Notes: generated by a model from the letters alone, not told the origin. Shown: positions 1 to 64,000, counted from the stretch's first letter. The stretch: DNA of 64,000 nt from Spirochaetia bacterium (GCA_963675665.1 OY776510.1:32001-96000); one strand, 5' to 3'. Translations and numbers: made by a program.

Positions 1-223
1 ACTCGTTGAATATTGCCGGAACATCATCTTTCTGGATACATCCGGGTTCTTCCTTTTTTTGGGTACAGGCCATACAGCCTTTGCATCCGTTTACATTATA
101 ATCTACAATATCGATCCTCTTTACATTATGTCCCTGCTGTTTTATTTTTTCCTCAAAAAGCCCCAATACGGAAGCAGTTTTACCGTTTTTTTTCGGACTG
201 CCCAGAATAGTCAGAATTTTCAT
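1..223 (-). CDS. Flavodoxin-family / iron-sulfur flavoprotein (NADPH-dependent FMN reductase-like), 5' part; runs off the window edge
   Basis: Not in the ORF track. Manual translation from ATG at 223: MKILTILGSPKKNGKTASVL...NVNGCKGCMACTQKKEEPGCIQKDD, with a GSP..NG.T flavin loop and CxxCxxC..C; AAGGAG RBS at 229-234. Confidence 0.85.
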   Translation of the reverse strand, partial: MKILTILGSPKKNGKTASVLGLFEEKIKQQGHNVKRIDIVDYNVNGCKGCMACTQKKEEPGCIQKDDVPAIFNE

Positions 224-381
224 TTTTACTCCTTATGTTTTATGGTTTCTGATTATTTAGACACATTGAAAATCTGTTTGTGACCGGATATTAAATGAAA
301 TGATACAAATCACTCGTCAAACTGGTTTACACAGGATCTTGTATTTTCAAATATGATATCATAAGAACAATTTGGGGTTCA

Positions 382-807
382 CTATTCAGTCTTCTTCCAT
401 ATTAATTGTAATACCATGTTTTTATTTAAATCATTTTGTGGTATTGCTGTTGTAATCAAAATATTGCCTTTCACTTCAAATTTACTGTTATGACTCTCTT
501 CATTCATCAGATTCGGAAGAAAACTTGACATTACCATATGACAAACCACATCATCTTCAATTCGATATTTACCGGCATAAGCAATAAAATTTCTGGAAAT
601 TGCCAGACGTTCAGCATCAGAAATTCCCCGGGTTGCAGTTGAGGATACTTCCGGTCTGCCTTCTCCCGAAATAACACCGGACATATATCCATTTTCATGA
701 TATATTACCAAACCGTTTACGTCTCTTCCAAACGGATAACTTACAATTTTTTCTTTTTCTGTAAATGTTAGTGATTTTAATTCCCATGTTCCGACTATTT
801 CCGACAT
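382..807 (-). CDS. Lipocalin-like domain protein
   Basis: N-terminal IVGTWELKS, G.VIY.ENGYMS and AYAGKY motifs typical of bacterial lipocalin-like proteins. Confidence 0.75.
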   Translation of the reverse strand: MSEIVGTWELKSLTFTEKEKIVSYPFGRDVNGLVIYHENGYMSGVISGEGRPEVSSTATRGISDAERLAISRNFIAYAGKYRIEDDVVCHMVMSSFLPNLMNEESHNSKFEVKGNILITTAIPQNDLNKNMVLQLIWKKTE

Positions 808-809
808 TT

Positions 810-1688
810 TTAGCCTCCTTTTATGCTGCTCTCAATCGGAGATAATATTTTAATATTGGATTCGTCTATTTCAGGATCATCTAAAATAATTTTATTAATT
901 TTTTCAGCGACCAGTTTTCCTTTAACAGGATTTTTGACACTATTAATTGTTCCTATGATTTCTGCATCCAAATCTGAATACTCAAAACATAAATCAGCAT
1001 CCACCATCATACAATTTCTCATCACAAGATTCTCTGCATAACAAAGAGGCTGGGTCCCCATTATTACACAATCTATTAAGGTGAGATTTTTTGAATACCA
1101 CCCTAAATAAGCACCTTTCAATTCAGAATCATAAACTGTGACATTTTTCGAATTCCAGAAAGTATCTTTCGAGTCCAATTTGCAATTTTTAAGCACTACA
1201 TTTTCATTATTCTGAAAAGAATAATTCCCCGTCAAAGTCAGATTTTTGATTTCTATATTTCTGCTGAAATACAGTAAATAGTCACTATCTATGGAAGTAT
1301 CAAAAATATTAACATCTTTACAGTGCCACAGGATTTCCGCTCCATTTATTCTCGTATTTCGGAGACAAACCGCCTTCGAATCACGAAGAAACTTCGGGGC
1401 ATTTATTGTGCAGTTATTGATACTGACTCTGTCGGAATACCATACAGCGGCCCTGCATTCTTCATTAAAAGCACAATCTTTTATCTTCACTCCCCTGTTA
1501 TGCCATAAAGGATATTTACCCCAAAAACGGCATCTGTTTACAGAGATATCCATACACTCTTTTAATGCGGATTCACCTTCCTGAAAATCGCAATTAGAAA
1601 AGAATAGATTTTTGGTTTTAAACAGGGGGCGTTCCCCCTTGAATATTTGATTCTCATATAAAGAGTCATTACTTATGCTTGTTTTCAT
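810..1688 (-). CDS. DUF3737-family beta-helix protein
   Basis: GERPLF...GESALKEC...KYPLWH...SKDTFW...YLGWYS...GTQPLCY...DLCFEYS pattern. Confidence 0.85.
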   Translation of the reverse strand: MKTSISNDSLYENQIFKGERPLFKTKNLFFSNCDFQEGESALKECMDISVNRCRFWGKYPLWHNRGVKIKDCAFNEECRAAVWYSDRVSINNCTINAPKFLRDSKAVCLRNTRINGAEILWHCKDVNIFDTSIDSDYLLYFSRNIEIKNLTLTGNYSFQNNENVVLKNCKLDSKDTFWNSKNVTVYDSELKGAYLGWYSKNLTLIDCVIMGTQPLCYAENLVMRNCMMVDADLCFEYSDLDAEIIGTINSVKNPVKGKLVAEKINKIILDDPEIDESNIKILSPIESSIKGG

Positions 1689-1696
1689 TTCAAGAA

Positions 1697-2506
1697 TCAG
1701 CCCGCCATTCTTTTCAAAAGCGCGGTAAACATTGGAAAAGGCAGAATTTTACGGATTCTCCAGAACGTTTTTGCGTCACTTCCTGCCAGATACCTTAATC
1801 TGTCATTTTTATCCGTTGCTGCTCTGTAAATTTCTTTGGAAACCACAACCGGATCATTTAAACGATCACGCCTTTCTTCATACCCTTTCAACCGTTTATC
1901 AAGAGTTTCAGCATAAGATGGAACATCATCCTTCCTGACAATAATAGCATTAGATGCAAAATTGGTATTAATAGCACCAGGCTCAACAATTTTGATTTTA
2001 ATTCCCAGTTTTAATAATTCAAAGCGGATGGACTCACTAAATCCTTCAACGGCCCACTTTGCTGAAGCATAAAAACTGCTTAACGGCATACCAATCAATC
2101 CGCCGAGAGAACTTACATTGACTATAACCCCTTTCTCTTTTTCTCTGAATACAGGGATAATCTCTCGTGTAACATTCATAACACCGAAAACATCTACATC
2201 AAATAAATCCCTGATTTGTTCTGCTGTTGCACCTTCAAAAGCACCTGTCAGACTGTATGCTGCATTATTTACCAGAACATCAATGGTACCGAATTTCACT
2301 TTAATGCTTTGTATTGCAGATTTGATAGAATCAATATCAGTAACATCAAGTTTAAAACATGAAATATTGCCATACTTTTTTAATTCTTTCTCATTCTCCG
2401 GTGTTCGCATAGTTGCAGCAACATTCCAATTCTTTTCATGAAAGTAAATTGCTGTTCTTTTTCCTATACCGGAAGAAGCTCCTGTAATTAATACCGTTTT
2501 CTTCAT
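1697..2506 (-). CDS. Short-chain dehydrogenase/reductase
   Basis: TGASSGIG, NNAA and YASAK motifs. Confidence 0.92.
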   Translation of the reverse strand: MKKTVLITGASSGIGKRTAIYFHEKNWNVAATMRTPENEKELKKYGNISCFKLDVTDIDSIKSAIQSIKVKFGTIDVLVNNAAYSLTGAFEGATAEQIRDLFDVDVFGVMNVTREIIPVFREKEKGVIVNVSSLGGLIGMPLSSFYASAKWAVEGFSESIRFELLKLGIKIKIVEPGAINTNFASNAIIVRKDDVPSYAETLDKRLKGYEERRDRLNDPVVVSKEIYRAATDKNDRLRYLAGSDAKTFWRIRKILPFPMFTALLKRMAG

Positions 2507-2518
2507 AATTCTTCCTAT

Positions 2519-2537
2519 GTTAGTTCTACAAACTAAC
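2519..2537. promoter_or_regulatory. Palindromic operator candidate (MarR)
   Basis: GTTAGTT-CTACA-AACTAAC just upstream of the SDR gene; near copy at 2981-2999. Confidence 0.55.
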
Positions 2538-2552
2538 TAATGAGATAAAAAA

Positions 2553-2966
2553 TTATATTCTCTTTAACAAAGAGATTAAATTCTGAAGCTCTTTCGCTTC
2601 AAATTTTTCAGAAATTTCCCTTGAAAAATCTTCAAAAATCTTGTTATGTGATTCAATTATTTTTTTACTTTTCAAGGTAAGGCTTAAATGAAACACACGT
2701 CTATCATCGGGAGATCTGCTTTTTTTGACATACTCTCCTTTTATCATATTATCAATCATGATAGTAACAGTCGGCTTGCTTAGTTCCATATAGCCGGCTA
2801 ATTCCATAAAAGTAGGTTCTCCAAGCCTGGAAATAGATTCTATATACCTGTAATAAGAGAATGAAAAATCATCCAGCTGAATCTTTTTTATTTCGTTTTC
2901 TTTCAATTTGGATAATTTTTGTGAGATTCCCTGTAAAATAAATAACAATTCTTCATTGGTCTTCAT
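2553..2966 (-). CDS. MarR-family transcriptional regulator
   Basis: wHTH with ELAGYMELSKPTVT and SPDDRRVFHLSLT. Confidence 0.9.
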   Translation of the reverse strand: MKTNEELLFILQGISQKLSKLKENEIKKIQLDDFSFSYYRYIESISRLGEPTFMELAGYMELSKPTVTIMIDNMIKGEYVKKSRSPDDRRVFHLSLTLKSKKIIESHNKIFEDFSREISEKFEAKELQNLISLLKRI

Positions 2967-2980
2967 ATAAACTCATATTA

Positions 2981-2999
2981 GTTAGTTTTTAAAACTATA
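2981..2999. promoter_or_regulatory. Palindromic operator candidate upstream of marR
   Basis: GTTAGTT-TTTAA-AACTATA, matches the 2519-2537 site. Confidence 0.5.
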
Positions 3000-3032
3000 C
3001 ATAATTTCAAACCAAAAGTCAAGCAAAAATCA

Positions 3033-3083
3033 TACGGAAAAGGGGCCTCATTCCGAGACGGATGCGCTCCCTTTTCCGTTTTC
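3033..3083. terminator. Stem-loop downstream of the C45 hydrolase gene
   Basis: ACGGAAAAGGG...CCCTTTTCCGT inverted repeat. Confidence 0.5.
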
Positions 3084-3148
3084 AGTCTACATTATTACAT
3101 CCGACAACTTTACCATGAATTGCTTCGCAGCTTCTTCCCGAAAAGCAA

Positions 3149-5302
3149 TTAAATTCCCCAGTCAAGAGATTCATAATCGGAAGGCTCCAGCAGCTCCAGG
3201 GCCGTCCTTGCCTTAACCTGCGCTTTTATAAAACAGCGGATTGATTCAGCAATCAGACCCAATCCGGCGCTGCCGTAGTCAGGATCATCAAAGGCCCCTG
3301 ATGGTATGTTGATTTTATCCCTGCCTTCCTGTAAAAGGGATTTGCCGTTATTCAGTATATCCTTTATATAAATCAGTGAATTTCTATTGGTTACCCGGTG
3401 TTTTTCTTTCGCCAGAATTTTCTCAACAGTAATGATATCGTTTGCAGCTACTTCTTCAGCATATTTCATTGCCGTTTCCGGGCTTTCAGCAAGTTTCATT
3501 TCCCAAAATGCGTTTGAAGAATTATACATGGGACAAAAACTTGCCAGGAAAGGGCTGCTCGGATTAATGCCGCGTCTGGCCTCCCCGATACATACCGAGA
3601 ATATGCCGTTATCTCCATTGTCCGGTTTTGTTACTGTAATTACACCGTTACTGGAATTTCCGATTGAAGCCTGTCCCCATGATCCGCTTTTTTTATACTT
3701 CCTGTTCAGCTGTTTCCATGAATCTTCCGGCATTTCCGCTGAACTTCGATACATCTTTTTCATATATTCCATGTCGATTTTGCCTTTCCGGCTGTCAAGC
3801 ATATTAAAACTGTAGTTATTCCTTTTACGGGAACCGGCGTACATTCCCCTTAAAGACCACGCGGCCTGGGCTTCTCCTCCTTTAAAAAGAGCGGCCAGCG
3901 TGAAACCTTCAACATTCTCTGGATACCATCCGCCGTGTTCATCCCAATGCCAGTCCTTACTGCTCTTCTGATCTATCTTCATCCAGCCGGCCTGCGACGC
4001 TTCTTTATGCATGGCGCTGTTATTCGCATATAAAAAATCTTTCTCACCCATATGCCCTGCTTCCCTGCATATGACGGGATCTTTTCTGCTTTCGAGGACA
4101 TATCCGTAGTTCCTGTCGGCATAGAACCCGCCTATTGTGCCGTTATCCATTCCCGCATCGCCGACAGGCCAGCCCTTTTCCATTTCCCTTGCCTGTTCGG
4201 CAGAATCGGCGAACCTGAGAATATGGAGAACAGAAGCTGCCCTGCGTAATCCGTATCCCCAGTATTTTTTAGGCTCTATTGATCGGGGCTGACCACCGTG
4301 TTCAATATAGGCCAGCCCCTTATTGTTTATCCCCGGAAAACCGAACATATGCTGGCTGCCGACCAGGGTAATATCGCCCACAGCGGAAAAAGTTACATAC
4401 ATGAAATTGTTTCCCGTATCCGGAAAAGCCGTTATTACAACAGGAAAACTGGGGTCGTGATCTCCGGAAGAACCGGTGACCAGTTCGTCGTCTGAAGTTG
4501 ACGTTCCCCAGGCAGCCACTCCCGAACATGCTATGGGCGGCGGAGCATCCGAAATCTTGTCTCCTCGCCCCATATAAGTCTTTCTGGGCGGCACATGGCC
4601 TGTCCAGATCTCCAGAACATCGTTATACGACATGGGAATACCAAGATCATTTGCACCGTCTTTCCAGCCCCTGCACATCTCAATTATTTCAGGGGTATGT
4701 TCCTTCATCTGCTTTTCCCACTCGCTGACGATTTTTAAGGCTTCGTCCGAAAAAATCCTTCCTGTCTTTTTTTCCAGGATCCAGCGGCCGAAAATTTTTA
4801 CAACCTGTTGGGCATACTGACGTCCCATATCATAGGAAGACCCCTTCAGGGTAATAACAGGGCATGTTTCCGGCACAACAGGAGCAGATTCAAAAAAATC
4901 AATTTCGGTATCCAAAGACGTCAATTCAGGCGGCATATACTGCATTGCCGTTTCCGAACCTGATTCGACTATATCAAGCAGTTCCTTTGCCTTTTTTATA
5001 CACAGATTGAACGCAGACAGCGCCATTCGCCAGTTGTCATTGTTCTTCGTTACAATTCCTGCTGAAGAATACCATCTGGCCCTTGAGCTCAGCAGCGCCA
5101 GATAATTAAATTCCTTTACTCTCATAACATAAACAGGATCGTTAATATCTATTCGTGATATTTTCATATTTATCCTGCCTAATAACATTTTAACCTGACT
5201 GAATTTCGAAAAGGCTTTCATATAATTTACATTTTTAAGCATCCACTTTGTTCTCGTTGTTGTTCGGCCTATTTTCTGGCCCCGTAAATATTTATAATCC
5301 AT
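3149..5302 (-). CDS. C45-family autoproteolytic Ntn-hydrolase/acyltransferase with long N- and C-terminal extensions
   Basis: LKGSSYDMGRQY, IIEMCRGWKDGA, putative cleavage-site Cys in PIAC|SGVAAWG, PGINNKGL. Confidence 0.7.
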   Translation of the reverse strand: MDYKYLRGQKIGRTTTRTKWMLKNVNYMKAFSKFSQVKMLLGRINMKISRIDINDPVYVMRVKEFNYLALLSSRARWYSSAGIVTKNNDNWRMALSAFNLCIKKAKELLDIVESGSETAMQYMPPELTSLDTEIDFFESAPVVPETCPVITLKGSSYDMGRQYAQQVVKIFGRWILEKKTGRIFSDEALKIVSEWEKQMKEHTPEIIEMCRGWKDGANDLGIPMSYNDVLEIWTGHVPPRKTYMGRGDKISDAPPPIACSGVAAWGTSTSDDELVTGSSGDHDPSFPVVITAFPDTGNNFMYVTFSAVGDITLVGSQHMFGFPGINNKGLAYIEHGGQPRSIEPKKYWGYGLRRAASVLHILRFADSAEQAREMEKGWPVGDAGMDNGTIGGFYADRNYGYVLESRKDPVICREAGHMGEKDFLYANNSAMHKEASQAGWMKIDQKSSKDWHWDEHGGWYPENVEGFTLAALFKGGEAQAAWSLRGMYAGSRKRNNYSFNMLDSRKGKIDMEYMKKMYRSSAEMPEDSWKQLNRKYKKSGSWGQASIGNSSNGVITVTKPDNGDNGIFSVCIGEARRGINPSSPFLASFCPMYNSSNAFWEMKLAESPETAMKYAEEVAANDIITVEKILAKEKHRVTNRNSLIYIKDILNNGKSLLQEGRDKINIPSGAFDDPDYGSAGLGLIAESIRCFIKAQVKARTALELLEPSDYESLDWGI

Positions 5303-5349
5303 ACTGAAACTCTCCTGCTAAAAAACGGCTGTTGGAAGCATTAAATAGC

Positions 5350-5772
5350 CTACACTTTCTCTATTATCTGCCGTATCGTCTGAACAGCATCAGCAAGCCT
5401 GTCCATTTCAGAACTGTCAAGTTTTTCCAGATGTGAACTTATATTCTTCATCCTTAACTGACGCTCATTCTCAATAACAGCGGCACCCTTTTTTGTAATT
5501 TCAATATTTATCTTTCTCCTGTCGTTTGAGCTTCTTTCACGTTTTATAAATCCATCTTTTTCGAGTTTATCAACCAGAAACGTTATATTTCCCTTGGTTA
5601 CCCGAAGATGTTCTCCAATCATGTTCATAGGCAGCGGCCCGTCCCTGTAAAGAACAGCCAAAACAGCATTGCGGCTGTTTGTTGACAATAATACCGGGTC
5701 AGCCTCTTCCCTAATCAGGTTTTTATAAATCAGACCGAAAAGATCCGATATCTGACTTGATATATATTCCAA
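5350..5772 (-). CDS. MarR-family transcriptional regulator
   Basis: TKGNITFLVDKLEKDGFIKRERSSNDRR; TTG start with GGAGG RBS. Confidence 0.9.
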   Translation of the reverse strand: MEYISSQISDLFGLIYKNLIREEADPVLLSTNSRNAVLAVLYRDGPLPMNMIGEHLRVTKGNITFLVDKLEKDGFIKRERSSNDRRKINIEITKKGAAVIENERQLRMKNISSHLEKLDSSEMDRLADAVQTIRQIIEKV

Positions 5773-5892
5773 CAGATTCCTCCTCTTGAAAGTTTAATCA
5801 ATTAATTGTACAACTCTTAAACCATTTAACCATTAAATAGTACAACTATTACATCTTATTGTCAAGAAAATGAAGAATATATGGAGGAAACA

Positions 5893-7089
5893 ATGAAAAA
5901 AAATAATAACGGCATGTTTGCACTTTCATTATCGCTGGTTGTGGTAATGATCGGGTTTGGAGTAGTCATACCTGTTTTCCCGCTGTTTATTGATAAACTG
6001 GGAGCATCCGGCATACAGCTGGGATTTTTAACGGCAACCTATGCTGTAACCCAGTTCATTTTTGCACCGATATGGGGAACTGTATCGGACAGAACAGGCC
6101 GAAAACCCATAATGGTTATAGGTATGGCCGGGAATGCCGTAACAATGTTACTAATGGGGTTATCACATGAATTGTGGCAGGTATATATCATACGCGCACT
6201 ATCGGGAATTTTATCATCGGCAACAATGCCTTCTGTAATGGCATACGCCAGCGACAACACATCCGAGGATGAAAGGAATTTGAAAATAGGCAGGCTGATG
6301 GGGGCTATGGGTATCGGGGTAATTATCGGCCCGGGTATCGGCGGATGGCTTTCCGAACTGTTTTTTTCACTGCCGTTTTATATTTCCGCCGTACTGTCAC
6401 TGGTTTCAGTAATTTTGATCATAATAACGGTTTCAGAATCGGAAAAACCTGTTATGCCTGAAAAAAACAGGATTAACGAACAGAAAAGCGGAAAATTTCC
6501 CGATATAAAATCTTTATCCGGATCGGTTAACGGCATTATCGGAATTTTATTATTTTTGATTTTCCTGATGAGTTTTGCCCTTACCAGCTTTCAGGGAATA
6601 TTCGGATTATATACTTTGAAGAAATTCGGGTACGGGCCCAGGGAAATGGGTACAATACTTGTAATAATGGGGGTCATTTCAACCTCGGCACAGTATATTC
6701 TAACCGGCCCGGTAACCAAAAAAATCGGGGAAAGAAGAATTATCATTTATTCCCTGCTTCTTGCTTCGATAATGTATCCGGTCTTTACAATAGTTTCCGG
6801 GATGACGGGAATCCTCGTTGTTATCGCGTTATTTATTTTCGCATTGGCGCTGCTGCGGCCTTCCATAACAACGATGATTTCGAAATATTCTGCCGGGACT
6901 TCAGGCAGGGCTATGGGATTAAGCAATTCGGCAATGAGCCTCGGAAGAATTGCAGGTCCAATCCTCGCAGGGGCTTTATTCGACTATAACATCAACCTGC
7001 CTTTTTACAGCGGAGCTGTGATTATGCTGGGAGGATTTATTTTTTCATTCTTTTTCCTGAAGGACCGTGCTTACAAGGGCATTCCATAG
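5893..7089 (+). CDS. MFS drug:H+ antiporter (TetA/Blt-like)
   Basis: About 12 hydrophobic segments, motif A GTVSDRTGRKP; ATG at 5893 preceded by GGAGG. Confidence 0.9.
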   Translation: MKKNNNGMFALSLSLVVVMIGFGVVIPVFPLFIDKLGASGIQLGFLTATYAVTQFIFAPIWGTVSDRTGRKPIMVIGMAGNAVTMLLMGLSHELWQVYIIRALSGILSSATMPSVMAYASDNTSEDERNLKIGRLMGAMGIGVIIGPGIGGWLSELFFSLPFYISAVLSLVSVILIIITVSESEKPVMPEKNRINEQKSGKFPDIKSLSGSVNGIIGILLFLIFLMSFALTSFQGIFGLYTLKKFGYGPREMGTILVIMGVISTSAQYILTGPVTKKIGERRIIIYSLLLASIMYPVFTIVSGMTGILVVIALFIFALALLRPSITTMISKYSAGTSGRAMGLSNSAMSLGRIAGPILAGALFDYNINLPFYSGAVIMLGGFIFSFFFLKDRAYKGIP

Positions 7090-8109
7090 TTTTATTGCAT
7101 AATAGATCGGGGCATGACAGTCAAGTTTCATCTTGATAATCTTATCGAGGTTTCCGAAATAATCATTCCATTCGCCTGCAGCCGAGTTTATATGTGTTCC
7201 CCATTCAGAAACAAGATTCTTTGCAGATGAGGGGCTTTTTAATTGTTTCAGGCTGGAGAATGATAACCTGGCGGTGTCTTTTAACTGGTTCTTTATGGTT
7301 GTTTCAGCTTCATTTTTCTGTTTTTTCAGATCAAATTTTTCTCTTCTGAATTCAATTTCTCCGTTATCCCTGATAAATACCGGCATACCGATATGCCGGA
7401 ATGAGTTCTTTCCGTTTCCGGTTTCAGGAGGGATCCTGACTATGGGATCTCCCATGTTTTCAATCCGAAAGACAGATCGGCCTGCAAACAAATCCGCAAA
7501 GCTGCCGTTTCCTATCCTCGGAGAACCGAAAAGATACAGGCCTGTCGCGCCCTTGAGGCGCTCAAATGCTATAGCGGCAAGCGCTGCTCCGAGGCTGTGT
7601 CCGGTTATCCATAATGGCCGCTTCGGAACCTCATTACAAAGCCTGTTTATAAAATACTCAAGCCCAGCTTCTCCCGGCCATATCTCTCCGATTGCCGCGA
7701 GGAACCCCTTATGAATACGCCCTCCTCCCGGGTAATCAACCATGGAAGCATTTAGGTCCGTAAGAATTTCGCTTACAGCAGAAACACTTTTAAGTTCAGT
7801 CCCCCTGAAACTTAAAATTATATTGCTCTCATTCCAGGATACAAAACATTCGGTTGTCTTACCGCCGAAAAACCTGAAGCCTGAATAACCGGCAAGCTTG
7901 TAAGCCATCCGTGAATATCCGGGATGATTATAGGCGAGAAATGAAGCCTCAGCCAGATACCAGGCATTCACAGGAGAATAATCATGCTTATCCGGTTCAA
8001 ACGGAAAGGCTTCCATATTTTCAAAGTATATATAATTCATGTCCGGAGGCAGTACCGGATATTGTTCCGGATCAGGCAACGTTTTTGGTTCGGGTTTATT
8101 TTTAGTCAT
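7045..8109 (-). CDS. Class 3 lipase family protein
   Basis: SFRGTE, IHKGF, ITGHSLG, FGSPRIG, GDPIVRIP. Confidence 0.9.
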   Translation of the reverse strand: MTKNKPEPKTLPDPEQYPVLPPDMNYIYFENMEAFPFEPDKHDYSPVNAWYLAEASFLAYNHPGYSRMAYKLAGYSGFRFFGGKTTECFVSWNESNIILSFRGTELKSVSAVSEILTDLNASMVDYPGGGRIHKGFLAAIGEIWPGEAGLEYFINRLCNEVPKRPLWITGHSLGAALAAIAFERLKGATGLYLFGSPRIGNGSFADLFAGRSVFRIENMGDPIVRIPPETGNGKNSFRHIGMPVFIRDNGEIEFRREKFDLKKQKNEAETTIKNQLKDTARLSFSSLKQLKSPSSAKNLVSEWGTHINSAAGEWNDYFGNLDKIIKMKLDCHAPIYYAIKLWNALVSTVLQEKE

Positions 8110-8199
8110 GTTTTTCACCTTTTAATCATTTCAATTTACCGATAATTAAATTAGTTAAAAAAATAATCGACATCTTATAACTTATTATATTATAAATAT

Positions 8200-8679
8200 A
8201 TGATGGACGCAGGAGTTATTAATCCTTTTCTTAACTCAACAATTAATTTATTTGAACGAATGTACGGTATTGAACCGTCAAACGGAGCTCCATTTATCGT
8301 CGAAGCAAATAAAAATCACAGGTGGGAAATTTCCGGCATAATAGGAATTGTCGGAGAAAGCAGGGGCATAGTAGTGCTGCGCATTACTACCATTCTTGCA
8401 GTAAAACTTTTAGAGAAATCCGGGCTCACCATTCAGAACCAAAATGAACGTCCCAAATTAATAAACGAGATGATTGGTGAATTTGTCAATATTATTTCAG
8501 GGAATGCTCTTCCTGAACTTGGTAATAAAAACATTGAGTTGACGCCTCCGTTTACAGTACAGGGCAAAAACCATTCAATTTCCTGGCCTAGTAAAACCCC
8601 GATAATCGGAGTTCCTTTCAGTACCAGTTCAGGACCCTTTGAAGTTCAGATAAGCATTTCAGGTTCCGGGAGTATATAA
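8200..8679 (+). CDS. cheX: Chemotaxis phosphatase CheX
   Basis: INPFLNS, ISGIIGIVG, IGEFVNIISGNA (ExxN), PPFTVQG. Confidence 0.85.
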   Translation: MMDAGVINPFLNSTINLFERMYGIEPSNGAPFIVEANKNHRWEISGIIGIVGESRGIVVLRITTILAVKLLEKSGLTIQNQNERPKLINEMIGEFVNIISGNALPELGNKNIELTPPFTVQGKNHSISWPSKTPIIGVPFSTSSGPFEVQISISGSGSI

Positions 8680-9161
8680 TGAATTCTTCTTTTTACAGTG
8701 TTATAACAGAAAAAACTACAGTTTTTTTTAATACTGTTTTCGGCCAGGAAATCAAAGCTTATGAATCGTTCCAACTACAGGACCCGGGCAGCGATAACTG
8801 GGAAATTTCCGGTATTATTGGAGCAACCGGCTCCTGCCGTGGAATAATCGCAGTCCGCCTGAATTATTCGCTTGCTGAAATGTTATTAAAAAAATCCAGA
8901 CTGAATATGTCGGAAGTCACCCAACAGTGGCGGATGACAAACGATATGATTGGAGAAATAGCCAATGTTATTGCCGGCAATGTCCTTTCCGAATTAATTA
9001 TTGATAAATTCAGACTATCCATTCCTGTCACAATACAGGGAGAGGGGCACACCATATCCTGGCCCGATGATGCAGAAATTACAGTATTCCCTTTTATCGC
9101 CGAAGAACACAGGTTTGAAATCCAGACCGCGCTTATCTGCGACAGCATGTGCAGCAACTGA
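8679..9161 (+). CDS. cheX: Second CheX-family protein
   Basis: ISGIIGATG, IGEIANVIAGN, IPVTIQGEGHTISWP; TAATG overlap with the upstream paralog. Confidence 0.8.
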   Translation: MNSSFYSVITEKTTVFFNTVFGQEIKAYESFQLQDPGSDNWEISGIIGATGSCRGIIAVRLNYSLAEMLLKKSRLNMSEVTQQWRMTNDMIGEIANVIAGNVLSELIIDKFRLSIPVTIQGEGHTISWPDDAEITVFPFIAEEHRFEIQTALICDSMCSN

Positions 9162-9173
9162 TTACTAAAACTT

Positions 9174-9506
9174 TTACTTCAATTGGACAGCTGCTTCCGC
9201 AATCAGTTTTTTGATGTCCTCCGAAGTCACTTCGTATTTTGATGTTTCTTTCATTCCAGGTTTTTCATCGACTGCCAGAATATCTGCAATATGCATATCT
9301 ATTACCGCTGCCGGTTTAATACCGGTACATTTCGTGAGTTCCGCTTCAAGTTTGGGGTTGGGGCCGATGGCTCCGCCGCTTATCGATACAAATGAATAAC
9401 CGGATATCATTTGCTTTATTTCCTTGATACCAGCCTTCAGCGGAGCGGCAATACGTCCCATCCAGACCGGATCGACAAAAATAATATTGAAAAAAGTTAA
9501 ACCTTT
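9174..9506 (-). pseudogene. 5'-truncated flavodoxin-like gene
   Basis: Frame reads IIFVDPVWMGRIAAPL...YSFVSISGGA..PNPKL upstream of the track ATG, then hits TGA at 9507-9509 with no N-terminus. Confidence 0.45.
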
Positions 9507-9517
9507 TCACTCAATTT

Positions 9518-9829
9518 TTATTTCAACACTTTACGGATTATCTTTGCATACCCCCGGGGGTCTTTTGAGATTCGTTCATTATCGATTTTTCTTACCCCGG
9601 AAATAACAATACCGTCTTCTACAAAAACGAAGAAAAGGCGAATACCTTCATTGAGTACTTTGCTTTTATCCAGCCTGTTCCTGGAAGCTATCTGTTCAAG
9701 AAGGTCGTCATGACCGACGGAATCATAAATGGAATATTCAGCAGTGTCTCCGAAAATCACCAGGAAACCGCCTGCGCTGCCCCTGGTCTTACCGACATCG
9801 ATCTTGCCTTCAGAAAACCAATATTTCAT
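9518..9829 (-). CDS. Hypothetical protein
   Basis: Likely start MKYWFSEG at 9829, immediately after the matrixin stop; co-oriented operon. Confidence 0.55.
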   Translation of the reverse strand: MKYWFSEGKIDVGKTRGSAGGFLVIFGDTAEYSIYDSVGHDDLLEQIASRNRLDKSKVLNEGIRLFFVFVEDGIVISGVRKIDNERISKDPRGYAKIIRKVLK

Positions 9830-9833
9830 TGCG

Positions 9834-10412
9834 CTAATCCCCGTAAAGGTCCCTGTACAGACCGAGGGTTTCATTGTCAATAAAACCTTTGAACCAGGAT
9901 TCTTCCGGTACAGATTCAGGCTTCATGACGGAGGTTACGGACTCACTGTGCCCAAGGCCTATCATATGGCCTATCTCATGAGCCATAACGCCCTCTATAT
10001 AGTACGAGTCCGCCCTCCCGCTTTCAAGGCACGTAAACCGTGCAAGTTCCTGGTTCAGGATTATATCACATTCGACAATATCACCCTTCCGGTTATACCA
10101 GCACCTGCACCAGGCCGTTTGGCCGAACGGAACGTCATCGGGCCAGCTTGTCGGAAAACTGACGGTATTTTTACCGTCCTTTTTCAAACCTGCGTCGTTG
10201 CGGCCCGCATAAATAAATGTGAAATGCGTCGCATTCTGCCAGCTGTCGAAGGCGTATTCTATGGCCCTTACCGACTGCCCGTTTGCGTTTCGATTAATAT
10301 AGTACCTGATTTCTTCCTGCCGCCAGCGGCTGTTTTCAGTTTTATTGCCCGCGCAGCCGTAAAGTAACAAAACTGCCGCTGTAACAAGCGGCAGTATCTT
10401 GAGGGTTTTCAG
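9834..10412 (-). CDS. Matrixin/M10-like zinc metalloprotease lipoprotein
   Basis: HEIGHMIGLGHS zinc motif and Met-turn SVM; frame stays open to a CTG at 10412, giving LKTLKILPLVTAAVLLLYGC signal peptide. Confidence 0.8.
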   Translation of the reverse strand: MKTLKILPLVTAAVLLLYGCAGNKTENSRWRQEEIRYYINRNANGQSVRAIEYAFDSWQNATHFTFIYAGRNDAGLKKDGKNTVSFPTSWPDDVPFGQTAWCRCWYNRKGDIVECDIILNQELARFTCLESGRADSYYIEGVMAHEIGHMIGLGHSESVTSVMKPESVPEESWFKGFIDNETLGLYRDLYGD

Positions 10413-10424
10413 TTTTTTACCTTA

Positions 10425-10955
10425 TTATTTTATCCAGAACAGGCTGGTAACTGTATATGGGCTGCCTGTTGTTGACGAATCGTCAGTCCAGGCATATATT
10501 GAAGAGGAACCGGATGTCGGAAGAACCAGATCAATAACCATATTATCATACTCCAGCAGGTAGGTTTCATATTGATCGACATTATTCGCTCCGATATAAA
10601 CATAAGTTGCGCCTGCCCCGGAAGTGCTGCCAATCTCGATCTTAAACGATCCGAAATTTGCACCGGTCGGCACGGTCCACGGCCCGACCCTGTTGTCCCA
10701 GCCAATATCCGTTATTTCCTTAGGCGGACCGTCGGCTGCAATCGGCGCTATCGTATAACTGTCCGGCGTAGCCTGTGCTACCGCCTGCGTAACGGCGCTG
10801 GCTATCAAGCCGTCGACTTCCGTTTTTGTGTAATACTGAGCTGCGTCAAAATCCGCTCCCTAACCCCCGTCATCTCCGTCGGTATCGCATGATGTCAAAC
10901 AAAAAAGAAGAATTGCAGTCAGAGAAAGGATAATGACCATTGTTTTTCTCGTCAT
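10425..10955 (-). pseudogene. Lipoprotein gene interrupted by an in-frame TAG
   Basis: ATG at 10955 with GGAGG RBS; MTRKTMVIILSLTAILLFCLTSC-DTDGDDGG-(TAG 10860-10862)-GADFDAAQYYTKTEVDGLIA continues in frame into the track ORF 10425..10808. Confidence 0.75.
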
Positions 10956-11056
10956 ATCTTCCTCCGATATAAATATTTTAATACCTAAATTATATACCCT
11001 TTATTTAAATTTAAACGATTATTTTTCATAAGATATTCGTGAAAGGAATTGAAAGA

Positions 11057-12727
11057 TTAAAGCGGCAGGTTTTTTCCCGCTGCAAGAAGAGCCTCAAAGT
11101 TTTCAGCCGGAAGCGGTTTTGAAAAATAATACCCCTGCATACGCTCACAGTCTAGCGCTATGGCTATGTTCGCCTGTTCTTCGCAGCTGATACCTTCGGT
11201 TATAATTTTCTTGCCGCGGGTTTTTACAAGTGAAACCATCGCCGACAGAAAGTCATGATCCGATTTGCTTGTATGAATGTTATCAATAAATATTTTGTCG
11301 ATCTTTAAAACGTCGGCAGGAATATTCTTGAGATATTCAAGAGAGGACTGCCCGGTACCGAAATCGTCTATATAAATCTCAATTCCCAGGGCTTTCAGCA
11401 TTTCGATCCGTTCTATGAACTTTTCCGGGTTCTTGATTCCTTCGGATTCCGTAATTTCAAGCTTCAGATGACGCGCATCAAGATCATCGGCTGCGGCAAG
11501 CGCGTTTTTTACTATCTCTACAAGTTCGTGATTGCCGAACTCCCGGGCACAAAGGTTGAGAGACACATATACATTATACTTCCTGACCCACGCAGAAAGC
11601 TGCCTTGCCGCCGAGAAAATAACCCATTTACCGATTTCTTCTATAAGACCGGTATCTTCAGCTACCGGTATAAAATCAATCGGAGAAACCAGCCCCCGAT
11701 TCTTATGGTTCCATCGTATCAGGGCTTCTGCTCCCAGAATATTACCGGAGCGGTTTACAATAGGCTGATAATAAAGTTCAAATTCATGGTTATGAAATGC
11801 AGCAGTCAGCTCAGCTTCCATGTTAAGTCTTTTAACGGATTGATTATAAAGTTTTTCATCATAATACATGTATGCCTTACCGGTTCCGACTGATGCTTCT
11901 GCTGCGGCTACAGCCTTTTTCATTAATACCTTTTTATCTTCGCTGTCGTCGGGGAATACTGATATCCCGATAACCGATTTAAGTTTTATTGAATATTTCT
12001 GATGCTGATATGGACTTGTTATACCAGACGATATTTTGTCCGCAACACGCGCCGCGTCTATTCTGGCGGATATTCCCGACAGAAAAACAACAAGTTCGCT
12101 TCCCTGATAAGAAAAAGTAAAATCGCTTTCTCTGAGACATTCCCTGATTCTAAGCCCGGTATTCTCAAGAAGAATATTTCCGATTTCGTGACCGAATTTT
12201 CTGCTTACATCTTTATGGTTTATTATATCGACAAAAAGGACAGCTCTCAGCTTTTCTCCTTTGGAACGCTTTGCTTTTTCCAGTTCCATGTCAAGGATGA
12301 TATCAAGAGAGTTCCTGTTAAACAATCCTGTAAGCGGATCGCGGTATTCATAGTTTATCAGTTTGGATTCGATCTTTCCCATCTTGGTAATATCATGAGT
12401 AAAAACAAGCGCATGTGAAACATCTTTTCCATTTTCCCTGTACGGGTAATACGACACATGCATATACCTGACTTCAATGCCGAATTTAAAGGATTCGACA
12501 TAATGGACCTCTTCTCCCAGGAAACATCGATCCAGGTAAGCCTTCAGCGTATTTTTAAAAATTTCATCTCCCCAAAGCTCTGAAACCGAATGGTTAAGAA
12601 TTTCATCTTTCGTTTTCTGTATAATCTTTTCGTATGCCGGATTTACAACTTCATAAACATAATTTCTGTTTATTAAAGTAATAAAATCCCGTGATGTGTC
12701 TACAATATATTTATATTTTTCGATCAT
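11057..12727 (-). CDS. PAS-GGDEF(degenerate)-EAL protein, likely c-di-GMP phosphodiesterase
   Basis: DPLTGLFNR; GGDEF position reads QGSEL; EAL, DDFGTGQSS, KID and QGYYF retained. Confidence 0.9.
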   Translation of the reverse strand: MIEKYKYIVDTSRDFITLINRNYVYEVVNPAYEKIIQKTKDEILNHSVSELWGDEIFKNTLKAYLDRCFLGEEVHYVESFKFGIEVRYMHVSYYPYRENGKDVSHALVFTHDITKMGKIESKLINYEYRDPLTGLFNRNSLDIILDMELEKAKRSKGEKLRAVLFVDIINHKDVSRKFGHEIGNILLENTGLRIRECLRESDFTFSYQGSELVVFLSGISARIDAARVADKISSGITSPYQHQKYSIKLKSVIGISVFPDDSEDKKVLMKKAVAAAEASVGTGKAYMYYDEKLYNQSVKRLNMEAELTAAFHNHEFELYYQPIVNRSGNILGAEALIRWNHKNRGLVSPIDFIPVAEDTGLIEEIGKWVIFSAARQLSAWVRKYNVYVSLNLCAREFGNHELVEIVKNALAAADDLDARHLKLEITESEGIKNPEKFIERIEMLKALGIEIYIDDFGTGQSSLEYLKNIPADVLKIDKIFIDNIHTSKSDHDFLSAMVSLVKTRGKKIITEGISCEEQANIAIALDCERMQGYYFSKPLPAENFEALLAAGKNLPL

Positions 12728-12866
12728 CTATAATTGATTATCCTGCTGTGGAAATTAAAATGCAAGTATAATTTTTAACGAAATTCCCAATTCTCCAAAA
12801 GTATTGGAGATTATCAGAAAATATCTGTATAATAGGCCAATACTTAATATTAAAGGATATTATTTG

Positions 12867-13445
12867 ATGAAAAAGCTTACTTTAATTCTGATTCTCCTTA
12901 TTGCCTTTACGGCATTTCTTTCGGCAGATAACGTTAAATGGGACAGCAACTACAAGGAAGGCAATATAGCCCTCAGCCTGGACGCAGGGTTTGAAACGCG
13001 AAACGCAGTGGAAATATCCATATACCCCGCCGCCGAAATGATTCTGTTGAAACCGGACCTGGACGGAGTATCATTTCTGGATCTGGGCGCCAAATTAATG
13101 GGGCGGGTCGGAATAGGTTTTCCGGCTTTTGATATCGGCGTGGGTGCAGCCGGCACTGCACATATTGGATTCAAGGATCTTGGAGGAAAGGAGCTTCGAG
13201 AATTTCTTGATCCATTGGACTTTGTTGTTGAAGTAGGGGCGTGTTTTGATTTTATGCCTAATTACTCTTTTCCGCTCGGCCTGATACTTAATTCAGGTCT
13301 GAATTACTGGATTGAAGATAATTTTGCAGTAGGACTTAAATATACCCACTGGCACGGTTACAACGGCGGTATTATATCGGCCCGCATGAAATTCAAAAAT
13401 CAGAAAAAAGCTGAAAAAGCAATCGATAAAGAGCTTAATGATTAA
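12867..13445 (+). CDS. Secreted hypothetical protein, possible outer-membrane beta-strand protein
   Basis: MKKLTLILILLIAFTAFLSA signal peptide; alternating Gly/hydrophobic strands. Confidence 0.6.
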   Translation: MKKLTLILILLIAFTAFLSADNVKWDSNYKEGNIALSLDAGFETRNAVEISIYPAAEMILLKPDLDGVSFLDLGAKLMGRVGIGFPAFDIGVGAAGTAHIGFKDLGGKELREFLDPLDFVVEVGACFDFMPNYSFPLGLILNSGLNYWIEDNFAVGLKYTHWHGYNGGIISARMKFKNQKKAEKAIDKELND

Positions 13446-13456
13446 TACATAAATAT

Positions 13457-14731
13457 CATAGCTGTCCAAAACAATCATAACAGCTCCATTTGAAGTTTTA
13501 AGCCTGGCTCATTTCTGCCGGGCGGCGGTAGTTTATTCAGAATATTCCAGAGATCTTTTCTGGTCGTCAGGATTGATGGAAGCAATTTCATAAGCGAATA
13601 ATGAGTCCATCCACCGGAAGATAACATCTTCAGATATTGCAGCATCAGATGAGTTATCAATGCTATCCAGATCTGAGTCATTACTGCATTTTTCGTCGTT
13701 CCAAAAAACTTCTTTATTTTCAGGTTCTGTTTGATTGTTTTGAAGAATATTTCTATCTGCCATCTGTCCTTATAGACAGCAGCAACTGTTGTAGGTGCCC
13801 AATCAAGCTGATTTGTAAGAATTACAATATATTTTCCTGTTTCCGGATCTTTTATTCTAATTCGCCGTAATTGGAGTGGACACTTCTTGCTGGTGTAGTA
13901 TCCTCGCATTTCAATTATTTGATCTGATGAAATATTTTCATATTTTGAAACATTATTTCTTTGAACAACTTTATAATCTGCATTCTTTTTCATACGAGTA
14001 ATAAAATAAATGCCTGCAATACAATAACTTGCAAATAATTTGAAATCTGTATAGGCCCGATCGAATGCAACTACATCACCTTTATTGAATTTCATTTTCT
14101 TGAGTGAATTAAGCTCATGGGTTTGAGCTGTTGTAACAGATACAAAGTCCGGAATATATCCGCTGTGATCAAGTTTTACATTAAGTTTGATTCCGCCTTT
14201 ATTCTTTCTAAACTTCGCCCATGGAAATACTGACAGGCATAAATCGATGGTTGTCGCATCAACACTGTACAGCGGATTTTTAAATCTATGCTTATGAGAC
14301 CTTTTCATTTTAAGGATCTTTGTCAGCAGGTTATTGAATACATTTTCATAAATTTCTGAGGGTCTGTTGTTATTTGCATAGGAAAGTGTTGAGCGTTTAA
14401 TCTTTTTTACCCCCAAATGATAAAGCATGTTTTTAATCGAATCCAATGCTGTTTCTATGCCTCTAAGTCCGGTCTGTCCTGTAAATTGGGCAAACAGCAT
14501 TGAAACAAATTGTTCCCAACAGGAGAATCCTTTTGAAGCAAAATCTCCTTTATACTTTCTGACAGATCTTTCAAATTCATGTCTCGGAATGATTTGAAGT
14601 ATCTGATTTAAAATGCTATTCTTATAACTCATTGCCTGTTTTCCTTCCGTTGTAATGATTTAAGCTTGCCCGCTCAATTCATTATAACCAGGGATTCAGG
14701 CTATTAATAGTCCTTATTTTGGACAGCTATG
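13457..14731 (-). mobile_element. IS4-family insertion sequence, intact
   Basis: 15-bp terminal IRs CATAGCTGTCCAAAA / TTTTGGACAGCTATG; 9-bp target duplication CATAAATAT at 13448-13456 and 14732-14740. Confidence 0.95.
13475..14632 (-). CDS. IS4-family DDE transposase
   Basis: VDATTIDL, FDRAY and YKDRWQIEIFFK (YREK) motifs. Confidence 0.95.
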   Translation of the reverse strand: MSYKNSILNQILQIIPRHEFERSVRKYKGDFASKGFSCWEQFVSMLFAQFTGQTGLRGIETALDSIKNMLYHLGVKKIKRSTLSYANNNRPSEIYENVFNNLLTKILKMKRSHKHRFKNPLYSVDATTIDLCLSVFPWAKFRKNKGGIKLNVKLDHSGYIPDFVSVTTAQTHELNSLKKMKFNKGDVVAFDRAYTDFKLFASYCIAGIYFITRMKKNADYKVVQRNNVSKYENISSDQIIEMRGYYTSKKCPLQLRRIRIKDPETGKYIVILTNQLDWAPTTVAAVYKDRWQIEIFFKTIKQNLKIKKFFGTTKNAVMTQIWIALITHLMLQYLKMLSSGGWTHYSLMKLLPSILTTRKDLWNILNKLPPPGRNEPGLKLQMELL

Positions 14732-14756
14732 CATAAATATATTTAATTTATGGATG

Positions 14757-14790
14757 ACGGATATCCTTCTTACAGGATATCCGTTTTTAT
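14757..14790 (+). terminator. Intrinsic terminator
   Basis: ACGGATATCCT-TCTTAC-AGGATATCCGT followed by T tract. Confidence 0.7.
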
Positions 14791-14915
14791 TTCAATATTA
14801 CACTCATTCACTAATTCTTTAAGATTTATCAACAGATACATATAAATCTTATAGCTTGTTGTCTGAATCGTCCGGCTGTTCAATAATAAACCAGTAACGC
14901 TGAGAGGTTTATAAA

Positions 14916-15236
14916 ATGTCGGTTAATGATTCCATGGCGGCCAATCTGAAACGATACCGCGAAATGCAGAAGCTTACTCAGGAACAGCTTGCTGAATTGG
15001 CAGGCTGTTCAAAAAACCATCTCAGCGCACTTGAGCGGGGCAAGAAATTCCCCGGAGCGGCGCTGATTGAAAAATTCAGCAGAATCCTGAATGTAAAACC
15101 CTACCAGCTGCTGCTGGATGAATCGGATATAAAAAAGCACCTGAAAAGAGACACTATAATCGAATATGTAATGGAGTCTATTAATACCGATTATTTAAAA
15201 AAGCTGACGGAAACTGACAAAGAAGACAAAAAATAA
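14916..15236 (+). CDS. XRE/Cro-CI HTH transcriptional regulator
   Basis: LTQEQLAELAGCSKNHLSALERGK; GAGAGG RBS. Confidence 0.88.
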   Translation: MSVNDSMAANLKRYREMQKLTQEQLAELAGCSKNHLSALERGKKFPGAALIEKFSRILNVKPYQLLLDESDIKKHLKRDTIIEYVMESINTDYLKKLTETDKEDKK

Positions 15237-15381
15237 AATTCAGAGTCTCAAACAGTTATAGAAGATGTAAAAAACAAACCTTTATCCGTTGTTAACATAA
15301 AGATTGTATTTATTTCTAAATGGCGTTTAATAAAATACAAGTTAAGATATACCGATAATCAATTACAGGAGCTGATACAAA

Positions 15382-16440
15382 ATGGATTTAAGTACCTATT
15401 ATAACAAACCTTTATTCTTTAATCGTAACCGTGTATACAGGGTTTACCGGGGCGGAAGCCTGTTCAGTAATTTTTATGCAGATAAAAATGAAAATACTTA
15501 TTATCCGGAAGAGTGGATAGCATCTACTGTCAGAGCAATAGGAACTCCCCATGATAATATTAAAAATTACGGCTTCTCGAGAATAAAAGGAACAGATATA
15601 GAATTCAAAGAAATTCTTGATTCTTATCCCGGGGAAATGCTAGGGAATATATCAAACTTTAACATTTTCGCAAAACTGTTTCACAGCGCGGTGAGGCTTC
15701 CCGTTCAAACCCACCCTGACAGTCTGTCTGCAAAAAAATATTTCGACAGCCCGACAGGAAAAGAAGAAGCATGGCTGTTCCTGTCGACGGAGGAAGATGC
15801 AGAAATATTTTACGGATTTAAAGACGGAATAAAAAAAGAAGATTTCATTGAAGCTTTGGATAAAAGTGAGACAGACAAAGATATAATGCCGTCTCTTTTA
15901 AATTCACTAAAAGTCTCAAAAGGCGATGTATATTTTGTTCCCGGAGGTATTCCACATACAATCGGCAAAGGTTGCCTTGTCCTTGAAATACAGGAAGCAA
16001 CCGATTTTGTTGTATTAAGTGAACACTGGTGTGATTCCATACATATGGAAGAACCTGAAATGTTTCAGGGTCTTAAGAAAGAGGATGCCATCGATTGCTT
16101 TGATTTTAAAGCTCCTACAGGAGACGCTATTGTTCATAAGGGTAAAGTAATTCCGGAAATTATAGCGGACGATAAAAACATCCATGCTGAAAAGCTTATT
16201 TCAAACGAACAGACAAAGAATTTTAATATGAATTATTATAATATCAAATCAGGCTCATTTAAATTAAACCGGGGACCGTCAATAATTATCCCGATAGAAG
16301 GCGAGGCAATTATTAAATACAGCGGTTTTTCCGAAACAGTTAAACAAGGACAATACTTCTTTCTTCCCTTTGCTGCAAAAAATACTGAACTGACAACAAC
16401 AAACGGCATAAAAATAGTTGAATGTTTTCCGGGAAAGTAA
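15382..16440 (+). CDS. Class I mannose-6-phosphate isomerase-like cupin
   Basis: PEEW, LPVQTHP, GKEEAW, GIPHTIG, LEIQE. Confidence 0.8.
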   Translation: MDLSTYYNKPLFFNRNRVYRVYRGGSLFSNFYADKNENTYYPEEWIASTVRAIGTPHDNIKNYGFSRIKGTDIEFKEILDSYPGEMLGNISNFNIFAKLFHSAVRLPVQTHPDSLSAKKYFDSPTGKEEAWLFLSTEEDAEIFYGFKDGIKKEDFIEALDKSETDKDIMPSLLNSLKVSKGDVYFVPGGIPHTIGKGCLVLEIQEATDFVVLSEHWCDSIHMEEPEMFQGLKKEDAIDCFDFKAPTGDAIVHKGKVIPEIIADDKNIHAEKLISNEQTKNFNMNYYNIKSGSFKLNRGPSIIIPIEGEAIIKYSGFSETVKQGQYFFLPFAAKNTELTTTNGIKIVECFPGK

Positions 16441-16476
16441 AAACAGCTCCTGCCTCCTTCATCTTTCAAGCTGTAC

Positions 16477-17325
16477 CTAAAGTGAATAAACTACATTCAA
16501 CTCTGTAAGTTCTACCCGCTCATTCATTCTGAAATTCTCAATCTGATGAAAAAGAGTATGCGGATCTACCGTATTGAACGCGAACATTCCGAAATGGGTA
16601 CCGAGCACAGGCGTATCCAGCATTGCAGAGAGAACAAGACCTTCTTCAAGATTCATATTTCCTACAATTCCGTTGCTTTCTTTTACCGGATCACGTCCGT
16701 TTACAGGTAAAATCAACAGGTCAAACTGCTTGGAAATAAGCCAGTCGGTAAGTTCGGGGAAAACAGTAGTATCACCGGCAAAAAATATTGATTTACTGCC
16801 GAAATTCAGCCGGTAAGACAAGGCCCAAACGCGTTCAGGATCAAAAAGCGGCTCCGGATGAGCTGCAGGGCAGGCGCTTATTACAAATCTGTCTTCAATG
16901 ATTACATCACGGTCATAACTGATGTTTGTTATCTTTTCAGGCTTTACGCCAAGCTCCAGGAGACTTTGTCTGCAGCCCGGAGGAGCAAGGTAAACAACAG
17001 CCGGATTAATTGCAGAAAGCTTTCTGATAAGATCCGGGTCAAGATGATCTTCGTGCCCATGGCTTATCAGAACATAATCAATTTCATGAAGAACATTTTC
17101 ATCAACCGGAGGAGGTATCATTCTGTTGTGAGAATATGGTGATGAACCGTGGTTTGCTTCAAGGTAATTTGAAAGATAGGCGTCGATCAAAATTAGACTC
17201 TTCCCTGTGCTCATCACAAATCCTGATTGACCTATCCAGAAAAACTCAATGCCTTTCTGAAATACTTCATTAAGGTTTCTTACAATGCCTGTTATTTTTC
17301 TTTTTTTCGGCAGTTTATTATGCAT
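16477..17325 (-). CDS. MBL-fold hydrolase (UlaG-like sugar lactonase family)
   Basis: WIGQSGF, SHGHEDHLD, FAGDT, LPVNG, THFGMF. Confidence 0.8.
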   Translation of the reverse strand: MHNKLPKKRKITGIVRNLNEVFQKGIEFFWIGQSGFVMSTGKSLILIDAYLSNYLEANHGSSPYSHNRMIPPPVDENVLHEIDYVLISHGHEDHLDPDLIRKLSAINPAVVYLAPPGCRQSLLELGVKPEKITNISYDRDVIIEDRFVISACPAAHPEPLFDPERVWALSYRLNFGSKSIFFAGDTTVFPELTDWLISKQFDLLILPVNGRDPVKESNGIVGNMNLEEGLVLSAMLDTPVLGTHFGMFAFNTVDPHTLFHQIENFRMNERVELTELNVVYSL

Positions 17326-17407
17326 CTCCGACCTCGCTGAAATCTTTCTTGGATTAATAATGACACCTATTCTACTTAATGTAAACAGTTTTGGTCAGAT
17401 ATAAACA

Positions 17408-17431
17408 CAATCCGGAGTAGTCTCCGGATTG
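17408..17431 (-). terminator. Stem-loop after kdgK
   Basis: CAATCCGGAG-TAGT-CTCCGGATTG with T-rich tail on the minus strand. Confidence 0.6.
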
Positions 17432-17442
17432 CATAATTATGA

Positions 17443-18540
17443 TTATCTCTTTACCCGCCCTGAAACATCTCCCTTCATAAGAGACATTACCTCATCACGA
17501 CTTGAATAATTAAAATCATGCATAATTGAATGGCAGAGACATGAAGCAGCAACGCCGAAAGCAACAGCTTCCTGAAGGTTTTCAGAAAGCTCATCATCAG
17601 TCAGAGCATAAATCAACCCGGCAGAAAAGGCGTCGCCTCCCCCTACCCTGTCAACAATATTCTTTATTTCATAGGGACTGTATTCTTCACCGCATAAAGG
17701 CGCGAAAAAAGCCTTTTCTGTTTTACCGTCATACAACATAGCACCCCAGTTGTTGTGGCTTGCAGACAGGCTTTCCCTCAATGTTATGGCAACCTTTGAA
17801 ACATTTGGGAACTGTCTGATAATTTGTTTCGCAACATCAGGATACCTCTCAATCTCCAGCTTGCCGGAATGAACATTCGTATCACCAGCCCTTATCTGAA
17901 GAATATCCCAGGCGTCCTCCTCATTGCCTACAACCACATCAACAAAGGGCAGCATTCCCCTCATGATTTTTTCCGCAAGTTCCCGCCGTGAAGTCCCCGG
18001 CTCCCAATTCCATAGTTTCTTTCTGTAATTAAGATCACATGAAACAGTAAGTCCTGAAGCTTTGGCTTCCTTGATCGCGACAAGTGATGCTTCTGCAGCT
18101 GTTTTTGAAACAGCAGGCGTTATCCCGCTTATGTGAAACCAATCTGCACCGCGGAAAGCGCCTTTCCAGTCATATGATTCAGCCGGAGTTTCAGATATTA
18201 CGGAATGCTGCCTGTCGTATATTACACTGCTCGGCCGCTGGTTGGCGCCTGTTTCAACAAAATAGAGCCCTAGTCTGCCGTCGGCTGTATGGATAAAAGA
18301 AGTATCCACTCCGAATTTCCGTACGGAATCAAGACATGCCTGCCCGATTGCGTTTGAAGGCAGGGCTGAAATGAACCTTGCCTGCCTTCCCATCACCTGG
18401 TTTGATACAGCAACATTTGCTTCCGCACCTGAAAAGCTTATAAAAAGATGCCCCGGCATTCCCTGCCGTAATTTCATAAACCCCTCAGGTTCAATCCTGC
18501 CCATAATTTCGCCGAAAGTTACAACTGTTTTGGCACTCAT
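17443..18540 (-). CDS. kdgK: 2-dehydro-3-deoxygluconokinase (PfkB family)
   Basis: FGEIM, GAEANVA, DLNYRKKLW, IVDRVGGGDAF, GRVKR C-terminus; coupled to eda. Confidence 0.88.
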   Translation of the reverse strand: MSAKTVVTFGEIMGRIEPEGFMKLRQGMPGHLFISFSGAEANVAVSNQVMGRQARFISALPSNAIGQACLDSVRKFGVDTSFIHTADGRLGLYFVETGANQRPSSVIYDRQHSVISETPAESYDWKGAFRGADWFHISGITPAVSKTAAEASLVAIKEAKASGLTVSCDLNYRKKLWNWEPGTSRRELAEKIMRGMLPFVDVVVGNEEDAWDILQIRAGDTNVHSGKLEIERYPDVAKQIIRQFPNVSKVAITLRESLSASHNNWGAMLYDGKTEKAFFAPLCGEEYSPYEIKNIVDRVGGGDAFSAGLIYALTDDELSENLQEAVAFGVAASCLCHSIMHDFNYSSRDEVMSLMKGDVSGRVKR

Positions 18541-19202
18541 CAGCTTCCCCTTACCTCTTTCATTATTCTAACTGCTTTATCCGCATTACGCGCAATTGAA
18601 TCCCAGTCGCCGATGTCTATCAGATCTGCCGGGGCAATCCAGCTGCCGCCGAGAGCTATTACTTCCGGCGCCTCAAGATAAGTCCTCATGTTATTTATAC
18701 TCAGCCCCCCCAGCGGGATATACCTTAATCCCAGGAATTTATACGGACCGTTTATACCCTTCAGGTACTTCATTCCGCCCATTCCCTCCGCGTGGAAATA
18801 CTTTAGTACCCGGCACCCGGCTTCAACAGCACATTCAATTTCAGAAGGGATACAGACTCCGGGGGCAAACGGGATATCTGCCGCAGCAGCTGCTGCCATA
18901 ACCTCAGGGTTCAGTCCGGGGGCAACGGCAAAATCAGCACCGCCAGCTTTCACTTCCGAGACCTGGCCGGCAGTTAGAACCGTCCCGGCTCCCGCTGTCA
19001 TCTCCGGAACCCCGGCACTAATACTTTTTAGCGAATCCAACGCAGCATCAGTTCTCAACGTCAGTTCCATGGCGGAAATTCCGCTGTTAATAAGCGTCCT
19101 GGCCAGCGGAACTGCTTTTTCAGCATTATTAATAACCAGTACTGCAATTATACCGGCTTCTTCTATCTTTTTTTCCAGATCGTCCGGGATCATCTTTTTC
19201 AT
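18540..19202 (-). CDS. eda: KDPG/KHG aldolase
   Basis: ELTLRT, GAGTVL, PG...SE, LKYF, PLGG, GGSW; ATG at 19202 with AAGGAG RBS. Confidence 0.9.
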   Translation of the reverse strand: MKKMIPDDLEKKIEEAGIIAVLVINNAEKAVPLARTLINSGISAMELTLRTDAALDSLKSISAGVPEMTAGAGTVLTAGQVSEVKAGGADFAVAPGLNPEVMAAAAAADIPFAPGVCIPSEIECAVEAGCRVLKYFHAEGMGGMKYLKGINGPYKFLGLRYIPLGGLSINNMRTYLEAPEVIALGGSWIAPADLIDIGDWDSIARNADKAVRIMKEVRGS

Positions 19203-19247
19203 ATCTGCTCTCCTTAAGGGTATTTGCATCATCGATAGTATCATTAT

Positions 19248-19285
19248 TAGAGACTTGTGTCAAATTATAGGGACACAAGTCTCTA
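19248..19285. promoter_or_regulatory. Perfect 14-bp inverted repeat, IclR/KdgR operator candidate
   Basis: TAGAGACTTGTGTC-N10-GACACAAGTCTCTA between divergent eda and iclR. Confidence 0.6.
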
Positions 19286-19322
19286 TAATCGGTACAACAA
19301 AAAGTTATTATTTCAGTTTCAG

Positions 19323-19357
19323 TTGTCTTTATTCAGGCATACTGTTATACTTCATTC
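19323..19357 (+). promoter_or_regulatory. sigma70-type promoter, apparently leaderless
   Basis: TTGTCT-N17-TATACT-N6-ATG, no SD. Confidence 0.6.
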
Positions 19358-20107
19358 ATGGATACCGCACAGACCGTTGCAAAAGCCCTTGGACTTCTTG
19401 AGCTGATCGGAAGAAACAGCCTTACCGCAACCCGGATTATCGAAGAAACAGACATTAATCGCAGCACAACCTACCGCCTGCTGGGAACCCTGGTACAACT
19501 CGGGTATGTCAGAAAGGATGAAAGCTCAGGCCTTTATTCGCTGTCGCCAAAAATTCTCACTTTAGCCTCTTCAGTCAGGGAAACAAAAAATATAAAAGAT
19601 ATCGCCCAACCTTTTATTGACGACCTTCATCATAAGACCCAGGAGACTATACACCTGGCGGTTCTTGATAACGACGAACTTGTATACCTGGACAAACGCG
19701 AATCAACACGAAACCTGAGGGTCGTAATGAGCTCAAAAACAGGAAGTCATGCGCCGCTGTACTGCACAGGAATAGGCAAAGTTCTTCTGGCCGGAATGCC
19801 TGAAAAACAGCTCCATGAATATATAAAAACAACCCGTTTTATCAAATACACAAAAAACACCATAGCGGGAGTTCAGGAGCTGCTGCAGGAAATCGACAAT
19901 ATCAGAATTGAGGGCTACGCCGAAGACCGTGAAGAACATGAAGACGGGGTTTATTGTATTGCCGCCCCGGTAACCAATTCTTCAGGAAGTACTATCGCCG
20001 CCTTCAGCGTCTCGCTGCCTTCAGTCCGCAAATCAGATAAACTGCTTCAGGAACTGATTACAGCCGTAAAAACCGCCTCAGAAAAAATATCCTTGGCTAT
20101 CAGATAG
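19358..20107 (+). CDS. IclR-family regulator (KdgR-like)
   Basis: RSTTYRLL, ETIHL, PLYCTGIGK, CIAAPV. Confidence 0.92.
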   Translation: MDTAQTVAKALGLLELIGRNSLTATRIIEETDINRSTTYRLLGTLVQLGYVRKDESSGLYSLSPKILTLASSVRETKNIKDIAQPFIDDLHHKTQETIHLAVLDNDELVYLDKRESTRNLRVVMSSKTGSHAPLYCTGIGKVLLAGMPEKQLHEYIKTTRFIKYTKNTIAGVQELLQEIDNIRIEGYAEDREEHEDGVYCIAAPVTNSSGSTIAAFSVSLPSVRKSDKLLQELITAVKTASEKISLAIR

Positions 20108-21536
20108 AAAGTTTTATAAGGTTATCTCGGTATTCTCCGGGAGTCAGACCGGTAATCTTTTTAAAAACTGAACAGAAATAGGCGGAATTCCTGAATCCGG
20201 CAAGTTCTGCAATTTCATAATTTCGGTAAGCTCCTGTGCTGATCAATTTTCTGGAAATGTCTATTCTGTACCGGCAAAGATAATCAGAAAAACTTGTCCC
20301 TGTTTCGCTCTTGAAAAGAGTACTGAAATATCCCTGACTTATACCGGCAGCATTCGCAACAACAGCCATATCAAGGTTTTTATCCGAATAGTTTTCAAGT
20401 ATACACTGCAAAGCCTGCCGGATTTCCCTGCGGCTGTTCCTGCTGCTTCCGCCTGCAATGTCCTCAAACAAATGACTTACCGTGTTTTTAATTATTCCCG
20501 GGATTTCTGAGATATCACAATCATTCTGAACCGCCCCGTACTTCCTGAAATCAGCGTTAATCATCTGCGCTTTTATCAGTTCAAGACCTTCTTTAAACAG
20601 CCCCGACATAAGAAAATCAGCGGAGGATTTTTCCACAATACAGTCCGAAAAAACTGCTTCAATCTCTTTTACAGCTTTTTCCGAGTCAGTCCAGTTAAAC
20701 CTTCTTACTGCATCAAACAATCTCAAACCTGCTTCCTCAACAACAGAGGCTTCAGCCTTCGGGAATTTCATCAGAGCTGAATATTCAGCGCTTTTCCTGC
20801 CTGAAAATCTTGAGGAATTAAGACATACATTCAAAGCTTCGCGATACAGTTCTTTTAATTTCAGCGGTTTACTGGTTGCGGAGCTTATACCTGTAAATGA
20901 ATCGGACGGAAACCTGCAAACCAGCTCTTCAGACTTCTGCCTGCAGTCCTGTACATTAGTGCCGGAAACGATAATTACAGTATATTTTCCCGCCGCAATT
21001 ACAGCAGCAGCTGATTTTTGTGTTTCAATTTTAACATCTGTCTTTACAACCATAACCATTAACTGTCTAATATCTGTAATTCCACAATAATCAAGGTTTT
21101 TAACAAGGTTCTTATTCGCTTCATCTTCAAATATCAGTTCTCTGAATATATTTTTAACAATTCTTTCATTGATGCTGCCGGCTACTTTACTCAGTAACGA
21201 TTCAAGTTCATCTTTTTTAACAGGTTTCAGCAGATAATCAACTGCACCCGCCCTCAGCGCCTTTCGGGCAAGTGAAAATTCATCATAACCGCTAAGAATA
21301 ATAAATTTGATTTTGTTATTCCATTTCCGGCATTCTTCAATCAGTTCAATTCCGTCAATAAAAGGCATTTTGATATCAGTGATAACGATATCGGGCATTT
21401 CATTTTTAAAGGCATTCAGGGCTACTTCTCCGTCTTCGTATCTTCCGATGACCTCCAGCCCGAAACTATCCCAGTCAATCAGTTTGAATACCCCGTCACG
21501 AATTTTGCGTTCATCATCTATAATGGCAACCTTCAA
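20100..21536 (-). CDS. YesN-like response regulator (REC + AraC HTH)
   Basis: IIDDE, TDIKMP, YLLKP; C-terminal YFSTLFK...YFCSVFKKITGLTPGEYR. Confidence 0.92.
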   Translation of the reverse strand: MKVAIIDDERKIRDGVFKLIDWDSFGLEVIGRYEDGEVALNAFKNEMPDIVITDIKMPFIDGIELIEECRKWNNKIKFIILSGYDEFSLARKALRAGAVDYLLKPVKKDELESLLSKVAGSINERIVKNIFRELIFEDEANKNLVKNLDYCGITDIRQLMVMVVKTDVKIETQKSAAAVIAAGKYTVIIVSGTNVQDCRQKSEELVCRFPSDSFTGISSATSKPLKLKELYREALNVCLNSSRFSGRKSAEYSALMKFPKAEASVVEEAGLRLFDAVRRFNWTDSEKAVKEIEAVFSDCIVEKSSADFLMSGLFKEGLELIKAQMINADFRKYGAVQNDCDISEIPGIIKNTVSHLFEDIAGGSSRNSRREIRQALQCILENYSDKNLDMAVVANAAGISQGYFSTLFKSETGTSFSDYLCRYRIDISRKLISTGAYRNYEIAELAGFRNSAYFCSVFKKITGLTPGEYRDNLIKLSI

Positions 21537-23266
21537 ACCGAAACTCCTTTTTTATACGGCAGAACCATTTTTACGGCAAACCCTTCGGGATTTCTGTTTT
21601 TGAATATAAGCCCGAAGGCACTTCCGTAAAAAATACGTATTCTGTCGTTCACATTCTTTAACCCGTAATGGGTACCTCCTGTATAATTATCCCTGTCCAG
21701 CTCATTAATTAATCTTGAAAAGTCTTCAGCTTCAGCTCCGGGACCGTCATCGTTAACCTCGATCACAACATTACAATTCTCTTCAAAAACATCTATCTCA
21801 ATTTTACCCGTACGTCTTTTTCTTCGCACACCGTGGTAGATCGCATTCTCGATAAGAGGTTGAATCAGCAATTTAAGAATACTGCTGTCAAGAATACTTT
21901 CGTCAATATTAAAATCGTAATCAAATGAATCCTCATATCTGATTTTCTGTATTATCAGATAATTTCGGGAATGCTCTATCTCTTCATGCAACGGTATAAT
22001 ATCGTTACCTTTGTTTAATCCTGTTCGAAGCATACTCGTCAGTGCATAATTCATTTCAATAATGTTTTCGTAATCTTTCTCCCGTGCAAGCCAGCTTATT
22101 GAATCCAGGGTATTGTATAAAAAGTGTGGATTTATCTGTGCCTGAAGCGCTCTCAGTTCGGCTTTTTTCAGATTCTTCTGTTCGGCTTCAATATCTTCCA
22201 GCAGCTGTTTTATTTTACTGAGCAGTTCATTGAAGCTGAACCCAAGTTCAGCTATCGTATCATGCCTGTTGGATGTATAACGTACCGATAAATCACCTCC
22301 CCTTGCCAGCATCATAAGCGACGACAGTTTTTCTACAGGTTTCATCACTGATCTCGAAATTATTACAGAAAGCAGAATGCAAAGGCAGATTGTAAGAAAA
22401 ATAACAAGGGCAATATTATATGTCAGTATATCAAAGTCCTTTTCAATCTGACGTGTAAAAATTACAGCATTAAGCGACCATCCGTCCGGAAGCAACTTTT
22501 TGCTGATGGTAAGATCATTGCGGCTCAGACTTATCTCAGGCGTCGGCTTATATATCTTATCCACACCGTTTTCGTAAATATAAATATTGCTCTGCGGACG
22601 TATTACAAGCTCTTCCGAATCGGAATAATTTATCAGCATCCTGGCGGTTTCGCCGATATTGAAGTCTGAAAGATTATTGAGATGTGTTTCGGTTATATCA
22701 ACAAGAATTACTCCAAGGAATCTTCCGCTCAGTTTATCCATTACCGGCACGCCCAATGATACAAGCCTGCTGTTTAAAGTCCGGGCTACAAAAGAGCCTT
22801 CGTGCGGAGGAAACCATACCGGTTTTCCGGATATGATTATTTCTGTAAACCATTTGCTCCCCCTGAAATCATCCTCCTTTATGGAAAAGAAACTCGACTT
22901 GAAAACAATGCCGTTCATGCCCGAGACATAAACACTCATTGCCCCCTCCCGGCTTCCGATAAGCGAGCTCAAACGCATATCACCCCTTCGCTGAAGATTA
23001 TATTCATCAACCCAGTCGGAAGGTTCCTGTTTAAGGATCTCCTGAAATTCAGGATCATTTCTTATTACCCCGGTCTGATGAACTGCTTCCTCAAGAACCT
23101 GGTTGATATCGTCTGCGAGCCGGTTTATTGCATCTTCGGTATAAGATATCACCAGATCCTTTCTTGAATCAGACAAAAGTTTATAGGAAAAGACACCTGT
23201 CCACACTGCCGGAACGGTAGACAGGATAAAAAATGAGAACAGCAGTTTTGTTCTGAAATTTAGCAA
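21533..23266 (-). CDS. YesM-like sensor histidine kinase (Cache-HAMP-kinase)
   Basis: Two TM segments, LQAQINPHFLYNTL, QPLIENAIYHG, YGLKNV. Confidence 0.92.
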   Translation of the reverse strand: MLNFRTKLLFSFFILSTVPAVWTGVFSYKLLSDSRKDLVISYTEDAINRLADDINQVLEEAVHQTGVIRNDPEFQEILKQEPSDWVDEYNLQRRGDMRLSSLIGSREGAMSVYVSGMNGIVFKSSFFSIKEDDFRGSKWFTEIIISGKPVWFPPHEGSFVARTLNSRLVSLGVPVMDKLSGRFLGVILVDITETHLNNLSDFNIGETARMLINYSDSEELVIRPQSNIYIYENGVDKIYKPTPEISLSRNDLTISKKLLPDGWSLNAVIFTRQIEKDFDILTYNIALVIFLTICLCILLSVIISRSVMKPVEKLSSLMMLARGGDLSVRYTSNRHDTIAELGFSFNELLSKIKQLLEDIEAEQKNLKKAELRALQAQINPHFLYNTLDSISWLAREKDYENIIEMNYALTSMLRTGLNKGNDIIPLHEEIEHSRNYLIIQKIRYEDSFDYDFNIDESILDSSILKLLIQPLIENAIYHGVRRKRRTGKIEIDVFEENCNVVIEVNDDGPGAEAEDFSRLINELDRDNYTGGTHYGLKNVNDRIRIFYGSAFGLIFKNRNPEGFAVKMVLPYKKGVSV

Positions 23267-24591
23267 ACTTTTATCTCTTCCAGTAATAAACTACTTCCTC
23301 CTTTTATTTTAACGCATATCTGTATGCTGGAGATTTCACCCGTTGCCCCAGGTTCAAACCGGTAACCGTCTAACAAAACAGGGAGTTCAGGACTGACCTC
23401 AATATCAGTATCAATTTCCGAAACGCATATGCCTCCACGGTTGAAAAGCCTTAAACTTATTTCTCCGGAATAAAACACGCCCAGCGATGCGGAGAGAGAC
23501 AATATGCCGTCTTTAGATAAAATTTCTGTTTCACCGACGGACACCCCGCCTCCGGCTACGGAGGCAATATGCTTGCCGGGCTGTATTGTTACAGTATATA
23601 TATTATAAATAAAACAGGTTTTCCCGCCGGGTTCCAATTCCGTCAGGGGGCCGAGAAGTTCAGCTTCAACAAACTGCTTCTCATTATCAGGCAGTACTAT
23701 TTTTCTGTCGAATCCGTAAAAGGCACCGGAACCATTCAGCCAGATTTCGACTGAAGAATTGTCAGGATACTGCCCGCCCGGATACCATGAAAATGTTTTA
23801 ACATAAGCTTTCCCTGAAAATCTGTCCGTTGTCGCAATCCAGCCTCCGTCGGAATCGATGCCGAATTTAGCCACCTCGTTTTTATACTTTACCTCAAGCA
23901 GCATACTTTCGTAATCAGCAGAAACCTGGTTCGTTCCCACCAGGCCGAATTGTTGAGAAAACCCCTCAGGGTAAATGCTGCTTTTATTTATCGGAACAGT
24001 AATAACAAGATCCCTGTCGACAGGATTAAGTTGGGAATTTGTCCAGATTCCCCATTTGTGCATAATATTATCCGTGTTAACCATTTCAACAAACACATTG
24101 ATACGTGTAGAATTATCGAAAGTCCTGATTTCACGGGTAAAACTGATCCCGAATTCATTGTTCTCCGAACTTTTCATAATCAGAGAGCCGTCTGAAACCC
24201 TGCAGTCCCACTTTCTGCCGTCAATCCCGGCCATGGGGGGGCCAGCATTCCAGTCATTCTGTGTAAGGCCTTTAAAACTGCAGAAATTCCTGTAGAATCC
24301 CCGGGCCCAACCCTGGGGTGACGGCCAGATCTTTTCCCCGCCCCAGTTAAGCCAGCCTCCGTCCCCGTCCAATCCCCCGGCAGGGACGGGGAGACCGCTG
24401 AGCTCATTATTTTCCCAGAGGAAATCATATCCGCCCATAGTCATCTGAATCATCCTGCCGCCCGCTTCCGGTCTGAAAACCAGCCTGAGGTAATTATTCT
24501 CTAAAATAACGGCCGACGCCCCGCGGTATTGCCCTGATGTAACCCGAACACTGTCGTGAGACAGAAGGGCATCACCGTCCACACTTTTCAT
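23260..24591 (-). CDS. DUF4380-like protein (galactose-mutarotase-like fold)
   Basis: LENNYLRL..RPEAGGR, WLNWGGEKIWPSPQ, YPDNSSVEIW, EAELLGPL. Confidence 0.65.
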   Translation of the reverse strand: MKSVDGDALLSHDSVRVTSGQYRGASAVILENNYLRLVFRPEAGGRMIQMTMGGYDFLWENNELSGLPVPAGGLDGDGGWLNWGGEKIWPSPQGWARGFYRNFCSFKGLTQNDWNAGPPMAGIDGRKWDCRVSDGSLIMKSSENNEFGISFTREIRTFDNSTRINVFVEMVNTDNIMHKWGIWTNSQLNPVDRDLVITVPINKSSIYPEGFSQQFGLVGTNQVSADYESMLLEVKYKNEVAKFGIDSDGGWIATTDRFSGKAYVKTFSWYPGGQYPDNSSVEIWLNGSGAFYGFDRKIVLPDNEKQFVEAELLGPLTELEPGGKTCFIYNIYTVTIQPGKHIASVAGGGVSVGETEILSKDGILSLSASLGVFYSGEISLRLFNRGGICVSEIDTDIEVSPELPVLLDGYRFEPGATGEISSIQICVKIKGGSSLLLEEIKVC

Positions 24592-25553
24592 CAGTCTTCG
24601 CTCTTCATATATTTTCTACTCTGTAGTATCACAACAAACAGCAGCAGCAGCCCGGTTATAATGACCTGCCACCACGAATTTATTGAACCGTTAAGATTTA
24701 TTATATTGGTTATCAGGCCGAATATCAGAACGCCTATAAAGGTGTTTACAATCTTTCCCTGGCCTCCGGTCAGAAGTGTTCCCCCGACAACGACTGCGGC
24801 AATGGCATCAAGCTCCCAGCCTGTTCCGGCTACAAACTGTCCGGCCCCGAGCCTTGAGGCAAGAATACATCCGGCAAGCGCTGCAAGCCCTCCGTTTAAA
24901 ATATAACAGACTATCTTTATCTTGGTAACTTTTAGACCCATCATGCCGGCAGCTTCTTCGTTTCCACCCAGCGCATAAACTGCCCTTCCGAAGGATGTAT
25001 ATTTAAGGATATAAGAAAAAATGAAAGCCGCGATTATCATAATCCAGGCTGGGACGGGAAGGTACAATAAATATCCCCGACCCAGAAACTTGAAACTGTC
25101 TAAAGCCTTATCAACAGTTATAGTCGTCATATCCGTAAAAATATATATAACCCCCCGAAGCGCAATCATCATTACAAGCGTACCGATAAACGGGACAATA
25201 CGGGCAAAGGTAACCAAAGCCCCGTTAATCAGGCCGATTAATAGCCCCACCGCAAGCGGAACAGCAACTGCCGGAAGGATTCCGTAACGGGTAAAATAGG
25301 CCGTAAGCACTGCCGATAATCCGACGATTGATCCAACCGATAAATCTATTCCCCCAATAAGGATAACAAATGTCATCCCGAAACCGACAAGACCGAGCAT
25401 GCTGACCTGCCTTAAAATGTTGGTAAGGTTCCGGTACTGCAGAAAATTCCTGTAAAGAGCCGCCGCCGCAATGAAAAGAATTATCATCGAGATAAGCGCC
25501 CCGTTCTCTATCAGTCTTTCTTTTAGTGTATTACTCTCAGGCAATTTCATCAT
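24591..25553 (-). CDS. Monosaccharide ABC permease (YjfF-like)
   Basis: GMTFVILIGGIDLSVG, FGRAVYALGGNEEAA, WELDAIAAVVVGGTLLTGG. Confidence 0.9.
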   Translation of the reverse strand: MMKLPESNTLKERLIENGALISMIILFIAAAALYRNFLQYRNLTNILRQVSMLGLVGFGMTFVILIGGIDLSVGSIVGLSAVLTAYFTRYGILPAVAVPLAVGLLIGLINGALVTFARIVPFIGTLVMMIALRGVIYIFTDMTTITVDKALDSFKFLGRGYLLYLPVPAWIMIIAAFIFSYILKYTSFGRAVYALGGNEEAAGMMGLKVTKIKIVCYILNGGLAALAGCILASRLGAGQFVAGTGWELDAIAAVVVGGTLLTGGQGKIVNTFIGVLIFGLITNIINLNGSINSWWQVIITGLLLLFVVILQSRKYMKSED

Positions 25554-25560
25554 AACACCC

Positions 25561-26502
25561 CTATCTGTTATTCCGGTTTTGTACATAAAGCACGATAAGG
25601 ATAATCGCGGCCTTGATAATCAGTGAATATGCATACTGAATATTGTTCATATTAACCATCGTGGTGATAAACTGAATAATCAGCGCCCCTACAACCGTCC
25701 CTGTAAGCTTAAGCCTTCCGCCGCTCATCGACGTACCGCCGATAGCCACTGCCGCAATACAGTCCATTTCAATATTACGTCCTATTGTATTCGGATCAGC
25801 AGCACATATTCGTGCTGTTTCAAAAATAGCTGCGGTTCCAGTCAGAAGTGCATTTATGACGTAAACAATCATAATAGTCTTAAGCATATCCACACCGACA
25901 AGTCGTGCAGCAGTCCGGTTATCTCCCACGGCCTCAATATTTTTACCGAAGGCTGTATTCTGAATAATAAACCTGCATACAAAAAACAGAAGGACAAGAA
26001 TAACAACCTGAACGGGAATCTGCCCAGCAAATTTATATAAACCAAGATCGGTAAATGCGTTGTCGTAAAAAGAGATTATCATTGCATCGTTTACCAGCTG
26101 GGCAACCCCCCTTCCCGACATCATTAAGATCAGCGTTACAATAATCGGCTGAATATTGAACCTTGCAATTATGAAACCGTTGAAAATTCCAAAAAGCGCT
26201 GCCGCGCCAAGGGCAATCAGCACAGAAAGATAAATATTCCATTCAAAGATGATTATAAATTTTGCGACGACAATCGAGGTAAAAGCCATGATTGAGCCGA
26301 CGGAAATGTCGATACCTCCGGTACCTATTACCATCGTCATGCCGAATGATATCAGCATTACCGGAAATATCTGCATCAGCATATTCCACATGGTAGTTAC
26401 CTGAAGAAAATTCTTCGTGAAAATGCTGTTGAATATTATAAGGACTGCAAGGATTATCAGCCCGCTTCCTTCTATCAACAAGGTACGTTTATTAGCTTCC
26501 AT
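25561..26502 (-). CDS. Monosaccharide ABC permease (YtfT-like)
   Basis: GMTMVIGTGGIDISVG, IQPIIVTLILMMSGRGVAQL, EMDCIAAVAIGGT. Confidence 0.9.
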   Translation of the reverse strand: MEANKRTLLIEGSGLIILAVLIIFNSIFTKNFLQVTTMWNMLMQIFPVMLISFGMTMVIGTGGIDISVGSIMAFTSIVVAKFIIIFEWNIYLSVLIALGAAALFGIFNGFIIARFNIQPIIVTLILMMSGRGVAQLVNDAMIISFYDNAFTDLGLYKFAGQIPVQVVILVLLFFVCRFIIQNTAFGKNIEAVGDNRTAARLVGVDMLKTIMIVYVINALLTGTAAIFETARICAADPNTIGRNIEMDCIAAVAIGGTSMSGGRLKLTGTVVGALIIQFITTMVNMNNIQYAYSLIIKAAIILIVLYVQNRNNR

Positions 26503-27994
26503 GAGTTATAGCTTCCATTATATTTTTCTCGGTTATTTCTTCGTAGAAAAGTTCTTTTGTTATATGACCTTCCCTTATTACAATAACCCGGTCGCAGCCA
26601 CGAATCAGTTCCTCAAATTCAGACGATATCATTACCACACTTATTCCGGAGGCCGCCATTTCCTGAATAATCTTCTCAATTTCAGCTTTTGCGCCTACAT
26701 CAATACCCCGCGTAGGTTCATCCAGAATTATAAGCTCAGGCTGAACTGCAAGCCACCGGGATAGAATCACTTTCTGCTGGTTACCGCCGCTGAGATTACG
26801 AATCCTTTCACGCGGCGATGGAGTTTTAATTCTGATTTTTTCTGTAAATTCATTACATAACCTGTCCAGTTTTCTTTTGTCCAGCACACCACCCCTGCTG
26901 CACCGCTTCAGACTTGCAATAGTCAGATTTTCCTTAACTGATAAAAACGGGAAGATTCCTTCGCTTTTCCGGTTTTCCGAACAGAAAGCAATATTCCTGG
27001 AGATTGCCTCTTTCGGTTTATTAAAAACAACCCGTTCCCCGTTGATCAAAATCCTTCCGGATTCAGGTTTGTCCGCTCCGAAAAGTATCCGGGCAAGCTC
27101 GGTCCGGCCGGAACCGAGAAGTCCTGCGAATCCGAGAATTTCACCCCGCCGTATTTCAAAATCAACACCGTTAAGTTTTTTCCCTCGGATGATATTTTCT
27201 GCTGTTATGAAGGGTTTGGTATTTTTGTAATCTATTCGTTTTTCCTTCACATTCTTTAAAAGATTGGTCGCATCGCGCCCGATCATAAGTGTCACAAGTT
27301 CGAGTTGTGAGATATTGTCCGTTTTATAGCTTCCGACAAGTTTTCCATCCCTGAGAATTGTTATCTCATCCGAAATATGAAAAACCTCGCTTAATCTGTG
27401 ACTGATAAATATTGTTGCAATATTTCGTTTTTTAAGTTCTTCAATAACGTTAAAAAGGATTTTAACTTCATCATCGTCAAGAGAAGAGGTTGGCTCGTCC
27501 ATTACGACCAGCTTTGATTCTATTGAAATAGCCCGGCTTATAGCCACCATCTGCTGAATGGCCGCACCGAACCTGTTAAGAGGCAGAGTGACATCAACAT
27601 CAATGCATAGCCCCTGCAAAAGGTCTTCGGCTCCCCGGTTTATTTCGTCCCAGAGGATACGACCGTTCCTCTTCATTTCTCTTCCTATAAATATATTCTC
27701 TGCAACCGACAATGTGGGAATAAGATTCAGCTCCTGGTAAATTGTACTGATACCGACATGCTGCGCATCCAGGGGGTTTCGTGGATTGATTTCATTCCCG
27801 TTAAAAATAATTTTTCCTGCATCCTTTTTATACAGCCCGGTAAGCACCTTAATCAGCGTCGATTTCCCGGCGCCGTTCTCTCCCATTATCGAATGCACAC
27901 TGCCTTCAGATATCGACAAATCGACTTCAGACAACGCCCTGACCCCGGTGAAAGATTTTGAAATAGATATCATTTCAAGTATTTTTGCGTTCAT
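26492..27994 (-). CDS. Monosaccharide ABC ATPase, tandem NBD (YtfR-like)
   Basis: GENGAGKST, MDEPTSSL, GLLGSGRT, LSGGNQQK, DEPTRGIDVGAK. Confidence 0.93.
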   Translation of the reverse strand: MNAKILEMISISKSFTGVRALSEVDLSISEGSVHSIMGENGAGKSTLIKVLTGLYKKDAGKIIFNGNEINPRNPLDAQHVGISTIYQELNLIPTLSVAENIFIGREMKRNGRILWDEINRGAEDLLQGLCIDVDVTLPLNRFGAAIQQMVAISRAISIESKLVVMDEPTSSLDDDEVKILFNVIEELKKRNIATIFISHRLSEVFHISDEITILRDGKLVGSYKTDNISQLELVTLMIGRDATNLLKNVKEKRIDYKNTKPFITAENIIRGKKLNGVDFEIRRGEILGFAGLLGSGRTELARILFGADKPESGRILINGERVVFNKPKEAISRNIAFCSENRKSEGIFPFLSVKENLTIASLKRCSRGGVLDKRKLDRLCNEFTEKIRIKTPSPRERIRNLSGGNQQKVILSRWLAVQPELIILDEPTRGIDVGAKAEIEKIIQEMAASGISVVMISSEFEELIRGCDRVIVIREGHITKELFYEEITEKNIMEAITHGS

Positions 27995-28018
27995 AATTCA
28001 TCCGTTGTTTATGTGGCA

Positions 28019-28054
28019 AAAACAGCCTGGCCTGTTAAAAGACCGGGCTGTTTT
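28019..28054. terminator. Intercistronic stem-loop after the binding-protein gene
   Basis: AAAACAGCCTGG...CCGGGCTGTTTT. Confidence 0.55.
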
Positions 28055-28070
28055 CTGTTTTTAAAGATAA

Positions 28071-29030
28071 TCAGAAAGCTTCAGGCAAATATGCTTCAGC
28101 ATTTTTAATGGTTATTTCGCGTCCCTTGTTCTCAATAAAAACAGGAATCTTTTCTCCCGCCTCAAGCCTTTCGATGGTATCAAAAGAAATCGGTCCGAAA
28201 TAAGGGGTACATTCGATAGTGCCAAGCATCTCGCCGGCGAGAATTGCTTTAGCGGCATCCTTAAACCCTCCGAAACCTACAACTACAACATCGTTACCCG
28301 GAGCAATTCCGGCAGCCTTAAGAGCCTGAATGGAGCCGATTGCGCACTCGTCATCATGACCGAATACAGCATCAATCTGGTCGCCGTATGACTGAATAAC
28401 ATTTTCCATTGCCGCCTGGGCTATACCCCTTGTGAATTCACCGTTTTGTACGGCAATAATGTTCAGGTTCGGGTACTTCGCAATTTCCTCTTCAAACCCC
28501 TTCTGAAGATCAATTGCAACTGAAGAGCCCGGGGTACCGGTGATTACGACTATATTTGCGTCCTTCCCGTCGAAATGATTAGCCAGAAGCTGCGCATCCT
28601 GACGACCCGCGTTAACAAAATCGCCCCTGATACATGTGACATAATCTACACCCGGAACACCGGCCGCATCCCTGTCGATCAGGATAACCGGAATACCGGC
28701 TTCCTTTGCCGCTTCAAGAGCGGGGGCTATTCCGTCGAACTCTCTGGGAGCAAGCAGAATATAATCCGGATTGTTTGCGATAATGTCCTCGACATCCGAA
28801 ACCTGTTTGGCGGTATCGCCCTGGGCATCAGTATAGATAAGTTTTACACCGCGTTTTTCTGCTTCGGACTTAACGCTTCCGGTCTCCGCAACACGCCAGG
28901 CGTTGTTGATTTCCATCTGGGAAAAAGCTACAACAAGTTCCCCGTCTTCTCCGCTTTCCTGCTGCCCGCCTGCAAAACAGAAGCCTGCAAGAATCATTAC
29001 TGTCAGTACAAGACAAATACTCTTTTTCAT
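28071..29030 (-). CDS. Sugar ABC substrate-binding protein (YtfQ/galactofuranose-like)
   Basis: AFSQME.NNAWRVAET, TDAQG...KQ, IPVILIDR, GTIECTP..GP; ATG at 29030 with GGAG RBS. Confidence 0.85.
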   Translation of the reverse strand: MKKSICLVLTVMILAGFCFAGGQQESGEDGELVVAFSQMEINNAWRVAETGSVKSEAEKRGVKLIYTDAQGDTAKQVSDVEDIIANNPDYILLAPREFDGIAPALEAAKEAGIPVILIDRDAAGVPGVDYVTCIRGDFVNAGRQDAQLLANHFDGKDANIVVITGTPGSSVAIDLQKGFEEEIAKYPNLNIIAVQNGEFTRGIAQAAMENVIQSYGDQIDAVFGHDDECAIGSIQALKAAGIAPGNDVVVVGFGGFKDAAKAILAGEMLGTIECTPYFGPISFDTIERLEAGEKIPVFIENKGREITIKNAEAYLPEAF

Positions 29031-29147
29031 GACATTCTCCTTTAATTGTTTTACACAGGGTAGCACTGGAATTTCAGAGCCCGCAATTCAATATGACATT
29101 AATTTATTTCAATATAATCAGATCCTGCCCATCAGGGCATGTTCCTC

Positions 29148-30284
29148 TTACCAGTCGACAATTGTCCCGTCGTCATCGGCGTAAAGTCTCGGCGAATCCC
29201 AGGAACCGTCGTATGAACGTTCAGCGACAACTTCCTCATTCACCTCGATACCGAGACCCGGTTTATTATTGATTTTCACATAACCATCCTCAACCCTGAA
29301 GGGATCGGCAAGATACCCCACTCCGAGGTCCCACTCTTCCTTCATGCCGAAGTGCTCAGCTATCAGAAAGTTTGGAGTACAGGCGCCGAGCTGTATATTT
29401 GCCGCAAGCGAAACCGGGCCCAACGGATTATGAGGAGCAACCTTGCAGTAATATGCTTCAGCCATTGCAGCTATGCGGCGCACCTCGGTTATTCCCCCGG
29501 CATGGCAGAGATCAGGCTGAACAATATTAACAGCGCCTGATTCAAAGAGCGGACGGAAAGCTCCCCGACCGACAAGTCTCTCGCCGGTGGCTATTGAGGC
29601 TCCGGTCGCCCCGGCTATGCGCGCCATTGCGTCCGTGTTTTCAGGCAGGCAGGCTTCCTCTACAAACAGGGGGTAATATTGTTCTATCCCCCTGATTACC
29701 TGGATCGCAATGTCCGGATTAAGCCTGCCGTGAAAGTCGATAGCTATATCCATATCGTCCCCGACGGCTTCCCGGATCTCGCCGAAACGCACTATCTGAG
29801 ATTCAATATACCGTTTTACACCCCGGTTTGCCGTAAAGGGTTCAACCAGAATTTTGATTGCGGTAAATCCGTTTTTCTTGCGCTCAAGCGCCCGTGTTAT
29901 AATCTTTTCAGTCGTGGCGCCCCAGCAATGACCGTAAATTCTTATTTTGTCACGGTAAACGCCCCCGAGCATTTCATACACGGGAAGGCCGTAATGCTTT
30001 CCCTTTATATCCATCAACGCCTGTTCTATTCCGCTCAGAGCGCTCATCATTATGACCCCGCCCCGATAGAAAGTGTTGCGGTACATCGACTGCCAGAGAT
30101 ATTCGGTTCTGAGAGGGTCTTGTCCAATCAGAAAATCCCTATGCTCCATAACTGCGGCCTCAACCGTCCGGGCCCGCCCCTCGAGAATAGGTTCGCCCCA
30201 GCCTGTTGTTCCCTCATCGGTGGAAATCTTCAAAAAACTCCATCGCGGTTTTACATGAAATATTTCAATATCGGTTATTTTCAT
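29148..30284 (-). CDS. dgoD: Galactonate dehydratase (enolase superfamily)
   Basis: PRW.FLKI.TDEG..GWGEPILEGRARTV, FYRGG, DFHGR, ATGERL, APHNPLGP, D...DW C-terminus. Confidence 0.88.
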   Translation of the reverse strand: MKITDIEIFHVKPRWSFLKISTDEGTTGWGEPILEGRARTVEAAVMEHRDFLIGQDPLRTEYLWQSMYRNTFYRGGVIMMSALSGIEQALMDIKGKHYGLPVYEMLGGVYRDKIRIYGHCWGATTEKIITRALERKKNGFTAIKILVEPFTANRGVKRYIESQIVRFGEIREAVGDDMDIAIDFHGRLNPDIAIQVIRGIEQYYPLFVEEACLPENTDAMARIAGATGASIATGERLVGRGAFRPLFESGAVNIVQPDLCHAGGITEVRRIAAMAEAYYCKVAPHNPLGPVSLAANIQLGACTPNFLIAEHFGMKEEWDLGVGYLADPFRVEDGYVKINNKPGLGIEVNEEVVAERSYDGSWDSPRLYADDDGTIVDW

Positions 30285-31078
30285 TCTGTAATTTCCTTTG
30301 TCGCTTCTACCGACGACCAGTCGGTATCAAGATCATTCTCGGTGATAACCGGAAGAAGAGCCCCCCCGTCAATATCGAGACAGCTGCCCGTCATATATGC
30401 AAAATCATCCGATACAAGCGCCGCAATAACCTTCGCCATCTCTTCAGGACTGGCAAAACGCTTCAGCGGGATCTTTGCAGCCGCCTCGTGGATCGGATTG
30501 TCTGCGGGCCAGCCGACATCCGTGTAGCCGGGAGATATTGCCGCAGACCTTATCCCGTAGGGCGCAAGTTCCATAGCGATATGCTTTGTAAATTTTGCGA
30601 CGGCAGCCTTGGCAGGACCATATATACTGGAAGTGGGCCAGCATCCATCCTTCTGGTTTGAAGACATGTTAAGAATCACGCCTTTTACGCCTTTTTCAAT
30701 CATCAGCTGAGCAGCCCTCTGGGCACAGAAATAGGTACCCTTCCAGTCTATAGCGGTCAGCTCATCCCACATTGCTTCATCGACCTTTATAAAGGGTTTG
30801 AATTTGCTTATGCCGGCATTGTTTATAAGCAGATCAATCCTGCCGAACCGTTCGGTAAACTCTTCAAACATACGATCAATTTCTGAAACCCTTCCAACAT
30901 CAGCCTGAATGATAACAGCCTCAGCTCCTTTTTTTTCCACAAGAGCTTTCACCTCCATGGCTGCTTTTTCGCTTTTACTGTAATTAATACCTATATCATA
31001 ACCGCGGCGGGCAAGTTCAATTGCAACAGCCCTGCCTATCCCCCGGCCTGAACCGGTTATCAAAGCCTTTTTTCTCAT
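30281..31078 (-). CDS. SDR-family oxidoreductase (candidate aldose dehydrogenase)
   Basis: TGSGRGIG, NNAG, YGPAK, IDGG. Confidence 0.9.
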   Translation of the reverse strand: MRKKALITGSGRGIGRAVAIELARRGYDIGINYSKSEKAAMEVKALVEKKGAEAVIIQADVGRVSEIDRMFEEFTERFGRIDLLINNAGISKFKPFIKVDEAMWDELTAIDWKGTYFCAQRAAQLMIEKGVKGVILNMSSNQKDGCWPTSSIYGPAKAAVAKFTKHIAMELAPYGIRSAAISPGYTDVGWPADNPIHEAAAKIPLKRFASPEEMAKVIAALVSDDFAYMTGSCLDIDGGALLPVITENDLDTDWSSVEATKEITE

Positions 31079-31090
31079 AGCAATTTCCTT

Positions 31091-31948
31091 TTAATAATAT
31101 CTGAACAGAAAGGGAGCTTGACCTTTTGTGCCTGTATTTGCCCTAAAAACAGAACCGTCTGCCGGTCCAGGATTACTGAGACCCTCTGTCGCTGAGGTAA
31201 TAAAAAGCCCGGAATAATCTTCCCCGTAAAAACAGCATGAGGTAGGGTTTTTTGCTTCCAGTTTTATTTTCGCCATCATTTCACCGTTCGGGCTGAATCC
31301 GCAGACACAACCTCCGCCCCAGAAAGCGCTCCAGACATTCCCGGTCGAGTCAACAGTCAATCCGTCCGGATCACCTTTCATATCTTCCGAACTGATAAAC
31401 AGCTTTTCATCAGAAATACATCCTGTCTTTCGATCAAATTTCCATCTGCTGATCATGCTTTTACCTGTATCGGTTATATACATTATCGTTTCGTCTGGAC
31501 TCCATCCCAGACCGTTCGGGATCAGCATTCCTTCAATAATTTTTTCAATATGATCAGTTACCCGATACAAAGCTCCTACAGGCTTGCCTCCGTCACAAGA
31601 CATGGAGCCGACCCAGAAAGCTCCGTCCGGACCAACCTTTCCATCGTTAAAACGTAATTTGCTTCTGTCAAACGGAGGTTCGAAAAGTCTTTTTTTCAGC
31701 CTGAAGCAGGTATCATAGACTGAAATTCCGTCCGAACCTGCTGCAATTATATTTCCGTCTTCAGTCGTCCCTGCACAGCAGACAAAACCCACAACGGAAA
31801 GTTCTTCAATACAGAACTGATCCGCTTCAGCAAAAAATACTTTTTCACCCAGAATATCAAACCAGTAAATATCTTTTGCAACAGTAAACGGACCTTCCCC
31901 GAGACAATGTCCCGGAGAAGCCATAACCTCCGCTTTCAATGCTTTCAT
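31091..31948 (-). CDS. SMP-30/gluconolactonase family lactonase
   Basis: LGEGP, RFNDGKV, PNGLGWSPD, PDGLTVD, PTSCCF, LFITSA. Confidence 0.92.
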   Translation of the reverse strand: MKALKAEVMASPGHCLGEGPFTVAKDIYWFDILGEKVFFAEADQFCIEELSVVGFVCCAGTTEDGNIIAAGSDGISVYDTCFRLKKRLFEPPFDRSKLRFNDGKVGPDGAFWVGSMSCDGGKPVGALYRVTDHIEKIIEGMLIPNGLGWSPDETIMYITDTGKSMISRWKFDRKTGCISDEKLFISSEDMKGDPDGLTVDSTGNVWSAFWGGGCVCGFSPNGEMMAKIKLEAKNPTSCCFYGEDYSGLFITSATEGLSNPGPADGSVFRANTGTKGQAPFLFRYY

Positions 31949-31954
31949 TGTGTC

Positions 31955-32950
31955 TTACACTGCTTTCTGCATATTGTTCTGCCTAAGCTGATCAACAATT
32001 ACTGCTATCAGCAAAATGGAACCTCTTACAACATACTGGTAGAAAGTAGGGATATTCAGAAGATTCATCGCATCCTGAACAGTCCCCATGATAAGAACAC
32101 CTACAATAGCTCCCTGGATAGGCGCAATTCCTCCGTTCAATGAGACCCCGCCGAGAACGCAGGATGATATTACGTTCAGCTCAAATCCCTGCGCCGCGTT
32201 AGGCTGACCCGATGTCATTCTTGAAGATAAAATTACCCCTGCAAAACCGGCGACCAGACCCTGAAGGGTAAATATCATTATTTTTACCCGATCAACATTA
32301 ATACCGGCAAGCCTGGCAGCCTCAACATTACCGCCAATAGCCAGAGTATTTTTCCCAAATGTCGTATTATTTATCAGAACGGCAAAAACCGCAAAACAGA
32401 ATATTGTTATCCAGATAGGAGCGGGAATTCCGATAAAGATATTGTTTCCAAGTCCGAAAAAACCCGGGTTCCCAATACTGATTGCCTGGCCTCCGGAAAC
32501 AATATAAGCAAATCCCCTGACTATCTGCATCATCGCAAGCGTAGTTATAAGCGCATTTATATGAAGTTTGGCAATAATAACGCCGTTCAGAGCACCGAAA
32601 AGCCCGCCGGCAAGGATTCCGCATAGAATTCCCAGACCGACCGCGCCTGTACTGTTAATTATGACTGCAGCAACTACCCCCGAAAAGGCTACAATCGCAG
32701 AGACAGAAAGATCAAAATCTCCGGAAGCCAGACAGAACAGCATTGTGCATGAAACCATCCCAAGCATTGAAACCGATAATGCAAGCGCAATCATGTTCCG
32801 CCAGGTAAAAAAGTAGGGCACAAAAATTGACAATAAAATAAATAATACAATATATATAAAAAGCATACTCGAATTCTGCCATAAATTCCTGGCAATATCT
32901 TTTACACCCTTCCTCTTCGTGTCCAGGCTGTTTTCTGCAATATTACTCAT
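31955..32950 (-). CDS. araH: L-arabinose ABC permease
   Basis: GMVSCTMLFCLASGDFDLSV, INALITTLAMMQIVRG, SRMTSGQP, CVLGGVSL. Confidence 0.88.
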   Translation of the reverse strand: MSNIAENSLDTKRKGVKDIARNLWQNSSMLFIYIVLFILLSIFVPYFFTWRNMIALALSVSMLGMVSCTMLFCLASGDFDLSVSAIVAFSGVVAAVIINSTGAVGLGILCGILAGGLFGALNGVIIAKLHINALITTLAMMQIVRGFAYIVSGGQAISIGNPGFFGLGNNIFIGIPAPIWITIFCFAVFAVLINNTTFGKNTLAIGGNVEAARLAGINVDRVKIMIFTLQGLVAGFAGVILSSRMTSGQPNAAQGFELNVISSCVLGGVSLNGGIAPIQGAIVGVLIMGTVQDAMNLLNIPTFYQYVVRGSILLIAVIVDQLRQNNMQKAV

Positions 32951-34470
32951 AACTTAACTCCTGTAGAATCTTCTCTCTGTTCAAATTCCGGCAATGCATA
33001 ATGAAGAACCGATTCTTCCGTCGCATCGCTGCGCTGAATCTCCCTGACAATCCGGCCGCTCCTCATTACAAGGATTCTGTCCGCTACACCTATAACCTCC
33101 GGAAGCTCAGATGAAATAAAAATTATCGCGTTACCCTGTTCTGCGAGTGTATACATAAGTTTGTATATCTCGCTTTTGGTACCCACGTCTATTCCCCTTG
33201 TTGGCTCATCAAGAATAATCAGCTCTGTCGGCATTGAAAGATTTCTGGCAATAATAACCTTTTGCTGGTTTCCTCCTGAAAGGTTGCCGACAAGCTGCTC
33301 CATCGAAGGAGTTTTAATAGCAAGTTTATCAATAAAATCCGCGGCATTTTTTCTTTCACGCTTCTTGTCCAGAAACAGCCCGGCTTTAACATATTTCTTT
33401 CTGACGGAAATATTAATATTTTCATTAACATCCCGGACGGGAATTATTCCCTCTGCCTTTCGGTCTTCAGGACATAAGACTATACCTTCGGAAAGGGACA
33501 CTGACGGTGAACTTGTTTCTACAACTCTTCCGTTAAGTTTGAGCTCGCCTGTCTTCTTTTTATTCTGACCGTAGATCAGCCTCATCAATTCCGAACGTCC
33601 TGCGCCGACGAGTCCGAAAAAACCAAGGATCTCACCCTTTCTTACTTCAAAACTAACCGGTTCCGGAATTCCGGGACCTGCTATGTCATTTACCGTAAAA
33701 GCCGGCCCGCCTATTGTTCGTGCCCTGTAAGAAAAAATATCTTCTATCTTTCGCCCTACCATCTGGCTGACTATTTCATCATGTGTAGCTTTTTTAATAT
33801 CATCGTAGGTTATAATTTTCTTCCCGTCACGAAAAATTGTTAACGCGTCACACACTTCAAAAATTTCATTTAGCCGGTGTGACACATAAATAATGACGCA
33901 CCCCTGTTTCTTCAATGCATCAATAATTTTAAATAACCGGGCAGTTTCCTTCTCTGAAAGACTTGATGTGGGTTCATCAAATGCGATTATCCTCGCATTA
34001 TGAAGAAGAGCTTTGCCTATCTCTATCATCTGGCGCTGCGCAATTGGAAGATTCTTCACTTTAGTATTCGGATCAATCTTCTCCATCAGATGATCAAGCT
34101 CTTCCAGGCTGATTTTTTCAAGTTCCTTTTTGTCAATCAGCCCCCTTCTGACAGGTATATGCCCCAGCATAAGGTTTTCCGCCACAGACATATCAGGCAC
34201 AAGATTCAACTCCTGGTAGATTACTGCGGTACCTTCATCTATTGCTTCTTTCGGAGAATTAAACCTGCATTCTTTTCCGTTGACAAACAATGCACCGTCT
34301 GTCTGCGGATGCGCACCGCTTAATATTTTAAGCAATGTTGATTTGCCGGCGCCGTTCTCTCCTACAAGCCCATGAACCGATCCCTCTTTTACTGAAAGTG
34401 ATACATCATTCAGGGCTGTAACTCCAGGGAATTTCTTGGTTATGTTCTTGAATTCCAAATAAGCAGTCAT
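32947..34470 (-). CDS. araG: L-arabinose ABC ATPase
   Basis: GENGAGKSTLLKILSG, IAFDEPTSSLS, CPEDRKAEGII, LSGGNQQK. Confidence 0.88.
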   Translation of the reverse strand: MTAYLEFKNITKKFPGVTALNDVSLSVKEGSVHGLVGENGAGKSTLLKILSGAHPQTDGALFVNGKECRFNSPKEAIDEGTAVIYQELNLVPDMSVAENLMLGHIPVRRGLIDKKELEKISLEELDHLMEKIDPNTKVKNLPIAQRQMIEIGKALLHNARIIAFDEPTSSLSEKETARLFKIIDALKKQGCVIIYVSHRLNEIFEVCDALTIFRDGKKIITYDDIKKATHDEIVSQMVGRKIEDIFSYRARTIGGPAFTVNDIAGPGIPEPVSFEVRKGEILGFFGLVGAGRSELMRLIYGQNKKKTGELKLNGRVVETSSPSVSLSEGIVLCPEDRKAEGIIPVRDVNENINISVRKKYVKAGLFLDKKRERKNAADFIDKLAIKTPSMEQLVGNLSGGNQQKVIIARNLSMPTELIILDEPTRGIDVGTKSEIYKLMYTLAEQGNAIIFISSELPEVIGVADRILVMRSGRIVREIQRSDATEESVLHYALPEFEQREDSTGVKL

Positions 34471-34484
34471 TTTACTCCCTTATA

Positions 34485-34510
34485 ATAGCCGGGTCGATAA
34501 ACCCGGCTAT
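34485..34510. terminator. Intercistronic stem-loop after araF
   Basis: ATAGCCGGGT-CGATAA-ACCCGGCTAT. Confidence 0.55.
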
Positions 34511-34533
34511 ACGTCTAATCTGTCAGTCTGTAT

Positions 34534-35547
34534 CTACTCGAGACCCATCTCTTTTCTGACCTGCTTGTAGTTGTCTCTGGTCATAAGTACACCTGATGTA
34601 AAAATCGCTTTATCGGGTTCAACACCGTCGGCAATCCATTTATACATATTGACTGAAGTCTCATAACCATGCTGTTTGGCTGCGAGAAGAACAGTTGCAT
34701 GAAAACCTGTCATTTCGGACTTTTCAAGTTCACCGACTGCGAGATCATTACCGTTGATTCCAACTCCGATAATATTGTCAGCCTTGAAACCGTTACCCTC
34801 AAGGGCTCTTACCCCGCCGATTGTCGTATCGTCGCATAATGAATAAACAAGCCAGTTTTCAATTTCAGGATGCGCAGCAACAAGAATATTGGTTGCGTCA
34901 AATCCACCTTCTGTTGTTGAATCGGTAGCAGTTGGAGCCTCAAAAACATTCGCTTTGGAAAATCCCATTTGAACAAGCATCTCAGTAGCTCCGTCCGTTC
35001 TCTCTTTGCTTGTTGGGAGCTCGTCGTATGTGAGACAATCCGCGCCGGTTTTACTCAGATCCCAACCCCTTCTTTTCGCTTCATCCATAAGGGCTTTGCC
35101 AACCTGCTTTCCGATTTCGTAAGCTGAAATACCCATATGATGTACTTCTTCCATAGGTTTGCCATCGGCACCTATAAATCGGTCGTCTACACTCATCAGC
35201 TTCATTTTATTCTGATCAGCTTTCATCTTGATTGAAGGCCCCAGCTTTACATCAGGTGTACATATAATAAATCCCTGTACATTCTGTGCTGCCATATTAT
35301 CTATTGCGGCAAGAACACTTTCACCATCGGGAGTACTTATCTTTATCAGTTCGAAACCGTACTCATCAGCCGCCTGCTGTGCAAACCTCCACTCATCCTG
35401 AAACCATGAACATTCCGCCAGTTTAACGAGGAATCCGATCTTTATCCCTTCGGAACCTTCAGCTTCCTGCTGCCCACCTGCAATAACCGGGCTGAGAACT
35501 GCCAGCAACAGAACCGCCGCGATTAGTAATGCCAGAATTCTTTTCAT
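34534..35547 (-). CDS. araF: L-arabinose-binding periplasmic protein
   Basis: KIGFLVK...WFQDEW.FA, ICTPDVKLGP, SVDDRF, GGVRALEG, GING, HGY; ATG at 35547 with AAGGAG RBS. Confidence 0.88.
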   Translation of the reverse strand: MKRILALLIAAVLLLAVLSPVIAGGQQEAEGSEGIKIGFLVKLAECSWFQDEWRFAQQAADEYGFELIKISTPDGESVLAAIDNMAAQNVQGFIICTPDVKLGPSIKMKADQNKMKLMSVDDRFIGADGKPMEEVHHMGISAYEIGKQVGKALMDEAKRRGWDLSKTGADCLTYDELPTSKERTDGATEMLVQMGFSKANVFEAPTATDSTTEGGFDATNILVAAHPEIENWLVYSLCDDTTIGGVRALEGNGFKADNIIGVGINGNDLAVGELEKSEMTGFHATVLLAAKQHGYETSVNMYKWIADGVEPDKAIFTSGVLMTRDNYKQVRKEMGLE

Positions 35548-35583
35548 ATTAATCTCCTTTGTATGATTGTTTGTCGTTGATAA

Positions 35584-35600
35584 TGCACTATCCATGCCAA
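35584..35600 (-). promoter_or_regulatory. sigma54 (-24/-12) promoter of the araF operon
   Basis: Minus strand TTGGCATGGATAGTGCA: GG-N10-GC spacing, about 35 nt upstream of the araF ATG. Confidence 0.8.
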
Positions 35601-35693
35601 CCCAGAATGATGGGAAACTGAAATATATAAATCCTTTTCATTCAAGAACTTATACTATAACATGCATTATCCTGAAATCTATATTTTTTTGTA

Positions 35694-35745
35694 ACGGGAA
35701 AAACCTCTCCCGCTCGAACTGATTTTACGGGAATATATTTTCCCA
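35694..35745. promoter_or_regulatory. Two palindromic upstream activator (enhancer) site candidates
   Basis: ACGGGAA-AAACCTC-TCCCG (35694-35712) and ACGGGAA-TATATTT-TCCCA (35727-35745), 33 bp apart. Confidence 0.65.
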
Positions 35746-35768
35746 TTTCAGATTTTTTAAGAAAAACA

Positions 35769-35803
35769 TTGAGTGATTAATACATCCTTATTATAATCCT
35801 TTT
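35769..35803 (+). promoter_or_regulatory. sigma70-type promoter, apparently leaderless
   Basis: TTGAGT-N17-TATAAT-N6-ATG, no SD. Confidence 0.65.
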
Positions 35804-37108
35804 ATGTCTTATTCCATTCTTATTGTCGATGACGAGAAGCATATGTGCATATCGCTTTCGAAACTCCTGAATCTTCATGATTTTGAAACATCATATGAAA
35901 CAAATGCAGATGATGCCCTTGCCGTACTGAGAAAAGTTAAATTTGATCTGATAATAACAGATCTTAAAATGCCCGGAATGGACGGAATACGCTTCATCGA
36001 CAGAATAAAATCAATGAAGCTTCCTATTCCGATTATTATGATATCCGGTTACGCTACAGTAGAAAATGTCGTCGAAGCAATGCGCTGCGGTGCAATTAAC
36101 TTTTATTCAAAACCGGTAGACACCAGCATTCTTCTGGCTGAAATAAAAAAAATATTAAATATAAAAAGACTCCCCAGAGACAATATTCAGAACATCGTTA
36201 CTGAAAACAGGAAAATTAATGAACTGTTGATGTTTGCCGGTAAAGCCGCGCCTACGGACGCCCCTGTCATCATCACCGGTGAAAGCGGGACCGGAAAGGA
36301 ACTTTTCGCCTCTTATATTCATAATATGAGCAAAAGGAAAGAAAAACCTTATATCAAAATAAACTGTGCCGCCATACCTGAGAGCCTTCTTGAGAGTGAA
36401 CTTTTCGGACATGTGAAAGGCGCTTTTACAGATGCAAAAGAAAACCGAAAGGGCAAATTTGAAATAGCTGAAGGCGGAACAATCTTTTTTGACGAGATCG
36501 GTGAAATGAGCATGAAAACCCAGGCAAAACTGCTCAGGGTCATTCAGGAAAAAGAATTTGAACAGGTCGGATCCAATGATATAAAACATATGGACATCAG
36601 GTTTATTGCCGCAACAAACCGCAATCTTCAGGAAATGGTTGGACAGGGAGAATTCAGGGAAGACCTGTTCTACCGGTTGAATGTCGTAAGCATAAAAATT
36701 CCGTCCCTCCGCGAGCGCAAGGATGATATCCTTCCTCTTGCAAGACATTTCCTGAACGAAATGAACCTTATATACAACAAGCAGATTACGGAATTTACCG
36801 AAGAGGCCTCATCAGCCTTTCTTAAGCATGACTGGCCCGGCAATATCAGGGAACTTAAAAACACCATTGAACGTGCAGTCATCTTCTGTGAAGAAAACAA
36901 CCTTGGAATTGAATGCCTGCCGGAAGCATACCGCGACAGTATAAACGAAGAAAGCAGTAATCTGAAAAATGTATATGACAAGGTAACACGCGAGGTTATT
37001 CTTGACGCACTGGAAAAATCCAACGGTTCAAAACAGAAGGCTGCAGAGCTTCTGAATATTAACCGCAGAACACTTTATAATAAAATGAAACTGCTGGATT
37101 TGCTGTAG
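35804..37108 (+). CDS. NtrC-family sigma54-dependent response regulator
   Basis: REC (VDDE, TDLKMP), AAA+ (GESGTGKE, ESELFGH.KGAFTDA, FDEIGE, WPGNIREL), Fis-type HTH. Confidence 0.95.
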   Translation: MSYSILIVDDEKHMCISLSKLLNLHDFETSYETNADDALAVLRKVKFDLIITDLKMPGMDGIRFIDRIKSMKLPIPIIMISGYATVENVVEAMRCGAINFYSKPVDTSILLAEIKKILNIKRLPRDNIQNIVTENRKINELLMFAGKAAPTDAPVIITGESGTGKELFASYIHNMSKRKEKPYIKINCAAIPESLLESELFGHVKGAFTDAKENRKGKFEIAEGGTIFFDEIGEMSMKTQAKLLRVIQEKEFEQVGSNDIKHMDIRFIAATNRNLQEMVGQGEFREDLFYRLNVVSIKIPSLRERKDDILPLARHFLNEMNLIYNKQITEFTEEASSAFLKHDWPGNIRELKNTIERAVIFCEENNLGIECLPEAYRDSINEESSNLKNVYDKVTREVILDALEKSNGSKQKAAELLNINRRTLYNKMKLLDLL

Positions 37109-37114
37109 GTAAAT

Positions 37115-38923
37115 ATGAGTAAAATACTTGAAGTATCAAATATTAATTATTCATACGGAAATATCGAGGCGCTCTGCAGTTTTGATTTCGAACTGAACAA
37201 AGAGGAAATTCATGCCCTGACAGGCGATCACCGTTCAGGAAAATCAACCTTCGCAAAAATACTTGGGGGCGCCCTGAAAAACCAGAGCGGGCTTATTAGA
37301 CTTTTCGATAAAAACTTTCCGTTTCTTACCCCTAAAACCGCAATTCAGAACAGGATTGGCGTGGTTTACCAAACTCCTGAAACTGTACCGAATATGACGG
37401 TTGTAGAAAATATATTCATAGGCAGGATGCCCCATTTTCTTATAACCGGAAAAGACAAAGAACAGATGTGCAATACCTGCAGAGATCTGTTTGCCTGGTT
37501 GAATATTGATCTTGATATCGATACTCCTTTAAAAAAGCTGTCTTCAGGAGAACTGCAGATTGTAAGTATTGCCAGGGTATTATCTCTCGGGGTTAAGATT
37601 CTTGTACTTGATGAAATATCTCAACTGCTTACCCCGGCTGAAATGCAGGACATCTACAGTATTTGCAGAACAATCAGAAAAAAAGGTATATCAACAATTT
37701 ATATAACATCCAATATTGATGAAACCTTCAGGATAGCGGATCGTGTAACTGTAATCCGGGACGGCTGCAGAACAGGAACAGAAAAGATAAAAACCGTAGA
37801 TCCTTCCAGGCTTGCAAACCTTGTTTATAACATGGCCTATTCTTCAGATAATGACAGAAAAAATAACGAACCTTTCTTCTTTTTTACCAACCATGAAAAG
37901 GCAATTGTTAAAGATTTACCGATAGGAATGATCGTGCTGGATAGTGAAAATAATCCCTTGTTGATAAATACTTCGGCAGAGAATATTCTTAAAAAGAGCG
38001 GAGAAACACGGGAAAGCAATCTTCTTCATGATATCTTTTCAATTATAAATTCGGATGAACTTGAAAATATTATTGAAGCAATAAAAAGCAGACAGGAATA
38101 TTCCAGGGAAAAAACTTTTACAGAAACCAGCAGATTCCTGAGTTTTAAATCAATACCACTTTATGACAACAACAGCAACTTTATAGGTACAAATATCTTT
38201 TTGGAAGATGTTTCTACCGAACACGATACGAAAGAATACCTCCTGCGAGCTGAACGAATTGCATCTACAGCTGAACTTGCGGCAGGCGTTGCCCATGAAA
38301 TCAATAACCCCCTCGGAATAATTCAGAATTATGTAGAAATACTAAGCATGAGCACTGAAGACCGGGAAAGCAGGGAACAACTGCAACAGATAAAAAGAGA
38401 ACTTGCGCGTATAGTTGAAATTGTCGGCAGCCTGCTTTCATTTTCCAGAGTTCAGAAAAACCCGCTTAAAACAATTTCAGTCGACTCGCTTCTGGATGAG
38501 GTGATTCTTCTTCTCGGACATAAGCTAAAAGATAAAAATATAAATCTTATTAAAAACTATGGAAAAGAATCCATAATAATAAAGGGATATGAGAACAGAC
38601 TTAAACAGCTGTTTATGAATCTTATTGTAAACGCAATTGAAGCGGTTCTGAGCGGCGGAAAAATAAAAATTGATATTGATACTTTCCAGGAACATGTCGA
38701 AATAAGTATTTCCGATAACGGTTACGGTATTTCCGAAAAGGTAAATAATGATATTTTCAAACCCTTTTTCAGCACTAAAATGACCAAGATGAATACAGGA
38801 CTCGGATTATCAATCTGTCAGCATATTGTCGAAACACATAAGGGGATAATTACCTTTGAAAGCCGTCCGGGAAACTGGACAAAATTTTCCGTAAGGCTGC
38901 CCCGGTTTCAGTCTAAAAACTAA
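37115..38923 (+). CDS. Fusion of a degenerate sugar-ABC ATPase domain, a PAS domain and a histidine kinase; no TM segments
   Basis: N-terminus GDHRSGKST, VVYQ, LSSGE, LVLDE, YITSN, ADRVTVIRDG; PAS LPIGMIVLD...INTSAE; H-box VAHEINNPL; QLFMNLIVNA, DNGYG, PFFSTK, TGLGL. Confidence 0.9.
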   Translation: MSKILEVSNINYSYGNIEALCSFDFELNKEEIHALTGDHRSGKSTFAKILGGALKNQSGLIRLFDKNFPFLTPKTAIQNRIGVVYQTPETVPNMTVVENIFIGRMPHFLITGKDKEQMCNTCRDLFAWLNIDLDIDTPLKKLSSGELQIVSIARVLSLGVKILVLDEISQLLTPAEMQDIYSICRTIRKKGISTIYITSNIDETFRIADRVTVIRDGCRTGTEKIKTVDPSRLANLVYNMAYSSDNDRKNNEPFFFFTNHEKAIVKDLPIGMIVLDSENNPLLINTSAENILKKSGETRESNLLHDIFSIINSDELENIIEAIKSRQEYSREKTFTETSRFLSFKSIPLYDNNSNFIGTNIFLEDVSTEHDTKEYLLRAERIASTAELAAGVAHEINNPLGIIQNYVEILSMSTEDRESREQLQQIKRELARIVEIVGSLLSFSRVQKNPLKTISVDSLLDEVILLLGHKLKDKNINLIKNYGKESIIIKGYENRLKQLFMNLIVNAIEAVLSGGKIKIDIDTFQEHVEISISDNGYGISEKVNNDIFKPFFSTKMTKMNTGLGLSICQHIVETHKGIITFESRPGNWTKFSVRLPRFQSKN

Positions 38924-39845
38924 AATCGGAAATTTCAATGTCCAGCGCCCATTCCCGTACTTCACAAGGACTTAGAACTGATTCGTTACCCCAGGCACGG
39001 GCAGCCACAGGATCATCCATCGGGGCGCTCGCCGGTTCCAGTGCCAGATTATACTGACTGTCCCAGCCGCCTGAGTTCATCCAGATTCCGAGCCAGGGTA
39101 GTTTATCAGCTGAAACCGACATTTTTATCTCAAACCCCTGCTTTTCACGTCTTAAAACAGACCATCCTGCAGTATTCTTCTGCCTGAAATAATATTTCCT
39201 GTACCCGTCGCAGGTTTTTTCCGGCATATCGGAAAACTCCTTTGTCCAGCCGTATTCCCGCCCGTAGTCCGGTAAATCAACCGAAGGAACTGCATTTATA
39301 ACTGAGGTCAGGTTATCCGGCACTATTATCCGGTCGTCTTTATCAACATTGAAAAGAGGATGAGCAGCATACAGAAAAGGCATCGGAAAAGGCGAAAGAT
39401 TTTCAACCCGGTAAACAGTTTTGATGCTCGAACCTTCCAGCCGAACCCTTTTTGAAAGCCGGTACGGTAACCTGACGCCGAAAACGGAGAATACGACATC
39501 TTCCGTTCTTTTTTCATCGCTCCAGGGAATGGCCCACACCTCTCCGTGATCCGGAAGCTCAACCCCGCGCCATGGAAAATCCGGACAAAGGCATTTATTG
39601 ATTGTTGGAAACATTTCGTCAAACCCGGCCTTTTCACCGTCGGGAAACGGCTGGGCATAGCTAACCGGCGCATGCACTTTCCCGGTGTTCTGCCAAAGAA
39701 GTTCACAGTCTGCAGACTTAAAGAGGATCGAGGCTGTCCTCGCGCCTGCAGCCGGAACTATTTCCACCCTGAGGTCCCTGTTATCTAAAACGACTGATTT
39801 CAGGTTCTTATAATTGTTCTCATATACATTCATTGCTTTTCTCAC
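38913..39845 (-). CDS. Galactose-mutarotase-like (aldose epimerase-fold) protein
   Basis: GFDEMFPTI, LPDHGEVW, YAAHPLF, LGIW, LALEP. Confidence 0.75.
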   Translation of the reverse strand: MRKAMNVYENNYKNLKSVVLDNRDLRVEIVPAAGARTASILFKSADCELLWQNTGKVHAPVSYAQPFPDGEKAGFDEMFPTINKCLCPDFPWRGVELPDHGEVWAIPWSDEKRTEDVVFSVFGVRLPYRLSKRVRLEGSSIKTVYRVENLSPFPMPFLYAAHPLFNVDKDDRIIVPDNLTSVINAVPSVDLPDYGREYGWTKEFSDMPEKTCDGYRKYYFRQKNTAGWSVLRREKQGFEIKMSVSADKLPWLGIWMNSGGWDSQYNLALEPASAPMDDPVAARAWGNESVLSPCEVREWALDIEISDFSF

Positions 39846-41110
39846 ACCACGGTATTGTTGAAAGACTTTACTTCATCAAACATTGCTATTACATTTTCAA
39901 CGGGCGTATTTCCCACTATATTATGTATCGTATTGAAAACAAAGCCGCCTCCCGGAGACAGTATTTCAAGTCTTTCCCTCACCTCTGAACGAACTTCTTC
40001 CGGATTACCGAAAGGAAGCGTTTGCTGGGTATCCACCCCGCCGCCCCAGAAGGTCAGTTTGCCGCCGTACTCCTGTTTAAGCATTCTGCCGTCCATTCCG
40101 GCTGCACTTAGCTGGACGGGATTGAAGATATCGAAGCCGGCCTCAACAAACTCGGGCAGAAAATTGACAATTGAACCGCAGCAGTGGAAATGAGAATACC
40201 AGTTTGTATTCTCATGAACCCAGCCGTTAAGAGCAGTATAGTGCTCCTTGTAGAACTCCCTGAAATGTTCCACCGACATAAGCTCTCCCGACTGACTTCC
40301 GAAATCAGTACATGAGATATTTATGGTTGTTATTTTATCCCCAACAGCCTGCTTTATTATTTCAAGATTTTTAAATGCCAGCTCAGTCTGCCAGGAAAAT
40401 AATTCTTTCAGGTAATCCGGGTAAAGATAGTGGGCCATATACCAGTCTTCAAGTTTTCTTATACCCCGGGGATGCTTTTCCCAGGGACCGGGTATAATAG
40501 CGGCGTCACCGAATCCCCCTCCATTGAAATTGAAATGTATTGCACAGTCGGTTTTCTCAAAAAGCTCTGAGCAGCTGTTCTCTATAAACAGTGCGTCCGC
40601 ATCACTAAAAACCCCGTAAAGTTCACTGAAATCACGTACCGGATCCATATCCGACTCGTCTATTGCAGGCGCACGATCAATATTATCGAAAAAAGTCCCG
40701 CCTACCGGCAGCCGTACGCTTGGCGGCACACTGCGATCTCCCTGCGGATAAACCACGCACCCGCCGTCTTCAGTTTCATCATACTGAAAATTACCCGGCA
40801 TATTGACGGGCGTCCCGTCGGGCATTCGCCACGCTCGCCAGCTGTCAAAACGTGTGCCGAACAGAGTTCCCGGACACCATAGCGGTACTGTATCCACCCC
40901 GAGGGCCTTTCTCAAATCTTCATCTATCGTTCCAAGCAGCTGAAAGGGTTCGCATATATCTATCGGTTTATCCTTAAGCCCAAGCTCCCTCCGAAGCTGA
41001 TACAGGACGCTTGCATTTATCCCGCTCTGCCCTGAAGCCCCCAGATCAAGCGGTACCCTGTCCGGCTTTTCATGCCTGAGGGCTTTTTTTATTCGTTCTC
41101 TTGACGTCAT
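39842..41110 (-). CDS. Uroporphyrinogen-decarboxylase-family (MtaA/CmuA-like) protein
   Basis: MTSRERI...PDRVPLDLG, HFHCCG, NPVQ, FWGGGVDTQ.TLPFG, GGFVFNTIHNI. Confidence 0.85.
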   Translation of the reverse strand: MTSRERIKKALRHEKPDRVPLDLGASGQSGINASVLYQLRRELGLKDKPIDICEPFQLLGTIDEDLRKALGVDTVPLWCPGTLFGTRFDSWRAWRMPDGTPVNMPGNFQYDETEDGGCVVYPQGDRSVPPSVRLPVGGTFFDNIDRAPAIDESDMDPVRDFSELYGVFSDADALFIENSCSELFEKTDCAIHFNFNGGGFGDAAIIPGPWEKHPRGIRKLEDWYMAHYLYPDYLKELFSWQTELAFKNLEIIKQAVGDKITTINISCTDFGSQSGELMSVEHFREFYKEHYTALNGWVHENTNWYSHFHCCGSIVNFLPEFVEAGFDIFNPVQLSAAGMDGRMLKQEYGGKLTFWGGGVDTQQTLPFGNPEEVRSEVRERLEILSPGGGFVFNTIHNIVGNTPVENVIAMFDEVKSFNNTVV

Positions 41111-41241
41111 AACACCTGCCCCTTTAAAATATTCTCCTGAAGTATTTTATTGCTCATAAGATAACTACATACTAAATCATGATTAAATACAAATGAATGC
41201 ATGATATTGCATAAAAAACTGGATTATATTAATCTGATAAT

Positions 41242-42102
41242 ATGAGCAGACCGGAAGGCTTTAAAGACCAGGTTCTTCATGTTATTCCTCCTGAATTCTA
41301 TAATAATTCCGACAGATTAACAAAGCAGCTTTATATAACCGATATAGGTTACTTCCCTAAGGCAGAAGACCACTGGATCTCAAGAAATGAAGGATGTTGC
41401 TCGTCAATTTTGATAATATGTACCGGCGGCAGCGGATATCTTGAAACAAAAGACTACAACGGACGAGTCGCTCCCGGCGAGGCCGTGATTATTTCTCCGG
41501 GAATTCCTCATTCATACGGAAGTGCGGCAGGCACATTTTGGGAGATTTTCTGGGTCCATTTCAGCGGAGAGATGGCCGTGGAATTACAATACAACCTCTC
41601 AGGCAGCAAAAAGTGTTTTCCTTTCCAACTGATTCCCGGTGATGAAAGCATGGAACTTTTCAGTGAAATTTGTTCAACACTATCAGAAGGGTTAAGCCCG
41701 CTGAAATATGAATTGATATGCAGCCGGTTCTGGCATCTCGGCGGCAGCCTAACCGCTGATAAAAAACACGGCAACGGCACTTCCGCCGGCCTTGTAACAA
41801 AGTGTATGGAAGTAATAGAAGAGAACCTGAAAGGGTCTCTAAGTCTTGAACAACTCAGCAGTAAAGTCTCTGTAACCCCACAATACCTGTGCAGATTATT
41901 CAAACAAAAAACAGGTCAATCCCCTATTGAATATTATAACCAACTGAAAATACAGCGTGCACGCGGACTTCTCGATATGACTTCTCTCAGAATCAATGAG
42001 ATCAGCGCCGGCCTGGGATTTAACGACCCTTATTATTTCACCCGCGTATTCAAACGCATAATGGGAATATCACCACGCGATTACCGCAACAGACAGATAT
42101 AG
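41242..42102 (+). CDS. AraC-family regulator with cupin N-terminal domain
   Basis: LYITDIGYFP.A..H, WEIFWVHF, C-terminal DPYYFTRVFKRIMGISPRDYR; upstream TTGCAT-N17-TAATCT-N6-ATG. Confidence 0.92.
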   Translation: MSRPEGFKDQVLHVIPPEFYNNSDRLTKQLYITDIGYFPKAEDHWISRNEGCCSSILIICTGGSGYLETKDYNGRVAPGEAVIISPGIPHSYGSAAGTFWEIFWVHFSGEMAVELQYNLSGSKKCFPFQLIPGDESMELFSEICSTLSEGLSPLKYELICSRFWHLGGSLTADKKHGNGTSAGLVTKCMEVIEENLKGSLSLEQLSSKVSVTPQYLCRLFKQKTGQSPIEYYNQLKIQRARGLLDMTSLRINEISAGLGFNDPYYFTRVFKRIMGISPRDYRNRQI

Positions 42103-42161
42103 TGACACTTTTCGGGCGCTGATATATAATAACTATACGATATGGACCGACAGAAGGATAT

Positions 42162-43454
42162 ATGAAAAAGGAAAATCCGTTTTCAAAAGCTACAAGAGAC
42201 CAGAAAATCAGCTTTTCGGGATTCATGCTGCACGGTATATTCCTTGCTCTTGCAGTTACATTCACTGAAATAAATACAGTATTACCGGCATTGATAATCC
42301 AGAGCGGCGGCAGCGAAATACACATTGGCATTCTTACAACAATAATGATTGGCTTACCGCTGATTTCCCAGCTGCTTTTTTCACCCTTTCTTCAGTCCAG
42401 AAAAAGAAAAAAACCCTTTCTGCTGATTGGTATTTACGCCAGAATGACGGCATTTTACCTTATAGGTTTTCTGCTTTTCAAAGCGGAAAATTTTTCCACC
42501 GGAAGTATTTTGCTGATAGTATACTCAGGTCTTGTTTTATTCACTCTCAGCGGAGCATTTGCCGGTATAACTTACGTTTCCCTGATTGGTTCGACAATTC
42601 CTCCTTTACTGAGAAATCGTTTCTTCCTGAATAAACAGGTTTTCTGGAGTATCGGTGTATTTGTTTCCGGAATAATGACAAGGTTTATTATATCAACGGA
42701 AGGCGGGCTAACCCGGTACGGACTTCTCTTTGTGATGGCGGCATCCATGCTGGCTCTTGCATCAACAGGGTTCTGGCTTATCAGGGAAACCCCGGAGAAA
42801 AGCGCGCAGAAACATGAAAAGATATCAATATTCAAATCAATGCTGAGTATTCTCAGAACCGACAAAACCTTCAGAAATTACGCAGTAACGGCTAATCTGC
42901 TTACTACTTCTATTGTATTAATTCCGTTTTATATGAAAATATTCATCTCTTCCTATAATATCGACAATGCATTTATCGGAATAATTGTGCTTCTGCAAAC
43001 CGGCGGCATGGTCTTGTCAAATCTTATCTGGCCCCGAATTGTTTCATCATTCGGATTTAAGGGGCTGATGCGAATTCAGTCAGTACTTGGTTTTTCAATG
43101 CCGGTTTTTATTACCGCCTCCGTTATGGGAGGACTGGATTACAGAATAATTTATTTCATAGCCCTGCTTCTGGGCACAATGTCCGGCGCTTACAAGATGT
43201 CTGCAGAAGCTGTGCTGGTGCAAATCAGTCCCGATGATAAAAGAGCTCTCTATTCAGGAATTTATGGAGCCCTGAATCTAAGCTCCGCTATTTTTCCGCT
43301 TATTATCGCCGCGCTTATTTCCAACTTTCACTGGTTTGTTATTTTTCCAATTGCTTCAATACTGCCGCTGACGGCCATGGTTCCAATTAATAAAATGATA
43401 TGTCCTGTAGATATTAAAAAAGTGAAAGAAACAATCATTAAAAATAACAAATAG
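42162..43454 (+). CDS. MFS transporter
   Basis: About 12 hydrophobic segments; NTVLP, RKKPFLL, ISPDDKRALY.G. Confidence 0.8.
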   Translation: MKKENPFSKATRDQKISFSGFMLHGIFLALAVTFTEINTVLPALIIQSGGSEIHIGILTTIMIGLPLISQLLFSPFLQSRKRKKPFLLIGIYARMTAFYLIGFLLFKAENFSTGSILLIVYSGLVLFTLSGAFAGITYVSLIGSTIPPLLRNRFFLNKQVFWSIGVFVSGIMTRFIISTEGGLTRYGLLFVMAASMLALASTGFWLIRETPEKSAQKHEKISIFKSMLSILRTDKTFRNYAVTANLLTTSIVLIPFYMKIFISSYNIDNAFIGIIVLLQTGGMVLSNLIWPRIVSSFGFKGLMRIQSVLGFSMPVFITASVMGGLDYRIIYFIALLLGTMSGAYKMSAEAVLVQISPDDKRALYSGIYGALNLSSAIFPLIIAALISNFHWFVIFPIASILPLTAMVPINKMICPVDIKKVKETIIKNNK

Positions 43455-43619
43455 ATTTGGAAATATTAACAGAAAATTAACGATCCCAAAATTATAACCT
43501 AATATCAGACTGCTAAAAAGATTTATAAAAAATTAAATACAGGCAGATGCAGTTTGCCCCGATAAATATCGGAATACAGAGGATATTCTGATCAGCAGGG
43601 CGCCATCTGCAGTTTTTAA

Positions 43620-43988
43620 TTATCTTTTATAAAGATAATTCGATTCACCTGCTGAATACCATTCACGGGCAAGTATGGATAAATCGGTTATCGTATATTC
43701 CAATGTTTCAGAATCCAGAAAATTATAATCTGCTTTAATACTGAAAACCCAGAATACCGACCAGATTTTAAGTTCATTGTCATCTGAATCTATACTCCAT
43801 TTTAAACCTATAGGGGCTTCACTAATCTCGCATTTCCCGTTTTCTTCAAATACAAAGGTTGTATCCCATTCATCTTCCCAGACTCCCACAAACCTGTCGC
43901 GATCATCCTCCAGCATAAGCCCTATCATATTGCACGATGTTATTAAAACAGCAGTAAGAATAATAATAAATAATAAACTTCTTTTCAT
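43620..43988 (-). CDS. Lipoprotein, paralog 1
   Basis: MKRSLL...LITSC lipobox; GGAGG RBS; similar to 44052..44426. Confidence 0.75.
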   Translation of the reverse strand: MKRSLLFIIILTAVLITSCNMIGLMLEDDRDRFVGVWEDEWDTTFVFEENGKCEISEAPIGLKWSIDSDDNELKIWSVFWVFSIKADYNFLDSETLEYTITDLSILAREWYSAGESNYLYKR

Positions 43989-44051
43989 AGTTGCCTCCAA
44001 TTCTCTTCTTTTAAATAATATGACGACAGGCTGTGTTGTGTCAATTATTCC

Positions 44052-44426
44052 TTATCTTTTATAGAGATAGTAGGTTCTGCCTACCGAATAGCATTCACGG
44101 GCAAGAGCTGATAATTCGGTAATCGTCAGCGCAAGAGTTTCAGAGTCCTCAAAATCATAGTCCGCTTTTATATTTACCACCCACAAGGGAGACCATACTT
44201 TCAGCTCTTTGTCATCAGAGTCGATGCTCCATTTCAATCCTATAAGGAAATCGCTTATGTCGCAGCTTCCGTTTTCCTCAAACAAATAGATCTCACCTTC
44301 TTCATTCTCGTCCCAGGTTCCGATAAACATGTCACGGTCTTCTTCAAACATCAACCCTATCATGTTGCATGACGCCGTTATTACTGAAAAAAGGATTACA
44401 ATTAAAATCAATAAACTTCTTTTCAT
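44052..44426 (-). CDS. Lipoprotein, paralog 2
   Basis: MKRSLL...ITASC lipobox; shares NMIGLM, IGLKWSIDSDD.ELK, IKADY.F.DSETL and YLYKR with paralog 1. Confidence 0.75.
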   Translation of the reverse strand: MKRSLLILIVILFSVITASCNMIGLMFEEDRDMFIGTWDENEEGEIYLFEENGSCDISDFLIGLKWSIDSDDKELKVWSPLWVVNIKADYDFEDSETLALTITELSALARECYSVGRTYYLYKR

Positions 44427-44506
44427 GATCTCTCCAGAATTACATATATAAATATGATAAAGCGGTGATCCGATTTATGTCAATTATTAAAAATCAGGAG
44501 ATGATT

Positions 44507-45472
44507 TCAATTCACCCGGTAAGACGGCGATATGCCCTTAAGAACCTCAAGAACATTGCGCGCCGCCTTGGTTTTAAGCTCAACTATGGATTCTTCGCTG
44601 TACCATGCGGCGTGATCAGTCAGAGTAACATTTTCAAACTGTCTGAGCGGATTATCGTGCGGCAGAGGGTCATTGTTATAAACATCCAGACCGGCTGCCG
44701 CAATCTTTCCGCTTTCAAGGGCCCGACACAAAGCTGCCTCGTTTACTATCGGGCCGCGGGCCGTATTAATCAGAATTGCCCCGTCTTTCATCCTGGAAAA
44801 AGCCTTGTCGTCAAACATGTTAACAGTGTCCTGTTTCAGCGGACAGTGAATACTTATATAATCGCTGCGGCGCAACACTTCATCAAGGTCGGTCTTTCGG
44901 CCGCCTGCAACACCTATAAGCGCAGGATCAGTACTCGGGCTGTCTACAAGAATTTCACCGAACCCGAACCCCGAAATCTTTCTTACAAAGGTACTGCCTA
45001 TATGTCCGAACCCTATAATCCCGATTGTTCGACCTGCCATCCTGAAACAGGGCTGATCATTATGAAGGTTCCACCTGCCTTCGCGTATCTTGCGGTCGCG
45101 GTATGCCACTTTTCGTGCACAATTAAAAAGGAGCGCCAATGCATGCTCTGATGTGTCTTCCATTGAATAATCGGGAACATTGCATACGGTAATTCCCTTG
45201 TCCGATGCTGCATCTACATCCACATTGTCATAGCCGACACCGTAACGCGATATGACCTTGCATTTTTCAAGCCTGCCTATTAATTCCGCGTCAATATGAA
45301 ACAGATTGCATAAAATACCATCGGCATCATGAAGCAGATCAACTGCTTCTGCACTGCTTCCCGGGTAAGAAACCTCCGGAACTACACCGATTTCTGAAAG
45401 GACCTCAATTTCCTGATCGTAATGGTCGTAACGGTTATCAAGTATAACTACTTTATATTTATTTAAAGACAT
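44507..45472 (-). CDS. D-isomer-specific 2-hydroxyacid dehydrogenase (CtBP-like)
   Basis: RYGVGYDNVD, GIIGFGHIG, INTARG, AGLDV, TDHAAWYS. Confidence 0.92.
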   Translation of the reverse strand: MSLNKYKVVILDNRYDHYDQEIEVLSEIGVVPEVSYPGSSAEAVDLLHDADGILCNLFHIDAELIGRLEKCKVISRYGVGYDNVDVDAASDKGITVCNVPDYSMEDTSEHALALLFNCARKVAYRDRKIREGRWNLHNDQPCFRMAGRTIGIIGFGHIGSTFVRKISGFGFGEILVDSPSTDPALIGVAGGRKTDLDEVLRRSDYISIHCPLKQDTVNMFDDKAFSRMKDGAILINTARGPIVNEAALCRALESGKIAAAGLDVYNNDPLPHDNPLRQFENVTLTDHAAWYSEESIVELKTKAARNVLEVLKGISPSYRVN

Positions 45473-45586
45473 ACCCTATACATCGACATGAAAAGCATAA
45501 AACAAAAGCCCGATGCTGCCAACAAAGATTTACCCGTACTTATTGACAAAAGCCCGATTATATGGCTTTATATACAGACTTAAATC

Positions 45587-45660
45587 GGGCCTATAGCTCA
45601 GTTGGTTAGAGCACCTGACTCATAATCAGGGGGTCCTAGGTTCAAGTCCTAGTGGGCCCA
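45587..45660 (+). tRNA. tRNA with CAT anticodon, probably tRNA-Ile2 (lysidine) rather than Met; CCA not encoded
   Basis: GGGCCTA acceptor stem, CTCATAA anticodon loop, GGTTCAAGTCC T arm; C4-G69/C5-G68 pairs favour Ile2. Confidence 0.9.
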
Positions 45661-45666
45661 TTTTAC

Positions 45667-45697
45667 TACCTCCCCATTGGGGAGGTAAGTCTTTTAT
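45667..45697 (+). terminator. Terminator after the tRNA
   Basis: TACCTCCCC-ATT-GGGGAGGTA followed by T-rich tail. Confidence 0.6.
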
Positions 45698-45747
45698 TTA
45701 CAACAAAATAGAGAAGAGACTGATTCCGGATTTTCCTATTTTGTACC

Positions 45748-45773
45748 GATTCTGACATTGATTCTGACATTGA
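45748..45773 (+). repeat. 12-bp tandem repeat, candidate integrase arm-type sites
   Basis: GATTCTGACATT x2 between the tRNA and the integrase stub. Confidence 0.55.
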
Positions 45774-45798
45774 AACAGAGTCATACAGGAGGTATAAA

Positions 45799-46125
45799 AT
45801 GGAACGTCCAAAACGCCCCTATTCACTCAACAAACGCCCAACCACAAAGAAAAATAAGTTCATCTACTATGTAAGGTTCCGTCATCCGGAAACCGGGGAA
45901 TACATATCTGCTGTCTCTTCAGGAGAAACAAACAAAGCTTCAGCAGCAAACTGGGCTGACGACCAATTAAAAAAAGGACTGGTCCTTCTCCCCGGAAAGA
46001 AGAATATCACCTTTGCTCGGTATGCAGAGCAGTTCTGGGATTATGACAAGTCTCCCTACATCAGAGCAAAACTCGCCCGAGGCGGGTCCATCTCACAATA
46101 TTTATTTCGATTGTTATCGGAATAA
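45799..46125 (+). pseudogene. Tyrosine integrase, N-terminal fragment only
   Basis: PYSL.KR...IYYVRFR...SSGETNK..A..WA...ITFARYAEQFWDYDKSPYI resembles spirochaete integrase N-termini; directly downstream of a tRNA; no catalytic domain. Confidence 0.65.
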
Positions 46126-46376
46126 TAGGTGTAGTAATATCTATCATTGCTGGCTTTATTGCCTTTGGGCAATATCAGGAGCACTGGATAGAATATAGGA
46201 CAACCTGTGAGAGTCTTAAAAAGGAAAGATTGCTCTTCAAAACAAAGGTAGAACCCTATAGTGATGAAGGAGCATTTGAATTATTAGTTCAAAGAGTAGA
46301 AACTCTCATCTCAAAGGAAAATACAAACTGGGCACAATACATGATGAATAGGGAAAAAGAAGAGAAAAAACGTTGA
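46095..46376 (+). pseudogene. C-terminal half of a DUF4231 (SLATT-type) membrane protein
   Basis: Not in the ORF track. Manual translation: IFISIVIGIIGVVISIIAGFIAFGQYQEHWIEYRTTCESLKKERLLFKTKVEPYSDEGAFELLVQRVETLISKENTNW...stop. Confidence 0.75.
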
Positions 46377-46439
46377 TGAAATCAGTTTTTGAATGATAAT
46401 TACTTGATATCCGAAATTATCGAATAAAAGGGGTATGAT

Positions 46440-46856
46440 ATTTCCAGTTATGTATTTATATCTTACAATTTCAATAATCGCGAATTAGTGCATGCAATAG
46501 ATAGTCTTTTCCAAAAACAAAACGGAAAGCTCCCTGGAACACCATTGCGTATGAAAAAAAATCTTAAAGATGAATCAGACACCATTATTAAATCTGAAAT
46601 TGTAACTATGATAGAGCGTTGTAAGATTTGCATCTTTGTAGTTGGAGCTGACACACACAATAGCCCTTGGATAGATTTTGAAGCACGAAAAGCAAAGGAA
46701 TTAGGGCTTCCAATATTCTTAGTTCGATTACCAAAAGAAAAGGGTGGTCCCCCAAAAATACTCAAAGAATGCTTAATCTATGAATGGAATTCAAAATCAC
46801 TTAAAGCTGAGTTGACAAAAGCATTTCAGCTAATAAATAGGCATAAGATAAAATAG
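46440..46856 (+). CDS. TIR-domain protein (ThsB/DUF1863-like)
   Basis: Frame extends upstream of the track start to ATT-SSYVFISY after AAGGGG; IFVVG..THNSPWIDFEA with catalytic-position Glu. Confidence 0.75.
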   Translation: MSSYVFISYNFNNRELVHAIDSLFQKQNGKLPGTPLRMKKNLKDESDTIIKSEIVTMIERCKICIFVVGADTHNSPWIDFEARKAKELGLPIFLVRLPKEKGGPPKILKECLIYEWNSKSLKAELTKAFQLINRHKIK

Positions 46857-47041
46857 CTTTTATTTTGATAGTTTAATCACTCTTTCGTTTGGTAAGGCAA
46901 TAGCTGTAAAAAATAGTTGTAATTTTTCATATAGTCGTCGAAAATATAGTAATAGCGGATTTAAAAATTTTTGTTTCATTTCATTTATCTAAATATAATA
47001 TTCGCTGATTTTATGATAGCTAATAACATATAAGAGGAAAG

Positions 47042-47497
47042 ATGAACATTGTTGGAGGTTTATATCAAGAGCTCTGTATAGTTCCTGAATGGGATAAATT
47101 GCTGGGTTCTGGAGGACGAGCTGCCGCAGCAATTGCTAAATTCTCATCGGAATGTATTCTATGGTCTTACGCAAAATTGTAATCTCGAAGGAATAAAAGA
47201 ACTTGAAGCTTTAGGTGTGACTGTAAATATTAGTATACGCCAAACGCCTATTGTTTTTGCTTATTTCCATCCACTGTCTGTACCTCTAATTAAACCAACA
47301 CTAAATGAGATTCAAAACCAGAAAGAAATATTTGTAAGCGGAGATGTCGTGCTTCGTTTTGGATTTTTGGAAGGTGATGCAATTAATAAATGCCCATAGG
47401 GTTGTATATGATCCGCAAACTTGGCTGAACATTATTCCATTTAGTTCAAACGGATCTAAAGCTGATGAATTAGTATTAGTCCTTAATGAACTTGAAC
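47042..47497 (+). pseudogene. PfkB-like kinase gene with two frameshifts, truncated by IS66
   Basis: Three frames join as MNIVGGLYQELC..PEWD.LLGSGGRAAAA / FAYFHPLS.P...VLRFGFLEGDA / VVYDPQ....F.SNGS.A.EL.LVLN..E. Confidence 0.65.
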
Positions 47498-47528
47498 GTA
47501 ACCGTAAAAACAACCGCACCCTGAAAAA

Positions 47529-49040
47529 TCAGTTAAGATAAATATTCCAGGGAAGAAGCTCCTGCCAATCTTCACTGGACTTCATCAACGGAGCTTCGGT
47601 AAATACTTTTCTCAGATAAACATAAGGGTTGAGATCGTTTTGCTTTGCTGTTTCAACAAGTGAATAAATCCCGCAAGAACTCTCAGCACCTTTTGGGCTG
47701 CCGGCAAACAACCAGTTTTTCCTGCCCAACACAAACGGCCTGATAGCATTTTCACAGGCATTATTATCCGGAGTCAAATAAGGTGATTCAAGATAATTTA
47801 CAAGTTTGCTCCATTGCCCAATTGTATATGATATCGCTTTTCCGAGTTCAGTCGAAGGAACAACATTATGCTGCCTTTTCTCAAGCCAGGAACTGAACTT
47901 GGCCAATAGCGGTTCTGCCTTCTTTTTTCTTTCTGCAAGAAACTCGGGTTCACTTAAGTTTTTAGCTCTGAGTTCATTCTCTATCAAATACAGTTTCTGA
48001 ATATATTTCAGCCCTTCAGCAGCACTGCCAGGTTTCTTGGATACTCTTGATGCATCAAAGAATTTCCGTCTTGCATGAGCAAAACAACCGGCATGAATTA
48101 TATCTGGATAATCTTTCAACGCTGTAACATATGCTTCATAACCGTCAGTCTGAAGATAGCCGCTGAATCCGTCCAGAAAACTGCGAATATTCTTAGAACC
48201 CCTCGTTTCATGATATTCATATAGAATTGCAACTTGCCCCGGAGGCCCCCCTCGGGCAAGCCACATATAGGAGTTTCGAGTAGCAGGCCTATCCGGTTCA
48301 TTGTGAACCTGTATTCTCGTTTCATCCATCTGCATAACCGAACCGGTTTTCAGATGTTCTTTCATCAGTTCAAGCAGGATTATAAGAGCTTCATATGCCT
48401 GTCTTTGCCAGTTGCTCATATCCTGTCGGCTTATGCTGATCCCTATTCGCTCAAATCTCTTTTCCTGCCGGTAGAAAGGCAAATGATCTACATATTTATT
48501 TACAAGCAAAAATGCAAGGAGCTCGGGTGTTACTATGCTTTTGGGAAAGATTGTGGGAGCAGTCGGGGCTATCCGCACCGCAGGTTTATCTTCATCTCCG
48601 CTGCCTTCACAAGTCTTACAGGCATATTTGGGTCTGATGGTTCTTTCTACCCACATCTGTTCCGGTACAACTTTTATTCGTTCGGATATTTCTTCGCCTA
48701 TTCTAACCAGTTCTGCTCCGCAAGCGCATTTCTTCTCTTCTTCGGGTATATCAATAAGGATTTCTTCACGGGGAAGATTCTCGTTTATCTTCTTTCGACC
48801 AGGTTTCTTTTTGGTATAGGATTCTACCTTCTGAGTTTCAGATTCTTCTTCGGGAGCAATATCCGGTTCACTATCAAAAAGTAATATCTGAGCGGCTGTG
48901 TCTTTCTCGCTGGAACGATTATATTTCTTGAACAATTCAAGCTTGAAACGCTCTTCCAGCGCCTGGTATTTCGTTGCCCATTTTCGTTCAATATCTTTGA
49001 TGTATTGCTGTACTTCTTCAGGAAGCTTTTCAACATCCAT
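47529..49040 (-). CDS. tnpC: IS66 transposase TnpC
   Basis: Cys-rich zinc-finger region, HLPFYRQ, MDET, LQTDGY, CFAHARRKF, DNNACENAIRP, GRKNWLF. Confidence 0.95.
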   Translation of the reverse strand: MDVEKLPEEVQQYIKDIERKWATKYQALEERFKLELFKKYNRSSEKDTAAQILLFDSEPDIAPEEESETQKVESYTKKKPGRKKINENLPREEILIDIPEEEKKCACGAELVRIGEEISERIKVVPEQMWVERTIRPKYACKTCEGSGDEDKPAVRIAPTAPTIFPKSIVTPELLAFLLVNKYVDHLPFYRQEKRFERIGISISRQDMSNWQRQAYEALIILLELMKEHLKTGSVMQMDETRIQVHNEPDRPATRNSYMWLARGGPPGQVAILYEYHETRGSKNIRSFLDGFSGYLQTDGYEAYVTALKDYPDIIHAGCFAHARRKFFDASRVSKKPGSAAEGLKYIQKLYLIENELRAKNLSEPEFLAERKKKAEPLLAKFSSWLEKRQHNVVPSTELGKAISYTIGQWSKLVNYLESPYLTPDNNACENAIRPFVLGRKNWLFAGSPKGAESSCGIYSLVETAKQNDLNPYVYLRKVFTEAPLMKSSEDWQELLPWNIYLN

Positions 49041-49084
49041 ATCTTAAGTCTAGCATTTTTTGATCCGAGGGTAAATTCCTTATA

Positions 49085-49432
49085 CTATGTTATTTCAGAA
49101 TATTTTAATTCTGTATGAGCATTCCAGAAATCTATACCCTTTAGAAGCATGTCAAGCTCAGTCTGCTTCAGCTCTATTGCATCCTGATTATTTTTCGGCC
49201 ATGGAAAGCGATGTTTTTCAAGTTTCTTCTGCCATAAACAAAACCCGTTTTTATCCCAATAGAGAGCTTTCAAATTCCGTCTCTCTTTATTGCAAAATAA
49301 AAATAGATTGCCTGATAGTGGATCTGATTCAAGCTCATCAGCTACTATCATAGATAAGCCATTTATTGCTTTTCTCATATCGGTACTGCCTGGTTTTATG
49401 AATATCTTTATCTTGGAGAAATCAGGAAACAC
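49085..49432 (-). CDS. tnpB: IS66 accessory protein TnpB
   Basis: TDMRKAINGL, LFLFCN, YWDKNGFCLWQKKLE, FPWP; GTG start at 49432. Confidence 0.93.
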   Translation of the reverse strand: MFPDFSKIKIFIKPGSTDMRKAINGLSMIVADELESDPLSGNLFLFCNKERRNLKALYWDKNGFCLWQKKLEKHRFPWPKNNQDAIELKQTELDMLLKGIDFWNAHTELKYSEIT

Positions 49433-49736
49433 TTTTCGTTTCCACCAGGTCCATCGCTGCCATTGCATCTTCTCTGCTGAATCCAGGCTGCAGGATTATT
49501 TTCCAACCACCGTGTTCGAGGATTATATTTTTCTTCACAGCAGGTATTTCAAGCATTGGCAATTTTACGAAACCCGGTTTTTGTGTTCTCTGTTTCTGCC
49601 GTTCTTGTTTGGTCCAGTTATAAAACGTGGTTGGCCGTATATCATTCTCACGGCAGAACTGACCTCCGGACATCCCGGACTCACGCCATTCTGTGAGATA
49701 GTCTGCTCGCTCTTTAGCGGTATATTGCTTGTTCAT
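49422..49736 (-). CDS. tnpA: IS66 accessory protein TnpA
   Basis: WRESGMS...FCRE..I...TFYNW HTH. Confidence 0.85.
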   Translation of the reverse strand: MNKQYTAKERADYLTEWRESGMSGGQFCRENDIRPTTFYNWTKQERQKQRTQKPGFVKLPMLEIPAVKKNIILEHGGWKIILQPGFSREDAMAAMDLVETKSVS

Positions 49737-49892
49737 TATTTCCTCCAGCTTCCCGGAGTTTAATAGATTTCAGAGTTCAACATAAGGTGCGGTTGTTTTG
49801 ACGGTTACGTATATACAGAAAAACCGGCGCAGCTAACAGGGGGGGACTTATCAATATAATTGCCGCGGATAATTCAACCAGTACTATTGAGG

Positions 49893-50030
49893 AGAACTAA
49901 GAGTTCCTTTAGTATTTTTTCTCTTGTTGAAACTGCAAAACAGATTAAGCTTAATCATAAAAATTATTTTATAAAGGTTTTAAATAAACTGCATGGATAT
50001 GCAGCCATATCAGCGGTAAACCGCTTTTAA
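49893..50030 (+). pseudogene. Degenerate remnant of an IS66 tnpC C-terminus
   Basis: Reads SSFSIFSLVETAKQIKLNHKNYFIKVL, similar to SSCGIYSLVETAKQNDLNPYVYLRKVF of element 1. Confidence 0.6.
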
Positions 50031-50156
50031 TCTCTGCCCGTCTTCCAGACTTTCTCATCATAATTAACTATATTTCAAAGTAAGCGGTAATTCTTTCCTT
50101 CTTGCGAAAATCTGAAAATGTACTATCCTCCGGGAAAAGAATCACGGAGGAATGAA

Positions 50157-50453
50157 ATGAAGAAGATAATCAAAAACTGGGAAGAAATATTTGAACAACA
50201 ACAGATGAGCGGAAAATCAATTCCGGAGTTTTGCAAAGAGATTGAAATTCATCCAAATACTTTCTATAAGCACAGAAAACGGTTCGGTATGAACCTGTCA
50301 AAGAGCTCAGAGATAATAGAAATAAAACCCGTTCAATCTGTAGCAGCTGCACCAATTGTATTGAAGTCCAAAAAGTTTTTAATATCAATAACTGCCGGGT
50401 TTGATGAAGCCGAGCTGAAATCAGTTCTGAGAATAATCGGAGAACTTGAATGA
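50157..50453 (+). CDS. tnpA: IS66 accessory protein TnpA
   Basis: W....QQQMSGKSIPEFCKE..I...TFY; GGAGG RBS before ATG 50157. Confidence 0.85.
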   Translation: MKKIIKNWEEIFEQQQMSGKSIPEFCKEIEIHPNTFYKHRKRFGMNLSKSSEIIEIKPVQSVAAAPIVLKSKKFLISITAGFDEAELKSVLRIIGELE

Positions 50454-50794
50454 TTTTCGATTATACAGATTACCGATATTTTATACGGCCCGGCAAAACG
50501 GATTTAAGAAAAGGGGTAAACGGATTGAGCCTTCAGATTCAGAACGTAATGCATAATGACCCGTTTTCGAAAAGTTTGTTTCTGTTCTGTAACGGCCAAC
50601 AAAAACTTTTGAAAATTGTCTACTGGGATCGAAACGGATTCTGCCTATGGCAGAAACGGTTGGAGAAGAACAAGTTTCCCTGGCCTGAAACAGAAGAAGA
50701 GGCCAGAGAAATCAGATTCGAGGAACTTAAGATGCTGCTGGACGGGATAGATTTCTTCAACGCGCATAAAGAATTATCATATTCCCGCGTTTAA
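50450..50794 (+). CDS. tnpB: IS66 accessory protein TnpB
   Basis: TDLRKGVNGL, YWDRNGFCLWQKRLE, FPWP. Confidence 0.93.
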   Translation: MIFDYTDYRYFIRPGKTDLRKGVNGLSLQIQNVMHNDPFSKSLFLFCNGQQKLLKIVYWDRNGFCLWQKRLEKNKFPWPETEEEAREIRFEELKMLLDGIDFFNAHKELSYSRV

Positions 50795-50832
50795 TGCTTC
50801 ACACCGGAATTTAATCATGTTAAAATTTATTT

Positions 50833-52365
50833 ATGAACAGCCAGGCTTTGCTTGAAGAGAATGAGAAATTAAAAATAAAAATTGCCCGATTAGAAGAGCA
50901 GGTCCAGCTTTTGCAATCTCTTCATTTCGGAACAAAATCAGAGAAGCTCACGAATGAAGATAAAAAACAGGCGTCACTTTTCAACGAGGCAGAGGATACG
51001 GCATTTGAGCAGAACGAAGAAATAGAAACTGAGACCCGTGAAGTAAAAGCTCACACGAAAACTGTTCGTAAGGGTGTCGGTAGAAAAGCTCTGTCAGAAG
51101 ATCTTCCCCGAGAAATTATTGAATACGATATTGATGAGGAAGATAAAACATGCGCTTGCGGAACTGAGAAGATTTGTATTGGTGAAGATGTCTCCGAACG
51201 GCTATGCATAGTTCCTGCGAAAGTAGTAGTCAGGCGTGAGATAAAGAAAAAATATGTTTGCAGAAATTGTGAAGGAACCACCGATGAAACTTCGGGGGTG
51301 CAGACTGCTGAAGGGATTAAACATCTGATCGCCGGGAGCATTGCCGATGAAAGCCTTCTCGCGTGGATCATAAATGAGAAGTTTGAATATGCTCTCCCGT
51401 TCTACCGTCAGAGCAAGAGACTGAATACAATTGGTGCAGATATTCCAAGGGCAACACTGAGCACATTGGCAATAAAGTGCGCTGATAAATGCAGACCGAT
51501 TTATGAGTTGCTTAAAGATAATATTAAAAACGGGCCGATAATAAATGCCGATGAAACCCGGGTACAGGTTTTGAAAGAAAAAGGTCGCAAAGCACAGGAT
51601 AAATCCTGGATGTGGGTCTTTCTTGGCGGAAAACCTGATAAAAAATCGGTAGTGTTTCAGTATGAAACAGGCCGTTCTCATGAAATACCGTATGATTTTC
51701 TGCAAGGTTATACCGGTTGGTTGCAGACTGATGATTATGAGGCCTATCACACTGCTTTGAAAAGGCTGCGAAAAGATGGACATGATGGACCTCGTCATGT
51801 TTTATGTTGGGCGCATGCCAGAAGGTATTTTTATAAATACTGGGAGATGTCTAAATCTCCGGAAGTAAAACATATACTTGAATTGATTAAAGACCTGTTC
51901 GAGCTTGAAGCCCTGCGCGAGCAATATTCCAAAAAAGGCTTTCAGAAGCATCGAGCCAACCAGGCCGGATCTATCCTTGATTCTTTATTCAAACAGCTTA
52001 CTAAACATGCAGCAGGGACTCCGCCTACAATGGCTTTCGGGAAGGCGATATCATACACGCTTGATAACTGGGTTCAGTTAAAGTTATACCTGGAAGATCC
52101 GCTGCTTACTCCGTCGAACAACATTGCTGAAAATGCAATCCGGCCGTTTGTAATCGGACGGAAGAACTGGTTGTTTTCCGACACCGAACATGGAGCCGAA
52201 TCTTCGGCGGTACTCTACAGTCTTGTTGAATCTGCTAAATTGCAGAAGCTATCGGTCTATGATTACTTCTACTATGTTTTTCGCAAGTTACCGTACTGTG
52301 AAGAACCCGCAGATTATGAAAAACTGCTACCGTTCAACCTGACCGCTGAACAGATAAAGTCATAG
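50833..52365 (+). CDS. tnpC: IS66 transposase TnpC
   Basis: LPFYRQ, ADET, LQTDDY, CWAHARRYF, SNNIAENAIRP, GRKNWLF. Confidence 0.95.
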   Translation: MNSQALLEENEKLKIKIARLEEQVQLLQSLHFGTKSEKLTNEDKKQASLFNEAEDTAFEQNEEIETETREVKAHTKTVRKGVGRKALSEDLPREIIEYDIDEEDKTCACGTEKICIGEDVSERLCIVPAKVVVRREIKKKYVCRNCEGTTDETSGVQTAEGIKHLIAGSIADESLLAWIINEKFEYALPFYRQSKRLNTIGADIPRATLSTLAIKCADKCRPIYELLKDNIKNGPIINADETRVQVLKEKGRKAQDKSWMWVFLGGKPDKKSVVFQYETGRSHEIPYDFLQGYTGWLQTDDYEAYHTALKRLRKDGHDGPRHVLCWAHARRYFYKYWEMSKSPEVKHILELIKDLFELEALREQYSKKGFQKHRANQAGSILDSLFKQLTKHAAGTPPTMAFGKAISYTLDNWVQLKLYLEDPLLTPSNNIAENAIRPFVIGRKNWLFSDTEHGAESSAVLYSLVESAKLQKLSVYDYFYYVFRKLPYCEEPADYEKLLPFNLTAEQIKS

Positions 52366-52392
52366 GGGAAGAATTACCGCTTACATTTCAAA

Positions 52393-52686
52393 TATTAAAG
52401 TTATCTCTGAAGTTAACCTCCGTTTAACTTCCAAGAGCTTTCTTAGACTATATTTTTATTAATTCAGACTTTGTAAGTCTGAATTAATAAAAAAAGCCTG
52501 GCTGACGATGGAGATAACTGCAAGCCGCTGTTAATCTCTATCTGTCTTCCAAGCTCTCTCACTGCAGAGAACTTTTTTCAAACATAAAAGTTATCTCTGA
52601 AGTAAAACTACGTTTTACTTCAAGCTCTTTCTTAGGTCTAATATTTTATCTTTCCAGGGCCTGCAGCCCTGTAAAGATAAAAAAAA

Positions 52687-52693
<7 letters not shown>
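52393..52693. repeat. Imperfect ~190-bp tandem duplication downstream of the 5S rRNA
   Basis: AAAGTTATCTCTGAAGT at 52397 and 52587; each unit ends in hairpin + A-tract + GCCTGGC (52502 and 52693). Confidence 0.7.
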
Positions 52694-52796
<103 letters not shown>

Positions 52797-52922
52797 TAAT
52801 TATTCATAATTATATCTAACAGGGATAGAAACCGAACTCGACAGGTTGCATTTTCAAGGAGTTTTCTTAAACTCACGCAGCCTATTGGTTCAATTCCTTG
52901 AGAATTGATTAAGGGGAAATAT

Positions 52923-55914
<2,992 letters not shown>

Positions 55915-56094
55915 ATATTACCTCTTAACCCTTCCCTGTACTTTTCATCTCCCTGTTACGGACGAAAAGTAATTAAAATGCCTTACCTAAAAAGCACTTC
56001 TTTTATATAAAAGAACTAATCTCTCAATGGAGATAATTTTGTGAAGTTTTCTATGAAAACTTCGAATTGATTTTCACGAAGTGGAAATCAATAA

Positions 56095-56168
56095 TGGAGG
56101 TATGGGGACTCGAACCCCAGACCTATGGCTTGCAAAGCCACCGCTCTAGCCAACTGAGCTATACCCCC
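56095..56168 (-). tRNA. tRNA-Ala(TGC) in the 16S-23S spacer
   Basis: GGGGGTATAGCTCAGTTGG...TTTGCAA...GGTTCGAGTCCCCATACCTCCA. Confidence 0.96.
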
Positions 56169-56455
56169 GGGAGAAAATCATAGATTTTCTCTAAAGTTTG
56201 GCTTCGCCAAACTTCCACCGAGCAAACCCTGTTGACTTTCTTTTAGAAGCAACTTTACAGTTACCTAAAAGAAACCTGACCCTTAAGGAAAGATTTCTTT
56301 TACATAATAAAAAAGGAAGAAGAGAGAGCGGAGAAACGGCAATCCGTTTCTCTGAAGTTTGACTTCGCCAAACTTCACCATGTTTGTCATACCCATACGG
56401 GCACTTAATCCGGAAATTAGCAGCTGTGCTGACCACTTTCCGTTCCTTTCTCACA

Positions 56456-57994
<1,539 letters not shown>

Positions 57995-58166
57995 ATAGTC
58001 TAGCTAACCCTAAGATTAGCCAGTTTTATCCTAACAATTATTGAATCAGCAAGCTGATTCAATTTGAAGTTTCTTTCGAAACTTCAGACGGGTCATACAG
58101 TATTCTGCATATCTCAGCAGACTCACTGCAATCACCCAAACACAGGCTCTCTCCATCCCTATTTAA

Positions 58167-58178
58167 TTTAAAAGAACA
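58167..58178 (-). promoter_or_regulatory. boxA-like antitermination site in the rRNA leader
   Basis: Minus strand TGTTCTTTTAAA. Confidence 0.5.
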
Positions 58179-58508
58179 TGATTGAAAAATCCTCGCTGCG
58201 CTCGTCTTTTTCAATTCGGAGTTTGAAACTTCGTTTCAAACGTCCAAGGTGTAAATGCTTTGCATTTACTCTGGAGTTTCGCTTCGCGAAACATCCACAG
58301 AACTAATTCCCTTTGAGAATCAGTCCGTTATATCTACAAACCCTTTCGGGCCGGCATTCATTCTTGCTGACTCTTTTTATCGGAGTCAGTTATTAAACCC
58401 TTTAGGGTTTATTTTTCAGTTAACCCCAAGCTATGCAAGGAATTATCAGCCGCTCTGCAGTGCAAAACCTTGACACTGAAGCCGCAGCTTCCATAATCGC
58501 GGAGGTAA

Positions 58509-58760
58509 ATACTATCAATTACCTCAATTTATGTCAATAACCAAAGCTGCATTTCATCCTTTTTCAAAACCCGTTGCAGCCGGCTGCTTAACGAACACAC
58601 AAAAAGGCTATCCTTTTAATGCGGAGGCAAAATACCAATTACCGTTAATATTGTCAAGAAGTGAAACAGCATTTTAGCCAAGCTCTTCCGAGTTGCTGAT
58701 AAGCAGTTCGTCTCGTTGACGTGTGATGATGAATATATAGAAATCGACCATCAGTGTCAA
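58509..58760 (-). promoter_or_regulatory. Three tandem sigma70-type rRNA promoters
   Basis: TTGACA-N17-TATATT (58760-58732), TTGACA-N17-TATTTT (58657-58629), TTGACA-N17-TAGTAT (58537-58509). Confidence 0.75.
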
Positions 58761-58918
58761 CAGAAACCGAAAAAATCTTATGGAAATTCCGGGAATTTCG
58801 AAGTTTTTTTATAGTCTGAATTAATGCTTGAAAACCGGATTGGTTTTTTAAAAAAGATACTAAAGGCTACACTTATTAACACCGATAATGGACGGTTTAA
58901 CTATTCAATCTGCTATAT

Positions 58919-59434
58919 TCAGCTCTTATTCCATTTCAGAAAGATGTCGAAGATAAGGACGCTCCAGGTAAATGAGAAAGCCTTGCTGTCAAAATTATAG
59001 AATGAGCCGACAGTAAAGATCCGGTCACGGTACCCGTTATAGCCGTTGCCTATTGCCAGCGGAGACAATCTGACCCCGATCATCCTGTTATGCTGAACAG
59101 CTCCGGTATTAAATCTGAGTCCGTAAAGGAAATCCAGCTGCGCATACATGTTAAAATACGTCAAACCCCGGGTGCCGAGCAGAGAACCTCCGAGACCTCC
59201 GCCGAAAAACACACTGCTGAACGGATCCGGGGCGGCTTCAGCTACAACAAAAACCTCCGATTCAAGGTATTCATTCCATCCGATATTCAATCCTGTATAA
59301 GGATATAATCCGTCAGAAACAGCTGTGTCGCTTGAGAGAAAAGACCAGGGCCCGAACGACATGGATAAATCAAGACCGAATGCAGCCGACACCGATAAAA
59401 AAAGAATCAGAAAAAATATAATAACCTTCTTCAT
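58919..59434 (-). CDS. Secreted hypothetical protein (beta-strand rich)
   Basis: MKKVIIFFLILFLSVSAAFG signal; amphipathic strands; third gene of the PLD operon. Confidence 0.65.
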   Translation of the reverse strand: MKKVIIFFLILFLSVSAAFGLDLSMSFGPWSFLSSDTAVSDGLYPYTGLNIGWNEYLESEVFVVAEAAPDPFSSVFFGGGLGGSLLGTRGLTYFNMYAQLDFLYGLRFNTGAVQHNRMIGVRLSPLAIGNGYNGYRDRIFTVGSFYNFDSKAFSFTWSVLIFDIFLKWNKS

Positions 59435-59443
59435 ATAACACCT

Positions 59444-59983
59444 TTAAAAAAGAAACAATCTGAAATCAAAAAGCCTGACACCCCAACCGGCATAGTTTAA
59501 GCCGACGTCGGTAATATAGGCCGCTGACATCACACTGAATCTTCCCGAACCCGTTTTCAGTCTGAAAGGAGAGAATACTGCCGACCAGTAAAGCGCTTCC
59601 GTATTCAGACTATCAAAAGGAAGCAGTGCTCGCATACTCAGAAGCGGACACCAACTGTTTTCAAGATCAATTATACCTGAAAAAGGATGTTTCCTTATAT
59701 TGAATAACTCAACGCCAATTTCGGCTGTCAATAATCCGGAGGCAAAATCAAGCGGGACTGCGGGAACTACTGCTCCGACCGACAGCGAGGGTGTTAAAAA
59801 GGGGAAGGTCCAGGGCTCTGCGAAGAGATTAAGCCCGACATACTCGGCATCATCATAAATCTGATCCGATATAAAACCTTCAGAACTTATGGAAAATCCG
59901 GCTATCCATCCGCTTGTTTCAGCAAAACCCGCAACTGTAACTATAAATAAAAGACAAAGTACAAGAAAAACAAGGTTCCTCAT
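59444..59983 (-). CDS. Secreted hypothetical protein (possible outer-membrane beta protein)
   Basis: Signal peptide; ends WGVRLFDFRLFLF with terminal Phe. Confidence 0.65.
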   Translation of the reverse strand: MRNLVFLVLCLLFIVTVAGFAETSGWIAGFSISSEGFISDQIYDDAEYVGLNLFAEPWTFPFLTPSLSVGAVVPAVPLDFASGLLTAEIGVELFNIRKHPFSGIIDLENSWCPLLSMRALLPFDSLNTEALYWSAVFSPFRLKTGSGRFSVMSAAYITDVGLNYAGWGVRLFDFRLFLF

Positions 59984-59984
59984 C

Positions 59985-61256
59985 CTACCCCCAGAACTGC
60001 ATAAGGATGTAATTCATCAGGTATTCAAAACCCTGATATGTTTCAGCTTCTTCATAAGAAATCTCCCTGCAACTTTCCAGAAGTTTCTCAAGATCATTCT
60101 GCACCTTGTCAAGTGTTGCAGGATCGTCAATAACAACGGAAAGTTCGCGTGACGTCGTCTGAGATCTGAAATTGTAGTTTGCCGAACCGATTGAAGCCAG
60201 TTTGCCGTCGGCAAGCATAAGCTTGTAATGGAGCAATGAGCCCGTCGGTGAATCATGAAAATATACCGTTGCGCCTGCTTTGAGAAGCGATTTTACGGAA
60301 TAATGTGATGCCCTGTCAAACCTGGTGCCTATATGATTATCGGATATGATGAAATTCACTTTTACACCCCGATCTACGGCATACTCGATCTTGTCCAGCA
60401 GCGACGGGGTTACATACGTATAGCATTGAACCATCCACAGCTCTTCTTCCGCAAAAGTAAAAAAACCGTCGAACATTTTTGTCACTTTTTCTCCGCCTGA
60501 AGGCCCCTGGTTAAAAACGAGGATATTATATTTATCCGCCTCTGAACGGTTTTGAAAATCTTCCTTGTGTATTTTGTCTATTGCATACCGGTTCCAGCTT
60601 TGAATAAAGGAGTCTGTCATCTCATTCGTAAAACCTGGGGACTCAACCTCTATCATCGCATCGATTAAGCCGCCCTCCTCCGGAAACCGAAGATTGTCAT
60701 AATCAATATTCTGGCCGCCGCATACTACAACTTTTCCGTCAACGATCCAGAATTTCCGGTGGTCCCTGTCAAAAAGTTTCAGCAAAGTCGGAACTCGCCG
60801 TCCCCTTATAGGATTGTATTCCGTATATGGAAGCTCTAATTCTTCAACGTATGGGATTGCGGCCCTGATCGGAACCGGAGTATTCGGATACGCCCTGTAA
60901 TATGAAGCACTGTCGAATAGCAGATAAACCCTTACACCTTCATCCTGCTTGCGTTTAAGTGCGTCAAAGACATCCCGGGCATGCTGATGCTCGGTTGTAA
61001 GAAATGAATGAATCAGAATATAGTCTTCAGCATTCTCGATCAGTTCCAGGCTTCGTTCATACCATTGTTTGCCGTTAAAATACAGATCAGCGGTTTCTCC
61101 GGGATACGAGGGGATGTTCTTTGCGGCAAAAAATGCCGAAGCATCGGGATAATCTTCTTCTATCCGCTCCAGCTTTCCGTAACTTGCACAGCCGGAAACA
61201 ATAAAAATCAGGACAAGAATAAGAATTGTTGAATGAAAAAGATTATTTTGTTTCAT
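59985..61256 (-). CDS. Phospholipase D / cardiolipin-synthase-like lipoprotein
   Basis: Two HKD motifs (DHRKFWIVDG, LHYKLMLADG), GSANYNFRS; lipobox IVSGC. Confidence 0.88.
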   Translation of the reverse strand: MKQNNLFHSTILILVLIFIVSGCASYGKLERIEEDYPDASAFFAAKNIPSYPGETADLYFNGKQWYERSLELIENAEDYILIHSFLTTEHQHARDVFDALKRKQDEGVRVYLLFDSASYYRAYPNTPVPIRAAIPYVEELELPYTEYNPIRGRRVPTLLKLFDRDHRKFWIVDGKVVVCGGQNIDYDNLRFPEEGGLIDAMIEVESPGFTNEMTDSFIQSWNRYAIDKIHKEDFQNRSEADKYNILVFNQGPSGGEKVTKMFDGFFTFAEEELWMVQCYTYVTPSLLDKIEYAVDRGVKVNFIISDNHIGTRFDRASHYSVKSLLKAGATVYFHDSPTGSLLHYKLMLADGKLASIGSANYNFRSQTTSRELSVVIDDPATLDKVQNDLEKLLESCREISYEEAETYQGFEYLMNYILMQFWG

Positions 61257-61378
61257 AATTATTTATCCATAAGCATTCTACCAGCATTCTATTAAAAATG
61301 CGAGAAAAACCGGCCTTAACTTTATACTGTTAATATTCTGAAGAATATAGAAAAAAGGAGTAAAATTCAGGAGTTCTT

Positions 61379-62956
61379 CTATTTAAAAATCCTGGTGCCT
61401 ATAAGATTACTGTAAAATTGATCAGTAAACAGCCTGCTTATGGGCCCTTCAGCCGCATGCGGAATAAAGGTTATTTCAGCTATACATGTATCCTGCCATT
61501 TTGATCCCTGATAAACATCTTTTATTATAAATAGATAGGTTCCGGGGTTAAGATCAACTGCAAAAAAAGCCTGCGGATCACGCTTGTCTTCAAGATCCAG
61601 AACAGCTGAAAAACTTCCGTCTTTATTTCGAATCTCCAGGCTTTTCACCCGGCTGTTCATTGTAAAATAATCTTTAAGACCGTTCTTCGGATCTTCAACC
61701 ACCCTTTCAAATGCGCCGGAATCAAAAACCCAGTCATCAACAGTAAACCTCTTAAACCCGTTGCGTACAATCACTCCTGAAACCGGTTCCATAATTGAAA
61801 CCTCAAGATACTCACCTTCACCGTAACCTTCAGCATTCTCGCACCACGAGGTTTCCGGCATACCGTCGAAAGCTGCGTTCGGGCCGAAAGAAGCCGATTC
61901 TATTACCCCGTTATCGGAAAAGACACTGACATGATCTTCGAGAAATGATGAGGATTTCACTTTCTTTACAAAATCCTGAACGGGCTCTTTGGCATCGGGA
62001 AAAGACAGATTCCTTTCCATCCACCAGCGCTTTTGTTCCGGGAAATAATCATAAAATTCATATTCCTTCATCAACCCTACGGGTCTGCAGGTCAAATTAA
62101 ACATTTCATCGATATCCGGTTCATATCCGGCGGCATAATAAACATCAACTCCGCCCGGCAGCCTTTTGCCGACTCGGCTCATACCCGAAGGCTCGCCTTC
62201 CCAGCATATCGGTTTTACAAAATAGAATTCACCTATCGGACCTTTCCATGTCCGCCCTGTACCGATTAGATAATTCCATTTATATACGTCGGCAGCAGCC
62301 CCCCCGTCGTTTCCACAAAGAAGGTCCTGTGTATACCTTACAGAAACCGAGCTGGTTCCGCCTGCCGGGAAATTCAGCCTATGCTTGAAATGAAATGTCA
62401 GACCGGCATACACTTCATTCACTTCGCGTTCCAGAAGAATATCTTCAACAGCCAGAGAAATCCCGTCCTGTTTTATTGAGAAATCAAGTCCGGTGTTACC
62501 GGGGATATCAGGGCCGAGAAAATTCCTGCTCTGGTTAAACTTATTCAACGGTATTACTTCATAATAAACAAACATGGGTTCATCATCCGTCCATTCCGGA
62601 TGCTTAACGGTCTCAAAAAACCGGAGGCCCGGTATGCCGTCTCCGCCGTATTTCGACATCTGAATTTCTGCATACCCGTCGCTGAGCCATACATCTATAC
62701 GGTTAACTACAGGAAATCCGCAAACCATCTCGATGTCTCTGTCGGTAGTATTCCTGAACAGAAAATGAGCTTCGGTATATTCCCCATTAAATATTAAAAG
62801 CTCTTTTTCCAATACGATATCGGAGCTTTCTTCCTCTGAATAAACGCTCCCGCCTGAAATACTGAAAGAGTTGCTCCAGCTGCCGTCATCTGCCGTCAGT
62901 TCAAACGAGACAAGCAATACCATGATTACAATCAGGATAAATATTCTTTTTAACAT
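61379..62956 (-). CDS. Secreted DUF4424-like protein with C-terminal beta-sandwich (glycan-binding-like) domain
   Basis: Signal peptide; LEKELL, F.F.N, YLIGTGRTWKGPI; C-terminal AFDG.PETSW.E...G.GEY, N.RVK, IKDVY.GSKW.DTCIAEI. Confidence 0.6.
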   Translation of the reverse strand: MLKRIFILIVIMVLLVSFELTADDGSWSNSFSISGGSVYSEEESSDIVLEKELLIFNGEYTEAHFLFRNTTDRDIEMVCGFPVVNRIDVWLSDGYAEIQMSKYGGDGIPGLRFFETVKHPEWTDDEPMFVYYEVIPLNKFNQSRNFLGPDIPGNTGLDFSIKQDGISLAVEDILLEREVNEVYAGLTFHFKHRLNFPAGGTSSVSVRYTQDLLCGNDGGAAADVYKWNYLIGTGRTWKGPIGEFYFVKPICWEGEPSGMSRVGKRLPGGVDVYYAAGYEPDIDEMFNLTCRPVGLMKEYEFYDYFPEQKRWWMERNLSFPDAKEPVQDFVKKVKSSSFLEDHVSVFSDNGVIESASFGPNAAFDGMPETSWCENAEGYGEGEYLEVSIMEPVSGVIVRNGFKRFTVDDWVFDSGAFERVVEDPKNGLKDYFTMNSRVKSLEIRNKDGSFSAVLDLEDKRDPQAFFAVDLNPGTYLFIIKDVYQGSKWQDTCIAEITFIPHAAEGPISRLFTDQFYSNLIGTRIFK

Positions 62957-63131
62957 TTAAGCCTCCGTTACCGTGAAGTTTACCTTGTAAACTTCTTAAC
63001 CATAAACATAGTTTTTGGTTGAATTGAGGATTTATTCATTATAACCCTTTTTTAAGCCCCGGTGGCCGATATTTTTTTCTTATCGTGGGATCTGAAAAGT
63101 GATGGTTCCCCCCCCTGTTGCAATGATGAAA

Positions 63132-64000
63132 TCAGGCAGCAAGGATTTTGAATGTATCTTTGTATTTTTTATACATAGTGTCAATTCGTATAGGTTTCAA
63201 AATCATTATACTTGAATCATATTTGACCTGTGCCTGCCGCATAATTTGAAGAGGTGTTCCATTCTTGTATGAATTGTTTCGTTCGCAATTATACCAGCGC
63301 TGATATTTAGCCGCCTTTCGGAAGAATTGGAAGCGTGTTGGAAACTCTTCAAATGCATAAAACTCGTCCTCAATCAACCTGTGAGAAGTTTCAACATCAC
63401 TCTGCCACGTTTTAGCCCCAGGAGGTATGGTTCTATGCTCAGACTTCCAAATCTGTTCAATTGCCTTTGTAAATACACACTTATTAAGACTGTTCCAGGT
63501 TGAGGCAAATTCTGTACCGTTATCGGTCTGTATTGTTACTGTTTTCAAATCAACCCCATGTTCCTGAAGATGCTCTCCAAGCCTCAACAGAAACATCGTA
63601 GTGGCTGTTGATGTTTTTTGTTCAGCATACGCATAGAATAAGGCCCCTGTACGAACACATCGGGCTGTAATCTGGTATTTTGGAAGTCTGAAAACCCTAT
63701 ATGCGGTATAGAACTCAGGAATATCATCAAGATACTTGATATCGACCTGAATCTTCTCAAACGGTTTCAGCATCTTTTTTAGTTCTCTGAGGTCGCGTTT
63801 CCGTTGATATTTCCGCTGTTTCTGGGGGAGGAAGCCTGATTCATGCATTATTTTCAATATGGTTTTTGTTGAATAAGGGATATTGTATTTGCGTTTGATA
63901 AGAACTGTGTTTATTCGCTTTCTTCGTTTCTTTGCTGTTTCACAAATATCAAGTATCTTGAATCGCCAGAATGGCATGATTTCATTTGGCGAATGGTGAG
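63132..64000 (-). mobile_element. IS481-like (integrase-core DDE) transposase, 5' end beyond the window
   Basis: IQVDIKYL, IQTDNGTEF, QSDVETSHRLIEDEFY, WYN..R; frame open to the window edge; element end not resolved. Confidence 0.8.

Follow-up and report, generated by a model that had tools for sequence, protein, structure and literature searches.

What does a soluble histidine kinase sense when its input domain is the ATPase of an ABC transporter and a sugar importer is encoded beside it? The question is raised by a locus in a 64,000-nucleotide stretch of DNA from a Spirochaetia bacterium (the window), whose features are collected in Table 1. The best explanation of the locus as a whole, which we put forward tentatively, is a two-component system that acts as the switch of an operon for sugar uptake and oxidation, with its kinase docking on the permease AraH; how far this account can be trusted is set by the docking step.

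Table 1. Features of the kinase locus and the divergent sugar operon, numbered from the first nucleotide of the window
Feature	Position	Strand	Basis
NBD-PAS-HisKA-HATPase_c sensor kinase (P0001, 602 aa)	37115..38923	+	ORF, Pfam, NCBIfam, alignment, model
Kinase NBD, aa 1-225	37115-37789	+	
Kinase linker, aa 226-265	37790-37909	+	
Kinase PAS, aa 266-366	37910-38212	+	
Kinase DHp, aa 367-447	38213-38455	+	
Kinase catalytic domain, aa 448-602	38456-38920	+	
Kinase stop codon	38921-38923	+	
NtrC-type response regulator (P0002, 434 aa): receiver, sigma-54 AAA+, lid, Fis-type HTH	35804..37108	+	Pfam/NCBIfam
Dyad GGGAATATATTTTCCC, candidate activator-binding (enhancer) site 2	35729..35744	.	GGGAA-N6-TCCC
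Dyad GGGAAAAACCTCTCCC, candidate activator-binding (enhancer) site 1	35696..35711	.	GGGAA-N6-TCCC
Sigma-54 -24/-12 promoter-like element TGGCAT-GGATA-GTGCA, facing the importer operon	35584..35599	-	Pattern TGGCAT-N5-GTGCA
Periplasmic sugar-binding protein (P0004)	34534..35595	-	Longest ORF
Tandem two-NBD CUT2 ATPase, AraG equivalog (P0003, 507 aa)	32947..34470	-	NF008442, 756.7 bits, cut-off 689
CUT2 permease, AraH equivalog (P0005, 331 aa)	31955..32950	-	NF008441, 482.5 bits, cut-off 378
SMP-30/gluconolactonase-family lactonase	31091..31948	-	
Short-chain dehydrogenase (sugar 1-dehydrogenase candidate)	30281..31078	-	
Galactonate dehydratase, last gene of the probable regulated operon	29148..30284	-	NF010624, 458.3 bits, cut-off 311

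A histidine kinase with an ABC ATPase domain at its N terminus

The initial annotation had described a single uninterrupted frame joining an NBD, a PAS domain and a complete kinase, and the 602-aa ORF and its Pfam assignments agree: ABC_tran at aa 23-168 (E 3.8e-22, 79.8 bits, cut-off 25), PAS_10 at aa 263-366 (23.8 bits, cut-off 22.1), HisKA at aa 387-447 (53.4 bits) and HATPase_c at aa 492-597 (85.5 bits), the last two also over their cut-offs. The accompanying claim that the protein has no transmembrane segment was likewise supported, as none was found by hydropathy of all 602 aa or in the structural model. The sole hydrophobic peak (Kyte-Doolittle 19-aa mean of 1.96 at aa 147) does not mark a membrane segment, since it falls where the NBD is modelled with confidence (aa 1-225, pLDDT about 80-90), in the signature helix and the Walker B strand. 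The NBD model resembles solved NBDs, for example that of MJ1267 (1g6h; TM by target 0.81, Foldseek), and the linker between NBD and PAS (aa 230-265) was modelled with pLDDT under 50.

All of the NBD motifs previously listed were found in place. They comprise Walker A GDHRSGKST (37-45) with its Lys, the Q-loop Gln (Q86), the signature LSSGE (142-146) in place of a canonical LSGGQ, which is absent, the Walker B/D-loop stretch LDEISQ (165-170) and the switch region YITSN (196-200), which reads YVSHR in the neighbouring AraG and places S199 at the switch-His position. The kinase core is complete, with H394, N502, N506, D534, G536, G538, G562 and G564 invariant in alignments of 20 and 118 sequences. 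With an H box, N box, G1 and G2, and with both kinase domains over their cut-offs, the protein is a HisKA-class sensor histidine kinase. In its PAS-DHp-CA part it is similar to soluble PAS kinases, ThkA among them (3a0r, E 6e-34 in a PDB sequence search), and the fold search agrees.

Two other identities were considered and rejected. Residues 1-250 resemble the N-terminal half of the tandem CUT2 ATPases YtfR, AraG, AlsA, XylG, MglA and RbsA, with all NCBIfam scores far under their cut-offs; a tandem CUT2 transport ATPase is excluded by the presence of one NBD only and by scores of 158.3 bits against 689 for the AraG model and 164.2 against 850 for YtfR. The AtoS model (NF008468) scored 236 bits against a cut-off of 646, with a match spanning only aa 259-601, so that the name 'AtoS' carried by homologues in public sources does not denote membership.

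A probable sigma-54 circuit for the divergent sugar operon

The regulator gene ends 6 nt before the kinase gene begins, as initially annotated, and its product combines Response_reg, Sigma54_activat, AAA_lid_14 and HTH_8 domains (Pfam). Its sigma-54 contact loop at aa 206 reads GAFTDA, not GAFTGA, and the AtoC model scored 407.9 bits against a cut-off of 714 (NCBIfam). Also borne out was a divergent araFGH operon with a sigma-54 promoter and enhancer-like sites: AraG and AraH are recognised as equivalogs, the promoter-like element faces the importer genes and two dyads lie 33 nt apart upstream of it. A dyad of the same type is found at 11839-11854 of an orthologous locus (L020), and rpoN is present in the genome. 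Judged by the regulator domains, the -24/-12 element and rpoN, this is an NtrC-type sigma-54 two-component system. The longest ORF of the binding protein begins inside the promoter element; its true start is probably M17 (35547), just ahead of the signal-peptide-like MKRILALLIAAVLLLAV.

From sequence, synteny and promoter elements, it is highly probable that the kinase and regulator control the importer and oxidation operon. The two genes would form one operon, and the phosphorylated regulator would most likely bind the two dyads and activate the sigma-54 promoter, which is predicted to drive the binding protein, AraG, AraH, lactonase, dehydrogenase and galactonate dehydratase, a putative oxidative route of the D-galactose/L-arabinose type.

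A family of fusion kinases and their neighbourhoods

The fusion is not confined to this assembly, a concern raised by the initial annotation. Both parts occur in the same order in 127 of the best 150 representatives clustered at 50% identity, and more than 115 full-length homologues (41-77% identity) lie on many independent contigs, which places the fusion far beyond chance or mis-assembly. Eight intact kinase paralogues (K1-K8) are encoded on one closed 5.15-Mb contig, all directly behind a sigma-54 regulator and seven beside a CUT2 importer. In other genomes, 24 fusion kinases were located at 23 loci; a regulator lies directly upstream of 23 of the kinases, the 24th being cut by a contig end, and a CUT2-type permease is present at 22 of the loci. 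The expected association with sigma-54 activators held for every kinase not cut off by a contig end, and that with CUT2 importers at most loci (29 of 31 overall), the exceptions being K7 and locus L132, neither of which has an adjacent importer. K7 is flanked by two alcohol dehydrogenases and a glycyl-radical enzyme, with the closest tandem CUT2 ATPase 48 kb away, and L132 by a LacI-type regulator and araB/araD/araA.

K1-K4, K6 and K7 each have a strict sigma-54 pattern facing the neighbouring operon, and K5 and K8 have near variants; the strict pattern (TGGCAY-N5-DTGC) occurs 39 times genome-wide, against about 44 expected from composition. It was also found in eight of nine orthologous regions, oriented towards the importer genes. 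The kinases form a large unstudied spirochaete family that is sited beside CUT2 importers and probably switches them on.

Ancestry and conservation of the NBD

Fifteen kinase NBDs group in a single clade (SH-aLRT 98) that falls inside the NBD1 halves of tandem ATPases, with the NBD2 halves as outgroup (100). FastTree gave the same placement on all 148 rows with weaker support (64), and the kinase NBDs sit on long branches. By these trees, the kinase NBDs derive from NBD1 of tandem CUT2 ATPases. This ancestry bears on the altered signature reported in the initial annotation: LSSGE is present, but it does not stand as a change specific to the fusion, as NBD1 of the neighbouring AraG, the one tandem CUT2 ATPase whose motifs were compared, is also degenerate (LPIAQ; NBD2 has LSGGNQQ). 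On this comparison of motifs, LSSGE is no further from canonical than AraG's own LPIAQ.

All 118 orthologues retain K43 of Walker A, Q86 of the Q-loop and D166 of Walker B, and 115 retain E167; the signature positions hold L in 116, S or T in 107 and G or A in 92. At the position of the switch His, S is commonest (73 orthologues), followed by H (35) and T (7), with other residues in 3, and the His is kept in three of the eight paralogues (K2, K3 and K7), so that the conserved loss of this residue that had been predicted was not found. Among the paralogues, K5 has lost both the Q-loop Gln and the Walker A Lys (replaced by Arg), and K6 has lost the Q-loop Gln. Mean pairwise identity among orthologues is 0.50 for the NBD against 0.33 for PAS. 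By such conservation the NBD is under selection, and PAS, the domain that usually binds ligand, is conserved least of all, even beside the same kind of importer.

Possible docking on AraH and competing explanations

In the mechanism we favour, the kinase has no membrane or periplasmic part and its N-terminal domain would be a diverged NBD1 copy that keeps the ATP-binding residues. In some of the importers, the kinase dimer would apply its two NBDs to the AraH dimer from the cytoplasmic side, taking the place of AraG. Once loaded with sugar, the binding protein would trigger closure or release of the NBDs, and their movement would pass through the conserved linker helix to PAS and on to the kinase core, so that the importer would double as a receptor. 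Stated in full, with a soluble kinase plugged into the permease in the motor's place, the binding-protein cycle converted into phosphorylation and eight insulated channels among about 70 CUT2 importers, the proposal is slightly more tentative than the overall reading.

Complex prediction with two AraH chains and the NBD (aa 1-250) gave a score of 0.52 (runs of 0.53, 0.52 and 0.51), against 0.00 at best of three for the controls, although this value could arise by likeness alone, because the NBD is a homologue of AraH's true ATPase partner. The partner pLDDT was at least 76 and the runs agreed in at least 95% of contacts, the score being given without interface output. In calibration, 116 of 157 solved complexes passed, as did 2 of 215 mismatched pairs; only 18 of the passing solved complexes, but both passing mismatches, scored 0.60 or less. 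The verdict for AraH and the NBD was 'weak support', a grade that is more often wrong than right unless the pairing is likely beforehand. As predicted by the model, docking of the NBD on AraH strikes us as plausible, with chances a little short of even. In ABC transporters the Q-loop Gln links the ATP site to the permease. The importer retains a complete ATPase of its own (AraG) and, with 70 tandem CUT2 ATPases in the genome, eight kinases would each need to select their own permease. The residue losses in the NBDs of K5 and K6 and the kinases without a neighbouring importer (K7, L132) also speak against docking. Rigid mechanical coupling from NBD to PAS is not evident, given the low pLDDT of the linker, and a canonical ATP-sandwich closure is uncertain because an NBD1-type homodimer pairs two non-canonical LSSGE signatures.

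The synteny is equally well explained by mere regulation of the importer, whatever the kinase senses. The kinase may never contact the importer at all: PAS or the NBD would sense the imported sugar or a pathway intermediate, and the NBD would gate the kinase, as a module for ATP/ADP-dependent dimerisation or for reading the energy state. Such cytoplasmic sensing would suit a soluble protein with a ThkA-like PAS-DHp-CA part and a flexible linker, and it would accommodate the K7 and L132 kinases, yet it leaves unexplained why the input is always a CUT2-class NBD1 and why an importer is present at nearly all loci. The residue pattern cuts both ways, as ATP-binding residues are conserved while the switch His and the signature, which serve hydrolysis and closure, vary, whereas the Q-loop Gln is retained in every orthologue and PAS is the domain that has diverged most. 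On balance we regard this explanation as rather unlikely.

Docking might also serve another end. MalK holds MalT inactive at the idle pump, and the NBD could similarly bind the permease or AraG chiefly as a control on transport or as a means of keeping the kinase inactive, with displacement by AraG, not NBD closure, as the signal. Q-loop conservation, the complex score and NBD1 ancestry would count equally for such a brake, and binding without cycling fits a signature that is non-canonical and a switch His that is often lost; the widely kept catalytic Glu and the His that persists in 35 orthologues would be needless in a pure decoy, and we consider this reading improbable. A chimeric assembly or a decaying, functionless gene fusion is scarcely credible in view of eight intact paralogues on a closed contig, a shared order of parts across the family and invariant catalytic residues.

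Comparison with known systems

No characterised ABC NBD-kinase fusion was found by full-text literature searches directed at it, among PDB sequences or by fold search, which agrees with the earlier statement that no such example was known. The input domain shares its fold, Walker A, Q-loop, Walker B Asp-Glu and non-canonical signature with NBD1 of AraG, RbsA, MglA, XylG and YtfR. Unlike these tandem ATPases, it is a single NBD without NBD2 (the supplier of LSGGNQQ in AraG), is fused to PAS and a kinase, and often has the switch His replaced. The PAS-DHp-CA core is shared with AtoS/AtoC, ZraS/ZraR, NtrB/NtrC and ThkA, and the REC-AAA+-HTH regulator is as in those sigma-54 systems, none of which has an ABC domain as input.

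ChvE-VirA, LuxP-LuxQ and TorT-TorS are examples of binding-protein-dependent kinases. As in the model proposed here, a transporter's periplasmic binding protein informs a sensor kinase in the ChvE-VirA type, but those kinases touch it directly through periplasmic domains; here the kinase is wholly cytoplasmic, so any such signal would have to cross the membrane via the permease. Binding-protein-dependent kinases are treated in a review (PMC8050422).

BceS-BceAB of Firmicutes is described as a 'flux-sensing' module (PMC4513084, PMC10314905, PMC9169098, bioRxiv 10.1101/2020.02.28.969956). As portrayed there, the kinase takes its signal from an ABC transporter and not from free ligand, as we propose here, and expression of the transporter is induced by the two-component system. 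BceS sits in the membrane and touches the permease BceB as a separate protein, whereas the present kinase is soluble and has an ABC ATPase domain of its own; here the transporter is no peptide-resistance system but a CUT2 sugar importer that depends on a binding protein, the regulator is sigma-54-dependent, and physical coupling is a prediction. Assignment as a Bce-type module was rejected, as that class pairs an intramembrane-sensing kinase of two membrane helices with a BceB-type permease whose extracellular domain is large; here there is no membrane segment and the permease is of the BPD_transp_2/AraH type. In CbrA and CrbS, a sensor kinase is joined to an SLC5 solute-symporter domain (PMC7096432, PMC5715377). 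On that description they likewise join a transporter-derived domain to a histidine kinase in one polypeptide and control carbon-source use, but they fuse the membrane permease itself, while the present kinase carries a soluble ATPase motor domain and would borrow a permease encoded by its neighbour. CbrB is sigma-54 dependent.

Sensor kinases are known to borrow transporters as co-sensors, whether as distinct membrane proteins or by fusion to a permease; use of an ABC motor domain as kinase input would be a third, undescribed solution, through which a soluble kinase would gain periplasmic information from an existing pump. With its best 150 matches alone containing at least 127 clusters at 50% identity, and with an expansion to eight copies in one genome, every copy having its own sugar operon, the family offers a natural system in which to study how NBD-permease specificity is encoded, as well as candidate switches, sugar-responsive and sigma-54-dependent, for free-living spirochaetes that have been little studied. 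Public names call for caution in annotation, as neither 'AtoS' nor 'ATP-binding cassette domain-containing protein' describes these proteins.

Domain architecture of the K1 kinase

Profiles of the NCBIfam collection aligned residues 1-250 of the focal kinase K1 to the N-terminal half of tandem ATPases of the CUT2 sugar-importer class (YtfR, AraG, AlsA, XylG, MglA and RbsA), and residues 259-601 to AtoS-like kinases, with every score of K1, for ATPase and kinase models alike, falling far under the equivalog cut-off. Public sources name family members AtoS; this identity was rejected for K1, which reached 236 bits where the cut-off stands at 646. The motifs named in the initial annotation for the ABC nucleotide-binding domain (NBD), namely GDHRSGKST, Q86, LSSGE, LDEISQ and YITSN, were all found in K1. 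The only hydrophobic peak of the protein lies within the NBD core, and K1 is therefore soluble.

An AlphaFold2 model of K1 was built from 118 homologues (mean pLDDT 75). Residues 1-225 of the NBD were modelled confidently (pLDDT about 80-90) and are followed by a linker (residues 230-265) that contains a helix but has a pLDDT under 50, a PAS domain, a long DHp hairpin (helices 367-413 and 417-445) and the catalytic domain. Foldseek comparison with the PDB returned the PAS-kinases YF1 (4gcz) and ThkA (3a0r) for the kinase half and the isolated NBDs MJ1267, LptB and MetN for the ABC half; the best query-normalised TM-score was 0.37, so that no PDB chain listed spans both halves. No solved NBD-kinase fusion structure was found by this fold search or by PDB sequence search.

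Among known systems, the BceS-BceAB flux sensors and CbrA/CrbS symporter-kinase fusions come closest in function; K1 belongs to neither, being a soluble kinase with an ATPase domain as its fused part. An ABC-NBD/histidine-kinase fusion was not described in full-text literature searches, which had most subscription journals outside their scope, nor in passages of a review of two-component systems of oral bacteria (PMC5706477). Overall, we conclude that the K1 family comprises two-component sensors with an input module for which these searches found no description.

Features of the K1 region and of related loci (positions without a prefix refer to the window)
Feature	Position	Strand	Remarks
NtrC-type regulator of K1	35804-37108	+	Response_reg, Sigma54_activat, AAA_lid_14 and HTH_8
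Sigma-54 contact loop of the K1 regulator	regulator aa 206-211		GAFTDA
K1 kinase	37115-38923	+	602 aa, uninterrupted; ORF reading
ABC_tran	K1 aa 23-168		Pfam, above gathering score
PAS_10	K1 aa 263-366		Pfam, above gathering score
HisKA	K1 aa 387-447		Pfam, above gathering score
HATPase_c	K1 aa 492-597		Pfam, above gathering score
Sigma-54-type element TGGCAT-GGATA-GTGCA	35599-35584	-	
Dyads GGGAAAAACCTCTCCC and GGGAATATATTTTCCC	about 100-145 nt upstream of sigma-54-type element		33 nt apart
5' end of binding-protein ORF	35547-35599	-	likely true start 16 codons downstream of longest-ORF start
Second CUT2 importer	26492-29066	-	directly after dehydratase gene
YtfQ-like binding protein of second importer	28071-29066	-	218.8 bits, below cut-off 510
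Tandem ATPase of second importer	26492-27994 (genome 58492-59994)	-	
310-aa ORF	38913-39845	-	overlaps K1 kinase end by 11 nt
URO-D family gene near K1	39842-41110	-	uroporphyrinogen decarboxylase-like
URO-D family gene near K2	L013:5816-7072		uroporphyrinogen decarboxylase-like
K7 locus (L018)	G000:C1:4303800-4323000		PFL-like glycyl-radical enzyme and activase
K8 locus (L019)	G000:C1:1965800-1985600		PFL-like glycyl-radical enzyme and activase
Two regulator-kinase pairs, back to back	L020:4950-11800		own importer beside each
Single-NBD ATPase in place of tandem form	L117:5703-8784; also L131		262-281 aa; beside CUT2-type permease and binding protein

Distribution of the fusion

The initial annotation had allowed that the fusion might be unique to a single assembly. 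An exhaustive phmmer search of 1.84 billion representatives gave 11,037 matches at E up to 1e-30, and 127 of the best 150 of these carry an NBD followed by a kinase core (median 610 aa), which places the arrangement well outside one assembly; in the remaining 23, which are shorter or longer, a single part is matched or the coverage of a part is too small. A word-indexed search returned at least 120 proteins, with 117 of the 119 others full-length and 41-77% identical to K1. These full-length relatives share the same precomputed Pfam set and come from many contigs and sources, and among the matches listed all with a source-given organism name are spirochaetes.

Within the phylum, the distribution of the fusion is patchy. 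Of 401 sampled genomes, 14 (own genome counted), from 11 of 153 genera, had full-length matches at E up to 1e-50; these figures are lower bounds, as only three candidates were scored per genome. Locus searches by kinase-core patterns were swamped by ordinary kinases, and full-length fusions were recovered at 6 of 80 loci. One locus (L022) from a MAG labelled KSB3 encodes proteins very close to those of the focal genome and gives no firm evidence of spread outside Spirochaetota. A search of sequencing runs listed no RNA data set and four DNA data sets, all of one study, which may include the source sample.

Several variants were also seen. The stored homologue P0094 finds its own cluster in the ESM Atlas and, as a lead only (feature score 0.84), clusters of 826-852 aa with ABC_tran, GAF_2 and HisKA, mostly labelled Actinomycetota; if real, these would extend the origin or spread of NBD-kinase fusions beyond the spirochaetes. 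P0044 (851 aa) has an NBD, a longer middle with two HisKA stretches and a catalytic domain. P0068 (378 aa, 66% identical), a PAS-kinase, lacks the NBD; its longest contig equals in size that of an AraH match, and either the gene call may be truncated or the protein naturally NBD-less.

Kinase, regulator and sigma-54 promoter beside CUT2 importers

Eight intact copies, K1 to K8, lie on one closed 5.15-Mb contig, with K2-K8 being 27-32% identical to K1. A sigma-54 regulator directly precedes the kinase in all eight, and the two reading frames overlap in seven, the exception being K1, whose regulator ends 6 nt upstream of the kinase. A CUT2 importer, consisting of a Peripla_BP_4 or _1 binding protein, a two-NBD ATPase and a BPD_transp_2 permease, adjoins seven of the kinases and is divergent from six of these; K8 follows one importer on the same strand and is convergent with another. 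K7 is the exception: the operon divergent from it carries genes for two alcohol dehydrogenases, a glycyl-radical enzyme and the corresponding activase, and 48 kb separate K7 from the closest tandem CUT2 ATPase. Both K7 and K8 adjoin glycyl-radical enzyme operons, without an importer at K7 and with one at K8, and sigma-54-type promoters are present at both. With 70 tandem two-NBD CUT2 ATPases, the genome has a very large complement of them, and only about one in ten of its CUT2 importers adjoins an NBD-kinase.

At K1, the divergent minus-strand genes encode a periplasmic binding protein, AraG, AraH, an SMP-30-type lactonase, a short-chain dehydrogenase and a galactonate dehydratase. The ATPase and permease clear the AraG and AraH equivalog cut-offs (756.7 versus 689 and 482.5 versus 378, respectively), as does the dehydratase that of its model (458.3 versus 311). 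Together, these genes look like an uptake and oxidative (De Ley-Doudoroff-like) route, for which we infer substrates of the D-galactose/L-arabinose type.

In the longest reading frame of the binding protein, the first ATG falls within the sigma-54-type element upstream of these genes; translation therefore probably starts at M17, directly ahead of a signal-peptide-like stretch. Similar extension of reading frames into the promoter was seen at K2, K4, K5, K7 and K8. The spacing of the two dyads further upstream is typical of NtrC-type enhancers. A UAS motif common to all loci orthologous to K1 was rejected, as GGGAA-N4-8-TYCC matched only the window and L020, the latter also carrying a GGGAA-N6-TTCCC dyad.

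The genome carries rpoN. The strict pattern TGGCAY-N5-DTGC occurs 39 times genome-wide, against about 44 expected from composition, and faces the neighbouring operon at K1-K4, K6 and K7 (expectation for the 3.6 kb scanned, about 0.03); near variants are found at K5 (TGGCAT-N5-CTGC) and K8 (TGGTAC-N5-TTGCA). The sigma-54 contact loop reads GAFTGA, GAYTGA or GSFTGA in six paralogous regulators, and a pattern search gave no match to it in the regulator of K4.

Loci of other genomes (23 loci with 24 fusion kinases) were labelled by BLASTP of their reading frames against the annotated proteins of the focal genome. The regulator lies directly upstream of 23 of the 24 kinases, the 24th being at a contig end, and a CUT2-type permease is present at 22 of the 23 loci. 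The exception, L132, is a stretch without an importer in which a LacI-type regulator and araB, araD and araA lie downstream. A -24/-12 element in the right orientation was found upstream of the importer genes in eight of nine K1-type regions. Equal sizes of the longest contigs suggest that 15 kinase matches share contigs with AraH matches. Further genomes besides that of L020 hold two to three family copies, and at some loci (L117 and L131) the tandem ATPase is replaced by a single-NBD form.

Synteny and promoter evidence, drawn from 31 loci, make it very probable that the kinase would act through its regulator on the sigma-54 promoter of the neighbouring operon.

Origin and conservation of the kinase NBD

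A FastTree phylogeny of 70 N-halves and 70 C-halves of tandem ATPases and the eight kinase NBDs set the C-halves apart (support 99), recovered K2-K8 as a clade (99) and placed the eight kinase NBDs together on the same side of a weakly supported branch (64). A quick IQ-TREE tree (LG+C20) was then considered, comprising the N-halves of the 8 neighbouring ATPases and of 22 of the 62 others chosen at random, every third C-half (10), the 8 kinase NBDs and 7 K1 orthologues. All 15 kinase NBDs formed one clade (SH-aLRT 98) of two subclades (99 each), nested among the N-halves with the C-halves as outgroup (100); the K4, K6 and K8 rows are long, and quick-tree support then deserves less trust. These trees point to a single origin of the kinase NBDs from an NBD1. 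Copying of each NBD from its neighbouring ATPase was rejected, as the kinase NBDs form their own clade in both trees. The N-halves of seven of the eight kinase-neighbouring ATPases fell with 10 of the 22 random ATPases in one 17-row subclade (SH-aLRT 86), and kinase-linked importers may mostly belong to one CUT2 subfamily.

NBD1 of AraG has a canonical Walker A (GENGAGKST), keeps the switch His (YVSHR) and has the signature LPIAQ; NBD2 has GLVGAGRSE, no switch His and the signature LSGGNQQ, an asymmetry usual for CUT2 ATPases. Given LPIAQ in NBD1 of its neighbour, the LSSGE of K1 is no further from canonical. K43, Q86 and D166 are present in 118 of 118 K1 orthologues and E167 in 115, for which reason nucleotide binding is predicted to be conserved among K1-type kinases. 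The switch His, in contrast to a conserved loss, is variably present across the family: the position is S in 73 of the 118 orthologues, H in 35, T in 7 and another residue in 3, and the His is retained in K2, K3 and K7. In K5 the Walker A Lys is replaced by Arg, and the Q-loop Gln is absent from K5 and K6.

Candidate roles of the NBD as sensory input

PAS domains are the usual ligand binders. Mean pairwise identity among K1 orthologues (2000 random pairs) was 0.50 for the NBD, 0.38 for the linker, 0.33 for PAS, 0.63 for DHp and 0.54 for the catalytic domain; among the eight paralogues, the corresponding values were 0.29, 0.40, 0.25, 0.39 and 0.33. PAS is thus the least conserved domain even in K1 orthologues, a group in which many members appear to lie next to AraH-type importers, and the NBD varies far less. 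Across paralogues, conservation extends to the linker helix despite its low confidence in the monomer model. This modest evidence suggests that the NBD is a functional input and the linker a transmitter.

The initial annotation proposed that the NBD docks on AraH, so that the importer doubles as a receptor. An arrangement in which a pair of NBDs sits on the permease dimer and replaces its motor best explains a strongly conserved input domain derived from a CUT2 NBD1, and we regard it as possible, at somewhat less than an even chance. No solved relative of AraH was found by PDB sequence search at E up to 0.001. Complex prediction was run with two copies of AraH, the sole permease used (120-row alignment), and K1 residues 1-250 (108 rows). 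Scores of 0.53, 0.52 and 0.51, against 0.00 for the best of three controls, were graded as weak support and denote compatibility at most, because the NBD is homologous to the real partner of AraH and close cousins also pass. The partner pLDDT was at least 76, and the runs shared at least 95% of contacts. In calibration, 116 of 157 solved complexes passed the threshold, as did 2 of 215 mismatched pairs, and scores of 0.60 or under account for only 18 of the passing solved complexes and for both passing mismatches. Against docking stand the two importer-less loci (K7 and L132), the flexible linker, the specificity that would be needed among 70 importers, and doubt whether two NBD1-type domains close on ATP.

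Sensing in the cytoplasm, with the NBD serving as an ATP-dependent clamp, is the next candidate and somewhat less probable than docking. A decoy or sequestration variant is improbable, and mechanisms not thought of take up what likelihood is left.

Further genes near the kinases

A second CUT2 importer is encoded in the K1 region beyond the divergent sugar genes, and URO-D family genes occur near both K1 and K2. The 310-aa reading frame at the end of the K1 kinase had no match in Pfam (E up to 1e-12) or in NCBIfam (E up to 1e-20).
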